Positions 1 through 61,218 of a stretch of 61,218 nucleotides of DNA are shown piece after piece. Numbering within the stretch: the stretch's first letter is position 1; each line of letters starts with the position of its first letter. Below the pieces are notes generated by a model. The model had not been told where the DNA came from. It saw only the letters and a program-made list of their open reading frames with translations, and did no database searches. The DNA comes from Guillardia theta CCMP2712 (Eukaryota; Protista; Cryptophyta): NCBI RefSeq assembly GCF_000315625.1, contig NW_005434535.1, positions 29,237-90,454 on the forward strand. The letters run 5' to 3'. Position numbers and translations under genes: made by a program.

Positions 1-1183
1 CCATGCAAGTCTCACCGGAAGCACGTACGTCTTCATCGACCTCACCCGCCCATGGCAGTCGAACTCCTCCTGCTGCGCAAACCTCGTCACCACGCAGCCT
101 GTATCCCCGTTGCTCCCTAGATCTCGGATGCGCATGTAGAGGTTCAGCGGACGCCCCGGGCTGGTCGCATACAACCAGGTTCCCAACATCACGTAGCACA
201 AATATTCGAACTCCGTCGTCGCCAGCGACAGCTCCCTGTTCGCGATCCTCGCCAGCGCCTCCTCCGCATGTAGCCCTAGTATCCTGCATGCCGTATCCGA
301 TATGTACACATGCGCCCGCTTCCCTGTAGATGGATGCAGATGCTGCTTGATCACCGCGAAGCTCTGCTGCCGATACAAACTCCTTTCAAGCTCCAGGTCT
401 TGTTCCGATACCGTCTCGTTCTCCATCAGCAGCTTCGCTTGCGGAGTCCGAGCTTTCTTCTCCATCTTGTCCGCCATGATGATCTCGATCGCATGCAGAG
501 CTCGTCGCGTCACCTGCTGCAGGTAAGGAGGAAGCGAGACGAAGATGTTCATCAGCTCCTTGGAGCTGAAGCCGAACTCCCAATGTCGGGCCAGCACTCG
601 GTCCGGCCAGCCCATGGAGTTCATCCGCTCGCGCAGCAGGGACGGCCTGTCGAAGGAGAGGCTGCGTATCCAGAAGTCGATCGGCCTCTCTACCTGCAGC
701 TGCTGCGAGCGGGCGGGATGGTCAGGAGGGAGAGAGAGCTGCTGGACGTCTTGGATCTCCTCCTCAACATCGTTGAACTGCAACGGTATGAGCTGCAGCT
801 CCTCGTCGACGCAGCTTGCTTCCTTGTGCAGTCGCTTGCAGCGGGAGCATGGACGGTTCTCATCGCACTTGAGCTTGGATCGCTTGCAGGACGAGCACGC
901 GACGGAGCTTCGCTTCCTGGGAATGTGCTGATCTCGGACTCGGATGCAGAGGTATGCCATGTTGGACGCAACGCATCTGGCGGCAAAGGAGAGTCTCAGG
1001 CAGTACGCACATGCAGTCACAAAGACAGCCTCAGCCCTCACCAGCACCCAACGCAAGCAGTCCCATGCCTACGAGCGCTGATGGAGAGTCTCTACCCGAT
1101 GCTCACCTGGTGCAAGGCTGGAAGTTGTCGCACTTGAGTCGGGCATCCTTGCAGGGCTTACAGGCCAGCTGGGTCCTTGTCAT
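1..1183 (-). CDS. Tandem Zn(II)2Cys6 zinc-cluster transcription factor with C-terminal PAS-like domain, paralog 1 (3' end runs off the window)
   Basis: Exon 1 (1183-1107) MTRTQLACKPCKDARLKCDNFQPCTR; GT-AG intron 1106-977; exon 2 CVASNMAYLC...ACSSCKRSKLKCDENRPCSRCKRLHKEASC... continuing to ~16. Two C-x2-C-x6-C-x5-C-x2-C-x7/8-C clusters. High DNA similarity to 23242-23945. Confidence 0.85.
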
Positions 1184-1852
1184 GAGCAATCAGCCTGCGG
1201 AACGAGTGTCAGGAGAGGCAGGCTGCAACCCACACGGTCTGGTGCTTGTTTTCTGCCTCTCCTCCACGCCTTATGTCGGCTCTATCAGAGCCCCTACCAT
1301 CGTCAGCGTTCGCAGCCCCTCGCAGCTCATGTGATATCTACTCCTGGGTGGCTCTCAACTCAAGATGGGGGACTTAGCAGTGATATACACCACAACAGCC
1401 GCGCGTTATGAAAGAGAGGCAGGGCTGGACCTTGACCTCTAGGTCTCTACTTCTTGTATCGTATCGAGACGTGAATGGGGAGCAGCCTCGAGTCGTTGAG
1501 TAGGAGTGTACAGCGTCAGGAGCTGGTGAAGAGCTGTGGCTCAACGCAGGGAAAAGGCCCTGCTTCACGTGTGCAGCATGAAGTTGCTCTCTGTCTCTGA
1601 GTTCTCCCTGCTTTTCTTCTCTCTCACTCTCTCCCTTCACCTCCCTCTCGCTCTTTTCTCACAGGCACACGCATATTCTCTCTCTCCTCTGCCTCCCCCT
1701 CCTCCTCCTCCTCCTCCCTCCCACCTTGCTCACTCTCAGTCCCCCTCCCCTCCCCTCCCTCCCTTTTCCCTTCCTCCCTTACCCCCTCCCACTTCCTCTG
1801 GTGTTTATCTTACCAGCCAGATGTGCTTGCTCAGGCTCAGAGGAGGGGGGGG

Positions 1853-2372
1853 GGAGGACTACTCTGCACAGTGACACAGGTGGAGGAGGCTGGGGTACCA
1901 GGACGGAATGCGATTCAAGTCGGATTGGAATTTCTTCCAGTAATATTGAAAGTTTTAAGGATCCTAAAGGGGTGGGTACCCGAAAGTTGCCGGCTCGGTC
2001 CCCGGGCCCGGCGGCGCATGTAACACGGGTGATGAACCCCACAGAAATAGGGGTGGTCGTCTCACTGAGGTTGATGCGCTACCTTACCCTGATGATTTCA
2101 AGCTCTCCCTGGTCAAAAGGACCGGTACTTGAGGAGGCTGGGGGAACAGGACGGAATGCGATTTCAAGTTTCTATTGGACTGACATGATGCACTACCTTA
2201 CCCTCATGATTTGAAGCTCTATCTGGTCAAAAGGACCGGTACTTGCAATGAAGTTTGCAAGTTCCCAGTTCTCAGCCCATCTACCGCCTACACCGCAGCC
2301 GCATCAATCGCTCCGACCATCCCCTTCCCCCCAGCCTCCTCCACCTGTGTCACTGTGCTGAGTAGTCCTCCT
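1853..2372. repeat. ~43-bp inverted repeat pair enclosing two interleaved direct repeats
   Basis: ggaggactactctgcacagtgacacaggtggaggaggctgggg (~1853-1895) is the reverse complement of ~2329-2371 with 1 mismatch. Inside, ~1884-1920 is repeated at ~2131-2169 and ~2073-2131 at ~2187-2245. Confidence 0.8.
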
Positions 2373-2534
2373 CCTCCTCCCTCTCTCCTCTCTCTCCCCC
2401 TCCTCACCTTCCTCCTGCCCTCCTTCCTCTTCCTCTCTAAAACCCTTAACCTTCCCTTCAGCCCTCCTGCCTTGGCTCTCAACCTCTACTTTCCGGCGCT
2501 TCTTCAAGTCACAGCAGGAATTGCCGTGAGATGT

Positions 2535-3422
2535 CAAGCTGCTGATGGAGAGCGAGACGGTATCGGAGCAAGACCTGGAGCTTGAGAAGGCGTTCTGCGG
2601 GCAGCAGAGCTTCGCGGTGATTAAGCAGCATCTGCATCCATCTAAAGGGAAGCGGGCGCATGTGTACATATCGGATACGGCATGCAGGATACTAGGGCTA
2701 CATGCGGAGGAGGCGCTGGCAAGGATCGCGAGCAGTCCGCTGAACCTCTACACGCGCATCCGAGATCTAGGGAGCAACGGGGATACAGGCTGCGTGGTGA
2801 CGAGGTTTGCGCAGCAGGAGGAGTTCGACAGTGTCAGGGCTCATAGGAACCGAGCTCGAGTCAGACAAAGGTTGATTGGAAAGAAAGGACAGTTGGCTGT
2901 CTCGTACTCGTGTTTGATACTGGCTTCTCCTGGATACACCTGGATACTCTACCCCAGTGTGAATCTGCTGAAAAGGACCCCTCTGGAGGTCTCTGTAGCT
3001 GGAACCGTGAATGTGCCTGTGGTGCTTTCAAGCTAAGAGGACGGGGATCTCTTCCCTACGAGAGAGCAAGGTTCCTTCTCGAAGTGCTGATGGGATGTTC
3101 CACATCTAAGGAGGGAGAGCAGAGGACACCCCCGCTTCCTCCATCGATCTACCCCTAGTCCGAGTCCCTTAGCCTGTATAAGGGTCAGCCTGTTCAGCTA
3201 GAAGGGTCTGTCCTCTCCTCATGCGCTATTCCACGCTGATCCAGCATCGCTAGTAAACTCGACATCACTACACTACACCTCTACGTGTGATCCAGCCGAG
3301 GTGACTTGAACATTCGCTGTAGCCTTCACGTTGCAACCCGTGAAGCTTCGGGGGGTGACAGACTGACATGGCGCGGGTGAGATCGATGAAGACGTAAATG
3401 CTTCCGGTGAGACTTGCATGGG
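2535..3422 (+). pseudogene. Inverted, internally deleted fragment of zinc-cluster TF paralog 1, interrupted by a solo LTR
   Basis: 2545-2829 encodes MESETVSEQDLELE...VYISDTACRILGLHAEEALARIAS|PLNLYTRIRDLGSNGDTGCVVTRFAQQEEFD, matching paralog 1 but lacking the RELSL..TSPGR segment. Homology resumes at ~3361-3422 (gtgagatcgatgaagacgtaaatgcttccggtgagacttgcatgg) with a TAC>TAA stop. Confidence 0.85.
2832..3360. mobile_element. Solo LTR (529 bp) of an LTR retrotransposon
   Basis: Begins TGTCA (2832) and ends TGACA (3360). Flanked by gacag (2827-2831) and gactg (3361-3365), a 5-bp TSD with one mismatch of the gactg in the uninterrupted paralog (gagttcgactgccatgg). Internal TATAA (~3177) and AGTAAA (~3252). 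Confidence 0.8.
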
Positions 3423-3971
3423 CCTTCCATTCGGCGAGTCCGACGACGGTGGAAAATCCGCGGCAGGTGAAGGTCGTCACTGAGTCTGATCAAGGAATGT
3501 TAAGTTCACCTGTTATGAATTTAGTTTGTTGTCTTGAGAGTGACAGATCCTCACCGTCACTGACCCCGGCGGGCCGGTACTAGCCGCTTCAACGGTGCCC
3601 GGGCCGGGCACTGCCGGCTATCATAGTAATCTGTCACTGAGTGCCAGATCATGGCAAAGTGCGTTCGGCGGGAGCCTCTGGGCCCGATTGTGTCCAAGTC
3701 TCACCTCCGAGTCTCATCGGTCGCAGGCCCGGGGGCGCGGCGGCCGCTCGGACTCGGGCAAGCCGCTCAGTGCCCTTCCAGACCCCCGGAGTCACTCACT
3801 CCGCCGCGAGGGCCGCCCCGGCGCCGGGCCGCCACCGGACTCCGGGACCTCCGTTGGCACGTGCAACTACCCCACCCTTCACTGCATTTTGATCATTCAA
3901 GTAGGATGGTAGGGTAGGGTGATGTCAGTTCAAGAGCCCATAGGCGCAATGATTTCGCAAGCAGAAAATCA

Positions 3972-4128
3972 GAGGAGAGGAGAGGAGAGGAGAGGAGAGG
4001 AGAGGAGAGGAGAGGAGAGGAGAGGAGAGGAGGGGAGGATGGGAAGAAGAGGAGAGATAAGAAGAGGAGAGGAGAGGAGAGGAGAGGAGAGGAGAGGAGA
4101 GGAGAGGAGAGAGGAGAGGAGAGGAGGA
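3972..4128. repeat. (GGAGA)n pentanucleotide microsatellite; same family at 24820-24907, 25851-25918 and 30317-30436
   Basis: Direct reading of tandem GGAGA/TCTCC units. Confidence 0.95.
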
Positions 4129-4556
4129 AATGAAGCAGCATGAAGAAACGAAAAGGAGGGTGAGAGCAATGGGGCTCAGGCAAAAGGAAGGCAATGAAGC
4201 ATGCAATAGAAGAAACAGGACGAGGCACACAATCGATCACGTCCAGATATGCGACAGCATGAACAAAGTTTTCATTGAAACGAACATAGGAGATAGACTT
4301 TGGACTATGGATCAAGGCTGGGTATGAAGACTAGAACATGAGAAGTGCATGCCACGATCCACTGATGTTGATCATGGAAGGTCAAGAAGCTCGAGGAGTC
4401 TGTGAGGGTTCTTGGTTAGGGTTCTTGGTTTGTGTCAGAGGCAGGAAGGATTCCTGGAGTTTCGGAGGGGAGCCGGACAGGAGGGTAGAGGTTTCGGGAA
4501 CTTCATTGGACTTAAGTTGTGTATACGTGCGGTGTAACGATGTCTTCTTGCAGAGA

Positions 4557-6437
4557 ATGTCGGAAGGAGAGAAGGAGGCGAGCGAAGGAGATCAAAGCTC
4601 TGAAGAGGAAACGTTGGAGGGCCACAAGACCGCCATTAGCTGCGAGATGTGTTGCAAGGCTGAGGCCAAGTACACCTGTCCAGGGTGCTCGAAGAAGACT
4701 TGCTCGCTAGCCTGTGTGAAGGAGCACAAGGCGAAGTTCTCTTGCAGGCGAGCCTCCTCTTTCAACATGCTTCCATGTGACTTCATCTGAGCAGTGGGAG
4801 ACGGGACGTGGCGGAGTACAAGAACCTGACTGAGTTTACAGACTCCGACATGCGCAACGATTTCCAGTTCTTGATGGACGCAGAAAGGATAGCAGACAAC
4901 GCGCACAGAGAAGGTTACAAGGAAAAGCTCTACGTGAAGAGCAAGGTACCCCAGCACCTCCAGCAGATCTCTCGCTACGCAAGGTGGCGAGGAGTGAACA
5001 TGATTGTCATGCCCTCGTCCTTCAAGCGGAGGAAGGACAACACCTCCAGCTACTGTCACCAGAGGAAGCTGATGCTGTGGAAGCTCGAGCTCGTCTTCGA
5101 CCTCGACGAGCCTCTGACCATCACTGAAGATCGAGTCCCCGACTCGACATCCCTGAGAGATGTGAGACCCCTTGCTCTGTCCCCCCTTGCATCCCGTGAT
5201 ATAACGTGCTGTATCCCGTAGATCCTCTCGAAGTATTTCGACGTTTCATGTACACATGAGGCCTCCGTTCGATGCAAACTTCAAGCCTTCCAATCCATGG
5301 ATTTGGACAACCTTTCTCTTTTCATCAAGGTCGAGCCTTCCAAGGTCTGCAGCTCTCCCTCTCCCTCCTCTCGCTCTCCCTCTCCCTCCTCTTCCTCTCC
5401 CTCTCCCTCTCCCTCCTCGCCCTCTCCCTCTCCCTCCTCTTCCTCTCCCTCTCCCTGTCCCTCCTCTCCCTCTCCCTCTTCTTCCTCGCCCTCTTTCTCT
5501 CTCTTCCTCCCTCTGCCTCTTATCTCACCTTCTTCCTCCGGCAGGCCAACGACGTGAAGTACTACGAGCTATCCATCGACTCGACAATCGCAGAGGCCCT
5601 CAAGCACAAAGTCTTGTTCTAGGCCTCGTCTCTGCCCTCTGATTCTCATGTTGCAGATTGTCATCGAGCATCCCACCATCCTCGTCATGCTCAAGAGCAA
5701 GGCGGCAGATATGCCCACCATCCCACATCCTGTCAGCATGCAAGAAGTGTTCGAGGATACGATCGCTGCCTCAACGGGTTTGTTCCTCCCTCACTCCAAC
5801 TTTCCTTCCCTCCATCTCTTGCTACCCTCCTCCATCGCCATTTCTTTCTCTCGCTCTCCCTCGCTTGCCCTTGCGGTCGCTCCTCCGCCTCCTCTGCTTG
5901 TGTGAATCAATCTGCAGGAGGAGCAGCAAGCTTGGTTGAGACCATCCCCTACGTGAAGAAGAGGGCGCACCCTTACTCGGAGTCCGCGAGGCACTTCGAC
6001 AAGCGAGGAAGGGGAGGAAACCAGAGCTGGAGAGGGAGAGGGCGGGGGAGGAGAGACGTTAGGGCAGGGAGGGGAGACTCTCAGGTAAACCGCTCGGGCC
6101 AGTCAGCAGGAGCTGATTTCTGACGCGTTGGATGTCACAGCAGGAAGTGAAAAAAGAAACCGAAACAGTCGAGCCGGGGCATCGCAATGAAGAGGAGATC
6201 GAGCTCGATGAAGACCTTGAGGACCCTGAGGTCTCTTCCATGTGCCTGCTTCTTGCCCTGACTCCCTCCATCTCTAGCTGCTCTCCAAGATCGCCGAGGC
6301 TGTCGACCCCGAAGAGCTGAAGAAGGTGGCACTTGACAGCTCCACACTTCCCGTGCTTGCAACTGACGACGTCATACCCCCGACAGGTCGAGCAAGAAAT
6401 CAACCAGGCGCTCGGGTTGTCGTCTGTGGACTCGTAG
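4557..6437 (+). CDS. BCD1: Box C/D snoRNP assembly protein BCD1/ZNHIT6-like (zf-HIT), multi-exon
   Basis: zf-[38 protein letters not shown], then [35 protein letters not shown] and [20 protein letters not shown], the domain order typical of BCD1. Last exon [16 protein letters not shown]. The start codon is uncertain. Confidence 0.8.
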
Positions 6438-6527
6438 ACTGATTCAACAAAGTGCACAGCTCGACCCCAGCAACGGTTTCCAAGTGCCATCAATGAGAGT
6501 TCAATGGGATCTATTGCAATGTACAAG

Positions 6528-9500
6528 TTAGACAAGCGTGCTGAGCGATAGGAACTTTTCTCTAAGGATGCTTGTTGCTGATATCGCCCTGTCATACTCC
6601 TCACAGGCTCTTTCAGCAGCTCGGAGAAGCTCCTCTGGGGGATCTTTCACATCCTGCGAAACTTGTTCAGAGGGAGGCAGCAGTAGGGAGCAAGATACCT
6701 TGAGAGCATCTTCCAAAGCCCTTTCGACATCTTTACATCGGTTGAGGACTTTCTTTTCGTTGTTCCACGCGTTAGATAGCTGATTCACTAGAGACAGAGT
6801 ATCCCGGATAAGACGAATCCTGATTTGAAACTGCAGAGATCTATCATAAACGAAACGATCATTCAAAATCCCCGTACCGAAGTAGAATTCAGTTGAGACG
6901 AAGGAAAATGAGGGTACGGCCGTATTGAAGAGGCATAAACCGCTTTTTCATACTCAAAAGAGACTTTTTTCACCTATGGCCAGATGAGCACGAGAAGAAA
7001 ATTTAAATGTATCTGACTTCATCAAAAAGATAGAGAGGAATATCTTTCTCCTTCCGGAATGCATCCTGCCAACGAACTCTCAAAACATATATGAGGCCGA
7101 AATCACGCAAAGAAACCTGGAGATTTCTTATTGATGCATGGTATTTGGCTTGTTGAGCTTTCTCTAAGTCCTTATTGCCGGGAAGTTTGGCTGACAGGTA
7201 AGGCTCGTTCGGTTTTGGACTAGACTGATTGTTCAATTTCATCACATTGCCAACTTGCGGCATTATACCAATGCTCAAATTTTGCTTTGCTATGTTGGTA
7301 GCCTTGATCCCATAGTTGGCAATTGCAATAGGATTGTTCACTGGGATAGCTTTTGCAGAAAGCACCCCTGTTGTATTCCTGTTGTTTGCTAACTTTTCCC
7401 GCACCTCTTGTTGATTCAGCATTGTCCCTTTTACCTTGGAATTTTCACTTTGATCAGGATTGTTTGCACTCTTTCCGTTAACGCTCTTTGATGCCGTTGC
7501 TTCATCTGAAGGCCCATTTCCGCGGATTTGATTGCCGTTCGGTGTGGCCCTCAAGTTTTCCAGCGAGTTTTCAAGACCATCGATTCCTGGTACCCCTTTG
7601 CTGGGAGGGAACATAGTCTCGGTGCTAGAGCTCAGAACAGAAGTTGACGGGAAGCGAAATTTTCCACACGTTGATCGGAATTGCTTTTGACAGTCGTCAG
7701 AGCAAAAGAAAGCTAGATCGCCTCGAAGGGGATGAAGGATCTCTTGACTCCACAACACTAGTGCCTTGGTTCCTGGTTTGAGAAAACAAATCTGATGTAC
7801 AGATTGACAGCAAAAGTCACAAATCAGCAGTGGATCGTCTGCTTTGCTTTCTCCAGAACACGACTTGCACGAATATCCTCCTGCTTTCTTCGACCATTTT
7901 GAAAATACAGATTTTGCTGCATGAAAAAGCTTCCTTGCCTCTCGATTAATCGGATGATTATGATTATTGTAAATTACAGCATTGGTTATTATCAAATTGA
8001 AGTCGAATTCAATCTTGCGCAGAAATGTCAAGCAACGCATCTCTTCGAAAGATCATCTTACGCTTGCGATCGAAGAATACTGCTTGCGGCTTGCTTTCTT
8101 TTCCATCCATCTAAAGCACATGCTCTGTCGACCATGATCAGTGTATGGCATGCGAAGCTTTGCGATAACACGACTTACTTGAGTATGCCACGACGTCATG
8201 CCTCGCTGCCTTGCGGCCGGGTTTGGATGATAATAACCCGGAACGTGATTTTCATCAACAGGGTTGTCAAAGAAATCATACTGAGCTTTTCGTCGCAATT
8301 CCTGCCAAACATTTTAAGGTATTTCGACAATCATATTGGTTTTGACCCTACTTGGACCAGTTGAAGCAGTTCTTGATGCCCTATCTTTCCCTCTGGAGCT
8401 TTCAGGCAATCATCGGGAACATTTTTCTCAATCAACTTCCCATCATACAGCACTATGTCGTAACTTCCATCACCATTGATTCGCGTGACTTTTCCTTTCC
8501 GATATGTTTTGGGATCATTGGACCCAAGGGTTCTTGAACACATTTCAACTTCTTGATCTTCTTTGAACGACGGGCAATCAATACTTGGTGAATCCTTCTT
8601 TCGAATGAGCTTGGTTTCAATCACGTGTGTCATAGGTTACCTTTTTAGCCTCCGCCACAACGTCGAGTTCATGGGCCTTCCGTTTGGTATTTTCCTGAAG
8701 AGTCAACCAGGTCAGTGACATGGCGAGCTTTGCATCTTCTGTCTTATGTACAGAAATGCACGTCTTCAAGGATCCGACAATCACCTTATTGCCAACGACG
8801 CCGCTCGGGGAAATAATTCGGAGTCCCTGGGAAGAGATAAATCTTTCCTCCTCTGGTGTCACCCATCCAACTAGCTCAATATTCTTGTGAGGGAGCACTG
8901 CCCACTGGAGATCGCGCGTCAAGACAGGAATCAAGTCGAGATCATGGCCCTAAATACCTGTTCATTTTCGTCCTCATACAAGAGGTGATACAGATGCGTA
9001 TTTGGGTCAACTTGGTCATAATCGTCTATCAGAGCCTTGATTCTCCTATGTTCCTCTGGCCAATATACTTTAACTTCTTGCCCGATCCTGCCACTGAATG
9101 TCAAGCAGCGAAGAACCTTGAAATCGAGAACACACCATCTTGCCCCATGCTCAAAAAAGCTCAAGTCTGCCCTGCCACCAAGCCCTCGTACCATGTCCAT
9201 CTCACATTCGAATTTTGAATCAAATTCTTTGGCCAATTTCTTTGCCTTGAGATAAAGAGACGACGTCGCCCCATTGCACCGTAAGGTCGTGTTCCACACC
9301 CTCAAGATGTCATCGCGAGCGTTGTTCACGATCTTGTACTCATTGCTGCAAATCTTTCGCAGGATAGTAGAGAGATCATTGAGATCCAAAGGTTGTCCCT
9401 GAAAGAATACTTCAGCAATTCCATCAGATCTTTGGCTTGACCTTACATCAGATGGAGGTCTCTTGAATTCTTTTCGCAAGGAATTGACATTTTTGAAGAT

Positions 9501-12044
9501 CTCAGCTTCTGGCATTCTCATTACGCTAATAAGAATATCTCGGAGTGATCCATTGGACTGATGTTTCGTGCAACAGTTACTTGCTTCTTTTCAACAGCAG
9601 CTTTCGGTGGCGGCGAAGCAATAGGACTTGTTTTGGTCTTTGATTTTCGAGCTTCGTTTTCGAGTCGACATGACTGGAATGGAATATGTCATGGATGATT
9701 GCAATGGCTGCAAGTATCACCTGATTTCTTGAGAGATGTACGTCCAGGGCATGAGGAGATATGAAAGAACGAGAGCAGTACACGCAAACAGCTGCATTGT
9801 CCTGAGTGGCGTTGCCACCCTGCATAATGACTCTTCCTCCACTGATAACAATGCCCTCTCCTATGGTTGCATTGTTATCTGTTTTGTTCTGTCCAGCACT
9901 GTCAGACGTGCTCTCAGATTCTAATAAACAATTTCAGACTCATAGTTTTTTCAGTTGTTTGATTGCATCACCATGGGTTTCTCCCTTTGAAATTGGACTA
10001 TCTACGTCCATCACTTTTTTCTGACAACCTGCACACATCCAATCTCCAGTTTTGGAATGTTGTTCTGTCGAGCATCGTGCGTGCCATGCCATTCCACAAC
10101 CACCAGAGCTACTACGACAAATCAGCACTTCATCCTGTGCTGAAATGTTTTTCTTGCACAATCTGCAAACACCAGAGCCTTGCGAGCCCCTGAAACCGTC
10201 TTATCAGTCTTTGCTTTGCAAATGTTTAATGGTAACGAGCCTGTCGTCAATCTTTCGCTTCTTGTGGTTTTTCTCCGTTGTAATCTCGTTGGCGTTCGAG
10301 TCGTGCGAAGCATACCTAAAACTCAACGTCAGTCACATTGAATGCAGAAAAGACTCCAAATTTGCCTTGATCGCTTGAGAATTCGTACATTGATCGAGTC
10401 GCTCTTGACAAGGTGTTCCTTTGGAACGGCAGCATTGATCTTGCAAGCAAGGCTTGTTGATATATGAATGTATAGAGCGTGCAGCGACGAAAATTGTAAA
10501 TTGCACTCCGGGCAGAAAATATCCTCGGTAGCCTATGGTAGTGCGATCAGCCCAGCATCTTCTGAAACTTTTGCAATCTGCAATTACCAATATTCCCCAG
10601 GGAATCTTGGATGACAACAACGAGCAGTCGAGGCAAAGGTTTTGCTCGGAGTCTACTTATGGCGTCAAACTGCTATTTCACAATGAAGAGGCACAAACCA
10701 TCTGGCCTGACATGAAAGGGAAGCTTACAGCTAGTGTGAAACGATTTCCAACATTTCCCTGCCTGTTCTAAGTGAATATTCCTGGTAAAACCATAACCTA
10801 GCATGCAGATACCCTGTTTTCGCACTTCTTCAACGCTTCGGCGGGGTTTGATGACTTCTTCTTCGACTTGCATATGTGGCATATGGGATCTTTGTGAACC
10901 TTACCAGTTGTCGAAACATAAAGCATGAATTACCTTCAAGGTGTTTGGAGATATGCTTCTGACAAAGAATTATCCGCTTGACTCGCGAGTTGTTGGCTGA
11001 CAATCCGAGACATTGCCTTGATTGCCTTGTACTTTTCAACGCACAGCCAACATGAAAGGTTGACAGGCACTCGGGAATAGAACACTTGACACAAGCACCC
11101 CTTGACTCTTTGCAGATTTCACAGACCTACGTGATCATGAAAGTAAGTCTCACACCCCAGAGTTCCAACATCAGTCACTTGGTGTCTCGCGGTGTCGAAC
11201 GACTGCTTGAAATCGAACGAATCATCACCGGATACATCAATCATGTCGTAGAATATGATATCACACAAAGGATGTGCCCAACTGCTTGACACTATAGTCA
11301 CTCACATTTCAGAGTAAATCATTCCTTGCCTTGTCTTGTCACCGTTGATAGCCTTTGATAGCAAACCACCTGAAATGGGACAGAACATGCACGCCTATAA
11401 ATTGTAACAAGTAAATGGCTATATGACAACATTTCGATCAAAGACACTCGTCATGTCAACTCCATGAGTCTGTATTTGCCACATGTCCATCCCAAGAAAC
11501 AATCATACACACCATCATGTTGTCAATGGCTACAGACAAGCCTTGACATTCATCATTGCGCATGCACACATTGAGGCACTCAGAGTCATGGCAAGGCAGC
11601 ATGTCCAACATCAAGCTGATGGCATCTATCCTGGACACTCAGATTCCCGTCTTTGTATGTTCTCTTACCGCTTCTTGGATTCTTGCACTGCACACCTCAC
11701 AGACCCAGTTGTCATGTACATCACTGACTCCAACACAGTCCTATCAAAAAGAGTCGTCCATTAAACTTAAACGACAACAACAAATGATAATAATCAACCT
11801 TGTGCACTTGAACACTACATTTTTCGCATTTTAAGCATGCGTCGTCTCCTCTGGAGCCCTCCATGCATATCGCACACAGCGATTCCTCCTTTCGGTTTGC
11901 GATCGATAATCCTTTGGTCTTTGTGCCAGAATCTGATGCTTCCCTCTGAATGATCTCTTTATCTTTCTTGTCTTCACTCTTCTTGCTGTCTTCGTCCTGA
12001 GCAGTCCTTGCTTCCTCCCCCTCCCCCCCGCTCGCTCGCCGCAT
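6528..12044 (-). CDS. Large multi-exon chromatin reader: several PHD fingers, a C2H2-like finger, Tudor-like domain(s) and two bromodomain-like regions
   Basis: CAICMEGSRGDDACLKCEKCSVQVH (PHD); CKKNISAQDEVLICRSSSGGCGMAWHARC...WMCAGC (PHD); CVYCSRSFISPHALDVH; DDILRVWNTTLRCNGATSSLYLKAKKL and FFDNPVDENHVPGYY...DFNLIITNAVIYNNHNHPINREARKL (bromo); IGQEVKVYWPEE...YHLLYED (Tudor-like); CKSC..LLICDFCCQSVHQIC (PHD). Confidence 0.8.
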
Positions 12045-14197
12045 GCTGTTTGACCAGAGCGCGGGCTACTACCCCACCCTGGAAAGGTGGTACAAACCTC
12101 AGCTGTTCGAAAACACCACCATATCGAATAGGTCGATTCATAGTCAAGAGGACCGGTGTTCAGCTTTGTGGACTACCCTACCCTTCCGATTCGACAGTCC
12201 GGTCGGTAGCAACTATTTAAAACTTATGTTTTATCAACTCACATACAACTCATACACGGTACAGTCATTTTGTACCTTTGCAAACAATTTCACATACGTA
12301 AAAGACGTGAGTAATTTAATTGTTTACAAATCTTTACTATATATCACGATCATGTCTTATAAAGATATAGAATCACACTTATTGATTTTAGTATTGTACC
12401 CGTGAATTGCATATGCGATAGAAATCTAATTTATATCTGTTTTAAAAAGAAACCTTTGTACAAACTTCGTCTTGACCGGAAGAGTCAGGTAGGGGTGGGG
12501 TAGTGAGATACTCGTGTGGGTACGGTAGTAAATCGAAGGGGTATAGAGTGGGGGGTGCATAGTCGAAGTCCTAAGAGCCCTATTGACATGGTCCTATCTT
12601 TGATACAATATGATCTCAATTGGACTGTAGGGTGGGTTCGATGACCGTACCCGAGGGGCTCCCCACAGATCGATGAGGAGGGTCAGTTCATTTCACCCCG
12701 TCGGTGACCCGAACGGGCCCTAAATTTGTCCTCACAAAAAGGGGGTGGGGTGATACGACTACCCAGGTTGTCAATAGCTTCGAGATTGACAGAATGACCG
12801 GGGTGGGTGAAATGCAGTGGTAAACTGCTAGGTCATGAATAGGGTGAGGGTCCTAGGGATTTCATATTGCTGTAGGACCTAGCACAATGCAGACCACAGA
12901 ACCTACAAACAAAATACGACCCATCAATTGCGTGTGTCCAGTGGGGGTTCAGGGGGGCTCGAGAGGGTGGGGTGGTGAACTTGGGTGTTGCTAATAGTGT
13001 ACTCTCACTCATTTCACTGACACATACGGGTCCTTTCAAGGGCAAATGTAGGGTAGGGGTTAGTGCCGAAGGGCGAGAATGTCGGGAGGAGCCAGGGAGG
13101 TGGGGTAGTGAATGAAAGGGGTGGGGATAGAAGGGAGTGCTGGTAGGGTACATACAATAGGATGTTAGGGGTCCAGGGTCCCTTGTACATCGAACTGGGG
13201 GGGTGAGGAATGCCACATGTATGGGAAAGGAAGGGTACTATTTGATAACATGAACAAGTACCCCTACTATTTACTGATAATTTTTGGTAAAAATGAGGGG
13301 TAATGAATCAAATTTTGGACAAGTAGGGGGTGGACAATAAATGGGTGGGGTACATGGTTGGTGTTCGAGAGGACGCTACTGAGTGACAATGCCAGGGAGC
13401 GCGCGAAAGTGGAAAGGGAGGAGAAGTGGTGATATGGCAGGGAGGATGGAATGAGTAGCATCTGAGGTTGGATTCAAGGAGGAAAAGAATGAATAGGAGG
13501 GAGGGAGGGACCAATAAGTACGTGCGTGCCACTCGAGGAAGAGGAGGACATTCAAGAACTTAGGCACGGTATGGCTACAAGAGGACAGGTAGCGATCTGG
13601 CAAGAGAGAACGGATGTAATGGCAGCTGGGGCTGATCATTTTTGGACATGAGGATATGATGGAATACGGTCCGTGATGAAAATCGAAGTGTAGGAGGATA
13701 AATGAAAGCACGAAACCGAAGCTAGTCGGTGCAGCAGGCTTCAATGAGTTGCGTTGTAGAAAGGATCGTCAGCTTTGTTGAGAGTGTATGCGGCAACATA
13801 GGAATCCAAAAACTCAGAATGGACGAATAGAGGAATATGGACTCATCATCTTTACGATGCATCCAAGTAGGTCAAGCAGAGGTTGCATTCAAGTAGGTCA
13901 AGCAGAGGTTGAGGAAGGTTGGGTGATGTAGCAGGGGGTCGTTCGGGTAAACTTGATGGTCCATGGACAGGCTCATGTCCGAACGAATTGTAGACGTGAA
14001 AAGAGATCCTTTACTCTGCAACAAAACACCTTGTCACTCACGCTGACCATGAAAAACAGGCACCGGTATGCAGAGACAAGGAAACAGGCTTCATTGCTGT
14101 GGAGATGAGTCAAACCTTTAAGGAGTTTTGTGGATCAGAGGCAGCTGGCTTGAGTCGATGCATTCTAATAGTTTCTTGATGTTGAAAGCTTTTAGGC

Positions 14198-16383
14198 TTG
14201 CCAGCTATTTCTCCGACGGTCTGGCTTCAACTACTCACGAGAACCCACATGCGTAATTTCAAGATGCACAGTTCAATGAAGCTCAGGCCTTTATGGCATG
14301 AGGGATTTCCACAGCTTATGGGAAAGACTTTGATTCTTCTGTCTATGTTGGTTGCCTTTGCAACAGGCGAAGTTTCGCACGATCATTTGGACGTGCGGCA
14401 GAGTTGTGAATTTATTAACGCAGCCAACGTAGGTGGCTCGCATTTGCAACCTGTTGAGTTGCCTGCGGTGTCCTTTGAGCAAAGGATCGATCACGACACA
14501 AATGCTTTCTGTTACGCGAATGCCAACGATTCTGATGGACAAACTTCAGGGTTTATGGATCGGATCTCTGATCAAGACGTTTTGAACGATTCCACCGAGC
14601 AAGTTTCGAATGATGACATTCAAAATGGCGGCAGAGCCAGACAATTCACGACCAAGACTCTTGAGCTGCCTTGCAATCTCGATGAAGTCGTTAAGACCAT
14701 CCAATCTGCCAAGAATATTCTAGTCGTGACGGGTGCAGGTATCAGTGCGAGCTGCGGCATTCCTACGTGAGCATCCTTTGAATGTGCTTCGTTTCCTGAT
14801 GCTCGCCAGGTTCCGAGGAGATGGTCAATTTTACAGTACTGTTGCAAGAGAGTTCAATCTTCCCTATCAACATGCTGTGATGGATATCAATTATTTCAAA
14901 GAGGACCCTAGGCCATTCTACAAAGTCGCTCAAAGGATCTACCCTGACAACCACAAAGCGAGCCTGTCTCATTTGTTCATCAAAAAGCTTGAGGAGGCGG
15001 GCACCTTACTCCGTGACTATACGCAGAATATTGATACCATGGAGAGGTAAGCCCTTGTTCTTGACGAAATGTTTCTTGCAAGCTGATTGCCTCGTAGGAG
15101 CGCAGGTATTGAACGAGTTGTGTATTGTCATGGTTCATTTGCGAAAGCCAAATGCACTCGTTGTGGCGTTGAGGTCTTTCAAGACCTCGAACTGTTAGCC
15201 GATGACATCTTTATAGATTGATGGTCGGGAAATCAAATCCGAGATATTAGCTGGAGAGGTTCCGCGATGCCGAAGATCGCAACAGGTACAAGAGTCGGGG
15301 TTGAGACTTTCAACGTCTGTGAACTTACCTGCATGTTGCAGTGTGGTGGAGTGATCAAACCATGCATAACATTCTTCAATGAGCCTTTGCCTGAAGAATT
15401 TCACGAGACCTTTCAAAGCGATGCACGCAGAGCTGATCTCCTCATTGTATAATGCTTCTTAATATGCCGCATATTCCTCACATGGTCGATAGGTGATGGG
15501 AACTTCGTTGTCCGTGGCTCCAGTTTCATACATACCGATGATTTTACGCAATATTCCATCAATTTTCATCAATGTTGATGCTGTTCCCGGCAGCGAGGTA
15601 AAGGCAATCTCAGCATACATATGGTCTAATACCTACCCACACCAGGATGGTGTGTTCGATTACTTCTTGAAGGGTCCCTGCGATAAATTCATAGCTGCAT
15701 TACTTGAGCAAGGATTGTCCTCCAAGCTGTGCGGAGAATCTCGAAGCTTCTGCGCAGAAGAAAATCTTGATAGCAGTGCACACGTTGAGAGCGCCATGGA
15801 CAGGCAATCGGCAGTCTCCGACATTACACCAGATTCGTCTGTTCGTTCAGATGAATCTGACGTTGTCGCTCCTGTCACTTCAGCGATACGTCCCCAGTCA
15901 TTGATTGTCGGCTTGTCACCTCCAGCCTCACCGAGATCCACCAGCCTTCTTGAGGACAGCGAGAAGCTCACGTTTGTGCGTAACCGTAACGTCGGAGCCG
16001 TGGTAAAGGATGCAGGTCTAACTTTGCTGCGAGTTGGATCGTCGCTGGAAGGCGAAGTAGATGTCGAATCAGAGGACTGGATCAAGAACCTAATGTGGGG
16101 CCTTGACAAGGACAAGGTGAGTCTTACTTGTTGGATGGCCAGGGAAGGGACGGGGGGTATGACAACCATGTTGCAGATGCATGTAGCGGACTTGCGGGAT
16201 CTCAAGCGATGTATTTGGAGGATGATTAGAAGGCGCCTGTGGTCTACTAGGGGGTCCACGTCAGCTTTGAAGCCTCAGCTGACTGTCTCCAAGAAGTCGC
16301 TCAAGAAGGGGGGGAGCTCACCGACCAGAAGGCGAGAGAAAAGAGAGATTCTGTACCCACACTTGGTGCCTCAGATGCTGTAA
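14198..16383 (+). CDS. NAD-dependent deacetylase, Sir2/sirtuin class I (SIRT1/SIR2-like), multi-exon; 5' end uncertain
   Basis: ILVVTGAGISASCGIPT-FR, LLRDYTQNIDTME, VVYCHGSFAKAKCTRC, CGGVIKPCITFFNEPLP and MGTSLSVAPVS: the canonical sirtuin motifs in order, separated by short GT-AG introns. Confidence 0.92.
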
Positions 16384-16511
16384 GGGCTGCCGTGCTTCAG
16401 TTTATTCTTTCATGTATCATATCTGTAGTTTCATTCTGTATGTCTCTTATACATGTACAAAGTTTCCCTACTTGACCCTGCTTCGTCTTCCCTATATCAT
16501 TCCTCCCTCTG

Positions 16512-17887
16512 TCATGCCTGGACTACACCATCCTTGACAGCCTCTTCTTCCGGCACCTCAACAAAGCTGAATCCTGAGAGATTCCGTACTCCAGCCTCCT
16601 CAGACAGAGTGAAGGGGACGGACGATGTCGAAGTCGATCCTTTCTCCCACCCTTCCTCCTGCTGCGGGCTCGTCGACCTCTTGGATACTACAAGTTGCTC
16701 CTGGAGATCATCGACGATGGAAGCAGTGGCTCTCTTTCCAAGCTTGAACAAGGCATCGAAGTTTGCTTCGCCGAAGACTGATCCCTCTGGACTCCAGGAG
16801 TTGCCCAGCAGCATTCGCCTGCATCCCTGCTTCGCCTGCTCGTATACAATCTTGATCCTCTGCATGAGTTCTTCCAGCTTCTGCTGGCTGTCCATCCTTC
16901 TCCTGTAGGCTCCTCCTCCTGGCAGCAGGATGGGGTTGATTCTTGTGCAGCTCGGGCGGTTGAAAGCTTGTTCTTGGGGGAGCAGGTCTGAGTCTGCTGG
17001 CGTCCAACGGCTCTTGAGGAGGATGATGTATCCCTCTTTAACCACCACGTCCTTGCCCTTGCTGCTCTGCTTCTCTTCCTCTACCTTCATCTGCAAGCTC
17101 CTGGAAACATCCGACAGGCTGGTAGGCGAAGCCCCTCCAGCTGCGGCCAGGCTCATGTAGTGCACCTTGAGCCGCAAAGTCCGCGCATGCGGGTTCCTGT
17201 GGAAGTCCCGGACGACGGTCCAGATGTCTCCCTCGTGGTCCCGAGGAGGCAGGAAAGCACAGCCCAGCTCTCTGCGAGCACGCTCCACCACCTTGAGGAA
17301 GGCCCAGCATGGGTCCGCCTGCTCAACGTCACCCGGGGGAGAGGCGCCAAACTTCTCGTCGACAGTTGAGTCCAAGACGACTATAAGGGAGCATCTCCTC
17401 CTCAAGAGCTCGAAAAGGCCCAGCTGATCGACCTGCACAAAGTCAGGAGGAGCCCGGGGACGAGCAGCAGCGAGCAAGAGCCGCTCGCACTCGCGCACCT
17501 GATCCTCGTCAGATACGAAGAGGAGGGAGGAGGTCGGACGGCCAAGGAAGAGGTCCCGCAGCAGCTTGTGGAGCAAGAGGAGGTAGCTGTGCTGCAAGAG
17601 CGTCCGTCCTTCGGGGAGGAGGCTAACAACCACGACGATGAGGGCGATGGTGACGACCACGAGGAGGAGAGCGGGGTGGAGGATGCTTACCAGGGTGCTG
17701 ATGGAGAGCAAGAGCAGGGAGCATTGGAAGCGTTTGGAGTTGAGCTGGTTGGCAAGGAACTGAAGACATCGAGCTCGCAGTGAGATCTCCTCCCTTACAA
17801 TCGGTCGATTTCCATTCGTGTCGAGAAAGAAGTTGGGCTGACAACAAGTCAGTCTAACTTCGACTACAAGGCCTCTCTCATCCTTCT

Positions 17888-17986
<99 letters not shown>

Positions 17987-20764
17987 CTGTCCTGACATTC
18001 TGCTTACCGTGGGACTTCCCGAGATAAGGATGTCACGATGATGTGCAGAGCCACGTGAGGGGCTGCCGGCGCCTCGTCCTTGCGCCTTCATCGCCTCCCT
18101 GGCCGGCAGCTGCAGCCATCCTCCTGCTTGCAACCAGATCTGCCCACAGACACAGCCCGTGATGCCCGTCGAGCTGCATGCCAGCTGGGATCCACTTGGA
18201 CCCTTCATTCGGCCTCGAGAGTCGTTGAAGAATTCTCTCCCCGATGAGAGGTAGAGCGTCTCTGAAATGGTCAGCGACGCTGGGGTCGCAAAGTAACCAG
18301 CTCGGCTCGAGCCACAGAACTTGGGGCTGAGAAGGAAGGGAAAGGAGGAGGAGGAGGAGGAGGAGTATGCCGGGTCAAGAGCTGGGAGCGGTTCATCTCC
18401 GCAGATCTGGAGGGGAGACTTGAGGAAGCCGTCATCGTGACAGAGAGGGCCGGAAGCAGAAACTGTGACGAGGACGTAGGGCATGGAGCAGTCAGGCGTC
18501 TGTTCAAGCAAGAAGGGATCGATCTGCTCTTTCGGTGTCAGCGTCCTCCATGACCGCATCAACTTGGCAAGGTGCTCGATAAGCTCGCTGTGGAAGGTTT
18601 TGGAAGATAAGGATCGGAGCGAGGAGGAGGCAGAGGAGGCGGAGGAGGCAGCGGAGGAGGCCATCTGAGACTCTATGTTGTAGTAGATGTCCCCGATGTT
18701 CTCAAACACTCCTCTCATCGCCTGCTCCTTGTGCTCCTCGCAGCTGAACGCCAAGAAGTTCCTCCGCATGCGCACCCGCAGGAGGATGTGAATGCATGAG
18801 ACCAGCAGGTCGCGGACAGCGATGAGGACGAGCAGCCAGGAGCAGGTCACCTCGTATGCTCTCGAAGCTGGAAAGACAGAGTTCAGCAGGCTAGCAGGGA
18901 GAGGATGCTGTGAGACAAGGAAAGGTAAGAGAGGGAAGTGTTTCAAGGTAGCAGCGGAGGAAGCAAATTCAGGAAGGTAGGGATACCACTCCTCCGATGA
19001 AAGATCAGTTCGACACATCCCCTGGAGATGAGCCAGAGAGCTGCAACAATCATCGCAACCTGCAGGCCGTAGAGCATTTGCTTGTCCCTGTCAGAGCTGT
19101 CTGTCAGGAGGAGAACAGCAATGATGGCAGAGGGGAGTTAGGACGAGGTACATGTGAAGGTATCGAGCAATTGGAGCTTGCCTTGTCCTCTCGTTACAAG
19201 AATGGAACAGAGTTGTCTTGGTCATCATTGCTGTCCACAGGCCCCATATGATCACTAGGATGACTTCATCGATAATTGTATGCTTCAGCAGCCTGGAAGG
19301 AGGAAACGGTCTCAGGAAACTCCTTCACTCCTTTCTTCTGCTCGTTTCCTCGCCCTCCAATCATGCACATCCCCACACTGCCCTTTGCATGCACAGGTCC
19401 CTTGATTCAGAACTTTCTTTACAGCTCTCGCAACACTGCGCTCCCCCCTCCTATCTCACCTCTCCTCCAGTAGCATGAAGATAATGACCACAAACAATCC
19501 GGCCATGCTCGTTGCAAGGTAGGCCGCCACCTGACTCCACAAGGGTGCCTTGCTGATTCCTCCTGGGCGATCAGCAGGGCGTCAGGTGAAAAGGAGAAGG
19601 AAACTAGAGGAAAGACCTTTGACACACGAGGCAGCACTTAAGTACCTACAGAGACATCTGCAATTCGAGCCGCTCGCTCCTCCCCCGTCATCGTTGCCCA
19701 TCCACGAGGTCGCCACACAGCACAGGCCCACCCACACAGGACCGAAGAAGACAAACACAGCTGCAAGCTGCATGACCTGAGTCAGACCAGGGAGAGGTTT
19801 CCTCCTGTTTTGCACCTGGAAGGGGCGGAAGCCCTTCACGAGCAACGAGCGGAGTGGATCCCCAAGGACGTCGCTCAATGATGCTGCGATGAAGAAACAA
19901 GCCGCTAGCGCGATCATGGGCGTGACGATCACTGAGACTGAGAGCATCAACGCCTGCCATGAAGGAGAGTCAAGAGGATCTGTCAGAAGGCGATCGGATG
20001 TATACCTTCTGGGCAGCAAGAAGATATATTCCTGGGGACTTGTCCTGGCAGATCAGTTTGATCTGCTCGACGCTCCTTTCAATGAACTCTGAGGCGGAGA
20101 ACCGGGAGATTTGAGAGAGTTTGCTCGCTCGCGACTTCTTCTTGAGAGAATCTGGCAAGCCTTCTTGCCCTCCTGCCGCTTGTCCTATGAAACGCGCATC
20201 CCCATCGCTCCTTCTAGACAACGCAAGGGCGTTGGACAGTAAGGATGCCACCACGCATGACCCGCCAGCAGCACAGCTGATGTAGTCAACACGATCGAAG
20301 AGACCTGCGACACAGGTTCAGACAGCATGCAAACATTCAAAATCTTGATGAAGCTCGATGTGCAAGATCAGGATGTCAATGTAGCAGTTGAATGAGCGTT
20401 CAACTGAATGTTGAATGCTCATTCAACTTCATGCTAGAAAGCAGTACTACCAGATTGCGAAAGCTGCTCCAGCGCTCCGAGGCTAAAGGCAGCGCTGCGC
20501 ATGCCGCCCGGAGATATGCAAACTCCGAAGGTGTCATCAAGATGTCGAACCTGTTGAGCAGAAACTGTCAGATACATGTTCAGATTTCGTAAGTAGGATC
20601 ACATCTTGCTTCGCAGCTTCGCACGATTTTGAGCCAGACAGGGGCTTTTTTGAGCCATCCAGCCTCTGTCGTCTTTCTTTGATCCATCTTGACTCACCTT
20701 CATATATTTCTTCTTGCGAGTGACAATTCAAACATGACATCTCGATAGAAAATGCACACTTCAC
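16512..20764 (-). CDS. Patatin/cPLA2-like multi-pass membrane protein with degenerate catalytic motifs, multi-exon; 5' end uncertain (may extend toward ~21480)
   Basis: FGVCISPGGMRSAAFSLGALEQL (~20470-20535), LFDRVDYISCAAGGSCVVASL (~20240-20305), hydrophobic TM segments, FLLSPKFCGSSRAGYF, and LFVSDEDQV..DQLGLFELLRRRCSLIVVLDS. This matches the layout of membrane-embedded patatin-like phospholipases. Confidence 0.7.
17888..17986. repeat. (CTGC)n tetranucleotide microsatellite, probably intronic
   Basis: About 24 perfect CTGC units. Confidence 0.95.
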
Positions 20765-22853
20765 AGAGGTATTCAGTAGCGTTGGGTCTGCGACGTCATT
20801 TCATGTCCGATGCAAGATGAAATATGATTCATTTCATGAGAATCGTCTTCGATTGCAGGCTTTAACAAAGCAATACATAGATGCAGGCGAACCTGAAGGA
20901 AATATCAACAATTCCAATTAAAAAAAACGAACAAAACCATACTGCTCGATTATAAATGTTCACGTTCTATCTTTTGGCTCATGTTAGGCGCACACTTGTC
21001 CTGATTTCACCTTTTCTTGTCTATCAAACGTATGCGGAAGCGTGTTTTCGTTTACTTTTTTCACTGCAACACCTTGTCTTTTCTGAACTCCTTCAAATCT
21101 CTCCTCTACCATTCCAGAAACAAATTTGTACCTCTGTTTCAAACATGCTTCTTCCATGCTCTAGTTTGGACCGTTTCCTTGTTGTTTTTGCGGTGTATAC
21201 ATTCATCCTTTGGTTTCGATTTTTGATTTCCTTCCTCGAATTTTCTACAGAATCACCCAGTGCATATCTTGAAGTGTGTTTTCCTAGAACATCCCTCATC
21301 CTTCGCCATTCGAACCTCGCACACAAACTCAAAGTTTCTCAGCATGTTCGCTTCTTTCTGACTCATCTGCTCGCATCATTTGCTAGTATGATTTGATCTC
21401 TTGCTTCGACTTGAAGTCTTTCGCCCCCTCCTTCGCCCCCCCCTCCTCTACTTCCCCTATCTCCTGTTGCATCGCACTTGCCATCGCAAACTCGCGATTA
21501 AAACTATACTAAAAATAATAAAAGTCGACTTTTTAGGACAGAACCCCTCCTGAAAATACCCCTACCCCCTCTTCCCCTTCTGCCTTCACCCTAACAACCA
21601 CCCGTCTTCTACTCCAGGCGTTGCATCGAGCTCATTCGTACCTACCCACCCTCCTGAGTAAAAACACAGGCCCCGATCCTACTGTATCCCTATGACCCCT
21701 ACCCCAATCTCATACTACCCACCCAAATATGTCACCAATCCACTATGTACTACCCCTACTTGCTCCGAACACTTTGTGTCAAGAACGGGTGGTCCATTTT
21801 TCACCCTACCCCACAAACTTGAAATCCTTCCATCCCCTACCCACCCTACCCATTTACATCCACAAATCCGATCAACTCACATAACCCTACCCTATGTTTA
21901 ATATATTAGAATATGGGAAAGTACCCCTTCTGTCTAGCAACCATCATCGGAATCTGCCCATACAACCCCCACCCCACGGAATAGTCAACCCCAATTCATC
22001 GCTATGGTCCTCGAATGACCCTACTACCCCCCTCTCACGAGGCTGTACCCCCTTCGATGTGCTCAAGAGTAGAGGTCTTCAAGCCTTCCATTCACCACCC
22101 ACCCCCTGATTTCAATGCTCAGCGAGTTGCACCCATCTACCACCCCAGATTTCATTCTCTCTACCACCCCTTGTCCTAGATGAGGACTGCCGTAAGAATC
22201 ATGATCCTAGGACCCTTCCTCCAGTATGCCGTTACCCCCCACCCCTCTCAAACCACCCCCCACCCCTGTGGTTCCCTTGCAAGCCTTTTCACTACTATAC
22301 CTCAGGTATCCGACTCGGAGGAAAGGCGGGGACAGGCTCCTCAGTAGGCCTAGTTATTCGGAACCGGGCCGGTGCCAACGGTCAACACTGTAACAGTCCC
22401 GGCGCCGCCGCCGGGCCGGGCGCCGCCTTGCGGGGCCGCGTCCCGCCGCCCGGGTGGACCAGCGAGGATCCTGCCATCAGTGCCCTCCCGAGTCCAGGCA
22501 CTCGGGTGACCATACGGTCTGGCCCGGGACCGGGAAGTCACGGGGCGGGACTCCGTGACCCGGCGCGCCACCGTCGGACTCCGGCAGGCCCCGGGGCCCA
22601 CTGAGAGGCATACCGTACTGACCGTACTAGCCTACTAGCGGAGCCGCGGTAGCCTGCCGGCGGCCCGGCCGGGCGGCAGTCACGGGGCGGCGCCACTGCT
22701 CAGCACTGCATACTAATAACCCTTGAACGGTCATGCGGCTGAGAAGACCTCGGACGAGTCACAGGCCGCACACACGGGCGGTAGCCTTCAAAAGTCCGTA
22801 CTGAGCGGCGAACTAACCAGACTTGGCAGAGTTGAACTTAGCAAGTTATCCGA

Positions 22854-24611
22854 TCAAAACATTCCATTGAACTGTCCTTCCCGGTGCAGGATCCTCTCTG
22901 CATGCTCCACAAACGGATGGTACATCCGCTCCAGGTCCCTCCCAAGCGCCTCCAGCCGCTCCATCCCCTGCTTCGACTTCTGCATCCCCAAGATCGTCTC
23001 CCCCTGCTCCCTCCCACCGTCAGTCGCTACAGCAAGCAGCCAGCCTCTCCTGCTCACCGCGAACATGTCGGACTCGAAGTCGTTCATCCAAGTCTTGTAG
23101 TCCTTCCCTCCTCTCATGTGCTTTTCAAACAGAGCAGCGGCACTCCCCGGCGGCTCCGCCGAGGTCTCCAGCCCTTCCTTGTCCAGCTGCAGCTTCCCAG
23201 TCAGCCTCCCTGCCTCCCTCCTCTCTCTCCTTCCCCCTCCCCCATGCAAGTCTCACCGGCAGCATGTACGTCTTCATCGACCTCACCCGCCCATGGCAGT
23301 CGAACTCCTGCTGCTGCACAAACCTCGTCACCACGCAGCCTGTATCCCCGCTGCTCCCTAGATCTCGGATGCGCGTGTAGAGTTTCAGCGGTCGCCCCGG
23401 GCTCGTCGCATACAACCAGGTCCCGAACATTACGTAGCACAAGTAGTTGAACTCCGTCGTGATCAGCGACAGCTCCCTGCTCGCGATCCTCGCCAGCGCC
23501 TCCTCCGCATGTAGCCCGATGATTTTGCACAGGATATCCGATATGTACACATGCGCCCGCTTCCCCGTAGATGGATGCAGATGCTGCTTGATCACCCCGA
23601 AGCTCTGCTGCCGATACAAACTCCTTTCAAGCTCCAGGTCATGCTCCGATGCCGTCTCGCTCTCCATCAGCAGCTTCGCTTGCGGAGCCCGAGCTTTCTT
23701 CTCCATCTTGTCCGCCATGATAATCTCGACGGCATGCAGCGCTCGTCGCGTCACCTGCTGCAGGTAAGGAGGAAGCGAGACGAAGATGTTCATCAGCTCC
23801 TTGGAGCTGAAGCCGAACTCCCAATGTCGGGCCAGCACTCGGTCCGGCCAGCCCATGGAGTTCATATGCTCGCGCAGCAGGGACGGTCTATCGAAGGAGA
23901 GGCTGCGGATCCAGAAGTCGATCGGCCTCTCTACCTGCAGCTCCTGCATGCGAACTGGCCGGCTCGTCGGCAAAGTGTCATCCGATGGGGCATGTACAGC
24001 TTCTAGACACCGGCCATCCACAGCCTCGTCCTCCCTTTGTGTCAATGCCAACATGTGCGACGGGATGAACTCGGGATCTTCGTAGGTGCAATTTGCTTCC
24101 TTGTGCTGGCGCTTGCAGCGCAAGCACGGGCGACCCTCGTCGCACTTTACCTTTGACCGCCGGCAAGGAATGCAAGCAATCGAGCCCCTCTGCTTGAACT
24201 CGCTTGCCTCCCTGACCCTGATGCATTGGTCCGCGATGTCGCTGGCCAAACATCTGGTGGTACACCGTAACATGTCACTCATCGCACATGTGCCGAATCT
24301 TAGGATACGAATCCGCCACTGGAAACAAGCATGGAAGAGATAAGAATGCTACACAAGGTCAAGCAGGGCTTGACAAGGCTAGAAATGCTTGTTGTCTACG
24401 AAGAAGAGAAGGACTGGACTTGCGAAAGGGGATTTTTCACAACTGTCATGTTTGTGTTGTGATAATGGATAAGAGTGATATCAACATGTGCACACAGCAG
24501 CAGAAGCAAGCTAAGCTTCTTTCCACACTCTCACCTCGTGCAAGGTTGGAAGTTATCACACTTACTCCTCGAATCCTTGCATGGCTTGCATGCTAGTCGC
24601 GTCCTGGTCAT
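22854..24611 (-). CDS. Tandem Zn(II)2Cys6 + PAS-like transcription factor, paralog 2
   Basis: Exon MTRTRLACKPCKDSRSKCDNFQPCTR, intron 24534-24254, then CLASDIADQC...ACIPCRRSKVKCDEGRPCLRCKRQHKEANC. C-terminal VYISDILCKIIGLHAEEAL...QQQEFDCHGRVRSMKTYMLP, and terminal exon ...LERMYHPFVEHAERILHREGQFNGMF*. Confidence 0.88.
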
Positions 24612-25213
24612 CACCCGGATAGTTCTGCCGTACCATACCATGTCAGACGAGTTTCAGCCTTTGATCTAATATTCTAAGTAGTCGCGGAGCTTCTTGGTTC
24701 TGCTGATGCTACTTCGAACTCATCATGACAAAAGCCGATGTACCTGTTTACCTGTCTACTTGTTTACCTGTCTACTTATCTATTGCTCCATCTGTTTACA
24801 TATCTACATCTTGTCTGTCTCCTCTCCTCTCCTCTCCTCTCCTCTCCTCTCCTCTCCTCTCCTCTCCTCTCCTCTCCTCTCCTCTCCTCTCCTCTCCTCT
24901 CCTCTCCTTGCTTCTCCTTTTCCTCTTGCCCTTCATCGCTTGCTCGAACATGTCTTATTGACTGAAACATGTCAGTCCTCAATATCTCAAGACACATTCC
25001 CCTTGTAAAGACATACTTACCAGCTTTTTCTTTCAAAAAAAGAAACTCAAAAAAAAAACAAAAAGAACTTTTCAAAAGAACTGATCGTTTGCGTGCTCGT
25101 CTGTTTCGGCAGTATCGCTCTCGCATGGGTCTTGCCGTCCTCCTCGCAGGAGCCTTCTACTGCTCTTTGTCCTGATCCTTGTTCCCCTGCTTGTCGTGCA
25201 TGCCGTCGCTTGC

Positions 25214-25318
25214 GTGGTTGGAGTAGCGGTTTTCGCTGCTTCCTCCGTTTCCTAGTATTTTATTGAGGCGGGTTTGTAGGGTTTATCCTCCCCTCCTTTG
25301 TTTGCTCGGGTTTGCCTT
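25214..25318 (+). promoter_or_regulatory. Conserved ~105-bp non-coding element, inverted copy of 39447-39553
   Basis: gtggttggagtagcggttttcgctgc...ctagtattttattgaggcgggtttgtagg...ctcctttgtttgctc.ggtttgcctt is the reverse complement of 39447-39553 with few substitutions. The regulatory role is inferred from its position. Confidence 0.55.
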
Positions 25319-26527
25319 TGCTTCTCATCAGTCATTAAAAGGACAAGATTCGCGATCAGACGGATCCGGGACCCCTTCGTTTCATGTCCTGAAGGAACTG
25401 AAGGGAGATGGTAAGAGGGAGGAGAGGAGCGCTGGCGGAAGGAAGGAGGAGGAGGATGGAAGGGAGGAGGAGGAAGCTGACCTGCCGAAAGGCCTCTGTG
25501 CCTTCCTTCCTTGCTGCAAGCATCTCCTTTCTGTCCTTTAATGCCTGCGAATCAACTTGGCGTCAGAGCATGGGAAGGGGTAGAGCCCTGGGAGATGAGA
25601 GCGGGAAAGGGGCTGAGGGTCAAGAAAGCATGGAAGGTTGACGACAGAGGAAAAGGGGGCATGAAGAGGAGCAGGAGCAACAGGACCTCCTCCTTTGTCT
25701 GTCGGATACATCCCCACCATGGGCAGCCCCCGACATGCACATGCGCCGCCCACCTGGAAGGAGAATCAGAAGGGAGCGCACGCGTGAGGGCAGAGTAGAG
25801 GAGAGATGAAGGGATTCTGAAGAGAGAGGAAAAGAGCGAGGGGGGGGGGAGAGGAGAGGAGAGGAGAGGAGAGGAGAGGAGAGGAGAGGAGAGGAGAGGA
25901 GAGGAGAGGAGAGGAGAGAAGGGAGGGGCAAGCAGGACAAGGCAGATCTAGAAAGAAAGAGGAAACAGAAAGAGCATGTCAGGGAGGGATCACTTCTTAT
26001 TCGGCAAGAGGGTAACGCCCCTTGGCGCTTTGGACTTGAAGGACTCGAAGACCTTCGCCTGGAGATCAAGACAAGTGAGAACGTGCGGGTCTGGGAGGAA
26101 GAGGAGGTGACGGAGAGGACCAGGATGGGATCGAAGCAGCACGCAGGGTCAAGGCAGCGTGCGAACTTTACCTGCATCGCCGAACGGCGATCATGGGGCA
26201 AGGAGGAAAGGCGGGTGTTGTGAACCAGCTTGTTCACTCTTGCGAGGGTCTCTGCAAGCCAGCAGCGAGTGAGGAAGGAGATTCAGTCAGTTATTCAGTC
26301 AGTCAGTTCAGTCTTCCCCCTACCTTGACTCATTGCAACGTGCTCGCCCATCCCCCTCGTCAAAGATCGCAAAGACTCTCTTATGCGGATCAGAACCTTG
26401 AAAGCAGCAGTCATTCCCTCTCAACTCTTGCCCCCGCCCCTTCCCTCCTGTCTCCTGTCCTGATCCAACCACCAACCCGCTCTAGTTCGCCCTCGCAACG
26501 CTGGTACTTACCCTGTCATCGTTGGTC

Positions 26528-28304
26528 TCACTCGCAACCCTCTCGAGCACCGCGATGACATGTCGATTTATCTGCGCACAGACATTGAACATAATCCCTT
26601 GAGCTTGCTTCTGTTCTCACCTCGTCGTCGTCCTTCATTGTCTCGTTGATGAAAGGATAGATAATAGGGCGCTGGTCCCAATCCTTGGAAGCTTTCTCCA
26701 GGAAGTAAATGACCTGGACAACAATCATCTCATGAATCCTCACAAGGAAGGCAACACGACTCTCAGATCGCATGCGAGTTCTACACTAGGAACCACCCAC
26801 TGTGAAGCATGTATCCAACACGACAGATGACACATATCAACGAACAAGTGGCAGCAGGAGGGAGGAGGGAGGGGGCGAGTAGTGACGTGGCAAGAGACCT
26901 CGTCTAGGAAGAAGATACTGATTGCCCGCTCCTCCACCATAACACAATCCTGCAGCGTGATGACCAGGTGCGGGACGTTGGGGGGGGACAGGAGCGGGCT
27001 TCCCCCTGCTTCCAACGCTGCGATCCAGAAAGTGGGCAGAGCATCGTTATCATCCTCCTCCTCTATGCTGCTACAACTCTGCCAACAGTTCGTGACAGTC
27101 AACCATGGAAGAAGCCCATCAAACAAGCGAGGCGAGCATAAGATACAAGCTTGTCCAACACATTGACGAGCAAACAGTGTATGCATCTCCCCCATCTACA
27201 TCGTGCGAGCGTACGAACCTTGTCAGGCAGGCAGGAGGAGGGGGTGTCGAAGAGATGCAGGTGATTGAACCTACTCGTCTTGTTGCTCTCGATGTCTTGT
27301 ATGATGAAGTCGTACGCATCCTTCTCAGCAAAGATGAACAACTTCACCACCGGCTTCCCGTTCGGTCCCAGCAGCACCGGGCCTTCCATCTTCCTGTCCT
27401 CCCTCAATGGCAGCCCCACTTGAAACACGAACTCCCCTCCGTCGTCAAGGTGCCACCAGGTCAGCGCTCCCTTAGCGCTTAGCCGCGTCGCCATGTCGCA
27501 GGTATGCCGTGCCCTCCACCCGCCTTCTCCTCCCCCCTCCCCTGCTCCTCCGTCTTCTCCTCCTCCTTCCCGTCCTCCTGTCGGCCCGGCTCCTAGCAGC
27601 TCCGGCAGCGGCCACTGAAGAGCCTGAGGGAGCTTGGGGATCCTGGGTGCCCCATCGTCTTCCCTGTGGAACATCTGGAGATTCAGCGGCTTGTCTGAGC
27701 TGAGAACCTGTCGGGAAAAAGGGAGAGGAAGGGAGGGAGGGAGGGAGGGAGGGAAAGGGACGGACGGACGGACGGACGGACAGGGATCAGGGGCCATACA
27801 GGGATAGGGACAGAGGTTGGAGGAGGAGGGTCATCATCAGAAGCTGCATCGACGCATTGATGGATATTACACCTGCTCGAACGATTCTACCACTCTGAGC
27901 TCCTCGTCGTCTGCTAGGATGGTTCCTGCAGCGGGAAGGAGGATTCAACCGACTCTGAACTCCCAGCTACCGGGATGGTTACCTGGCCTTCCCCAACCCG
28001 CTACAAACGCGATCTTCGGCCGTGGAAACTTGTTTCTCGTCTCGTCGTTGACCAGGAAGTCTAGGCAGTCTCCTCCCACCTGATCGCAAGCTGCCTTCCC
28101 GTACCTAGGATCCACGAGCACCGGCGATCCATCCAGCAGGTGTTGCTTTATCTCCTCCTCGCTCCTGGCCGTCGGGGCGATTTTACATCTCCACCTCTCC
28201 GACATCTTGCTGTGATATTGATCTGGTAGCTTCCACTTCTTCAACAGCTCCACCATCCCATACTCCTTCCCTGCCTCCTCTGAAATCCTCACGACCTCCG
28301 TCAT
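26528..28304 (-). CDS. JmjC-domain Fe(II)/2-oxoglutarate oxygenase, multi-exon; ends approximate
   Basis: SAKGALTWWHLDDGGEFVFQVGL (HxD), KLFIF, and LEAGGSPLLSPPNVPHLVITLQDCVMV (distal His), which form the JmjC facial triad. Confidence 0.8.
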
Positions 28305-29646
28305 ACTCGCCAATGGGGGGTTGTCACGCAGCTGCTCTACACCCAATGATACAAGACTATGTCGGCTCACGATCAGCAGTGGCAGTACTCCATTGTGGTC
28401 TCGCTTCCCCGGCGATTTCCTGCTATCCTAGCCTCGCCGTCACCGTTTTCGCTTGTGTCGCTTTCAATGCTTTACCTCCCCCTCCTTCGTTCCTCCTTCG
28501 TCCCCTGCCTCTTCTTGATCTCCTTCCTCTCCTTCCTCTCCTCTCGTGCCGTACTTCCTCGCCTGCTCCTCCTTCCCTCGTCCCGCGCATGGGCAGTCGC
28601 AAACAGGTCAGCCGAAACGTTTCGCAGACAGGAATCGCTGCCCCGATGTTTTGACAAAAACTAATAATAGTAGTAGTAAATGATGAAATCATTTTGTGGT
28701 AAAAATTGAATATTTCATGAAACTTTTGGGAAATTGTTTGACTTTGTTCAGATTTGGAGAGCAAAACTCTGATAGGCGAGTGACTGCCTTGTTATCAAAG
28801 CTTGAAGTTTTCTCAAGTGCAGTCATATGTAATTCATGTCAAGCTCTGACCCTGGCGGAAAATAACAGCCAGAATCAAGAGATCTTTGTTCCTGCCGTGG
28901 ACCCGGCGTATGGTGGAAAGGAATGCCAGCAAGGGCGGGGAGGGAGGAGCGGGAGGGGAGGAGCAGGAGCAGGAGCAGGAGGACAAAGATGAGTGGATAG
29001 AGATGAGGATGATGATGACATAGACGGCTGAAGGAAGTTGAGGAAGAGGAAGGCTTGGAGCGGATGGTATGTTCAAAAGTTTCATTGCGAAGTTGAAAGC
29101 AGGATGATTAAAGGAGGCATGAAGATGGTTAGCGGAGAGATTTGAATAGAATACGTGGAGGTGGAAGAAGATGAAGATGTCGTGTTTATCGTACGGTAAT
29201 GGCAGGACGAGGACTAGTGGTGCGAAACATTGGGCTGCCCTGATGAATGTTTCTCTTCGCCAAGATGATCGACCTGGCGCAATGGGAGGAGAGGGAAGGG
29301 AGAAGAGAGAATTGTGCATCTCATTAGTATGAAGATTGAATTAAGGATGAATGCGAGAAAAGTACCGAGAAAGCAGCAGAAATGTACCATGTTGCTGTAT
29401 CATGATGTTTGCTGTGGTTTGTTGCGGGAGTGACATGGGTCAAGGAGCAGGTAGGCGAGAGAGAGAGAGAGAGAGAGAGAGATGCTGCGAGATAGTAGCA
29501 AGTGAGAGGAAGAGAACAATCTACAGTCAGAGTGAGACGAAGAGAGGACGGAAAAGCGCGGGAACAACCCCGCATAAAGGGTTTCATGAACAGAAACAAA
29601 CTATGTTCTGCTTGCGACCTGACAAACATGATTGGCGGTGAACAGG

Positions 29647-30577
29647 ATGGGGTTGGGCGATACATGGGATGCGGAGGAGCAGGAGGAGCATACGGATCGA
29701 GCTCGTCTCATTTCACAGAGGCAGGGCCCTCCAACGCAGTAAGAATTTGCTGATGCTGCGTCGCAAGCTAACAGCTCCATAAGCTCGATCGTGTTGGCAG
29801 TCATGCTGTTCCTGGTGGGAACAGGACTGTTGATCGTCTGCATTCTTATCACGACAGGAGCGATTGATGCAGGTTGAAGCATGAGCATGAAAAGGAGGAG
29901 GAGGAGGAGGAGGAGCAGCAGCAGCAGCAGCAGCAGCAGTTTTGATGAGTTGTTCAATGCTTATAGATGCTTGCTTGAGTTCTTAGTTTGTCGAGGCTTC
30001 CTGTACTTTGAGATCTTATGGGTGTCAGCGAAGTGTCTCGTGTCGGGGAGTTGGTCGGATGTCTCTTTGGACTCTGTTCTCGGGGCAACTTGTACCATGT
30101 CTGAACACTGGGAGCTGCTTGCTGATTTCTGCTTGCACGAGATGTGAATCGGTGGAATTTCTGCTTCCTTCTCTGACTTGATCTTGTTGTTTGCCATGCC
30201 CTTCTCATTGTTGTGCCTTGCCAGATTATTTCTTCCCCGGTCAAGGATGGAAGCAGCCAGCTTTCACTTTCCTCGCCCTTGGTGAATTTGAATGCAATGT
30301 TGACTACCAATCTAACCTCCTCTCCTCTCCTCTCCTCTCCTCTCCTCTCCTCTCCTCTCCTCTCCTCTCCTCTCCTCTCCTCTCCTCTCCTCTCCTCTCC
30401 ACTCCTCTCCTCTCCTCTCCTCTCCTCTCCTCTCCTTGCCTCTCCCTGTTCCTCGCTCTTCTCATCTCAGGTCTCGTTAGTTTCGTTCCAGGGTTCTACA
30501 TCGCCCGCATCGCTTTCTACGCATGGCGAGGAGAACCGGGGTTTTCTTTCTCGCAGATCCCATCAGTTCGGATGTGA
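29647..30577 (+). CDS. TMEM230/TMEM134 family (DUF872-like) small two-TM protein, 4 exons
   Basis: MGLGDTWDAEE...|SISSIVLAVMLFLVGTGLLIVCILITTGAIDA|DYFFPGQGWKQPAFTFLALG|LVSFVPGFYIARIAFYAWRGEPGFSFSQIPSVRM*. The PGFY..RIA.YA..G..G.SF..IP signature is characteristic of the family. Confidence 0.8.
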
Positions 30578-30949
30578 TGTAGGAGCGAAGAGGACGAGTA
30601 AAGGGGAGACGGAGGTAGGGAGGAGATGATGATGATGTTGATGATGATGATGATGTGTGACGATGATAAGAGAAGGAGATGAAGGTGCCTGTACTTTGTT
30701 TGTCATCGTATGTAAACTAGAAACCATCATGCTTGAAACTGATCTCCCCTTCTTCTCCCTACTCCTTCGCCTCCTCATCTTCCACCACCACCACCTTCTC
30801 GAAATTGTCTTACCTCGTCCCCCAACTCAAGCATCTCATTTTCCTCCCTCAATCTTCTACCACTGTACGCTTGTCCTCCCCTCCAGGATTCATCTCCTCC
30901 TCCTCCTTCCTCCTCCTCCTCCTCCCTCCTGGAGCAACGACGGCAGAGA

Positions 30950-31846
30950 ACCGGAAGCGTGCAGGGACAAACTCTAGGACGATAAGACGTAGATGAGGAG
31001 GAGGAGGAAGAGAGGAGGAGGAGGAGGAAGATGAGGAGGAGGAGGATACATCGGTGGTTTATTTGCCCGGGCAGGGAACATGTCGGGCGCAGGAGCGATA
31101 GAGGCGGATGACATGCTGCTTGACGGAGGGAAGGTAGGACATGCTCGAGAAATCTCCAGAGAGTTCGCCCTGAGGGAAAGATGAGGTGGAAGAGGAAGGG
31201 GCAAGTGAGCAAGCGTGACGGTGGCCGGGTGGGGGCGGGGGCGAGGGCTCTGTGGGAGCAGGGGAGGAAGGGACAGAGCAGATCAGAGTAGAGTAGGGAG
31301 AAAGAGAGGAGGGAGGAGTGGGAGGGAAAGAAAGAGGAAAGAAAGAGAGGGATTTTGACCTGCCGCTTGATCATCTGAATTTCTCCTCCAAGTTGCTTGC
31401 AGTAGGCGTTCATCACGTTCACGGTCTCTTGGTTTGCTCCCTTCACGTCTCCTGGAGCGCTTGACGATGACTTGTCAGAGAGCGGGAGAAAGAGGACGAG
31501 GAGAGGGCAAGGAGGAGGGCAAGGAGGAGAACGAGAGGACGAGGAGGAGAATGAGGAGGAGAGGAGGAGGAGGAGGAGGAGGATCAGTAGAAAGGGCAAA
31601 GAGGACGCGAGGAGAAGAATGAGACAGAGGCTTACTTAGGTGCGGGGTCAAAGAATATTCGAACAGCTTGATCGGTGATGAAGCATCTTTGAAAGTCGTC
31701 AACAAGTGTGAACAGGGAAAAAACAAGTTCTCAGCTTGTCAAAGTCACTTCACCTCTTCGTCTCCTCGTCGTACTTGTCGTTGCACGCACAGGGGCCCGC
31801 ACATCCCCCGTAGAACCTCCGAACTTCCTGCAGAAGCACTAAGTCT

Positions 31847-31884
<38 letters not shown>

Positions 31885-32846
31885 CCTCCACAAGATAATC
31901 CTCTGTTGCATCCTCCCCTCCCCTCACCGCTGCTTTCGTGGGATCATAAAAATATTCTCCCTCCTTCACCTTCCCCATCTTCTTTCCGTTCTCGGAGCCT
32001 GCCTGTGCTCATGTCAGTTTCATTCTACCACAACCACGACCTCCTCCTCCGCCTCCTCCTCCTCATTTTCTTCTTCTTCATCATCTTCTTCTCCTTTCCT
32101 CCTACTTCAACTCCTCCAATCCTGCGTTCTCGTCTCCTCCTACACTCGCTTCGTTCTCCCTCCACCCGCTCCTCCTCACCTCGATCGCTTCTATCCCGGG
32201 ACGAGAGCTTGGAGTCTCTTGGCATTTGTACCTGCACGACCCCAGCTCAGCCCGAGGATCTGCAAGAGACCAGCTGGACTCACACAGAAGGTTCAGACCA
32301 GAAGTTTCCCGTCCACCTGCTCCCCAGCCACGCGATAGCGTTGTTGTCACCCACCTTGCACCTGGCCGGGTCCTTGAGACCATGAGAGCAGCAGGAGCAG
32401 CGAGACAAGAATGTCTGGTAGGAGGTGGAGCAGGAGCAAGAGAAGCGGGGGGAGGAGGAGCAAGGAGAGCCGGAGGAGGACGAGGAGTACGAGGAGGACG
32501 AGGAGGACGAGGAGGACGAGGAGGACGAGGAGGACGAGGAGGGGGAAGGGGAAGAGGGGAACGGGGAGAGGGGGGAGGGAGGGTATTTTCGTCCTACATT
32601 CCTCCTTTGCAAATTCCATGATCGCATGAAGGAACTTTCGCGAAGTAGCGATCACTCTCAGACGCGCACGTCGGGTTGCAGGTGCTGTTGACTCGTCAGC
32701 GAGTAGAGAAGAAGTTGAAGAAGCATGAGGGAGACTCGAAGAGGGGAGGAGGAAGACACAGCAGAGGGAGGAGAGGGCACGGAGGAGGAGAGGGGGGGAG
32801 GCGGTGGTGGAGGAGGAAGAGTACGGTATAGGAGAGAAGGGGGCAC

Positions 32847-32913
<67 letters not shown>

Positions 32914-33432
32914 CAACAAGGAGCAAGTGGGGCAGGGGAGCAGGAAGGAGGGTAAGGAAGGAGCAGGAGGGCTGGACCTGTAGAAGAACGCGACCTTGTG
33001 CCTGTCTTTGACGTCATACCAGAAATTCCCCGAGTCGTCTTGCGAGCCAGCCAGTATCTTCCCTCCTCGCGTGAAGTCAGCGCATGTCACCCAGCGCTCC
33101 ATGCTGAGGAAGCCAATGGCCAACTTGTCCTCCACTCGGCAACGGTGTCCCTCCTGGTCCAGGAGGTCCTCCTCCGCCGCACACTGTTCTCCTCCCTTCA
33201 CCAGCACCGGCACCCTCTCGTCCTCAATGATGGTATTCCCCAGACCGATGAGAAACAGGAGCCCCAGCAGGAGGACGGCGATCCTTGAGGACGACTGCTC
33301 CTTCAGCTGATCCAGCAGCCAGTCAAGCATGTTGAAGACAGGTCCGCATGGGCCTCTGAAGATGGTCTCCTCCGAGTATGACGATGCTGCCCATCTCCTG
33401 TCTTCGTCGCTGACCTCAATGTATCCCGACAT
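30950..33432 (-). CDS. Hypothetical single-pass membrane protein, multi-exon; 3' end uncertain
   Basis: Coding-like first exon MSGYIEVSDEDRRW...IAVLLLGLLFLIGLG (TM)...KVAFFY, followed by short coding-like blocks between purine/pyrimidine-rich introns (e.g. KEGEYFYDPTKAA, NQETVNVMNAYCKQLGGEIQMIKRQ). No family recognised. Confidence 0.5.
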
Positions 33433-34317
33433 GCCTTGCTCGGTCCAGCGCTCTGCCCCTACTTCCTCCTTGACCTAGCTCCTCTCTTCCTGCCCCTTCC
33501 TTCTCGCCTGTTCTCCCTTAGTCTTCCCTCCTTCTCCCCTTCCTTTAGCTACTTTCTTCTCAACAGATTTCTGAACAAGAAAGTTGTAAGCAAGATCGCA
33601 AGGTTACACAGAAGGAACAAAACGAAGATCCGAGACGGGAGAGCAGCTGAATGTGGAATGTAGTCCATCGAGGAGGGATGAGAAAGAAGGAGGGAGGAGG
33701 GAGGAGGGAGGAGGGAGGATGCAAGATGGAACGGAGGTGAAGGGAGGAAGAGGGGGAGAAGGAAGAGTTTTACCAGGTTTCACCAGAATTGTTTTCCCAT
33801 GGCAACCTAAACGTATTCCGGACCTGAAATCAAACCTGGTAAGATTATCTTCGTATCGTCTCACTGGCTCTTGCTCTCCTCCTCTGTGTACTGCTTTTGT
33901 CTTGTAGTGTAGTCCTTCTTGTCTTGTCTCCTCCTCTCCCCGCTCTCTCTCTCCCCCCCCACCCGCCCCCCCTTCCTGCTCTATTCTACAACTCTCACTC
34001 CTCTCTCCTCCCTCCTCCCTCCTCTCTCCTCTCTCCTCTCCTACCCCCCCGCGAACATTTTCGACACGTCCACGCATTCCCATGTGAGTAGGTCAAATTC
34101 CCTGATCCCACAAGAATTTGATTACCACCCCTTCCTTTGAGTTGCAAGCACGTAGAAAATAACCCGGTACTAGGGATTTAAAAAGTACCCCTACCCCCTA
34201 TTGATACTTGATGCCCAGATTAGGATGTCCGCCAACAACATGCAGCAGTCGCAGCAGCATGGAATGAACAAGATGTCGCAATGAGAAAAGATACCGAAGG
34301 ATATGGAGCAGTAGAGA

Positions 34318-34432
34318 TGTGAGATCATACGTGAGTATGATTATGAGATCATGTAAGAGTATGATACGAGATCATGTACAAGTAAGATATGAGATCATGT
34401 ATAAGTATGATTCTAGATCATGTACAAGTAAG
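34318..34432. repeat. ~23-bp minisatellite, about 5 degenerate copies (gagatcatgtacaagtatgatat consensus)
   Basis: Units gagatcatacgtgagtatgattat / gagatcatgtaagagtatgatac / gagatcatgtacaagtaagatat / gagatcatgtataagtatgattc / tagatcatgtacaagtaag. Confidence 0.85.
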
Positions 34433-34818
34433 GTGCAATCTTGTGTGTTAGTTTGTTTGTTCGCCGTGACTGACACATGTCCATCCCGAGGGTTCAGTCC
34501 TCATCAATGTGATGATGATTTGATGTGATGGATGCTTCATTCCTGTGACATGTGAACTTAATCACATTAGAAAATTTGTCGTGCATTCACTTCCAGTGCA
34601 CATCTTGCAGCAATGAGTCGGATGACTGGTGGAAATCTCAAGAGGCGAGTAGCAAGAATGTAGCATGAGACAACCTGTAATGTTGTTCAACAGTGTAAAA
34701 TGAGGTATGTATGTACGATAACACAGAGATCGCCTCGAACACCTAGATCAAAGAAAGACCAAGAAACTAACATGAAACAATCCCAGCAAAAAGAAAAAAA
34801 ACATTCCTGCCCATCGCT

Positions 34819-35967
34819 TTAATCCACTTCAGTTTGTTTCGGCATGAAGCGAACGGCGAGCACGCCTCTGAACCACTCATCGCGGCACGGGGATCCATCG
34901 ATCAGCTCCAGGATGCCGGTTCCATGTCGCTTCCCATCCTTCCAGTCACCCACGAACGTGCTGCCGTCCTTGGCTGACTTGTACACTCCTCGACCATTGG
35001 GCTTGTCCTCGAACCATTCACCAGTGAACTCGTCGCCGTTGACATGCACTAAAGTCCCCGAGCCCTCCCGCTGCCCGTACTTGAACTCTCCCGTGTAGAT
35101 CCCGTTCCCATGTGCGTTGTACACTCCTTTGCCATGAACCAGGTCCTTGTCCCACTCCCCATCGTAGGTGTCGAGGTTGGCAAAGGTGTACATACCGCGC
35201 CCCTGCCTCCTCCCTCTCTCCCACTCTCCCATGTAGTGACCGCCGTCAGCATAGAACGCCTCTCCCTCTCCTTCGCTGTATCCCTGCGACCACTGCCCAC
35301 TGTATCGCTCACCGTTGGGGTATGTGATGATCCCCTCCCCATGCCTCAGGTCATTCACCCAGTCTCCCTGGTACACCGACCCATCCTTGTACACGTACAC
35401 ACCCTTCCCGTCCCTCCTGTCGCCGAAGAACTCTCCCTCGTACCTGCTCCCGTCTGAGAGCAAGCACTTTCCTGCTCCGCACTTGACTCCCTTGTCCCAG
35501 AACCCTACATACTTCCCTCCATCAGCATAGGTCATGGTCCCATAACCCTGTTTCAGGTCAAAGCTCCATGCTCCGTCATACTTGTCGCCGTTGGGATAGG
35601 TTTCTACCCCCTGCCCTGATCGCTGCCCGTCTTCCCAGTTCCCGATGTACTCAACTCCATTGGCATGAACATACTTGCCAAATCCCTGCCGCTTGTCCTG
35701 GTGGTAATTGCCGTTGACGTAGGCGTCTCCATTCGCAAACACGTACGTTCCAACCCCGTGCTTCTTGTTATTCTTCCACTCACCTTCATACTCCTCTGAC
35801 TCGGTGAACACCTGTCTCCCCCTCCCGTCCTTCATCCCATTCTTCCACTCTCCCTCGTAGTTGGATCCATCAGGGTAGACTATCGTCCCTTGCCCCTCAG
35901 GAAGACCCTGCCTGTTAACCTCTCCCTCGTACCTCACACCGTTGGGGAACTCGTAGACTCGATTCAT
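34819..35967 (-). CDS. MORN-repeat protein (about 15 repeats), uninterrupted ORF
   Basis: 382-aa ORF made of consecutive 23-aa YEGEW.NG..HG.G...Y.NG repeats. Confidence 0.93.
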   Translation of the reverse strand: MNRVYEFPNGVRYEGEVNRQGLPEGQGTIVYPDGSNYEGEWKNGMKDGRGRQVFTESEEYEGEWKNNKKHGVGTYVFANGDAYVNGNYHQDKRQGFGKYVHANGVEYIGNWEDGQRSGQGVETYPNGDKYDGAWSFDLKQGYGTMTYADGGKYVGFWDKGVKCGAGKCLLSDGSRYEGEFFGDRRDGKGVYVYKDGSVYQGDWVNDLRHGEGIITYPNGERYSGQWSQGYSEGEGEAFYADGGHYMGEWERGRRQGRGMYTFANLDTYDGEWDKDLVHGKGVYNAHGNGIYTGEFKYGQREGSGTLVHVNGDEFTGEWFEDKPNGRGVYKSAKDGSTFVGDWKDGKRHGTGILELIDGSPCRDEWFRGVLAVRFMPKQTEVD

Positions 35968-36261
35968 GGTGTTGGTCTGCGCTCACACTTTCAGCACAAG
36001 ACAGACATGGCAATCTCGCTGCATCTTGCTACCAGCACCAATTTACCATGGAATCATACCGCAGGAAACAAAACTTGTTATGCAAAGTGCATGTTTGAGG
36101 AAAAATCTCTTTTCTCCTCTCGTTTTTCTCCTGTCTACTTGGGCATACATTGAAACCTTTGTGCTCGTCTTCATGATGATTCTTTCCCTCTTCCCCGTCT
36201 TTACTGACCACATGGATTCCCCTCAAAGTTTACACCTCCCTCTCCTACTCTCGCTCCCCCA

Positions 36262-36697
36262 NNNNNNNNNNNNNNNNNNNNNNNNNNNNNNNNNNNNNNN
36301 NNNNNNNNNNNNNNNNNNNNNNNNNNNNNNNNNNNNNNNNNNNNNNNNNNNNNNNNNNNNNNNNNNNNNNNNNNNNNNNNNNNNNNNNNNNNNNNNNNNN
36401 NNNNNNNNNNNNNNNNNNNNNNNNNNNNNNNNNNNNNNNNNNNNNNNNNNNNNNNNNNNNNNNNNNNNNNNNNNNNNNNNNNNNNNNNNNNNNNNNNNNN
36501 NNNNNNNNNNNNNNNNNNNNNNNNNNNNNNNNNNNNNNNNNNNNNNNNNNNNNNNNNNNNNNNNNNNNNNNNNNNNNNNNNNNNNNNNNNNNNNNNNNNN
36601 NNNNNNNNNNNNNNNNNNNNNNNNNNNNNNNNNNNNNNNNNNNNNNNNNNNNNNNNNNNNNNNNNNNNNNNNNNNNNNNNNNNNNNNNNNNNNNNNN
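36262..36697. other. Assembly gap (others at 54739-54838 and 60323-60422)
   Basis: Runs of N. Confidence 1.
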
Positions 36698-37392
36698 TCT
36701 GATGGAGGAGGTGAGACAAGGAGGAGCCGAGTAGTGCGGGGTCGATGAGGAGAGGAGCCAGCAATGTAGAGGCTCCTGAATGTTGTTCGGCAGGCCGCAT
36801 GCGCTGCCATTGCGCCGCAGCTCAAAGCAGGAGAGACTTCTGTGGGAACAGCCATCAACATTTCCCACCTCAGTCCTACCCCAGTAAGCTGCTCTCATCT
36901 TCTTGCCCCCGGAATGACTGTCATCATTAGCTGGGGGCGACGGTGACAGCGACGGCAACAGTGGAGGAAGCGACCGAGAGGAAGGTGACTGTGTTGTTAG
37001 TGAGATCCATTCTGATGCGCATGTCTGGTCAAGTTCTCCTTCAAGGTGACAGCCACTGACAGTTGCGGGGACAAGATCGGCGAAGGGACTCATACCAGAG
37101 CCATTGTCAAAGTGGACAAGTTTATGCAGAAGGTGATGGAGAAGCTCCAAGTGAAGCCCAACGACTCTCCCAGCTTGTGACGAGAGCGAGCTAAGGTGCA
37201 GCCTTAATGTCTCTATATTGCAAGCCAAGAGGAACTGTGTGTCCCTCTTCCCGACCCTCTCTCCCTCCTCCCTCTCTTCTCATCGTCAAGTCACAATCGT
37301 CACCAACGCTCTTCACTCACAATTCTCCGCCCCGTCTTCCAGCATCACGCACGCTGCCTGCCCCCGAGGACCAGCAGCGGCTGCTCGCTCCC

Positions 37393-39114
37393 TCACAGCA
37401 AGTTGGCGTTGCGCTGCATCCTCAAGATCTGCTCGGCGATGGCTACCACCGGCAGGAACTTCTCCTCGATGTCCTTCGCCAACAGCCGGAGCCTCTGCTC
37501 TCCCTCCAGCGTCTTCTGCATCCCTTCCATCGTCTCGCTCTGCCAGAACTTGTCGTCACTCCTTCCTCTTCCTGCCTCCTCCACCACCACCACCACCACC
37601 ACCACCTCCTCCTCCTCCTCCTCCTCCTCCTCCTCCTCCTCCTCCTCACCGCGAAGAGGTCAGGCTCCATGTCGTCTATCAGCATGTCGTAGCCTCTCCC
37701 TGCGATGGCATGCTTCGAGACAGCCATCAGAGCACTGCTGTCATGCTCCACGGCATTTTCAAACTCTCTCCTGCTGACCTGCCCAGCTAAGGCTCAGCGG
37801 CAACGAACGGGAAGAGGAGAGGTTGACCCACCGGAATGATGCAGCTGTTAAAGGCGATCACCCGGCCAGCGGCGTCAAACTCCTGCTGCTGCAACAGCTT
37901 TGCTACGAGGCAAGAGGAAGCTTGGTTTTCTCGAAGGTCCCTCACCCTCACGAAGCTTTCAAAGGGCTTGCTGGGATGCAGGGTCAGGGACAAAGTTCCG
38001 AGCATGGCATAGCAGAAATAGCTGAACTCCGTGGTCATGATAGGGAGCTCCCGGCTCCCCAGCCTTGAGATCATCTCCTCCACATGCAGCCCAAGCATCC
38101 GAGAGAGACTTTCCGACACGTACACCTCAGTCCGCCTCCCCGTCACGGGATCGATGCTCAGCCTGGCAACGCCGACCTCACTGATGGCGTTGTAGAAGAT
38201 TTGCTTAATCTGACTCGCGTTCCTCGCGTCTGAAGTTCCATCCAATGGAGCCTGCGCAGCCTTCGCCTTATGGAACTGCATGATGACTTCAATCGCATGG
38301 AAGGCCCGTCTCGTCACGATCTCCAGGTATGGCGGGAGCGTGTGAAACACCCTCATCAGCTGCCTCGCATCGAACCCGAACATGCACTGTTGCGAGAGCA
38401 GAAAGCTCGGCCACCCCATCTTGACCACTCGCTCTTCCAGGAGCGAAGCTTGATCGAATTGGATCGCTCGAGTGTTGAAGTTGAGCGGCCATTCTACAGT
38501 CGTCAACCCCTTAGCACGAGTCCTCTGCATCTCCCCTCCCTTCCGTTCAGCCCCTCCCTCCCGTGCAGTCCCTCCTTCCAACACAGCCTTTCCTTCCCGC
38601 GCACTTCCTCCTCCCTCACTCGCAGTCCTCACTCGCCTTGCATTCCGCCTGGTCATTGCCGGCACTGCCTCCTGCTCATCGTCGACGCACATAGCCTCCT
38701 TCCCCAGCCTCACGCAGCGTGAGCATGGCCGCTGGTCATCGCACTTGGTCTTGATGCTCCGACACACTACACAAGCGATGCCGGCCCTCTTGCTGCCGCC
38801 ATACCCTGCCTCTTGGGACCTTCTGATCCGGACACACTTGTGCGATAGTCCGAACCCAACACACCTGCAGGGACTCTGTGACCTCCTTCACTCCCTCGGC
38901 TCCCTCACCTCGAACACGGCTGCTGCTCGTCACATTTCTGCTTCGCATCTCTGCAGGGCTTACAGGCAACCCTCATCCGAGGCTGCCTGCTTGCTGGGAG
39001 CTCCTCTGCATTGCCCCCAGAGTCCTCCTCCCCGCTAGTCACTGACCGCCCTGCTGATCCGCTCTCCTCGCCCTTGATCCCCGACGCAGATCCATCCTCC
39101 CTCACAATCATCAT
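37393..39114 (-). CDS. Tandem Zn(II)2Cys6 + PAS-like transcription factor, paralog 3 (diverged)
   Basis: MMIVRED...RVACKPCRDAKQKCDEQQPCSR, 44-nt intron 38908-38865 at the same position as in paralogs 1 and 2, then CVGFGLSHKC...ACVVCRSIKTKCDDQRPCSRCVRLGKEAMC. VYVSESLSRMLGLHVEEM...QQQEFDAAGRVIAFNSCIIP; last exon ...LPVVAIAEQILRMQRNANLL*. Confidence 0.88.
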
Positions 39115-39249
39115 GGTTCCCTAGCCGTGGCCCTCGTGAAAAAGCTGCTGCGTCCTGTCCTCTTCTCCTCAAGCCTCCCCATGCGAGCTCTGATGAGCAT
39201 CCTTCCCCACCTGTGAGCTCAGCGCTTCAACTTCATGTGACTGCTGAGT

Positions 39250-39356
<107 letters not shown>

Positions 39357-40299
39357 TCTTTATCCCCCATCCTCTCCCCCTCCCCCTCCCACTCCCCCCT
39401 CTCCCTACCTGTCTGTTCTGGAGAGTGTGCATTTTGACTGAAAAGAAAAGGCAAACCGGAGCAAACAAAGGAGGACGAGGATAAAGCCTACAAACCCGCC
39501 TCAATAAAATACTAGGAAAACGGAAAAGGCAGCGAAAACCGCTCCTCCAACCACTGAGTGACTGGCATGCAAGCCGCCCGACACTGAGCAGCCGTTGTCA
39601 TGGATGACTGTATCAGACCTCATGAGGCCTTCGAAGCAGGCCGCATGGATATCGCAGTCAGCTTCAAGAAAATCGCAGTCAGCTTCAAGAAAACGCAAAC
39701 GGAATGAGAGATTAACATAGGAAGGGTGTGAAATGAATGCCTATTTCATGGTGTATGATTGAATGATACCGCTCTTCGCACATTCCGACCTTCGATGAAT
39801 GACATGAAAGGTAGAAAGGGAGTGACTTGAAATGTCACCAATGACTCGATGATGCTAGAACCATTCATGATACGCCCGGCCCGGCTCACCTTTCGCAATC
39901 AACAAAGCAGCATCCTATGCTGATGTGGCGGCATTACTCGCTCCTCTTTGGACCTTTTTCACTGATCAATGATGGCCATGAAGATTGTATCTGACGGTAC
40001 GGTGACCGTATTCAAAGTACATCATCTAATGTCACTGACTGAGTGTTGAAGTTGCTGGCAAAGTACCTCATGCAGTATAGGGTGATGGGGAACTCAGGGC
40101 CCCCTAAGTATTAATGAAATCTTACAGATATCATTAAAATGTCACTTTCCAGCACATGACATGACAAGAAGGAGGTCCACCATTACATCGAAGAGGATCA
40201 TACGAACGGTACTGGACGAGAACTCTGTATCTTGGACAGGTTGGAATCTGCCATTTGTGGCATTATTTTCTCTGAAATATTGAAACAGGGAATGCCCCA

Positions 40300-41115
40300 A
40301 GAGTTTACCCTATTCATTTCGATCAATTAGACGCAGACTATTTATCATTTCTGTATGTGGATCACGCATCTGCTAAGCGTTTCACCGAACAATGGTTTTG
40401 CAACTTACAGTAATCATCGATCGGCAATAAACAGCTTTTTCAGAGATTTTCAGAAAGACCTACGGCTGGAATTCAAGAATGCTCTTCAAGAATGTTACGT
40501 TGGCCTCAAGAAAGATTTGAATCAGATGGATGCAACAAGTGTGCTGGAGATAACAACAGGCAAAGAACCTATGAGCATGACAACCTATCGTTTGTTTTGC
40601 AAAACCATGATGTTTTCCGACAAGAGATATTACATCTTCGCTCGCAACTTTCTCATCATTTGTTGGAATCTTATGTGTCGCGCTGGAAACGCCGAATCTA
40701 TTCACTTCAACGGTTCAACCACATGTGCTGGAATGAAGATCGTCTCCAAACTTTCTTTGCCCACTCGAAAACAGATCAGAGCGGTGACAAGCCTGGAGAC
40801 CCCAAGAGACTCTATGCAAATCCAGTCCATCCAGAGATCTGTCCCATATTGGCATTGGGAATTTATTTGCTTTTGCTATCTACCAGATGAACTCTCCCTG
40901 TTTCCAGGCAGATCGCGTTTCGTGCAGGTTCTTTCGAAAATAATGATGCCACAGAATCAATCAGCAGCCCCGAGTGACACTGATGAGACCGCGGAAAGGC
41001 ATGATGATCATAATGGTATGGATGCAGATCAGACTGCAGTGACTGCCCATCTGCGTTCACTCGGTTTATAACCAGAGGATCTTGGAAGTCTGTTACTCTA
41101 TTAGGAAGAGGGCAG
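40300..41115 (+). pseudogene. Crypton (CryptonS-like) tyrosine recombinase, frameshifted, copy 1
   Basis: TYSNHRSAINSFFR, GKEPMSMTTYRLFCK, FARNFLIICWNLMCRAGN (catalytic Arg box), HMCWNEDRL..FFAHSKTDQSG..PGDPKRLYANPVHPEICPILALGIY, LFPG..RF, and a disrupted DLGS.SIRK (HxxR box). At least 3 frameshifts or stops; the catalytic-Tyr segment was not found. Confidence 0.8.
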
Positions 41116-41466
41116 TGAGAATATGAGATCAGTGTGCGTTGCAAACGAGCTATGTGTTTCAGATGCAACGATCAATCAGACCGCGGCGCAAGTTTCGAGT
41201 TATGCTTTTGTCCTTGAAGAGTTGGGAGCTTGACACCGGGAACCTTTTGACCTCAACCATCGCTTGCCAAATCGCACGCCTAGTTTGAAGCACTTTACTG
41301 ATAATGCATGAACCATGCCGCTCAGTCACACTATCATCACGGCTGTCATCAGGGCCTCACGCCTTCCAGCGCGGCTGATCGCTCCGGGCCCCAGGCAGCT
41401 CCGAGCGCTTTGAGCCTTGTACGGTCCGAGTCCTTCCTGTGAGCCCTGGTTGATGTCCGATCAAGC

Positions 41467-42309
41467 TCAGCTGCCAGGCTTCGAGGGCGAGGCTGGTTGG
41501 ATCTTGCCGTTGGCTAATCGACATACGATCTTTCCCCCGTCGTCGATGAGGAAAACATCCATGTCTCTTGCAATGGACCCGAGGCCCTGCAACTTCAAGA
41601 GCACGCATGCGATCGCCTGGGCGAGCGGCGATGGCCCTCCGACGAAGTAGCCGGCTGGTGCTTTCACGCGAGAATGCAAAGGCTTGGAGATCTCATGCAT
41701 CAGGCCTGAAAGCTCGTTTGCTACTGATGCGTGGCTGCAGGCCAGGTTGTACTGGTTTGCAAGCTGATTGCACACGCTCACGCAATCTGGTCGAAGCTTA
41801 CGCGATTTGCGTTGCTTTGGATTTTGCAGCAGATGTTTAGCGATGAAATGATCGAGCGCTTGCGTTGTAGTCATGCCAGGAAATTTGCGAAGCAAGCCGA
41901 TCTCGATCAAGGCTCTGTTGTTGAGCACTGCATGTCGGCTGGATTCTGTCTGAAGGCATTTCTCCCTCGCCTCAGCTAAGGAACGGCGTGTATCCTGAAG
42001 CAAACCCTGAGATATCTCCAGCTGCGCTGCCTTGTCCTTCTTGAGCTCTTGTAGCTGCGCTTGCTTGTCATTGTACATTTCTTCTAGCGCTGTGAAAGCA
42101 TTATTCAAGTTTTCGCGATGATCTGGGGCAATGAGGACTCGATTCAACGCATTTTGGAATATCATTTTCAGCGGCTGCAACGCTGCGCCGCATGTTTCTT
42201 GCTGTCTCTCACCAGCATACTCTTTCTTCTTGTCTGTTCTCCTCTTCTTTCTCCGGTCCATTTGTACATGTTCTCCACGTCTCTTCCCAATACCACATGT
42301 GCTCGACAT
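41467..42309 (-). CDS. Intronless cargo gene: basic N-terminus, coiled coil and unknown globular C-terminal domain (280 aa), copy 1
   Basis: Intact ORF with an NLS-like RRKKRR, a QLQELKKDKAA coiled coil and a C-terminal domain (VLNNRALIEIGL...GLMHEISKPLH...YFVGGPSPLAQAIACVL). The frame is also intact in copy 2. Confidence 0.7.
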   Translation of the reverse strand: MSSTCGIGKRRGEHVQMDRRKKRRTDKKKEYAGERQQETCGAALQPLKMIFQNALNRVLIAPDHRENLNNAFTALEEMYNDKQAQLQELKKDKAAQLEISQGLLQDTRRSLAEAREKCLQTESSRHAVLNNRALIEIGLLRKFPGMTTTQALDHFIAKHLLQNPKQRKSRKLRPDCVSVCNQLANQYNLACSHASVANELSGLMHEISKPLHSRVKAPAGYFVGGPSPLAQAIACVLLKLQGLGSIARDMDVFLIDDGGKIVCRLANGKIQPASPSKPGS

Positions 42310-42959
42310 TCTCGTACGCCAAAGGTTTGTGGCTCTTATCCACCCCTTGATATTGCACTTCCACCACCACCCCCTACCCTGATCGGATCATGGATGTAGG
42401 TAGCTTTCTGTCGGAAACTGACGGGTGGGTGGGGTGGGTACTCCACCCACCATACAAAGGTTAAAGACGCGACTGGGAAAAGGGCGGGAAGGATCAGCAA
42501 ACTTGTCACTGCGAGTCAAGTTCCTGAGGCATCCAATCATGGTCATGTTCCTGTGATGTTCCGGAGGCATGTGATGGTACCGTTCGCTCTCAGGCTCCGA
42601 CGACTTTGACTTTACATTGGCCCGGCCGGAGTGCAAGCTAGTGACATTGGTTACAACTTAGCTCGTCCCCGCGATACAGCATGTTGCGAACTTGGGAACG
42701 TTTTCATCATACTCAAGAACCGTGGCATACTAGGCTTAGAAAGCTGTTTGAATTACACCAAACTCGTGCTCTCAGCCGCGCCGAGTTCAATGGCACAACA
42801 CTCAAATACTCATGGCAAACAAAGCAATGAGTGAAATAACAACAACCTCTTGAATGACGGGCAGGGCAGCGACAACGCAGAAAGGGAGAGGACTGGTGAG
42901 GCTGCCGCAAGCGAGGCAGCCTCCGGCGAAGCAGGCGACGTTGAAGCAACCGCTGCCAT

Positions 42960-43386
42960 AGACATATGATGCATGGATTCTCTGGCACTTTGGAAATGCA
43001 GGGCGAGGACATAAACCTTTCAAACAAGTGAGGGGCACAGATTTCTCCCCAGCAACCTCGGACGGTCGAAGGCTGAGTGATGTGCGATACCTCATCAAAG
43101 TGATAGACAGAGAAGCAAGAGCCTTGAGCATTTACAATAGCGATCTAGATAAGGAAGAAGCAGACTTCATATATCAGCAATGTGAGAATGTCTTGATGGA
43201 AGAATACGAGCGAGTCACAAGATTGAGAGACTGGAGGCGATAGATGGACGATTCTCTGAGTTGTCATGGATGACAGTGTCAGACCTCATGAGGCCTTCGA
43301 AGCAGGCCGCATGGATATCGCAGTCAGCTTCAAGAAAATCGCAGTCAGCTTCAAGAAAACGCAAACGGAATGAGAGATTAACATAG
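42960..43386 (+). pseudogene. C-terminal (GCR1_C-like) portion of the Crypton ORF, spanning the unit 1/unit 2 junction
   Basis: YDAWILWHFGNAGRGHKPFKQVRGTDF...RRLSDVRYLIKVID...RLRDWRR*, then LSWMTVSDLM...RKRKRNERLT*. This resembles from memory the W.LW..G..PF...DF...RLSD.R.L...LSW.TV tail of stramenopile-type Cryptons. Confidence 0.6.
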
Positions 43387-43965
43387 GAAGGGTGTGAAAT
43401 GAATGCCTATTTCATGGTGTATGATTGAATGATACCGCTCTTCGCACATTCCGCCCTTCGATGAATGACATGAAAGGTAGAAAGGGAGTGACTTGAAATG
43501 TCACCAATGACTCGATGATGCTAGAACCATTCATGATACGCCCGGCCCGGCTCACCTTTCGCAATCAACAAAGCAGCATCCTATGCTGATGTGGCGGCAT
43601 TACTCGCTCCTCTTTGGACCTTTTTCACTGATCAATGATGGCCATGAAGATTGTATCTGACGGTACGGTGACCGTATTCAAAGTACATCATCTAATGTCA
43701 CTGACTGAGTGTTGAAGTTGCTGGCAAAGTACCTCATGCAGTATAGGGTGATGGGGAACTCAGGGCCCCCTAAGTATTAATGAAATCTTACAGATATCAT
43801 TAAAATGTCACTTTCCAGCACATGACATGACAAGAAGGAGGTCCACCCTTACATCGAAGAGGATCATACGAACGGTACTGGACGAGAACTCTGTATCTTG
43901 GACAGGTTGGAATCTGCCATTTGTGGCATTATTTTCTCTGAAATATTGAAACAGGGAATGCCCCA

Positions 43966-44782
43966 AGAGTTTACCCTATTCATTTCGATCAATTAGACGC
44001 AGACTATTTATCATTTCTGTATGTGGATCACGCATCTGCTAAGCGTTTCACCGAACAATGGTTTTGCAACTTACAGTAATCATCGATCGGCAATAAACAG
44101 CTTTTTCAGAGATTTTCAGAAAGACCTACGGCTGGAATTCAAGAATGCTCTTCAAGAATGTTACGTTGGCCTCAAGAAAGATTTGAATCAGATGGATGCA
44201 ACAAGTGTGCTGGAGATAACAACAGGCAAAGAACCTATGAGCATGACAACCTATCGTTTGTTTTGCAAAACCATGATGTTTTCCGACAAGAGATATTACA
44301 TCTTCGCTCGCAACTTTCTCATCATTTGTTGGAATCTTATGTGTCGCGCTGGAAACGCCGAATCTATTCACTTCAACGGTTCAACCACATGTGCTGGAAT
44401 GAAGATCGTCTCCAAACTTTCTTTTGCCCACTCGAAAACAGATCAGAGCGGTGACAAGCCTGGAGACCCCAACAGACTCTATGCAAATCCAGTCCATCCA
44501 GAGATCTGTCCCATATTGGCATTGGGAATTTATTTGCTTTTGCTATCTACCAGATGAACTCTCCCTGTTTCCAGGCAGATCGCGTTTCGTGCAGGTTCTT
44601 TCGAAAATAATGATGCCACAGAATCAATCAGCAGCCCCGAGTGACACTGATGAGACCGCGGAAAGGCATGATGATCATAATGGTATGGATGCAGATCAGA
44701 CTGCAGTGACTGCCCATCTGCGTTCACTCGGTTTATAACCAGAGGATCTTGGAAGTCTGTTACTCTATTAGGAAGAGGGCAG
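43966..44782 (+). pseudogene. Crypton tyrosine recombinase, frameshifted, copy 2
   Basis: Same motifs as copy 1. One extra T (tttcttttgcc, ~44420) rejoins WNLMCR and AHSKTDQ into one ORF (44021-44557). Confidence 0.8.
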
Positions 44783-45133
44783 TGAGAATATGAGATCAGT
44801 GTGCGTTGCAAACGAGCTATGTGTTTCAGATGCAACGATCAATCAGACCGCGGCGCAAGTTTCGAGTTATGCTTTTGTCCTTGAAGAGTTGGGAGCTTGA
44901 CACCGGGAACCTTTTGACCTCAACCATCGCTTGCCAAATCGCACGCCTAGTTTGAAGCACTTTACTGATAATGCATGAACCATGCCGCTCAGTCACACTA
45001 TCATCACGGCTGTCATCAGGGCCTCACGCCTTCCAGCGCGGCTGATCGCTCCGGGCCCCAGGCAGCTCCGAGCGCTTTGAGCCTTGTACGGTCCGAGTCC
45101 TTCCTGTGAGCCCTGGTTGATGTCCGATCAAGC

Positions 45134-46099
45134 TCAGCTGCCAGGCTTCGAGGGCGAGGCTGGTTGGATCTTGCCGTTGGCTAATCGACATACGATCTTT
45201 CCCCCGTCGTCGATGAGGAAAACATCCATGTCTCTTGCAATGGACCCGAGGCCCTGCAACTTCAAGAGCACGCATGCGATCGCCTGGGCGAGCGGCGATG
45301 GCCCTCCGACGAAGTAGCCGGCTGGTGCTTTCATGCGAGAATGCACAGGCTTGGAGATCTCATGCATCAGGCCTGAAAGCTCGTTTGCTACTGATGCGTG
45401 GCTGCAGGCCAGGTTGTACTGGTTTGCAAGCTGATTGCACACGCTCACGCAATCTGGTCGAAGCTTACGCGATTTGCGTTGCTTTGGATTTTGCAGCAGA
45501 TGTTTAGCGATGAAATGATCGAGCGCTTGCGTTGTAGTCATGCCAGGAAATTTGCGAAGCAAGCCGATCTCGATCAAGGCTCTGTTGTTGAGCACTGCAT
45601 GTCGGCTGGATTCTGTCTGAAGGCATTTCTCCCTCGCCTCAGCTAAGGAACGGCGTGTATCCTGAAGCAACCCCTGAGATATCTCCAGCTGCGCTGCCTT
45701 GTGCTTCTGGAGCGCTGCCTTGTCCTTCTTGAGCTCTTGTAGCTGCGCTGCCTTGTCCTTCTTGAGCTCTTGTAGCTGCGCTGCCTTGTCCTTCTTGAGC
45801 TCTTGTAGCTGCGCTTGCTTGTCATTGTACATTTCTTCTAGCGCTGTGAAAGCATTATTCAAGTTTTCGCGATGATCTGGGGCAATGAGGACTCGATTCA
45901 ACGCATTTTGGAATATCATTTTCAGCGGCTGCAACGCTGCGCCGCATGTTTCTTGCTGTCTCTCACCAGCATACTCTTTCTTCTTGTCTGTTCTCCTCTC
46001 ACCAGCATACTCTTTCTTCTTGTCTGTTCTCCTCTTCTTTCTCCGGTCCATTTGTACATGTTCTTCACGTCTCTTCCCAATACCACATGTGCTCGACAT
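45134..46099 (-). CDS. Cargo gene copy 2 with in-frame repeat expansions (open frame extends upstream to 46381)
   Basis: Same protein as 41467-42309 plus a duplicated 12-aa RRTDKKKEYAGE, three QLQELKKDKAA units and an extra AALQKHK-type unit. Confidence 0.7.
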   Translation of the reverse strand: MSSTCGIGKRREEHVQMDRRKKRRTDKKKEYAGERRTDKKKEYAGERQQETCGAALQPLKMIFQNALNRVLIAPDHRENLNNAFTALEEMYNDKQAQLQELKKDKAAQLQELKKDKAAQLQELKKDKAALQKHKAAQLEISQGLLQDTRRSLAEAREKCLQTESSRHAVLNNRALIEIGLLRKFPGMTTTQALDHFIAKHLLQNPKQRKSRKLRPDCVSVCNQLANQYNLACSHASVANELSGLMHEISKPVHSRMKAPAGYFVGGPSPLAQAIACVLLKLQGLGSIARDMDVFLIDDGGKIVCRLANGKIQPASPSKPGS

Positions 46100-46616
46100 C
46101 GTAGGCAGGTTTGTGGCTTTCGCTTCTCCACCCCTTGATATTGCACTTCCACCACCACCCCCTACCCTGATCGGATCATGGATGTAGGTAGCTTTCTGTC
46201 GGAAACTGACGGGTGGGTGGGGTGGGTACTCCACCCACCATACAAAGGTTAAAGACTCGACTGGGAAAAGGGCGGGGAGGATCAGCAAACTTAACTTTGA
46301 GTAAAGAGCAAACTTGTCAGTGCGAGTCAAGTTCCTGAGGCATCCAATCATGGTCATGTTCCTGTGATGTTCCGGAGGCATGTGATGGTACCGTTCGCTC
46401 TCACTGAGTCAGGCTCCCGCAACTGTGACTTGAACCCCCCGCGCCACCCCGGGCCCGGGCCGCCGACTCTGGCGGCAGCCGGGCGTCCGACTCCGGCGTG
46501 AGCCGGTCCCAGAGGAAGTTCCGACCCGGGCCGCGCCCGGGCACTCAGTGACTGGCCAGGCAGCCAGCCGGGGGCCGCTGTCCGGTGATCCCGGCTACCG
46601 TAGCCTAGTAGTGTTC

Positions 46617-48577
46617 CATTCTGTAGGATTTTGGCCGTCAGGAGGGTAGTCCCTGGGAATCGAGGGGTGGTTTAGGGATTTCAGTTATTTGTACCAGGTA
46701 ATTTGAGACCTTACGAAATTGATTTGAAATGTTCACTAGAATAATTTTTATATGTCGATAACAGTACAAAGTGAAAAATATTTTATTTTGCTGCCTCATT
46801 GTCCTTTACCCCTTCCCTGATGCTGGCATAGATGCAAACTATCTGCTGATGCTGATGTGGACCATTGGATGAGAAGCAGCTGAGAGAGACAATGACACAG
46901 GTGAACCAGAAGCTCAACATGCATGTGTGCTGGAAGGCTTGCGACGGATGTGTGATTCGGAAGCTTACATGTGTGCTTTGAGTTTTTCAATGAGAGTTTT
47001 CCTCCAAAATATTTTATTTTGCTGCCTCCTTGTCCTTTGCTGATGTGGACCATTGGATGAGAAGCAGTTGAGAGAGACAATGACACAGAAGGTATCGCAG
47101 ATATCTGGAAGCCATGCAGCCCAATGATCGTTGTGAGAGCATTCAAACGGATAATCTCCGTGTTTCACTTCCCTTGTTACAACACTGCGCGCTGGAGAGT
47201 TCACAGATACTCTGCAGAGATGACTAGCTTCTCAAGAGACTTTCAGATAGAATTCCAGCAAGAAAAGCATGCAGGCTTGATTTTGACATATATATTCCTG
47301 GATTCAAATGAATAATTGCTGTGTCGCAGAAAATTATTGTTGATGCAAAGCTTGACATCTGACTTGCAGCGAAAAGCAGCACACTTGCTGCTCAGATGCA
47401 GAGATGTTAAACCAAGCTTTATTTGAGAGGACCCTCAACTTTGGTTTAGTAAACTATCGTTAAGCTCAAATTTAATCTACCATATTGAGTGGAGGAGGTT
47501 ATCTAACATATGGAAACACACTCTGACAATCTGATTATCACGATCAGAAAATCACAAGTGTTGCATGAATCAGTATCGTAGACCATAAATTTTATAGGAG
47601 AACATCCGCTTCGCACCTGCCTAGAACATTTAAAATGAGGCTACCTACATCTGATTGATGGTACAATGCAGCTATGAGGAAAGCTTCACGCATTTGGGAA
47701 ATTTCCTCAAATTTTTCCTGGCCCAAACTTTCTTCATTGTCACGAGTCTTTCCATACCATCTTCGAAGAAGCAACATCCTCTTCATACATTTACATGTGT
47801 CCATGCTTCTTCATACGTTTGCATGTGTCCATGTTAACTGTTGCAGGTTCTGACAGAAATCCTGTGTAAACCTCAGAATGTGCTTCATAGGGGTTGAGAA
47901 GGTAAATATGACTGGGCGGCTCATCTGCATGAAAATCTTCAAGGCTATTCAAAACTTTCCAAACATGAGGAGGATACGATTTATCCTAGACAAACACATG
48001 ACGACAACGCTTTGTGTTGTGTTGCTCCCGGCATGTAACATGCCAAAGCCCCATTGACGGTGAAATTCGCATCCTTGCTTGCCATGCAGTGTTGCTTGTA
48101 GAAAGAGAATGCTTGGGATCTCGAGAGACTCTGCTCAATCATCACAATCTCATGCTCTGTTGTAGAATGATGCCATTCCAAACATGAATCCTCTTTGGCT
48201 GCGGTGGGACGATTTCCACCCACCCCACATAGATTTTGGGCTAAGCAGTACCGGTATGTTGTGACATTCTGTACGGGATTGGAAGTTCCTGGTAACAATA
48301 TGTAAACATCATGTATCTGTTTATATATATAAAAATAAATAAAACGAAAATGGTACAAATGTCTAACTGACTCATACAAAAATAGCTATCAGATATTTGA
48401 ACAAAAACACGCTGTATTAAAAACTAATTCAACGACCCCTCTCAAACAATCCAGGTACCACCACCCCCTTATTCAGGGGAAACCACCGGGTCATTAGTCA
48501 TAACCGGTACTGGGAGATCGAGAACTGACAAAAAGCCACTTTTCCTTGGTTTTTCCTGGGCGAAATCCTACAGAATG
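46617..48577. mobile_element. ~1.96-kb non-autonomous or degenerate DNA transposon with 15-bp perfect TIRs
   Basis: cattctgtaggattt (46617-46631) and aaatcctacagaatg (48563-48577). AT-rich interior with an internal direct repeat (~46776-46900 vs ~47007-47088). Absent at the equivalent site in unit 1. No clean TSD or intact transposase seen. Confidence 0.75.
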
Positions 48578-49224
48578 TGACTGTCATTAGCCGGCCCGGG
48601 GATGACAAGTTCGTGAGGCTGAAGGCTTCACCCTCTCGGAGCCTCAGCGGCCACCAGATCAGCCGCTTCGAGGCCCGTGACCGTCATACACTGAGGCTAG
48701 GCCCGTCTTCCATCGGGGAGTCACCGTGAGTGAGTGACATGTCACGGTTACAAGCTCGCCGGAGTCCCCGCGATACAGCATCCGATGACGGTTGCGAACT
48801 TGGGAACATTTTCATCATACTCAAGAACCGTGGCATACTAGGCTTAGAAAGCTGTTTGAACTACGCCGAACACTTGCTCTCAGCCGCGCCGAGTTCACAG
48901 TGGCACAACACAACACAATACTAATTGCAAACAAAGCAATGAGTGAAATAACAGCCTCAAGGGCTAATCGCCCCGACAGCAGAGGTACAACTTGAATTCA
49001 GAGAGCCAGTAAGGCGAAAGAGCCCTTGCTGCCTTGGCGGAAACAAGGGAAGTGAAGACCGTAACTTCTCTAGCTGCTCACTCGTGATCTATATGAATCC
49101 TTGCTTCAGAGGCCTTGAAAAACTTGGCAGAGCTCTCATTGGCATATAAGCAGAGGTGTCTGATAGTCATCATACGTTCGTCTTTTACTGCACGAGCCGC
49201 AGCATCTTGAAGGGCCTCCGCATC

Positions 49225-49947
49225 TCAACGCTCGAAACCATGCCGCTTGATGAAACGATTGCACCACCCCTTGCTCGCCACAAACCCTTCCACCCCCAGC
49301 TCTCTCGCGATCTCCCCTGCCCTCTTGCGGGTCTGCTTCCTCCACTGCTTGTCGTCGAGGTTCGCCTCCACAAACTCGTGCAGCCTTCGCTCCAGCTCCA
49401 AGTTGTGAGTCCTCGCACAGCAGCTCTGCGAGGCCTCCACCCCCACGCTGTGAATCGATCGCAGCCTTGCGATGTTCTCCGGCCGCAGGATCTTGGAGAT
49501 GGCAGACTTGCTCTTGCCGTAGCGAGCCGCCAGCACAGCCTGCGGGGTGCGGTTGCACTCATGGTCTTGAGCGATGGCGAGCTTCTCGGCGATAGTGAGC
49601 TTGGTCTTGCTGCGGCAGGAGAGGCTGTGGGATGCTTTGCGCGACTCGGTCCACGAGGAGGAGCCAGAGCGAGGCGCTTGCGGGACAGGCGAGGGCGAGG
49701 AGCCTCTGGAATGCGCAGGAGCAAGGGGTATCGCTTCGATGCCTTCGGGAGGCAGGGGTCTTGAGAGGATCTCCTGATCAAAGCTGGTACCGTGTTCGCC
49801 GTACAGGACACGGTGTATGGGGTCGCTGGGCGCTCGCTCGAAGGTGGCGCAGTCTTGGCAGTCATGGAATAGCAGGAAAGACGAGGAGAAAGGATCAGAC
49901 TCCAGGGGGCAGGATGCGGTCGTCTCAAAGAGAAGGAGTGCAGTCAT
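49225..49947 (-). CDS. CENP-B/pogo-type helix-turn-helix DNA-binding protein lacking a DDE domain, copy A
   Basis: KTKLTIAEKLAIAQ...QAVLAARYGKSKSAISKIL (psq-type HTH) and LELERRLHEFV...KRAGEIARELGVEGFVASKGWCNRFIKRHG (HTH_Tnp_Tc5 signature), then a stop. Confidence 0.85.
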   Translation of the reverse strand: MTALLLFETTASCPLESDPFSSSFLLFHDCQDCATFERAPSDPIHRVLYGEHGTSFDQEILSRPLPPEGIEAIPLAPAHSRGSSPSPVPQAPRSGSSSWTESRKASHSLSCRSKTKLTIAEKLAIAQDHECNRTPQAVLAARYGKSKSAISKILRPENIARLRSIHSVGVEASQSCCARTHNLELERRLHEFVEANLDDKQWRKQTRKRAGEIARELGVEGFVASKGWCNRFIKRHGFER

Positions 49948-51766
49948 AACAAGGGCAGTGTGTGTTTCAATGAAGGGTGACCAAAAAGCACGCGAGGAGG
50001 GAGGCACGGATAGAGCAAAGGGAAGGGAGGGAGGACGGGATCGAGGGAGAAGAGGAGAGCGGGAGGATGTGCCAAGAAGAGCGATGGCAGGTGGGGAAGG
50101 GAGTAAGTTCAACACTGTCACGTAAAGTTGCCAAGACATATAAAGGGAAGTTTTAAAATGTGCGTTTTTGTTGCCGGAGTCAACTTGAAAAATAAGAAGC
50201 CAACTTAACTGTTCGGTTTGAAATGTTTCAAAACATTGGAGTGTGGAGATTTGAAATATGAGGCCCGAGAGGTTGAAAATCTCGTCGTTCTAAAACTGGC
50301 TCGGACTGGTTAACATTTCAAAGTTACTACAGGTCGCAGTGAGGCTATATATTCCCGGAGTCCGACTTCGACTCCGGCGCCCAGTTACTAAGTTACGGCC
50401 CCCGGCCGGCCGCCCGCCGGCCGGTCACGGACATCATAGTATGGTATGGTGTCCGGGAGTCCCGGAGTCCGGCCGGGCCGGCGGTTCACCCCCGGCCCCC
50501 CCCGGTGACCGTCCCGGCCGCGATCCCGACGACGGTCGCCCCGCCGCAAGCCGCCGCACCGTGCCACTGCCACTGCTGGCAGCCGCTGACACGGTTCTCT
50601 TAGTATTACAACTATTCGATGATGCCGCGTGTGCGACCGTACCGTACTGCAATCGGATGGCGACTCCGAGAGCCGCCGCCGGAAGCCTTCCTACGGCCCA
50701 CGGTCACGTGGACCTCAGTGAGTCAGACTTCACTGATCATAGGAATAGCCGGGCCCCCTGCTTAACTAGCCTAGTAACACTATACAACCGTAACGCTGAC
50801 TCGAGCATGGCAGTCACCGGGGGTCACCTCAGCACTGAGCTAGCCGGCAGTGAGTTCTTCGCCGAGTCCCGACTCAGTCCCGGCTTACTCCGATGATCTC
50901 TCAAACCTCTTCCGAGCCTTCCTTTCCATCAATCACCGTGCCCGCGGCTACCAGGCTGCTCTTCACCGGGCCGTACCGTACCGTACGGTAGTACTTCGCT
51001 ACAGCATACATTCCACAGAGTCCGAGTAGGCAAACAAGCCTAGTAGTACTGCCGGGCCGCCCGTCAGGGGGGGGCCGTCCTTTAGACGCCGGGAGTCACG
51101 GTACTACTCATTCGGACTGGCAGGCCCGGCCGGCGCGGCGGCAGTGACAGTACGGTGCCTCGGATCGGAGCGGCCGCCGCGGGCCGGACGGGCCGCGGGT
51201 TCGCCGGGCCGGGCCGCGGCGGCGGATCGGATTGCCGCCGCGAGTCGCCGGGACCGTCCGACGACCGCCCCGGTGACCGTACCGTACTCAGTGTGACTCA
51301 GGCTACAGGCTCATGGACCGTCGCTCACGGACGGTGCCAGCCTGAGGCCATTGAGAAGAGGTCAGGCATATCCACGAGATTTTCAACCCCCACCTTTACA
51401 TTTCAAAATACCCCCCACAACATTTCATACATTGTTCTAGATCATTTTTTTTTTAAGTTGACCAGGACGGGCAACAAGTGACAGTTTTTAAATTACTGTC
51501 AGGCCCCTCCTTTATATGGTTGCTCCTTTTCCCCCAATCCGTTCAGTCGCTCCGTTCCTGCCTCCGCTCCCCTCCCTCTCCCTTCCTCCGTCCCTTCCCT
51601 TTGCTCGAACCTTGAGTCTCCCTCCTGCATGCCCTTCGTCAGCCTCCATATCCCCAATCACGCTCTGCTCTAGTATGACTCAACTCTTTCAGCTTTGACT
51701 GACTCAAAAAACCTCATTGCCCACCTTGTTGTTCTTACATTCAACTCCTTTGGTCTTGAAGACAGC

Positions 51767-52471
51767 ATGTTTCAGACGACCGCATTCACCGCCCTGGAGT
51801 CTGATCCTTTCTCCTCCTCTGTCTTCCTACCAGAGCGGCAAGACTGCGCCACCTTCGAGCGAGCGCCCAGCGACCCCATACACCGTGTCCTGTACGGCGA
51901 ACACGGTACCAGCTTTGATCAGGAGATCCTCTCAAGACCCCTGCCTCCCGAAGGCATCGAAGCGATACCCCTTGCTCCTGCGCATTCCAGAGGCTCCTCG
52001 CCCTCGCCTGTCCCGCAAGCGCCTCGCTCTGGCTCCTCCTCGTGGACCGAGTCGCGCAAAGCATCCCACAGCCTCTCCTGCCGCAGCAAGACCAAGCTCA
52101 CTATCGCCGAGAAGCTCGCCATCGCTCAAGACCATGAGTGCAACCGCACCCCGCAGGCTGTGCTGGCGGCTCGCTACGGCAAGAGCAAGTCTGCCATCTC
52201 CAAGATCCTGCGGCCGGAGAACATCGCAAGGCTGCGATCGATTCACAGCGTGGGGGTGGAGGCCTCGCAGAGCTGCTGTGCGAGGACTCACAACTTGGAG
52301 CTGGAGCGAAGGCTGCACGAGTTTGTGGAGGCGAACCTCGACGACAAGCAGTGGAGGAAGCAGACCCGCAAGAGGGCAGGGGAGATCGCGAGAGAGCTGG
52401 GGGTGGAAGGGTTTGTGGCGAGCAAGGGGTGGTGCAATCGTTTCATCAAGCGGCATGGTTTCGAGCGTTGA
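51767..52471 (+). CDS. CENP-B/pogo-type HTH protein lacking a DDE domain, copy B (inverted duplicate)
   Basis: Protein identical to copy A from QDCATFERAPS to the stop; diverged N-terminus. Confidence 0.85.
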   Translation: MFQTTAFTALESDPFSSSVFLPERQDCATFERAPSDPIHRVLYGEHGTSFDQEILSRPLPPEGIEAIPLAPAHSRGSSPSPVPQAPRSGSSSWTESRKASHSLSCRSKTKLTIAEKLAIAQDHECNRTPQAVLAARYGKSKSAISKILRPENIARLRSIHSVGVEASQSCCARTHNLELERRLHEFVEANLDDKQWRKQTRKRAGEIARELGVEGFVASKGWCNRFIKRHGFER

Positions 52472-54209
52472 GATGCGGAGGCCCTTCAAGATGCTACTGA
52501 GGGGCAACCAGATCTGTTAAGATTTTTTACTGGAACACTTTTGATGGGTAGCAGGACGCAAATACTGCTCTAGAACCACCCGCCTACTTTTCTTTGTCTC
52601 TGATTCTTCCCTTTGTTCTTGTTATCTTTCCCAGACAGATTCCAGTAGGACATTCTAAGTACTGAGGCTCGGTGAGCGCGCAGTCTTGCTGACAACTGAA
52701 ACTATGAACTCACACTCAGCGCACGCTCAAAGCACGTCCGCTGCCATCGCTGACTTGAAGCTCAAGAGTAGTGATATGACGTTTATTCCAGATGCATCTC
52801 AAATACAATAGAGAAGACCATAGCTTCTCTTCCTGCCCACTCGCGCTTTATAAGAATCGATGATGATCCTTGCTGCCGCGTGTGCGCCGGGAGGCTTGAG
52901 CTCACCTTCGCAGGGCTCTGATACCCTCTCCAGTATAACCAGGCTTGACTTCGTGTAAACCTCCGCCATGGCAGTTCGAGCTCTCGAGCTCGTGCTCTTT
53001 TCCGAAGTTCCTGTCAGACGTCCTCACCATACTGTCACTTGCAATCCGACCATTTTCCAATCCGATGATCAACATCACTGTTGAACTTTCCGAAGGGGCC
53101 CGGGGCTGGCCGCGCCCGGGACGGGTCGGCCGGGCAACTTGGCAAGCCTCTCCAGCCGCCCGGGCCCCTGCCTTACTCGGACCTGCAGGCTTCCGACTTG
53201 GTTCACCACTCGATGAGACGCACTGAAGCCCTGAACTTCTCGCGTCTGAAAGAACTTCGGAGAGTCTTCTGAGCCTGGGTTGTCAGAACCAAGCCTTCTT
53301 ACCGTGGCACACGGCGGACTCCGAGCCTGAGTCGGGCCTGGGTTACTCAGTGGGGAGGACCCACGTGCCTTTGTACCTTCGGAAGCCTCATCCGATCCTG
53401 GTGAACGGAGGCTTCGGAACCAGTCACTGGCATGATGATTCACCGTGGCACGGTGGCGCCGCCCGGCAGTCCGGGCCGGCGGCCATCATCAGAGTCCGAC
53501 ACTCGAAGTCACTACCGTGTGCCCGGCCTGTCTTACTCTGACTCGGTTTACTCAAAGTTAAGTTAAAATCAGTACGAGGACAATCAGGAGAGTACCTACT
53601 GGGGTATCAGTGAGACCTCTCATCCTTCCCAACTGCCCTGTGCCGCACCACCCCACCCCCTCTATACCCCTAGTGACTTTCGATTGAGACTACCCCGTCA
53701 CCGCCGCAAAGGACCCCCCTGTTACGGGGAAAGTCAACCTTGATCACTGCAGTACAAGCGAACTGTACCCACCCCTATCTCCCTTTTCTCACCACCCCCT
53801 ACTTTGACCACCATCAGCGGGTTGGGTTCATGTCACCCTCTTGCCTACAATCCATTTGTACTTTCCGTACCTCCACCACTACCCACCCCACCCCACACCC
53901 CTCCAGCAGAATGCTCACCCTACCCCCCCATCATCCCATGGAAACCTCGTCAAAGTTAATTACTATCCCTTACCTCCTACCCCTACCCCTACCCCCCGTT
54001 AGCCCTCTCACCGCTTCATAGCACCCCCTTGGAAGTTCCGACGACCACCCTACCCGTTTGTCATTTAACATCGGGACCAGTTTCACCAGTTTCCTTATCA
54101 AGGACCCCCTCAAATCCCCAGTTTGAGTACCCCCTCTTCCCTGAGAGTTCCCACCCTGACCCCCCATGCTTTTTGCATCCTCAAGTTGTCTTGTTCGAGG
54201 GAAATTTTC

Positions 54210-57049
54210 TTGCGACAGAGGGACGAGGAGGACAAGAGGAGGAGGAGGAGGAGGCAGGAGACTGGACGAGCATAACACACGATGAGCTGGAGACAGAGAA
54301 AGGTAAGAATCCTTTCACTGCTCATTTTTAGGCAGTAGCACTCCATCCTCGCTTTGCTAGCTTTCCCACTAGTCCTCGGGGTCCTGCGCGCTCTCAAATC
54401 ATCCTCATCGTGAAGATGTATCCGTATTCAAACAGCGCTCCTCTTTCACTCCTCCATCAAACTTCTCCCCATCAATTCACTCTCCTTCTTGCCGCCTCTC
54501 CGATTCCCCTCCATGAGTACAGCGTGTGCTTCACCTACCATGCCGACCTCCTGTTCATCAGGCGCAGTCTGGCAGCGGATGCCTTTGGGCGCAGCTGCGG
54601 GTGAACAGAACTAAGAGTTTCGAGCACAAGGACGTTCTAGAGGACTCCACGTCCTTCAAGGACGTCATGTCGCAGCTGCAGAAGATTGAATCGGAGTGAG
54701 CAATGTTTATCCTCCCTCTCTCCCTCCCTCCCTCCCTANNNNNNNNNNNNNNNNNNNNNNNNNNNNNNNNNNNNNNNNNNNNNNNNNNNNNNNNNNNNNN
54801 NNNNNNNNNNNNNNNNNNNNNNNNNNNNNNNNNNNNNNCGCTCGCTCCGTCGCTCCCTCCCTCCCGTCGCCCCCTCCCTTCCTACATTCAACCACACCCA
54901 CCCACCCATTCTCCCTCCCTCCCTCCCTCCCTCCTGCTTGTCTCCTTTCATCCTTCTCTTCAGACTCTGATTTTTCATGATCTCCCGCTAACGACAGTGA
55001 CCAGGAACCTGGCCTGCATGACTGGCCGCTGCAGCGACAGGTACAACTACATCACAAGTTCCGTGCGCAACAACAACCACAGCATGTCCATCGGTCAGTT
55101 TTGTCTTTGACGTACGTATACAGAGGAGGGGAACTGATGCGATTCTGTCTTCAGCTCCCCATCATGAGCGGAACAAGACGGTCTGCATTCCCAACGTTGT
55201 GACTTCAGTCAAGAAGACGCTAACCGTTGCCATCCCGACCCTCGACCTGGAGGTCATGCTGGAGAAGCAGAAGCAGAGGCGGTTTCAGAGGACCGGGTCT
55301 GTGACCGAGAGGTACGTAGCGGGAGCAAGAGCTGTCTTGTGCTGATACTTTATTGGACCCTAGGACGAGGGGCCATCCTGCCTCCGACTCTGCGCTGTCG
55401 TCGAGCAGTACCCCCAAGGCAGGCATGGAGACCGACTGGCTGTCTCCGACGGCGGGAGAGGAGGAGAGGGTGGTGGGAAGGAGCGCCAGGTGGGGCGATA
55501 AGCATAAATGGAGAAGCAGGATCATAGCGTCAGCTAGCCAACCGAGTCTCTCCCAGTCGCTCAACGATATTTTCAGCCTAGAGAGGGATACGAGCGATGG
55601 GCAGACGTCACCGGAGGTAGCGACTACCCCTATGACCTCCCGCTCCTCCCCCATGGTCCGTGCCAAGCGCATGGGGCGGCTGCCCCTCGTTGCCAGCACG
55701 CCGCGGCAGAAACGGGAGGAGCTGCTGGGAAATGCTGTGCAGAACACCATCAATCGATGCCAGGTGCTGCAGAGGAAAGTGATCATCAGGCACGAGGAGG
55801 CGGAGAAGCTCGAGATGCAGCGGAGGAGGAAGGAGACGAGGAAGCTGCTGCGCGAGAAGGAGGAGGAGGCGAAGTTGCTCATGCGCGCCTGGCTCCCCAT
55901 CGTCTGCTCCGTCCGCGCGCTGCAGGCGATGCAGCAGGTGCTCGACAAGGACCGCCGCGTTCGCATCTACGTCGCAGATGCAAGAAGATCCAGCAAGCCT
56001 GGAGGAGGTTCCAGAGGGAGCGGAAGCTGATGAAGCTGCGGGAGCTGGTCCGGGTGGTCCAGAATCCTAAAAACTGCATGCACATGGCAGCGTTCAGGAT
56101 CCTTTTCTTCCTCCGCAGGCAGTTGGTTGCGCGGAGGATCAGGAAGAAGGGAAGGCAGTCGGACCTCATCGCTGGCTGGCTCAAGGAAGAAGTGCCGAAG
56201 CTCATGTTCGTCAAGGCGATACGCATGTTCCGCATGCGCGTCGTCACGTTGCAGCGGGGGGTCCTGAGGTTCCTGGGGACGATGGAAAGGCTGAGGTCCA
56301 AAATCCGTGCAGTGATCGACCAGGCGGAGGAGGTAGAGAGGATCAGCATTAAGAACCACGTCAACGAGCTGGGCTGGTTCCAGGCCATCGTCGCTCATGC
56401 TTGCGCCGAGACGAAGACGTTTGCATGCAAGCGGCTGGCATCGGCGATCCTCCGCGTGCACGCGAGGAGGAGGAAGGTGTTCGAAGTGGAGATGGAGGAG
56501 TACAGCTTGAAGCTGCGCAACGTGCTGGCAGTGCGGAGGGGCCTGCGGGGCTTCCTGGGGATGATGCATGGGACGACGGGGAAGTCCAACGAGTTCAAGG
56601 AGGAGCTGGAGAGGAACGCGCAGCACGACTTCTGCGTTGAGGACGTTCCGGTTCTGCCCAGCCTGGCGGAGTTGATCAAGGAGGAGCTGAGTGACAAGAC
56701 GACTAGGAGGATCGTCGTGGCGATCATGACGGCGGATGGAATCGGGCTGGGCCCCAAGGACACCCTGCTGCCCAATACTATTGTTGGACCTGAAAGTGAG
56801 ATTTGTTGATAGCTGCTTGATGACGAGGTGTTGTTGTTGATGATGGTGGTGATGGTGATGGTGATGGTGATGGTGATGGTAATGATGTTGATAATGATGG
56901 TGGTGGTGGTGGTGGTGTTGATGATGATGCATGGCTTGTATGCGTCATCTGTGTAACCTACTTCCCCAGAGATCAAACCCGATCTGTCAGCCCTGGCCAG
57001 CATCGATTTCAGCAAATTCCTCAAGAAGACCGTGATAACAAGTGCATGA
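54210..57049 (+). CDS. Hypothetical basic coiled-coil protein with IQ-like motifs, multi-exon; spans an assembly gap; apparent frameshift at ~55968; 5' end uncertain
   Basis: Coding-like ORFs 55353-~55968 and ~55968-56795 with CKKIQQAWRRFQRERK and VVTLQRGVLRF (IQ-like). Last exon KIKPDLSALASIDFSKFLKKTVITSA* follows a GT-AG intron. Confidence 0.6.
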
Positions 57050-57456
57050 CACGTCGATTTTTCGTGAAGGAGGCATCAATCAGAATGCTTTCACATGCAT
57101 ACTGAAAATATCTACCGCGAATCATCGCGTTGTTCCCTTTCTTCTCTAGATTTCTTTTCATGACTTAGCTTTCCGCTCAGGTCATGTGTAACTTGTACAG
57201 GTTTGAATTGTGGTTTTAGATTATAATGAGGTCTTACCTGCATCTAGTACCGAGTGCACTGGCAGAGTTGCCAGATCAAACAATCTCCAGCTGTCTGGAT
57301 GTGATTTGTCATCTACGGACATCAGTGCGTGCTGTACACTCCGAGATTTTAGCCACTGGGTTTAAAATCCACTAACCAACATATCTTCAAGATTGAACAC
57401 CATCTGCAATACATACATTCACATCTGCCATGCTCTATTTATTACAATCTCCTTGT

Positions 57457-58776
57457 TTACTGAAGGGGCTGGAAGTTGGCAAGCTGCTCGAGGGTGGGCT
57501 GCTTGGTCAAGAGCTGCTGGTGCAACATGCCTCCGAGGCCGATCATAGCAAGGCGGCCGTGCTTGAGCTCAGCAAGCTCGAAGCGGCGGAGAGCGCTTTC
57601 GTCAGACTGCAGACAGGAGGTCAGAGCAAGAAATCATGCTTGAAGGAAAGACAACAACATGGGGAAGACAGGAGGAGAAACTTACAGAGAGGTTGAGGGG
57701 ATCGAAGCCGAGGTCGCCAGGAGCACGGCCGTCAGCGAACATGTCTCCGGGGCTGATTCTGCCGTTGTTGGAGAGGATCTCGATAGCTCCGAGGGTGAAG
57801 AAGATCTGCCAGAGGCCGCCGGTGGGGACAGTGAAGAAGGCCTCGATGGGAAGCTTCTCGCCGAAGCCGGGAAGGGGGAGCTGGAACTTCTCCTGGACCA
57901 AGAAGCCGAGCGTTCCGAGCATGCAAACGCGTCCGTGCTTGAGCTCGGCCTCGCGGAGCCACTTGAGGTCGAAGTAGTTGGAGAAGCCGAGCGGGTCGAA
58001 GCCAACGTCGCCAGCCATGGTTCCGTCAAGAGCAGGAGGGCGGGACAGGAAGGGGACAGCGTACGAGCGGTCCTGCATCTTGAGACCTATCGCAACGTTG
58101 TCAGGAAAACTCGTCACAAATGACGATGGCAGTGAGACGAGCAGGAAACATCAAGTGAACAACCGCAGGATCAGACGCAACAGGAACAATAAAGCGAACA
58201 AGAAGGCAACGTCATCTTCCTCTCATGCAACTACAGGACGTGGTTGTCATGCCATTTTCATCAACAGCATGTCGCCACCAACACAGGAGACACGACAGAG
58301 TGAAAGAAAGCAACCAAAACACGATCAATATAACATTTCATGATTGTACACATCGACACACGTGCAATCTGACTTCAATCATCACCCCTCTTTGCACATT
58401 GAAAACATGTCATTCCCATGCCCGGCCCCACTCACGGGGCGTCACTTTGTGCCTTTCTTCCAGTAGATAAGACAGAGACAGCTACAACCACATCCTCCCA
58501 CGTCTCCAACATCAGACAACATCCTCCTAATCTTCCTTGCACGATTCTTCTGTCTTCACTGCATCATCATCCCCATCCTCAGCCCCTCGGATTTATCCCC
58601 ATCGAACAGATCCTCTCCTCCCTCTCTCCCGCTTCTCCCTCTCCTCTCATCGCAGTGCACAGTTCTGAAAGATGCTTACCCTGGGTGCTGGACCTGGCAG
58701 CTCTGGTAGGAAGAGCAGCAGGAGCGAAGGCTGACGCGGAAGCAGCGGCGGCGAGTACGAGAATCGCGCGGAGCAT
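57457..58776 (-). CDS. Chlorophyll a/c-binding light-harvesting complex protein (Lhcr-like) with bipartite plastid targeting, 3 exons
   Basis: Signal peptide [19 protein letters not shown], then [51 protein letters not shown]...[10 protein letters not shown]. Confidence 0.95.
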
Positions 58777-60167
58777 GGCGAAGGACGGCGACACCCTACC
58801 CCCAGTCCTCCTTAAGAGCCTCTACCCTCCACCCTCCTACCCTCTCCACTAATACCCCCACCCCCTAATTTCCAATCAAAAGCACCTTCCTTGGGCTCTA
58901 CTACCCTTACATCCATGTCGCTAATTCCAAGTACCCTCCAAAATCAAATACCACCCAACCTTTTATTATACTTTACCTATGTAAGACCCGGTACAAAAGT
59001 ACCATCTCTCGTGATCCACCCCTGTTCTGGTACACGAACCCCCTTTGGATTTTTCCAAATGAAATGACGGGTGGGGACACCAGAACATGGCGAGTGGAAG
59101 CGTTGTTTCTGATATAGGTGGGTACTGAACCAGAGGGGGTGTCCTCAAACGGGGGCGGTCAATATTGTTACATGGGTGGGTACTTTTAAGACTAAGTAGG
59201 GGGTGTCCAAGAATGTAAGATATTGTGTCCAGGGGTGGGGTGTAGTTACGTGGGGTGGTAGTGAAAGGGGGTACGGGGTGGGGGTCATCGAGGAAATCAA
59301 GTCATAAAGTCTTGTACATGCCCGAATAAATAGAGGGGGTAGGGGGGTGATGATACAGACCAAAGAATGGGTGAGGTAGTACACCCTACCCCATTCTTTA
59401 TCACTTTCATACGCTTGTATTTACCGGTTGTACAGTACAAGGCACGGGTCGCTTGAAAACAAGAAGGTCAGGGTCGATGGCTTTCTTCACCCGTACTCTT
59501 TCCTGTTCTTGTGAAGGGTAGGGTGGTGTAACAACGTGCGGTGCGAGTACCCACACTTTTCTCATGAATGTTCTAGGAGAAAGTATCGTAGGGTGATCAC
59601 CCACCCCATAATTTCCCAGGGAAAACCACCGGTCACACCCTATACCGTAATTTTGTTCACCGTCACTGATCAACCGAGTTGCTCGAGTTCAGTCTAGTTG
59701 CTACTAGGCTAGTACTAGTTCCAGTCAGTCAGTTCGGCCCGTGACTGTCCGCCCGCGGCCGGCCCTGTGCCAGGCTCCGGGCCCGGTTGATCGCCGATCG
59801 GACTCCCGGTGCCTGGCAGGGCTCTCGGCTCGGAGCCCGGCCCCGGGCTCAGCCGGGCGGCGGCGCCGTACGCCATGCGGCCCGGCCGTCGGGGGCGGTC
59901 CACCGTGACGGTGGGATCGCCGGGGCCCGGCGTCCGACCGGGCCGCCGCTCAGTTGCATGATCCGATGATCCGAGTGCGCGCCCGGGCCAGGCCGAAGCA
60001 GTCACCGTGGCTGAGTGCGCCGGCCGCTGAGCCTGGTAGACTCGCGCTAGCACTGATGGGATGATAGTGACGATAATCAAGTGATTTATTGTAAATTGAC
60101 TCACTGAAAGTCACGAGTCAGTGAGTCGCCTGTTGCTGCAGCTCAAGTTCCCTCCGACAGTGGCCAG

Positions 60168-61218
60168 CTAGTCGGTGAGCGCAAACTCGACAATGAGGTT
60201 TCCCCGTGCTGGGCCTCCCTTGATAGGCATCCCTAGAGGACAGGAAAGGTGAGGGAGGGAAAGCAAAGGAAGAGAGAGAGGGAGGGGGGAGGGGGGAGGG
60301 GGGGAAGGGTAGGAAAGGGGGGNNNNNNNNNNNNNNNNNNNNNNNNNNNNNNNNNNNNNNNNNNNNNNNNNNNNNNNNNNNNNNNNNNNNNNNNNNNNNN
60401 NNNNNNNNNNNNNNNNNNNNNNGTGAACCATATGGAAGCATGATCTTCACATGCCTACTTCACATTTAGATTACGGGAGGATATGATACGACTGAGGATG
60501 TCATAGCGTATGAGGATACTAACCGTTGCCTCGTGAGAAAGAAGCGGCCAAAATCAGTGGAGAGAATCATGATATCTACAACAGCAAGGAGGAGACGTGT
60601 TTACACACAGTCGATCGGGAGATGGATATCGAAATAGAAAGCCATACGTCTGGGGCACCTTCGTTGGATCTACGATCCTGAAACAAAATTCAAGTCCGTG
60701 ATAACCAAAGCCGATGCAGGGCCCACCTAGACTAATCCCCGGCAATCAACAAGTGAACCCCCGGACTTTGTCGCTTCTCCCTCATCTCCCTCCTCCCCTT
60801 CCTCTCTTCCCTCCTTCCTCCCCTCCCCCTCCCATCCCTTCCTCGCTCTCCTCGCCCACTTCGGCCTGCCCTTCCACCTCCCACCCCTCTCCCCAACCTT
60901 CGCCTCCTCCTGCTCTTGCTCCTGCTCCTCCTCCCATCCTCCCCCCTCCTACCTTTAGTCGACCACTTCACCTCTGTCCCATCGAGCATGGGGATGGTGA
61001 GCTGAGAAACTCGTCAGGGGGTCTAGGGCGTCATGGTCAGCTGGGGTCCACCTGGACTCCCCTCTTGGCCTGCTGGCGGGTGAGCTTGCACTTCCACCTG
61101 CCATGAGCTGAGAAACGAGGAGCGACAGCAGCTGAGCTGGGGGACACCTGAGGTCATCTCCGTCCCTCACGAACCACTTGTGAGGATGCTCGCAGAGAAC
61201 AAACTTGATCTGCCGCAG
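60168..61218 (-). CDS. 3' part of an Hsp40/DnaJ (class A/B C-terminal domain) gene; starts beyond the window
   Basis: IKFVLCEHPHKWFVRDGDDL, VPMLDG and GMPIKGGPARGNLIVEFALTD* are DnaJ_C motifs in order. Confidence 0.75.

Follow-up and report, generated by a model that had tools for sequence, protein, structure and literature searches.

Among described systems, the CryptonS-type elements (Kojima & Jurka 2011, PMC3212892) come closest to the Cryptons of the cryptophyte Guillardia theta. The G. theta elements resemble them in their length of ~3.5 kb, their single gene, a recombinase with a Cre-like fold and the residues R109, HxxR (at 248–251), W277, and Y289, a C-terminal region that is conserved but has no GCR1_C match, best matches among the oomycetes and diatoms, and apparent short direct repeats at the ends (CTTAT, in the copy designated C2). 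A further likeness lies in the motif TATGG, which was seen only where an element of one family (B) adjoins one of another (A). The window analysed here, a stretch of 61,218 nucleotides from G. theta CCMP2712, differs from CryptonS in that it contains only dead fragments of the two families, and the ends of family A resemble CTTAT rather than TATGG. Non-autonomous Cryptons such as CryptonI-1N1_RPro (PMC3212892) are likewise internally deleted and without a working recombinase. However, elements of this type are present in numerous copies that have both ends in common with an autonomous partner, whereas the repeated unit of the window was found at a single locus and retains only the 3′ end of family B.

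The idea of a tyrosine recombinase (YR) element carrying accessory genes also recalls the fungal Starships (PMC11162782, PMC12134995). In Starships an intact 'captain' recombinase sits at one end, the boundaries are well defined, and copies lie at various sites; the window unit has none of these properties. No DUF3435 'captain' or other Pfam match was found for the recombinase, of which the unit contains fragments only, away from its ends. Tandem duplications caused by unequal crossing-over share with this locus the adjacent near-identical gene copies together with their flanks, as well as the later divergence by transposon insertion and change of repeat length, and clusters of the gene concerned (DUF8249) exist elsewhere in the genome. 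An exact two-unit tandem would differ from the array in the window, in which 418 bp are single-copy and an extra step is needed. In Chlamydomonas reinhardtii, an active Crypton family is accompanied by structural change near Crypton sequences (PMC9977147). The breakpoints there lie at a target motif and often at a Crypton terminus, in contrast to the duplication boundaries of the window, which show neither.

Anatomy of the repeated locus

An earlier note on this DNA had described a head-to-tail repeat of 3666 bp, which is indeed present in the assembly, in two copies of which the second is incomplete. The repeat is direct, with a period of 3,666 bp and a start-to-start spacing of 3666/3667 bp (n=2 copies only). 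Its parts and surroundings are as follows.

39434..39571, no strand: one member of an abundant dispersed repeat of ~140 bp, flanking the unit on the left (matches to the genome)
39594..43259, plus strand: repeat unit copy 1, 3,666 bp (copy-versus-copy matches)
39594..40164, plus strand: family-B 3′ tail, copy 1, with the last ~50 codons and 3′ non-coding DNA up to the 3′ end of B
40166..41115, plus strand: family-A Crypton internal fragment, copy 1, with an exon-1-like ORF end and YR residues 1 to ~255
41467..42309, minus strand: DUF8249 coiled-coil gene, copy 1, 280 aa, intact ORF with a gene-model protein in the database
42665..42841, no strand: 'rep1', a short piece of a dispersed repeat with relatives of ~72%, often near contig ends
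42849..43830, plus strand: family-B fragment, 5′-truncated at 42849, with a frameshifted C-terminal domain and the 3′ region
43832..44782, plus strand: family-A Crypton internal fragment, copy 2, with one additional T at 44422
45134..46099, minus strand: DUF8249 gene, copy 2, 321 aa, intact ORF
46617..48577, no strand: young TIR transposon, copy 2 only, within an extra GC-rich block (46404–48763)
48764..48953, no strand: 'rep2', with which copy 2 and the repeat come to an end (48953)

Segments 39594–42088 and 43260–45776 are 98.5% identical with gaps counted, and further pairing is seen between 42020–42592 and 45774–46403 and between 42665–42841 and 48764–48953. Over the first ~3.0 kb of the unit, identity between the copies is ~99.5%, with 14 substitutions (~0.5%) and a few indels; divergence is far higher in the 177 bp with which the repeat closes, at ~6% substitutions plus indels. 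Counted along the unit, the array runs from position 1 of the first copy to position 3248 of the second (window 48953). Copy 2 lacks the last 418 bp of the unit, which leaves 42842–43259 as single-copy DNA, and it alone contains ~2.36 kb of extra DNA (46404–48763). The TIR transposon in this block is 1.96 kb long with inverted ends of 20 nt, and about ten further near-full-length copies have 96–98% identity. On the left, the ~140-bp repeat ends 22 bp before the duplication starts; it has at least 40 matches of 86–94% identity (best 40 of 186 candidates) and also lies inverted at 25197–25327. The start of the unit sits 5 bp before a CATGG, and no CATGG/TATGG-like motif is present at the boundaries 42841/42842 and 48953/48954. 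The repeat boundaries at 39594 and 48953 coincide with no Crypton terminus.

The unit opens, as described earlier, with the C-terminal tail of a recombinase, and the C-terminal domain at its other end runs into the next unit. The unit start lies inside this C-terminal ORF (...E/LSWMTV...ERLT*, the asterisk being the stop), and the family-B fragment continues unbroken across the unit junction at 43259/43260. Matches of this fragment to other family-B copies all begin at 42849, with identities of 90% to C8, 78% to C72, and 70–73% to C571 and C71; upstream of its match, the C8 copy carries a YR catalytic region of its own. In copy 1, the first 170 bp of the tail are 96% identical to C8, and the match picks up again at 40126–40164, where it stops.

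The YR core of the unit corresponds to positions 1318–2263 of the family-A element, ~3.5 kb long, that L031 contains (reverse complement), with a substitution identity of 95%. The fragment is internal and includes neither terminus of the family (about 555/591 and about 4095). Frameshifts of +8, +1, and +4 bp are common to both window copies; there is also an in-frame TAA, the HSIRKG box has an H-to-Y change, and the homology ends just after the DNA for the box. The catalytic W/Y half of the YR is absent throughout 36–53 kb. The earlier statement that the YR is dead, with frameshifts and a broken HxxR box, was therefore correct, and the Crypton pieces of the unit are predicted to be incapable of DNA recombination and to be passengers. 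Their Crypton-type nature was also supported, by relatives in Hanusia, oomycetes, and diatoms and by an intact paralog with a Cre/Flp/Ndc10-like fold.

Rather than a single decayed Crypton, the unit combines an internal fragment of A with the 3′ portion of a B element that is truncated on its 5′ side. The unit's C-terminal domain, from family B, shares only ~30% protein identity with the C-terminus of family A, and by sequence it is assigned to a different Crypton family from the YR core. The 3′ end of B (40164) directly abuts A position 1318, and in intact family A this position is immediately preceded by GATATGG. TATGG is the usual terminus of CryptonS (PMC3212892). The contact of B's 3′ end with A at a TATGG site suggests a nested insertion of family B into family A. 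This 3′ end is the sole genuine Crypton terminus in the unit and is internal to it.

The DUF8249 family and intact Cryptons in the genome

Both window proteins and one relative carry the precomputed Pfam label PF26754 (DUF8249). Gene copy 2 contains in-frame expansions of +87 bp (33-bp repeat) and +36 bp in the coiled-coil part; the substitutions between the two ORFs (n=4) are all non-synonymous and too few to judge selection. The genome has at least 20 paralogs with protein identities of 34–48%, the closest to the window gene being 48% identical, and tandem clusters are found on C47, C80, C154, and C11. A profile built from 8 paralogs retrieved 158 representatives at E<=0.001. All invariant residues of the alignment (37/37) are kept in both window copies. 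A model of the DUF8249 domain (pLDDT 81) gave no convincing match in the PDB or the ESM Atlas. DUF8249 is a tandemly expanding family of coiled-coil genes in which repeat length changes fast, and the gene appears to be the sole part of the unit that can still be functional. Because the paralogs are only 34–48% identical and 37 residues are kept, in contrast to the 95% identity of the A fragment to active-looking copies, the gene would be old and the Crypton pieces recent arrivals.

Small Crypton fragments adjoin several other DUF8249 paralogs, a proximity that plain duplication leaves unexplained and that hints at a non-random link. The fragment adjacent to the C11 paralog was considered as a spliced retrocopy and rejected, the missing 148 bp being coding sequence in the C79 Crypton and not an intron. 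A DUF8249 subfamily was also considered as a ~1.3-kb sharp-ended mobile unit and likewise rejected. The sharp ends turned out to be a property of the query locus, and with another DUF8249 copy as query the common stretch varied from 1.3 to 2 kb.

Intact family-A Cryptons of ~3.5 kb with a single gene encoding a 706-aa protein exist elsewhere in the genome. In the 706-aa ORF at L003:143-2263:-, residues R109, H248/R251, W277, and Y289 are kept in 14–19/20 homologs, and a C-terminal WxLWxCG...KRxSD block is also kept in homologs. With a Foldseek probability of 1.00, the structure predicted for residues 1–330 resembles Cre, Tre, XerH, Flp, and Ndc10, which settled the YR fold of the protein. Pfam returned no match to the 706-aa protein, GCR1_C included, and nothing usable for the raw YR pieces; nor did the PDB yield a sequence match, either to the protein itself or to a profile of 20 sequences. 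The best named relatives come from Phytophthora, Aphanomyces, and Nitzschia (oomycetes and diatoms) and from the cryptophyte Hanusia. Family-A copies on C50, C502, C2, C17, and C216 appear to have common ends near 555/591 and ~4095, although too few are complete to place the ends exactly, and the C2 copy has CTTAT at both junctions. Truncated Crypton copies elsewhere in the genome are locally duplicated too, such as two on C17 that share an identical truncation and lie 7.25 kb apart. There is thus evidence of several Crypton families in G. theta and of intact Cre-like recombinases among them, and the intact family-A elements are probably active. A literature search found no published description of Cryptons in cryptophytes.

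Of the points that the earlier note had suggested checking, the YR relationship was borne out by the fold search and intact Cryptons came to light in the genome, with neither a GCR1_C match nor, among the best-scoring candidates, dispersed copies of the unit; the host, taken from sequence to be cryptophyte-like, is a cryptophyte. No other copy of unit positions ~1523–3071 (1.5 kb) was found in the 87-Mb genome, and whole-genome DNA searches placed the B-A-DUF8249 composite at no other site (in both cases among the best 40 of 173–196 candidates). That the composite was found nowhere else argues against a cargo-carrying element and is among the outcomes that the earlier note itself had listed as refuting one.

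Origin of the duplication

It is likely that a mosaic locus was duplicated here once, locally, and that the unit is not mobile. The anatomy, the derivation from two Crypton families, the uniqueness of the composite among the candidates scored, and the changes after the duplication are established; the order of events and the mechanism we infer as follows. The DUF8249 gene, which belongs to an old family with 20 or more paralogs, would have been resident first. A family-A Crypton would have arrived downstream of it, and a family-B Crypton would then have entered the family-A copy at a TATGG site. Deletions would have removed the left part of A, the catalytic half of A, and the 5′ part of B. A block of ~3.7 kb comprising the B fragment, the A fragment, the DUF8249 gene, and the short repeat would subsequently have been duplicated in tandem, probably by unequal crossing-over or by an error of replication or repair, and one additional event would have trimmed one end. 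After the duplication, copy 2 gained the TIR transposon, and both coiled-coil repeats expanded in frame. Local unequal crossing-over, which the earlier note had given as its alternative, fits the data better than the cargo element that it preferred. Since the array amounts to one unit plus 3,248 bp, whereas a single simple tandem duplication should give two full units, a second step has to be postulated, such as loss of an end or filler synthesis. The uneven divergence of the copies, ~0.5% in the body against ~6% at the far end, further calls for gene conversion or for local mutation around the transposon insertion.

A Crypton YR acting in trans at cryptic CATGG/TATGG-like sites might also have generated the duplication, by analogy with the Crypton-mediated inversions and translocations documented at target motifs in Chlamydomonas (PMC9977147). 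The CATGG located 5 bp inside the repeat start and the TATGG at the B-to-A junction are consistent with this route. However, motifs of five bases are common by chance, 42841/42842 and 48953/48954 have no such motif, and the duplication boundaries bear no Crypton terminus, which makes the involvement of a recombinase unlikely.

It is quite improbable that the tandem is an assembly artefact, in which two alleles or a collapsed, mis-joined repeat were set end to end. The ~99.5% identity and the nature of the differences, mainly indels and one transposon insertion, would be allele-like, and the assembly appears to be an older draft of 669 contigs. Yet the two copies have different contexts: copy 1 is preceded by the 140-bp repeat, copy 2 by the 418-bp B segment, which is single-copy. 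This B segment runs on in register into the tail exactly as in the independent B copies on C8 and C72, and separate gene-model proteins exist for both copies.

Least plausible, and in our view very improbable, is the earlier proposal of a non-autonomous Crypton with DUF8249 as cargo, which would depend on an intact Crypton for mobilisation in trans and would have multiplied through circles or tandem integration: the genome does contain intact members of the same family that are probably active, the unit includes one genuine terminus (B's 3′ end), Crypton fragments adjoin other DUF8249 paralogs, and both a second gene in some CryptonS elements and non-autonomous Cryptons are on record (PMC3212892), but both termini of A (1318–2263 of ~555–4095) and the 5′ terminus of B are missing from the unit, the composite was found at this locus alone (among the best 40 of 173–196 candidates), and the boundaries at 39594 and 48953 lie away from B's terminus. 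Integration of a circle or circular dimer should use the same site at both ends, unlike the start at position 1 and the end at 3248. Nor was the gene recently captured from another locus, given that its nearest paralog is only 48% identical.

The probable local duplication of a mosaic locus indicates that ordinary genome history, made up of nested insertions, deletions, and local duplication, can mimic a cargo-carrying transposon. By-products of the analysis are the several Crypton families of G. theta, a likely insertion of one Crypton into another at TATGG, and the recognition of DUF8249 as an expanding family. Only the possible non-random association of Crypton debris with expanding gene families would be of wider interest. 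Cryptons might be non-randomly linked to tandemly amplifying host gene families, here DUF8249, either through targeting or because the recombinase or homology drives duplications. We hold this idea to be rather improbable; if true, the locus would be a snapshot of Crypton-assisted gene-family expansion.

Structure and divergence of the tandem repeat

The window corresponds to C139:29237-90454 in an assembly of 669 contigs and 87.1 Mb (C plus a number denotes an assembly contig; L plus a number, an extracted locus). Self-comparison of the window resolved three blocks of direct repeat with a spacing of 3666/3667 bp.

Blocks of the repeat and the transposon in copy 2 (window positions)
39594-42088 = 43260-45776: direct repeat, block 1, 98.5% including gaps
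42020-42592 = 45774-46403: direct repeat, block 2
42665-42841 = 48764-48953: direct repeat, block 3
46617-48577: TIR transposon, ~1.96 kb, 20-nt inverted ends (CATTCTGTAGGATTT...)

The repeat ends at 48953 and the 418 bp at 42842-43259 are single-copy; the locus as assembled is therefore S-T-S' (S, unit positions 1-3248; T, 3249-3666), which differs from a run of complete units. The head-to-tail 3666-bp unit of the earlier note thus holds as to its period, but the second copy lacks the last 418 bp. Alignment of the first ~3.0 kb shows 14 substitutions (~0.5%) between the copies, along with a 1-bp indel at 44422 and in-frame expansions (+87 bp and +36 bp); 5' of the antisense gene there are also some small indels. 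In the last common piece (block 3) divergence is far higher: ~6% of positions are substituted, and there are five small indels. This unevenness suggests gene conversion across the body of the repeat, or extra mutation near the transposon insertion.

Beyond 42592/46403, ~2.36 kb (46404-48763) are present in copy 2 only. They contain the TIR transposon, flanked by ~350 bp of additional GC-rich sequence that is likewise absent from copy 1. About ten further near-full-length copies in the genome are 96-98% identical, indicating a recently active family. The transposon insertion postdates the duplication.

The window holds further repeats and ORFs. Relatives of the piece at 42672-42776 and 48764-48953 number at least 35 (~72% identity), and many lie within a few kb of contig ends (for example C19:433-519, C9:622-708 and C13:1060489-1060575), which suggests that it is subtelomere-associated. 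A ~140-bp dispersed repeat at 39434-39571 and 25197-25327 has at least 40 copies at 86-94% among 186 candidates; one copy stops 22 bp short of the duplication boundary. Directly left of the repeat, a 326-aa ORF (37787-38767, minus strand) has at its start a Zn(2)-Cys(6) binuclear cluster domain of the fungal type (PF00172, E=3e-6). The arms of a 657-bp inverted repeat (49201-49857 and 51839-52495) are 100% complementary, lie 1,981 bp apart and both encode an ORF with a Tc5/pogo-type HTH (PF03221, E=1.7e-8); either a pogo-like transposase fragment was duplicated as a palindrome very recently, or the assembly is at fault. The two copies of a 706-bp direct repeat (1-706 and 23242-23947, 93%) are 23 kb apart, with related inverted pieces at 2536-2829.

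Recombinase fragments of two Crypton families

Recombinase-related features
L003:143-2263 (C50), (-): intact Crypton recombinase, 706 aa
40166-41115: family-A Crypton fragment, copy 1, 95% identical in substitutions to A copies
43832-44782: family-A Crypton fragment, copy 2, one additional T at 44422
42849-43429, on to the 40164-equivalent: family-B Crypton fragment, 5'-truncated at 42849, frameshifted

The intact recombinase contains, in order, ...NLMCRAGN...FAHSKTDQ...HSIRKG...RAGW...TYLRYE..., and a conserved C-terminal block comes after these. Sequence searches with it gave no Pfam and no PDB match. The predicted structure of residues 1-330 (pLDDT 78) matched Cre, Tre, XerH, Flp and Ndc10 with a Foldseek probability of 1.00, and R109, H248, R251, W277 and Y289 are kept in 14-19 of 20 homologs. 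The Cre-like predicted fold and the catalytic residue set of this relative bear out the earlier note's claim of a Crypton-type tyrosine recombinase (YR), whose nature is shown by the predicted fold and not by Pfam; GCR1_C was absent in the profile check. Database relatives include a Hanusia phi protein (39%) besides numerous proteins of oomycetes and diatoms, of which some are labelled integrase or Ndc10-domain, and the genome itself holds dozens of related loci, several with long open frames. The lack of GCR1_C and the stramenopile relatives recall CryptonS (PMC3212892), so that assigning the recombinase to the Crypton type, with a resemblance to CryptonS, appears reasonable.

Family-A copies on C50, C502, C2 and C14 are 98-100% identical to one another, and their comparison puts the ends of the element at about 555/591 and ~4095 in the L031 reference; at both of its junctions the C2 copy shows CTTAT. 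The window piece covers only 1318-2263 of the reference, internal to the element and lacking both termini. Its frame is broken by +8 bp at 40705-40712, +1 at 40871 and +4 at 41091-41094 and by a TAA stop within ...LGL*PEDLGS; homology stops just past the HSIRKG-box DNA, where H is now Y. The recombinase is dead, as had been proposed.

Two family-A copies on C17 (L035/L036, 223901-225403 and 231153-233009) are cut off at an identical internal point and lie 7,252 bp apart, and two more on C50 (L031/L034) are ~8.8 kb apart.

The family-B fragment is 90% identical to the C8 copy, 78% to that of C72 and 70-73% to those of C571 and C71. In the C8 copy an open C-terminal frame ends in ...ELSWMTV...ILT*, and a YR catalytic region belonging to the same copy lies upstream. 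B copies are mutually homologous upstream of the 42849-equivalent, so the window piece is 5'-truncated there. The protein identity of A's own C-terminus to the window B piece is only ~30%. With 121 recombinase proteins as queries against 36-53 kb, only the A and B pieces matched and the catalytic W/Y half was not found. From these comparisons the unit is a composite of two different Crypton families: the YR core and C-terminal domain, previously taken as one element, belong to A and B, respectively.

B similarity to C8 stops at 40164 and the A fragment starts at 40166. Intact A copies have GATATGG directly before position 1318, and TATGG is the common CryptonS terminus and target (PMC3212892). 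We infer that B may have entered an A copy in the manner usual for Cryptons, the match of the junction bases being imperfect. Compared with the copies of the window and C72, the C8 copy (L008, C8:374545-377988) carries a 362-bp deletion in its 3' non-coding part, beginning directly after a CATGG.

The DUF8249 antisense gene

Gene-model proteins of the two unit copies
41467-42309, antisense: DUF8249 gene, copy 1, 280 aa, Pfam PF26754
45134-46099, antisense: DUF8249 gene, copy 2, 321 aa, Pfam PF26754

Short tandem repeats form the coiled coil at the N-terminus of the protein; its C-terminal domain, of ~165 aa, is conserved. Copy 2 has three QLQELKKDKAA-type repeats versus one in copy 1, plus a doubled RTDKKKEYAGER. 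All 37 positions of the C-terminal domain that are invariant in an alignment of eight paralogs are retained in both window copies. The predicted domain (pLDDT 81) gave no convincing structural match. A profile search of 1.8 billion proteins returned 158 representatives; among ten clusters looked up, most were on ~1-kb environmental contigs. At least 20 paralogous loci (34-48% identity) are present in the genome, with tandem clusters on C47, C80, C154 and C11. Public sources list paralogs under the name of Guillardia theta CCMP2712, as hypothetical proteins, which bears out the earlier note's cryptophyte host. Identity to the closest paralog reaches only 48%, against 95% between the A fragment and live-looking copies, indicating that the gene has long been resident and that the Crypton pieces came later.

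Crypton-derived fragments near other DUF8249 paralogs
L024:2346-2522
L028:913-1234
L029:1125-1229

Such fragments are found near paralogs above expectation under a uniform null. On C41 a 60-aa YR remnant is convergent to a paralog, 240 bp beyond its stop; a 320-bp piece beside a C11 paralog is 86-95% identical to the C-terminal coding region of the C79/C34 Crypton, and ~105 bp of it, 95-96% identical to that Crypton, are common to the C80, C154, C94 and C16 paralogs; on C14 a paralog and a family-A copy are 3.3 kb apart (region C14:67403-72864). These loci are pieced together from many short repeats, and local repeat density may underlie the proximity, which we regard as a lead and not as support.

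Mobility and history of the composite

The earlier note had proposed a mobile, cargo-carrying Crypton amplified via circles or tandem integration. When the whole genome was searched at the DNA level, once with the full unit and once with 41090-42870 (the best 40 of 173-196 candidates scored each time), the combination of YR and gene occurred at this one locus, without shared termini, and the middle ~1.5 kb of the unit had no other genomic copy. The earlier note had itself named such an outcome as refuting its proposal. None of some 40 recombinase loci examined had a DUF8249 gene within 1.5 kb. Had a circle or circular dimer integrated at a single site, the array would not run from unit position 1 to 3248. 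The repeat boundaries (39594, 42841/42849 and 48953) have no motif in common and none is at B's terminus.

The most likely history would comprise six steps. The DUF8249 gene would have been resident already when Crypton A arrived close by; B would then have entered A, and deletions would have followed. Local duplication of the ~3.7-kb block, with one extra trimming or filler event, would have produced the two copies, and copy 2 would later have gained the transposon and changed its repeat lengths. The truncated Crypton pair on C17 is likewise a local duplication, with the same truncation in both members 7.25 kb apart, and local duplication of Crypton-containing segments seems to be common in the G. 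theta genome.
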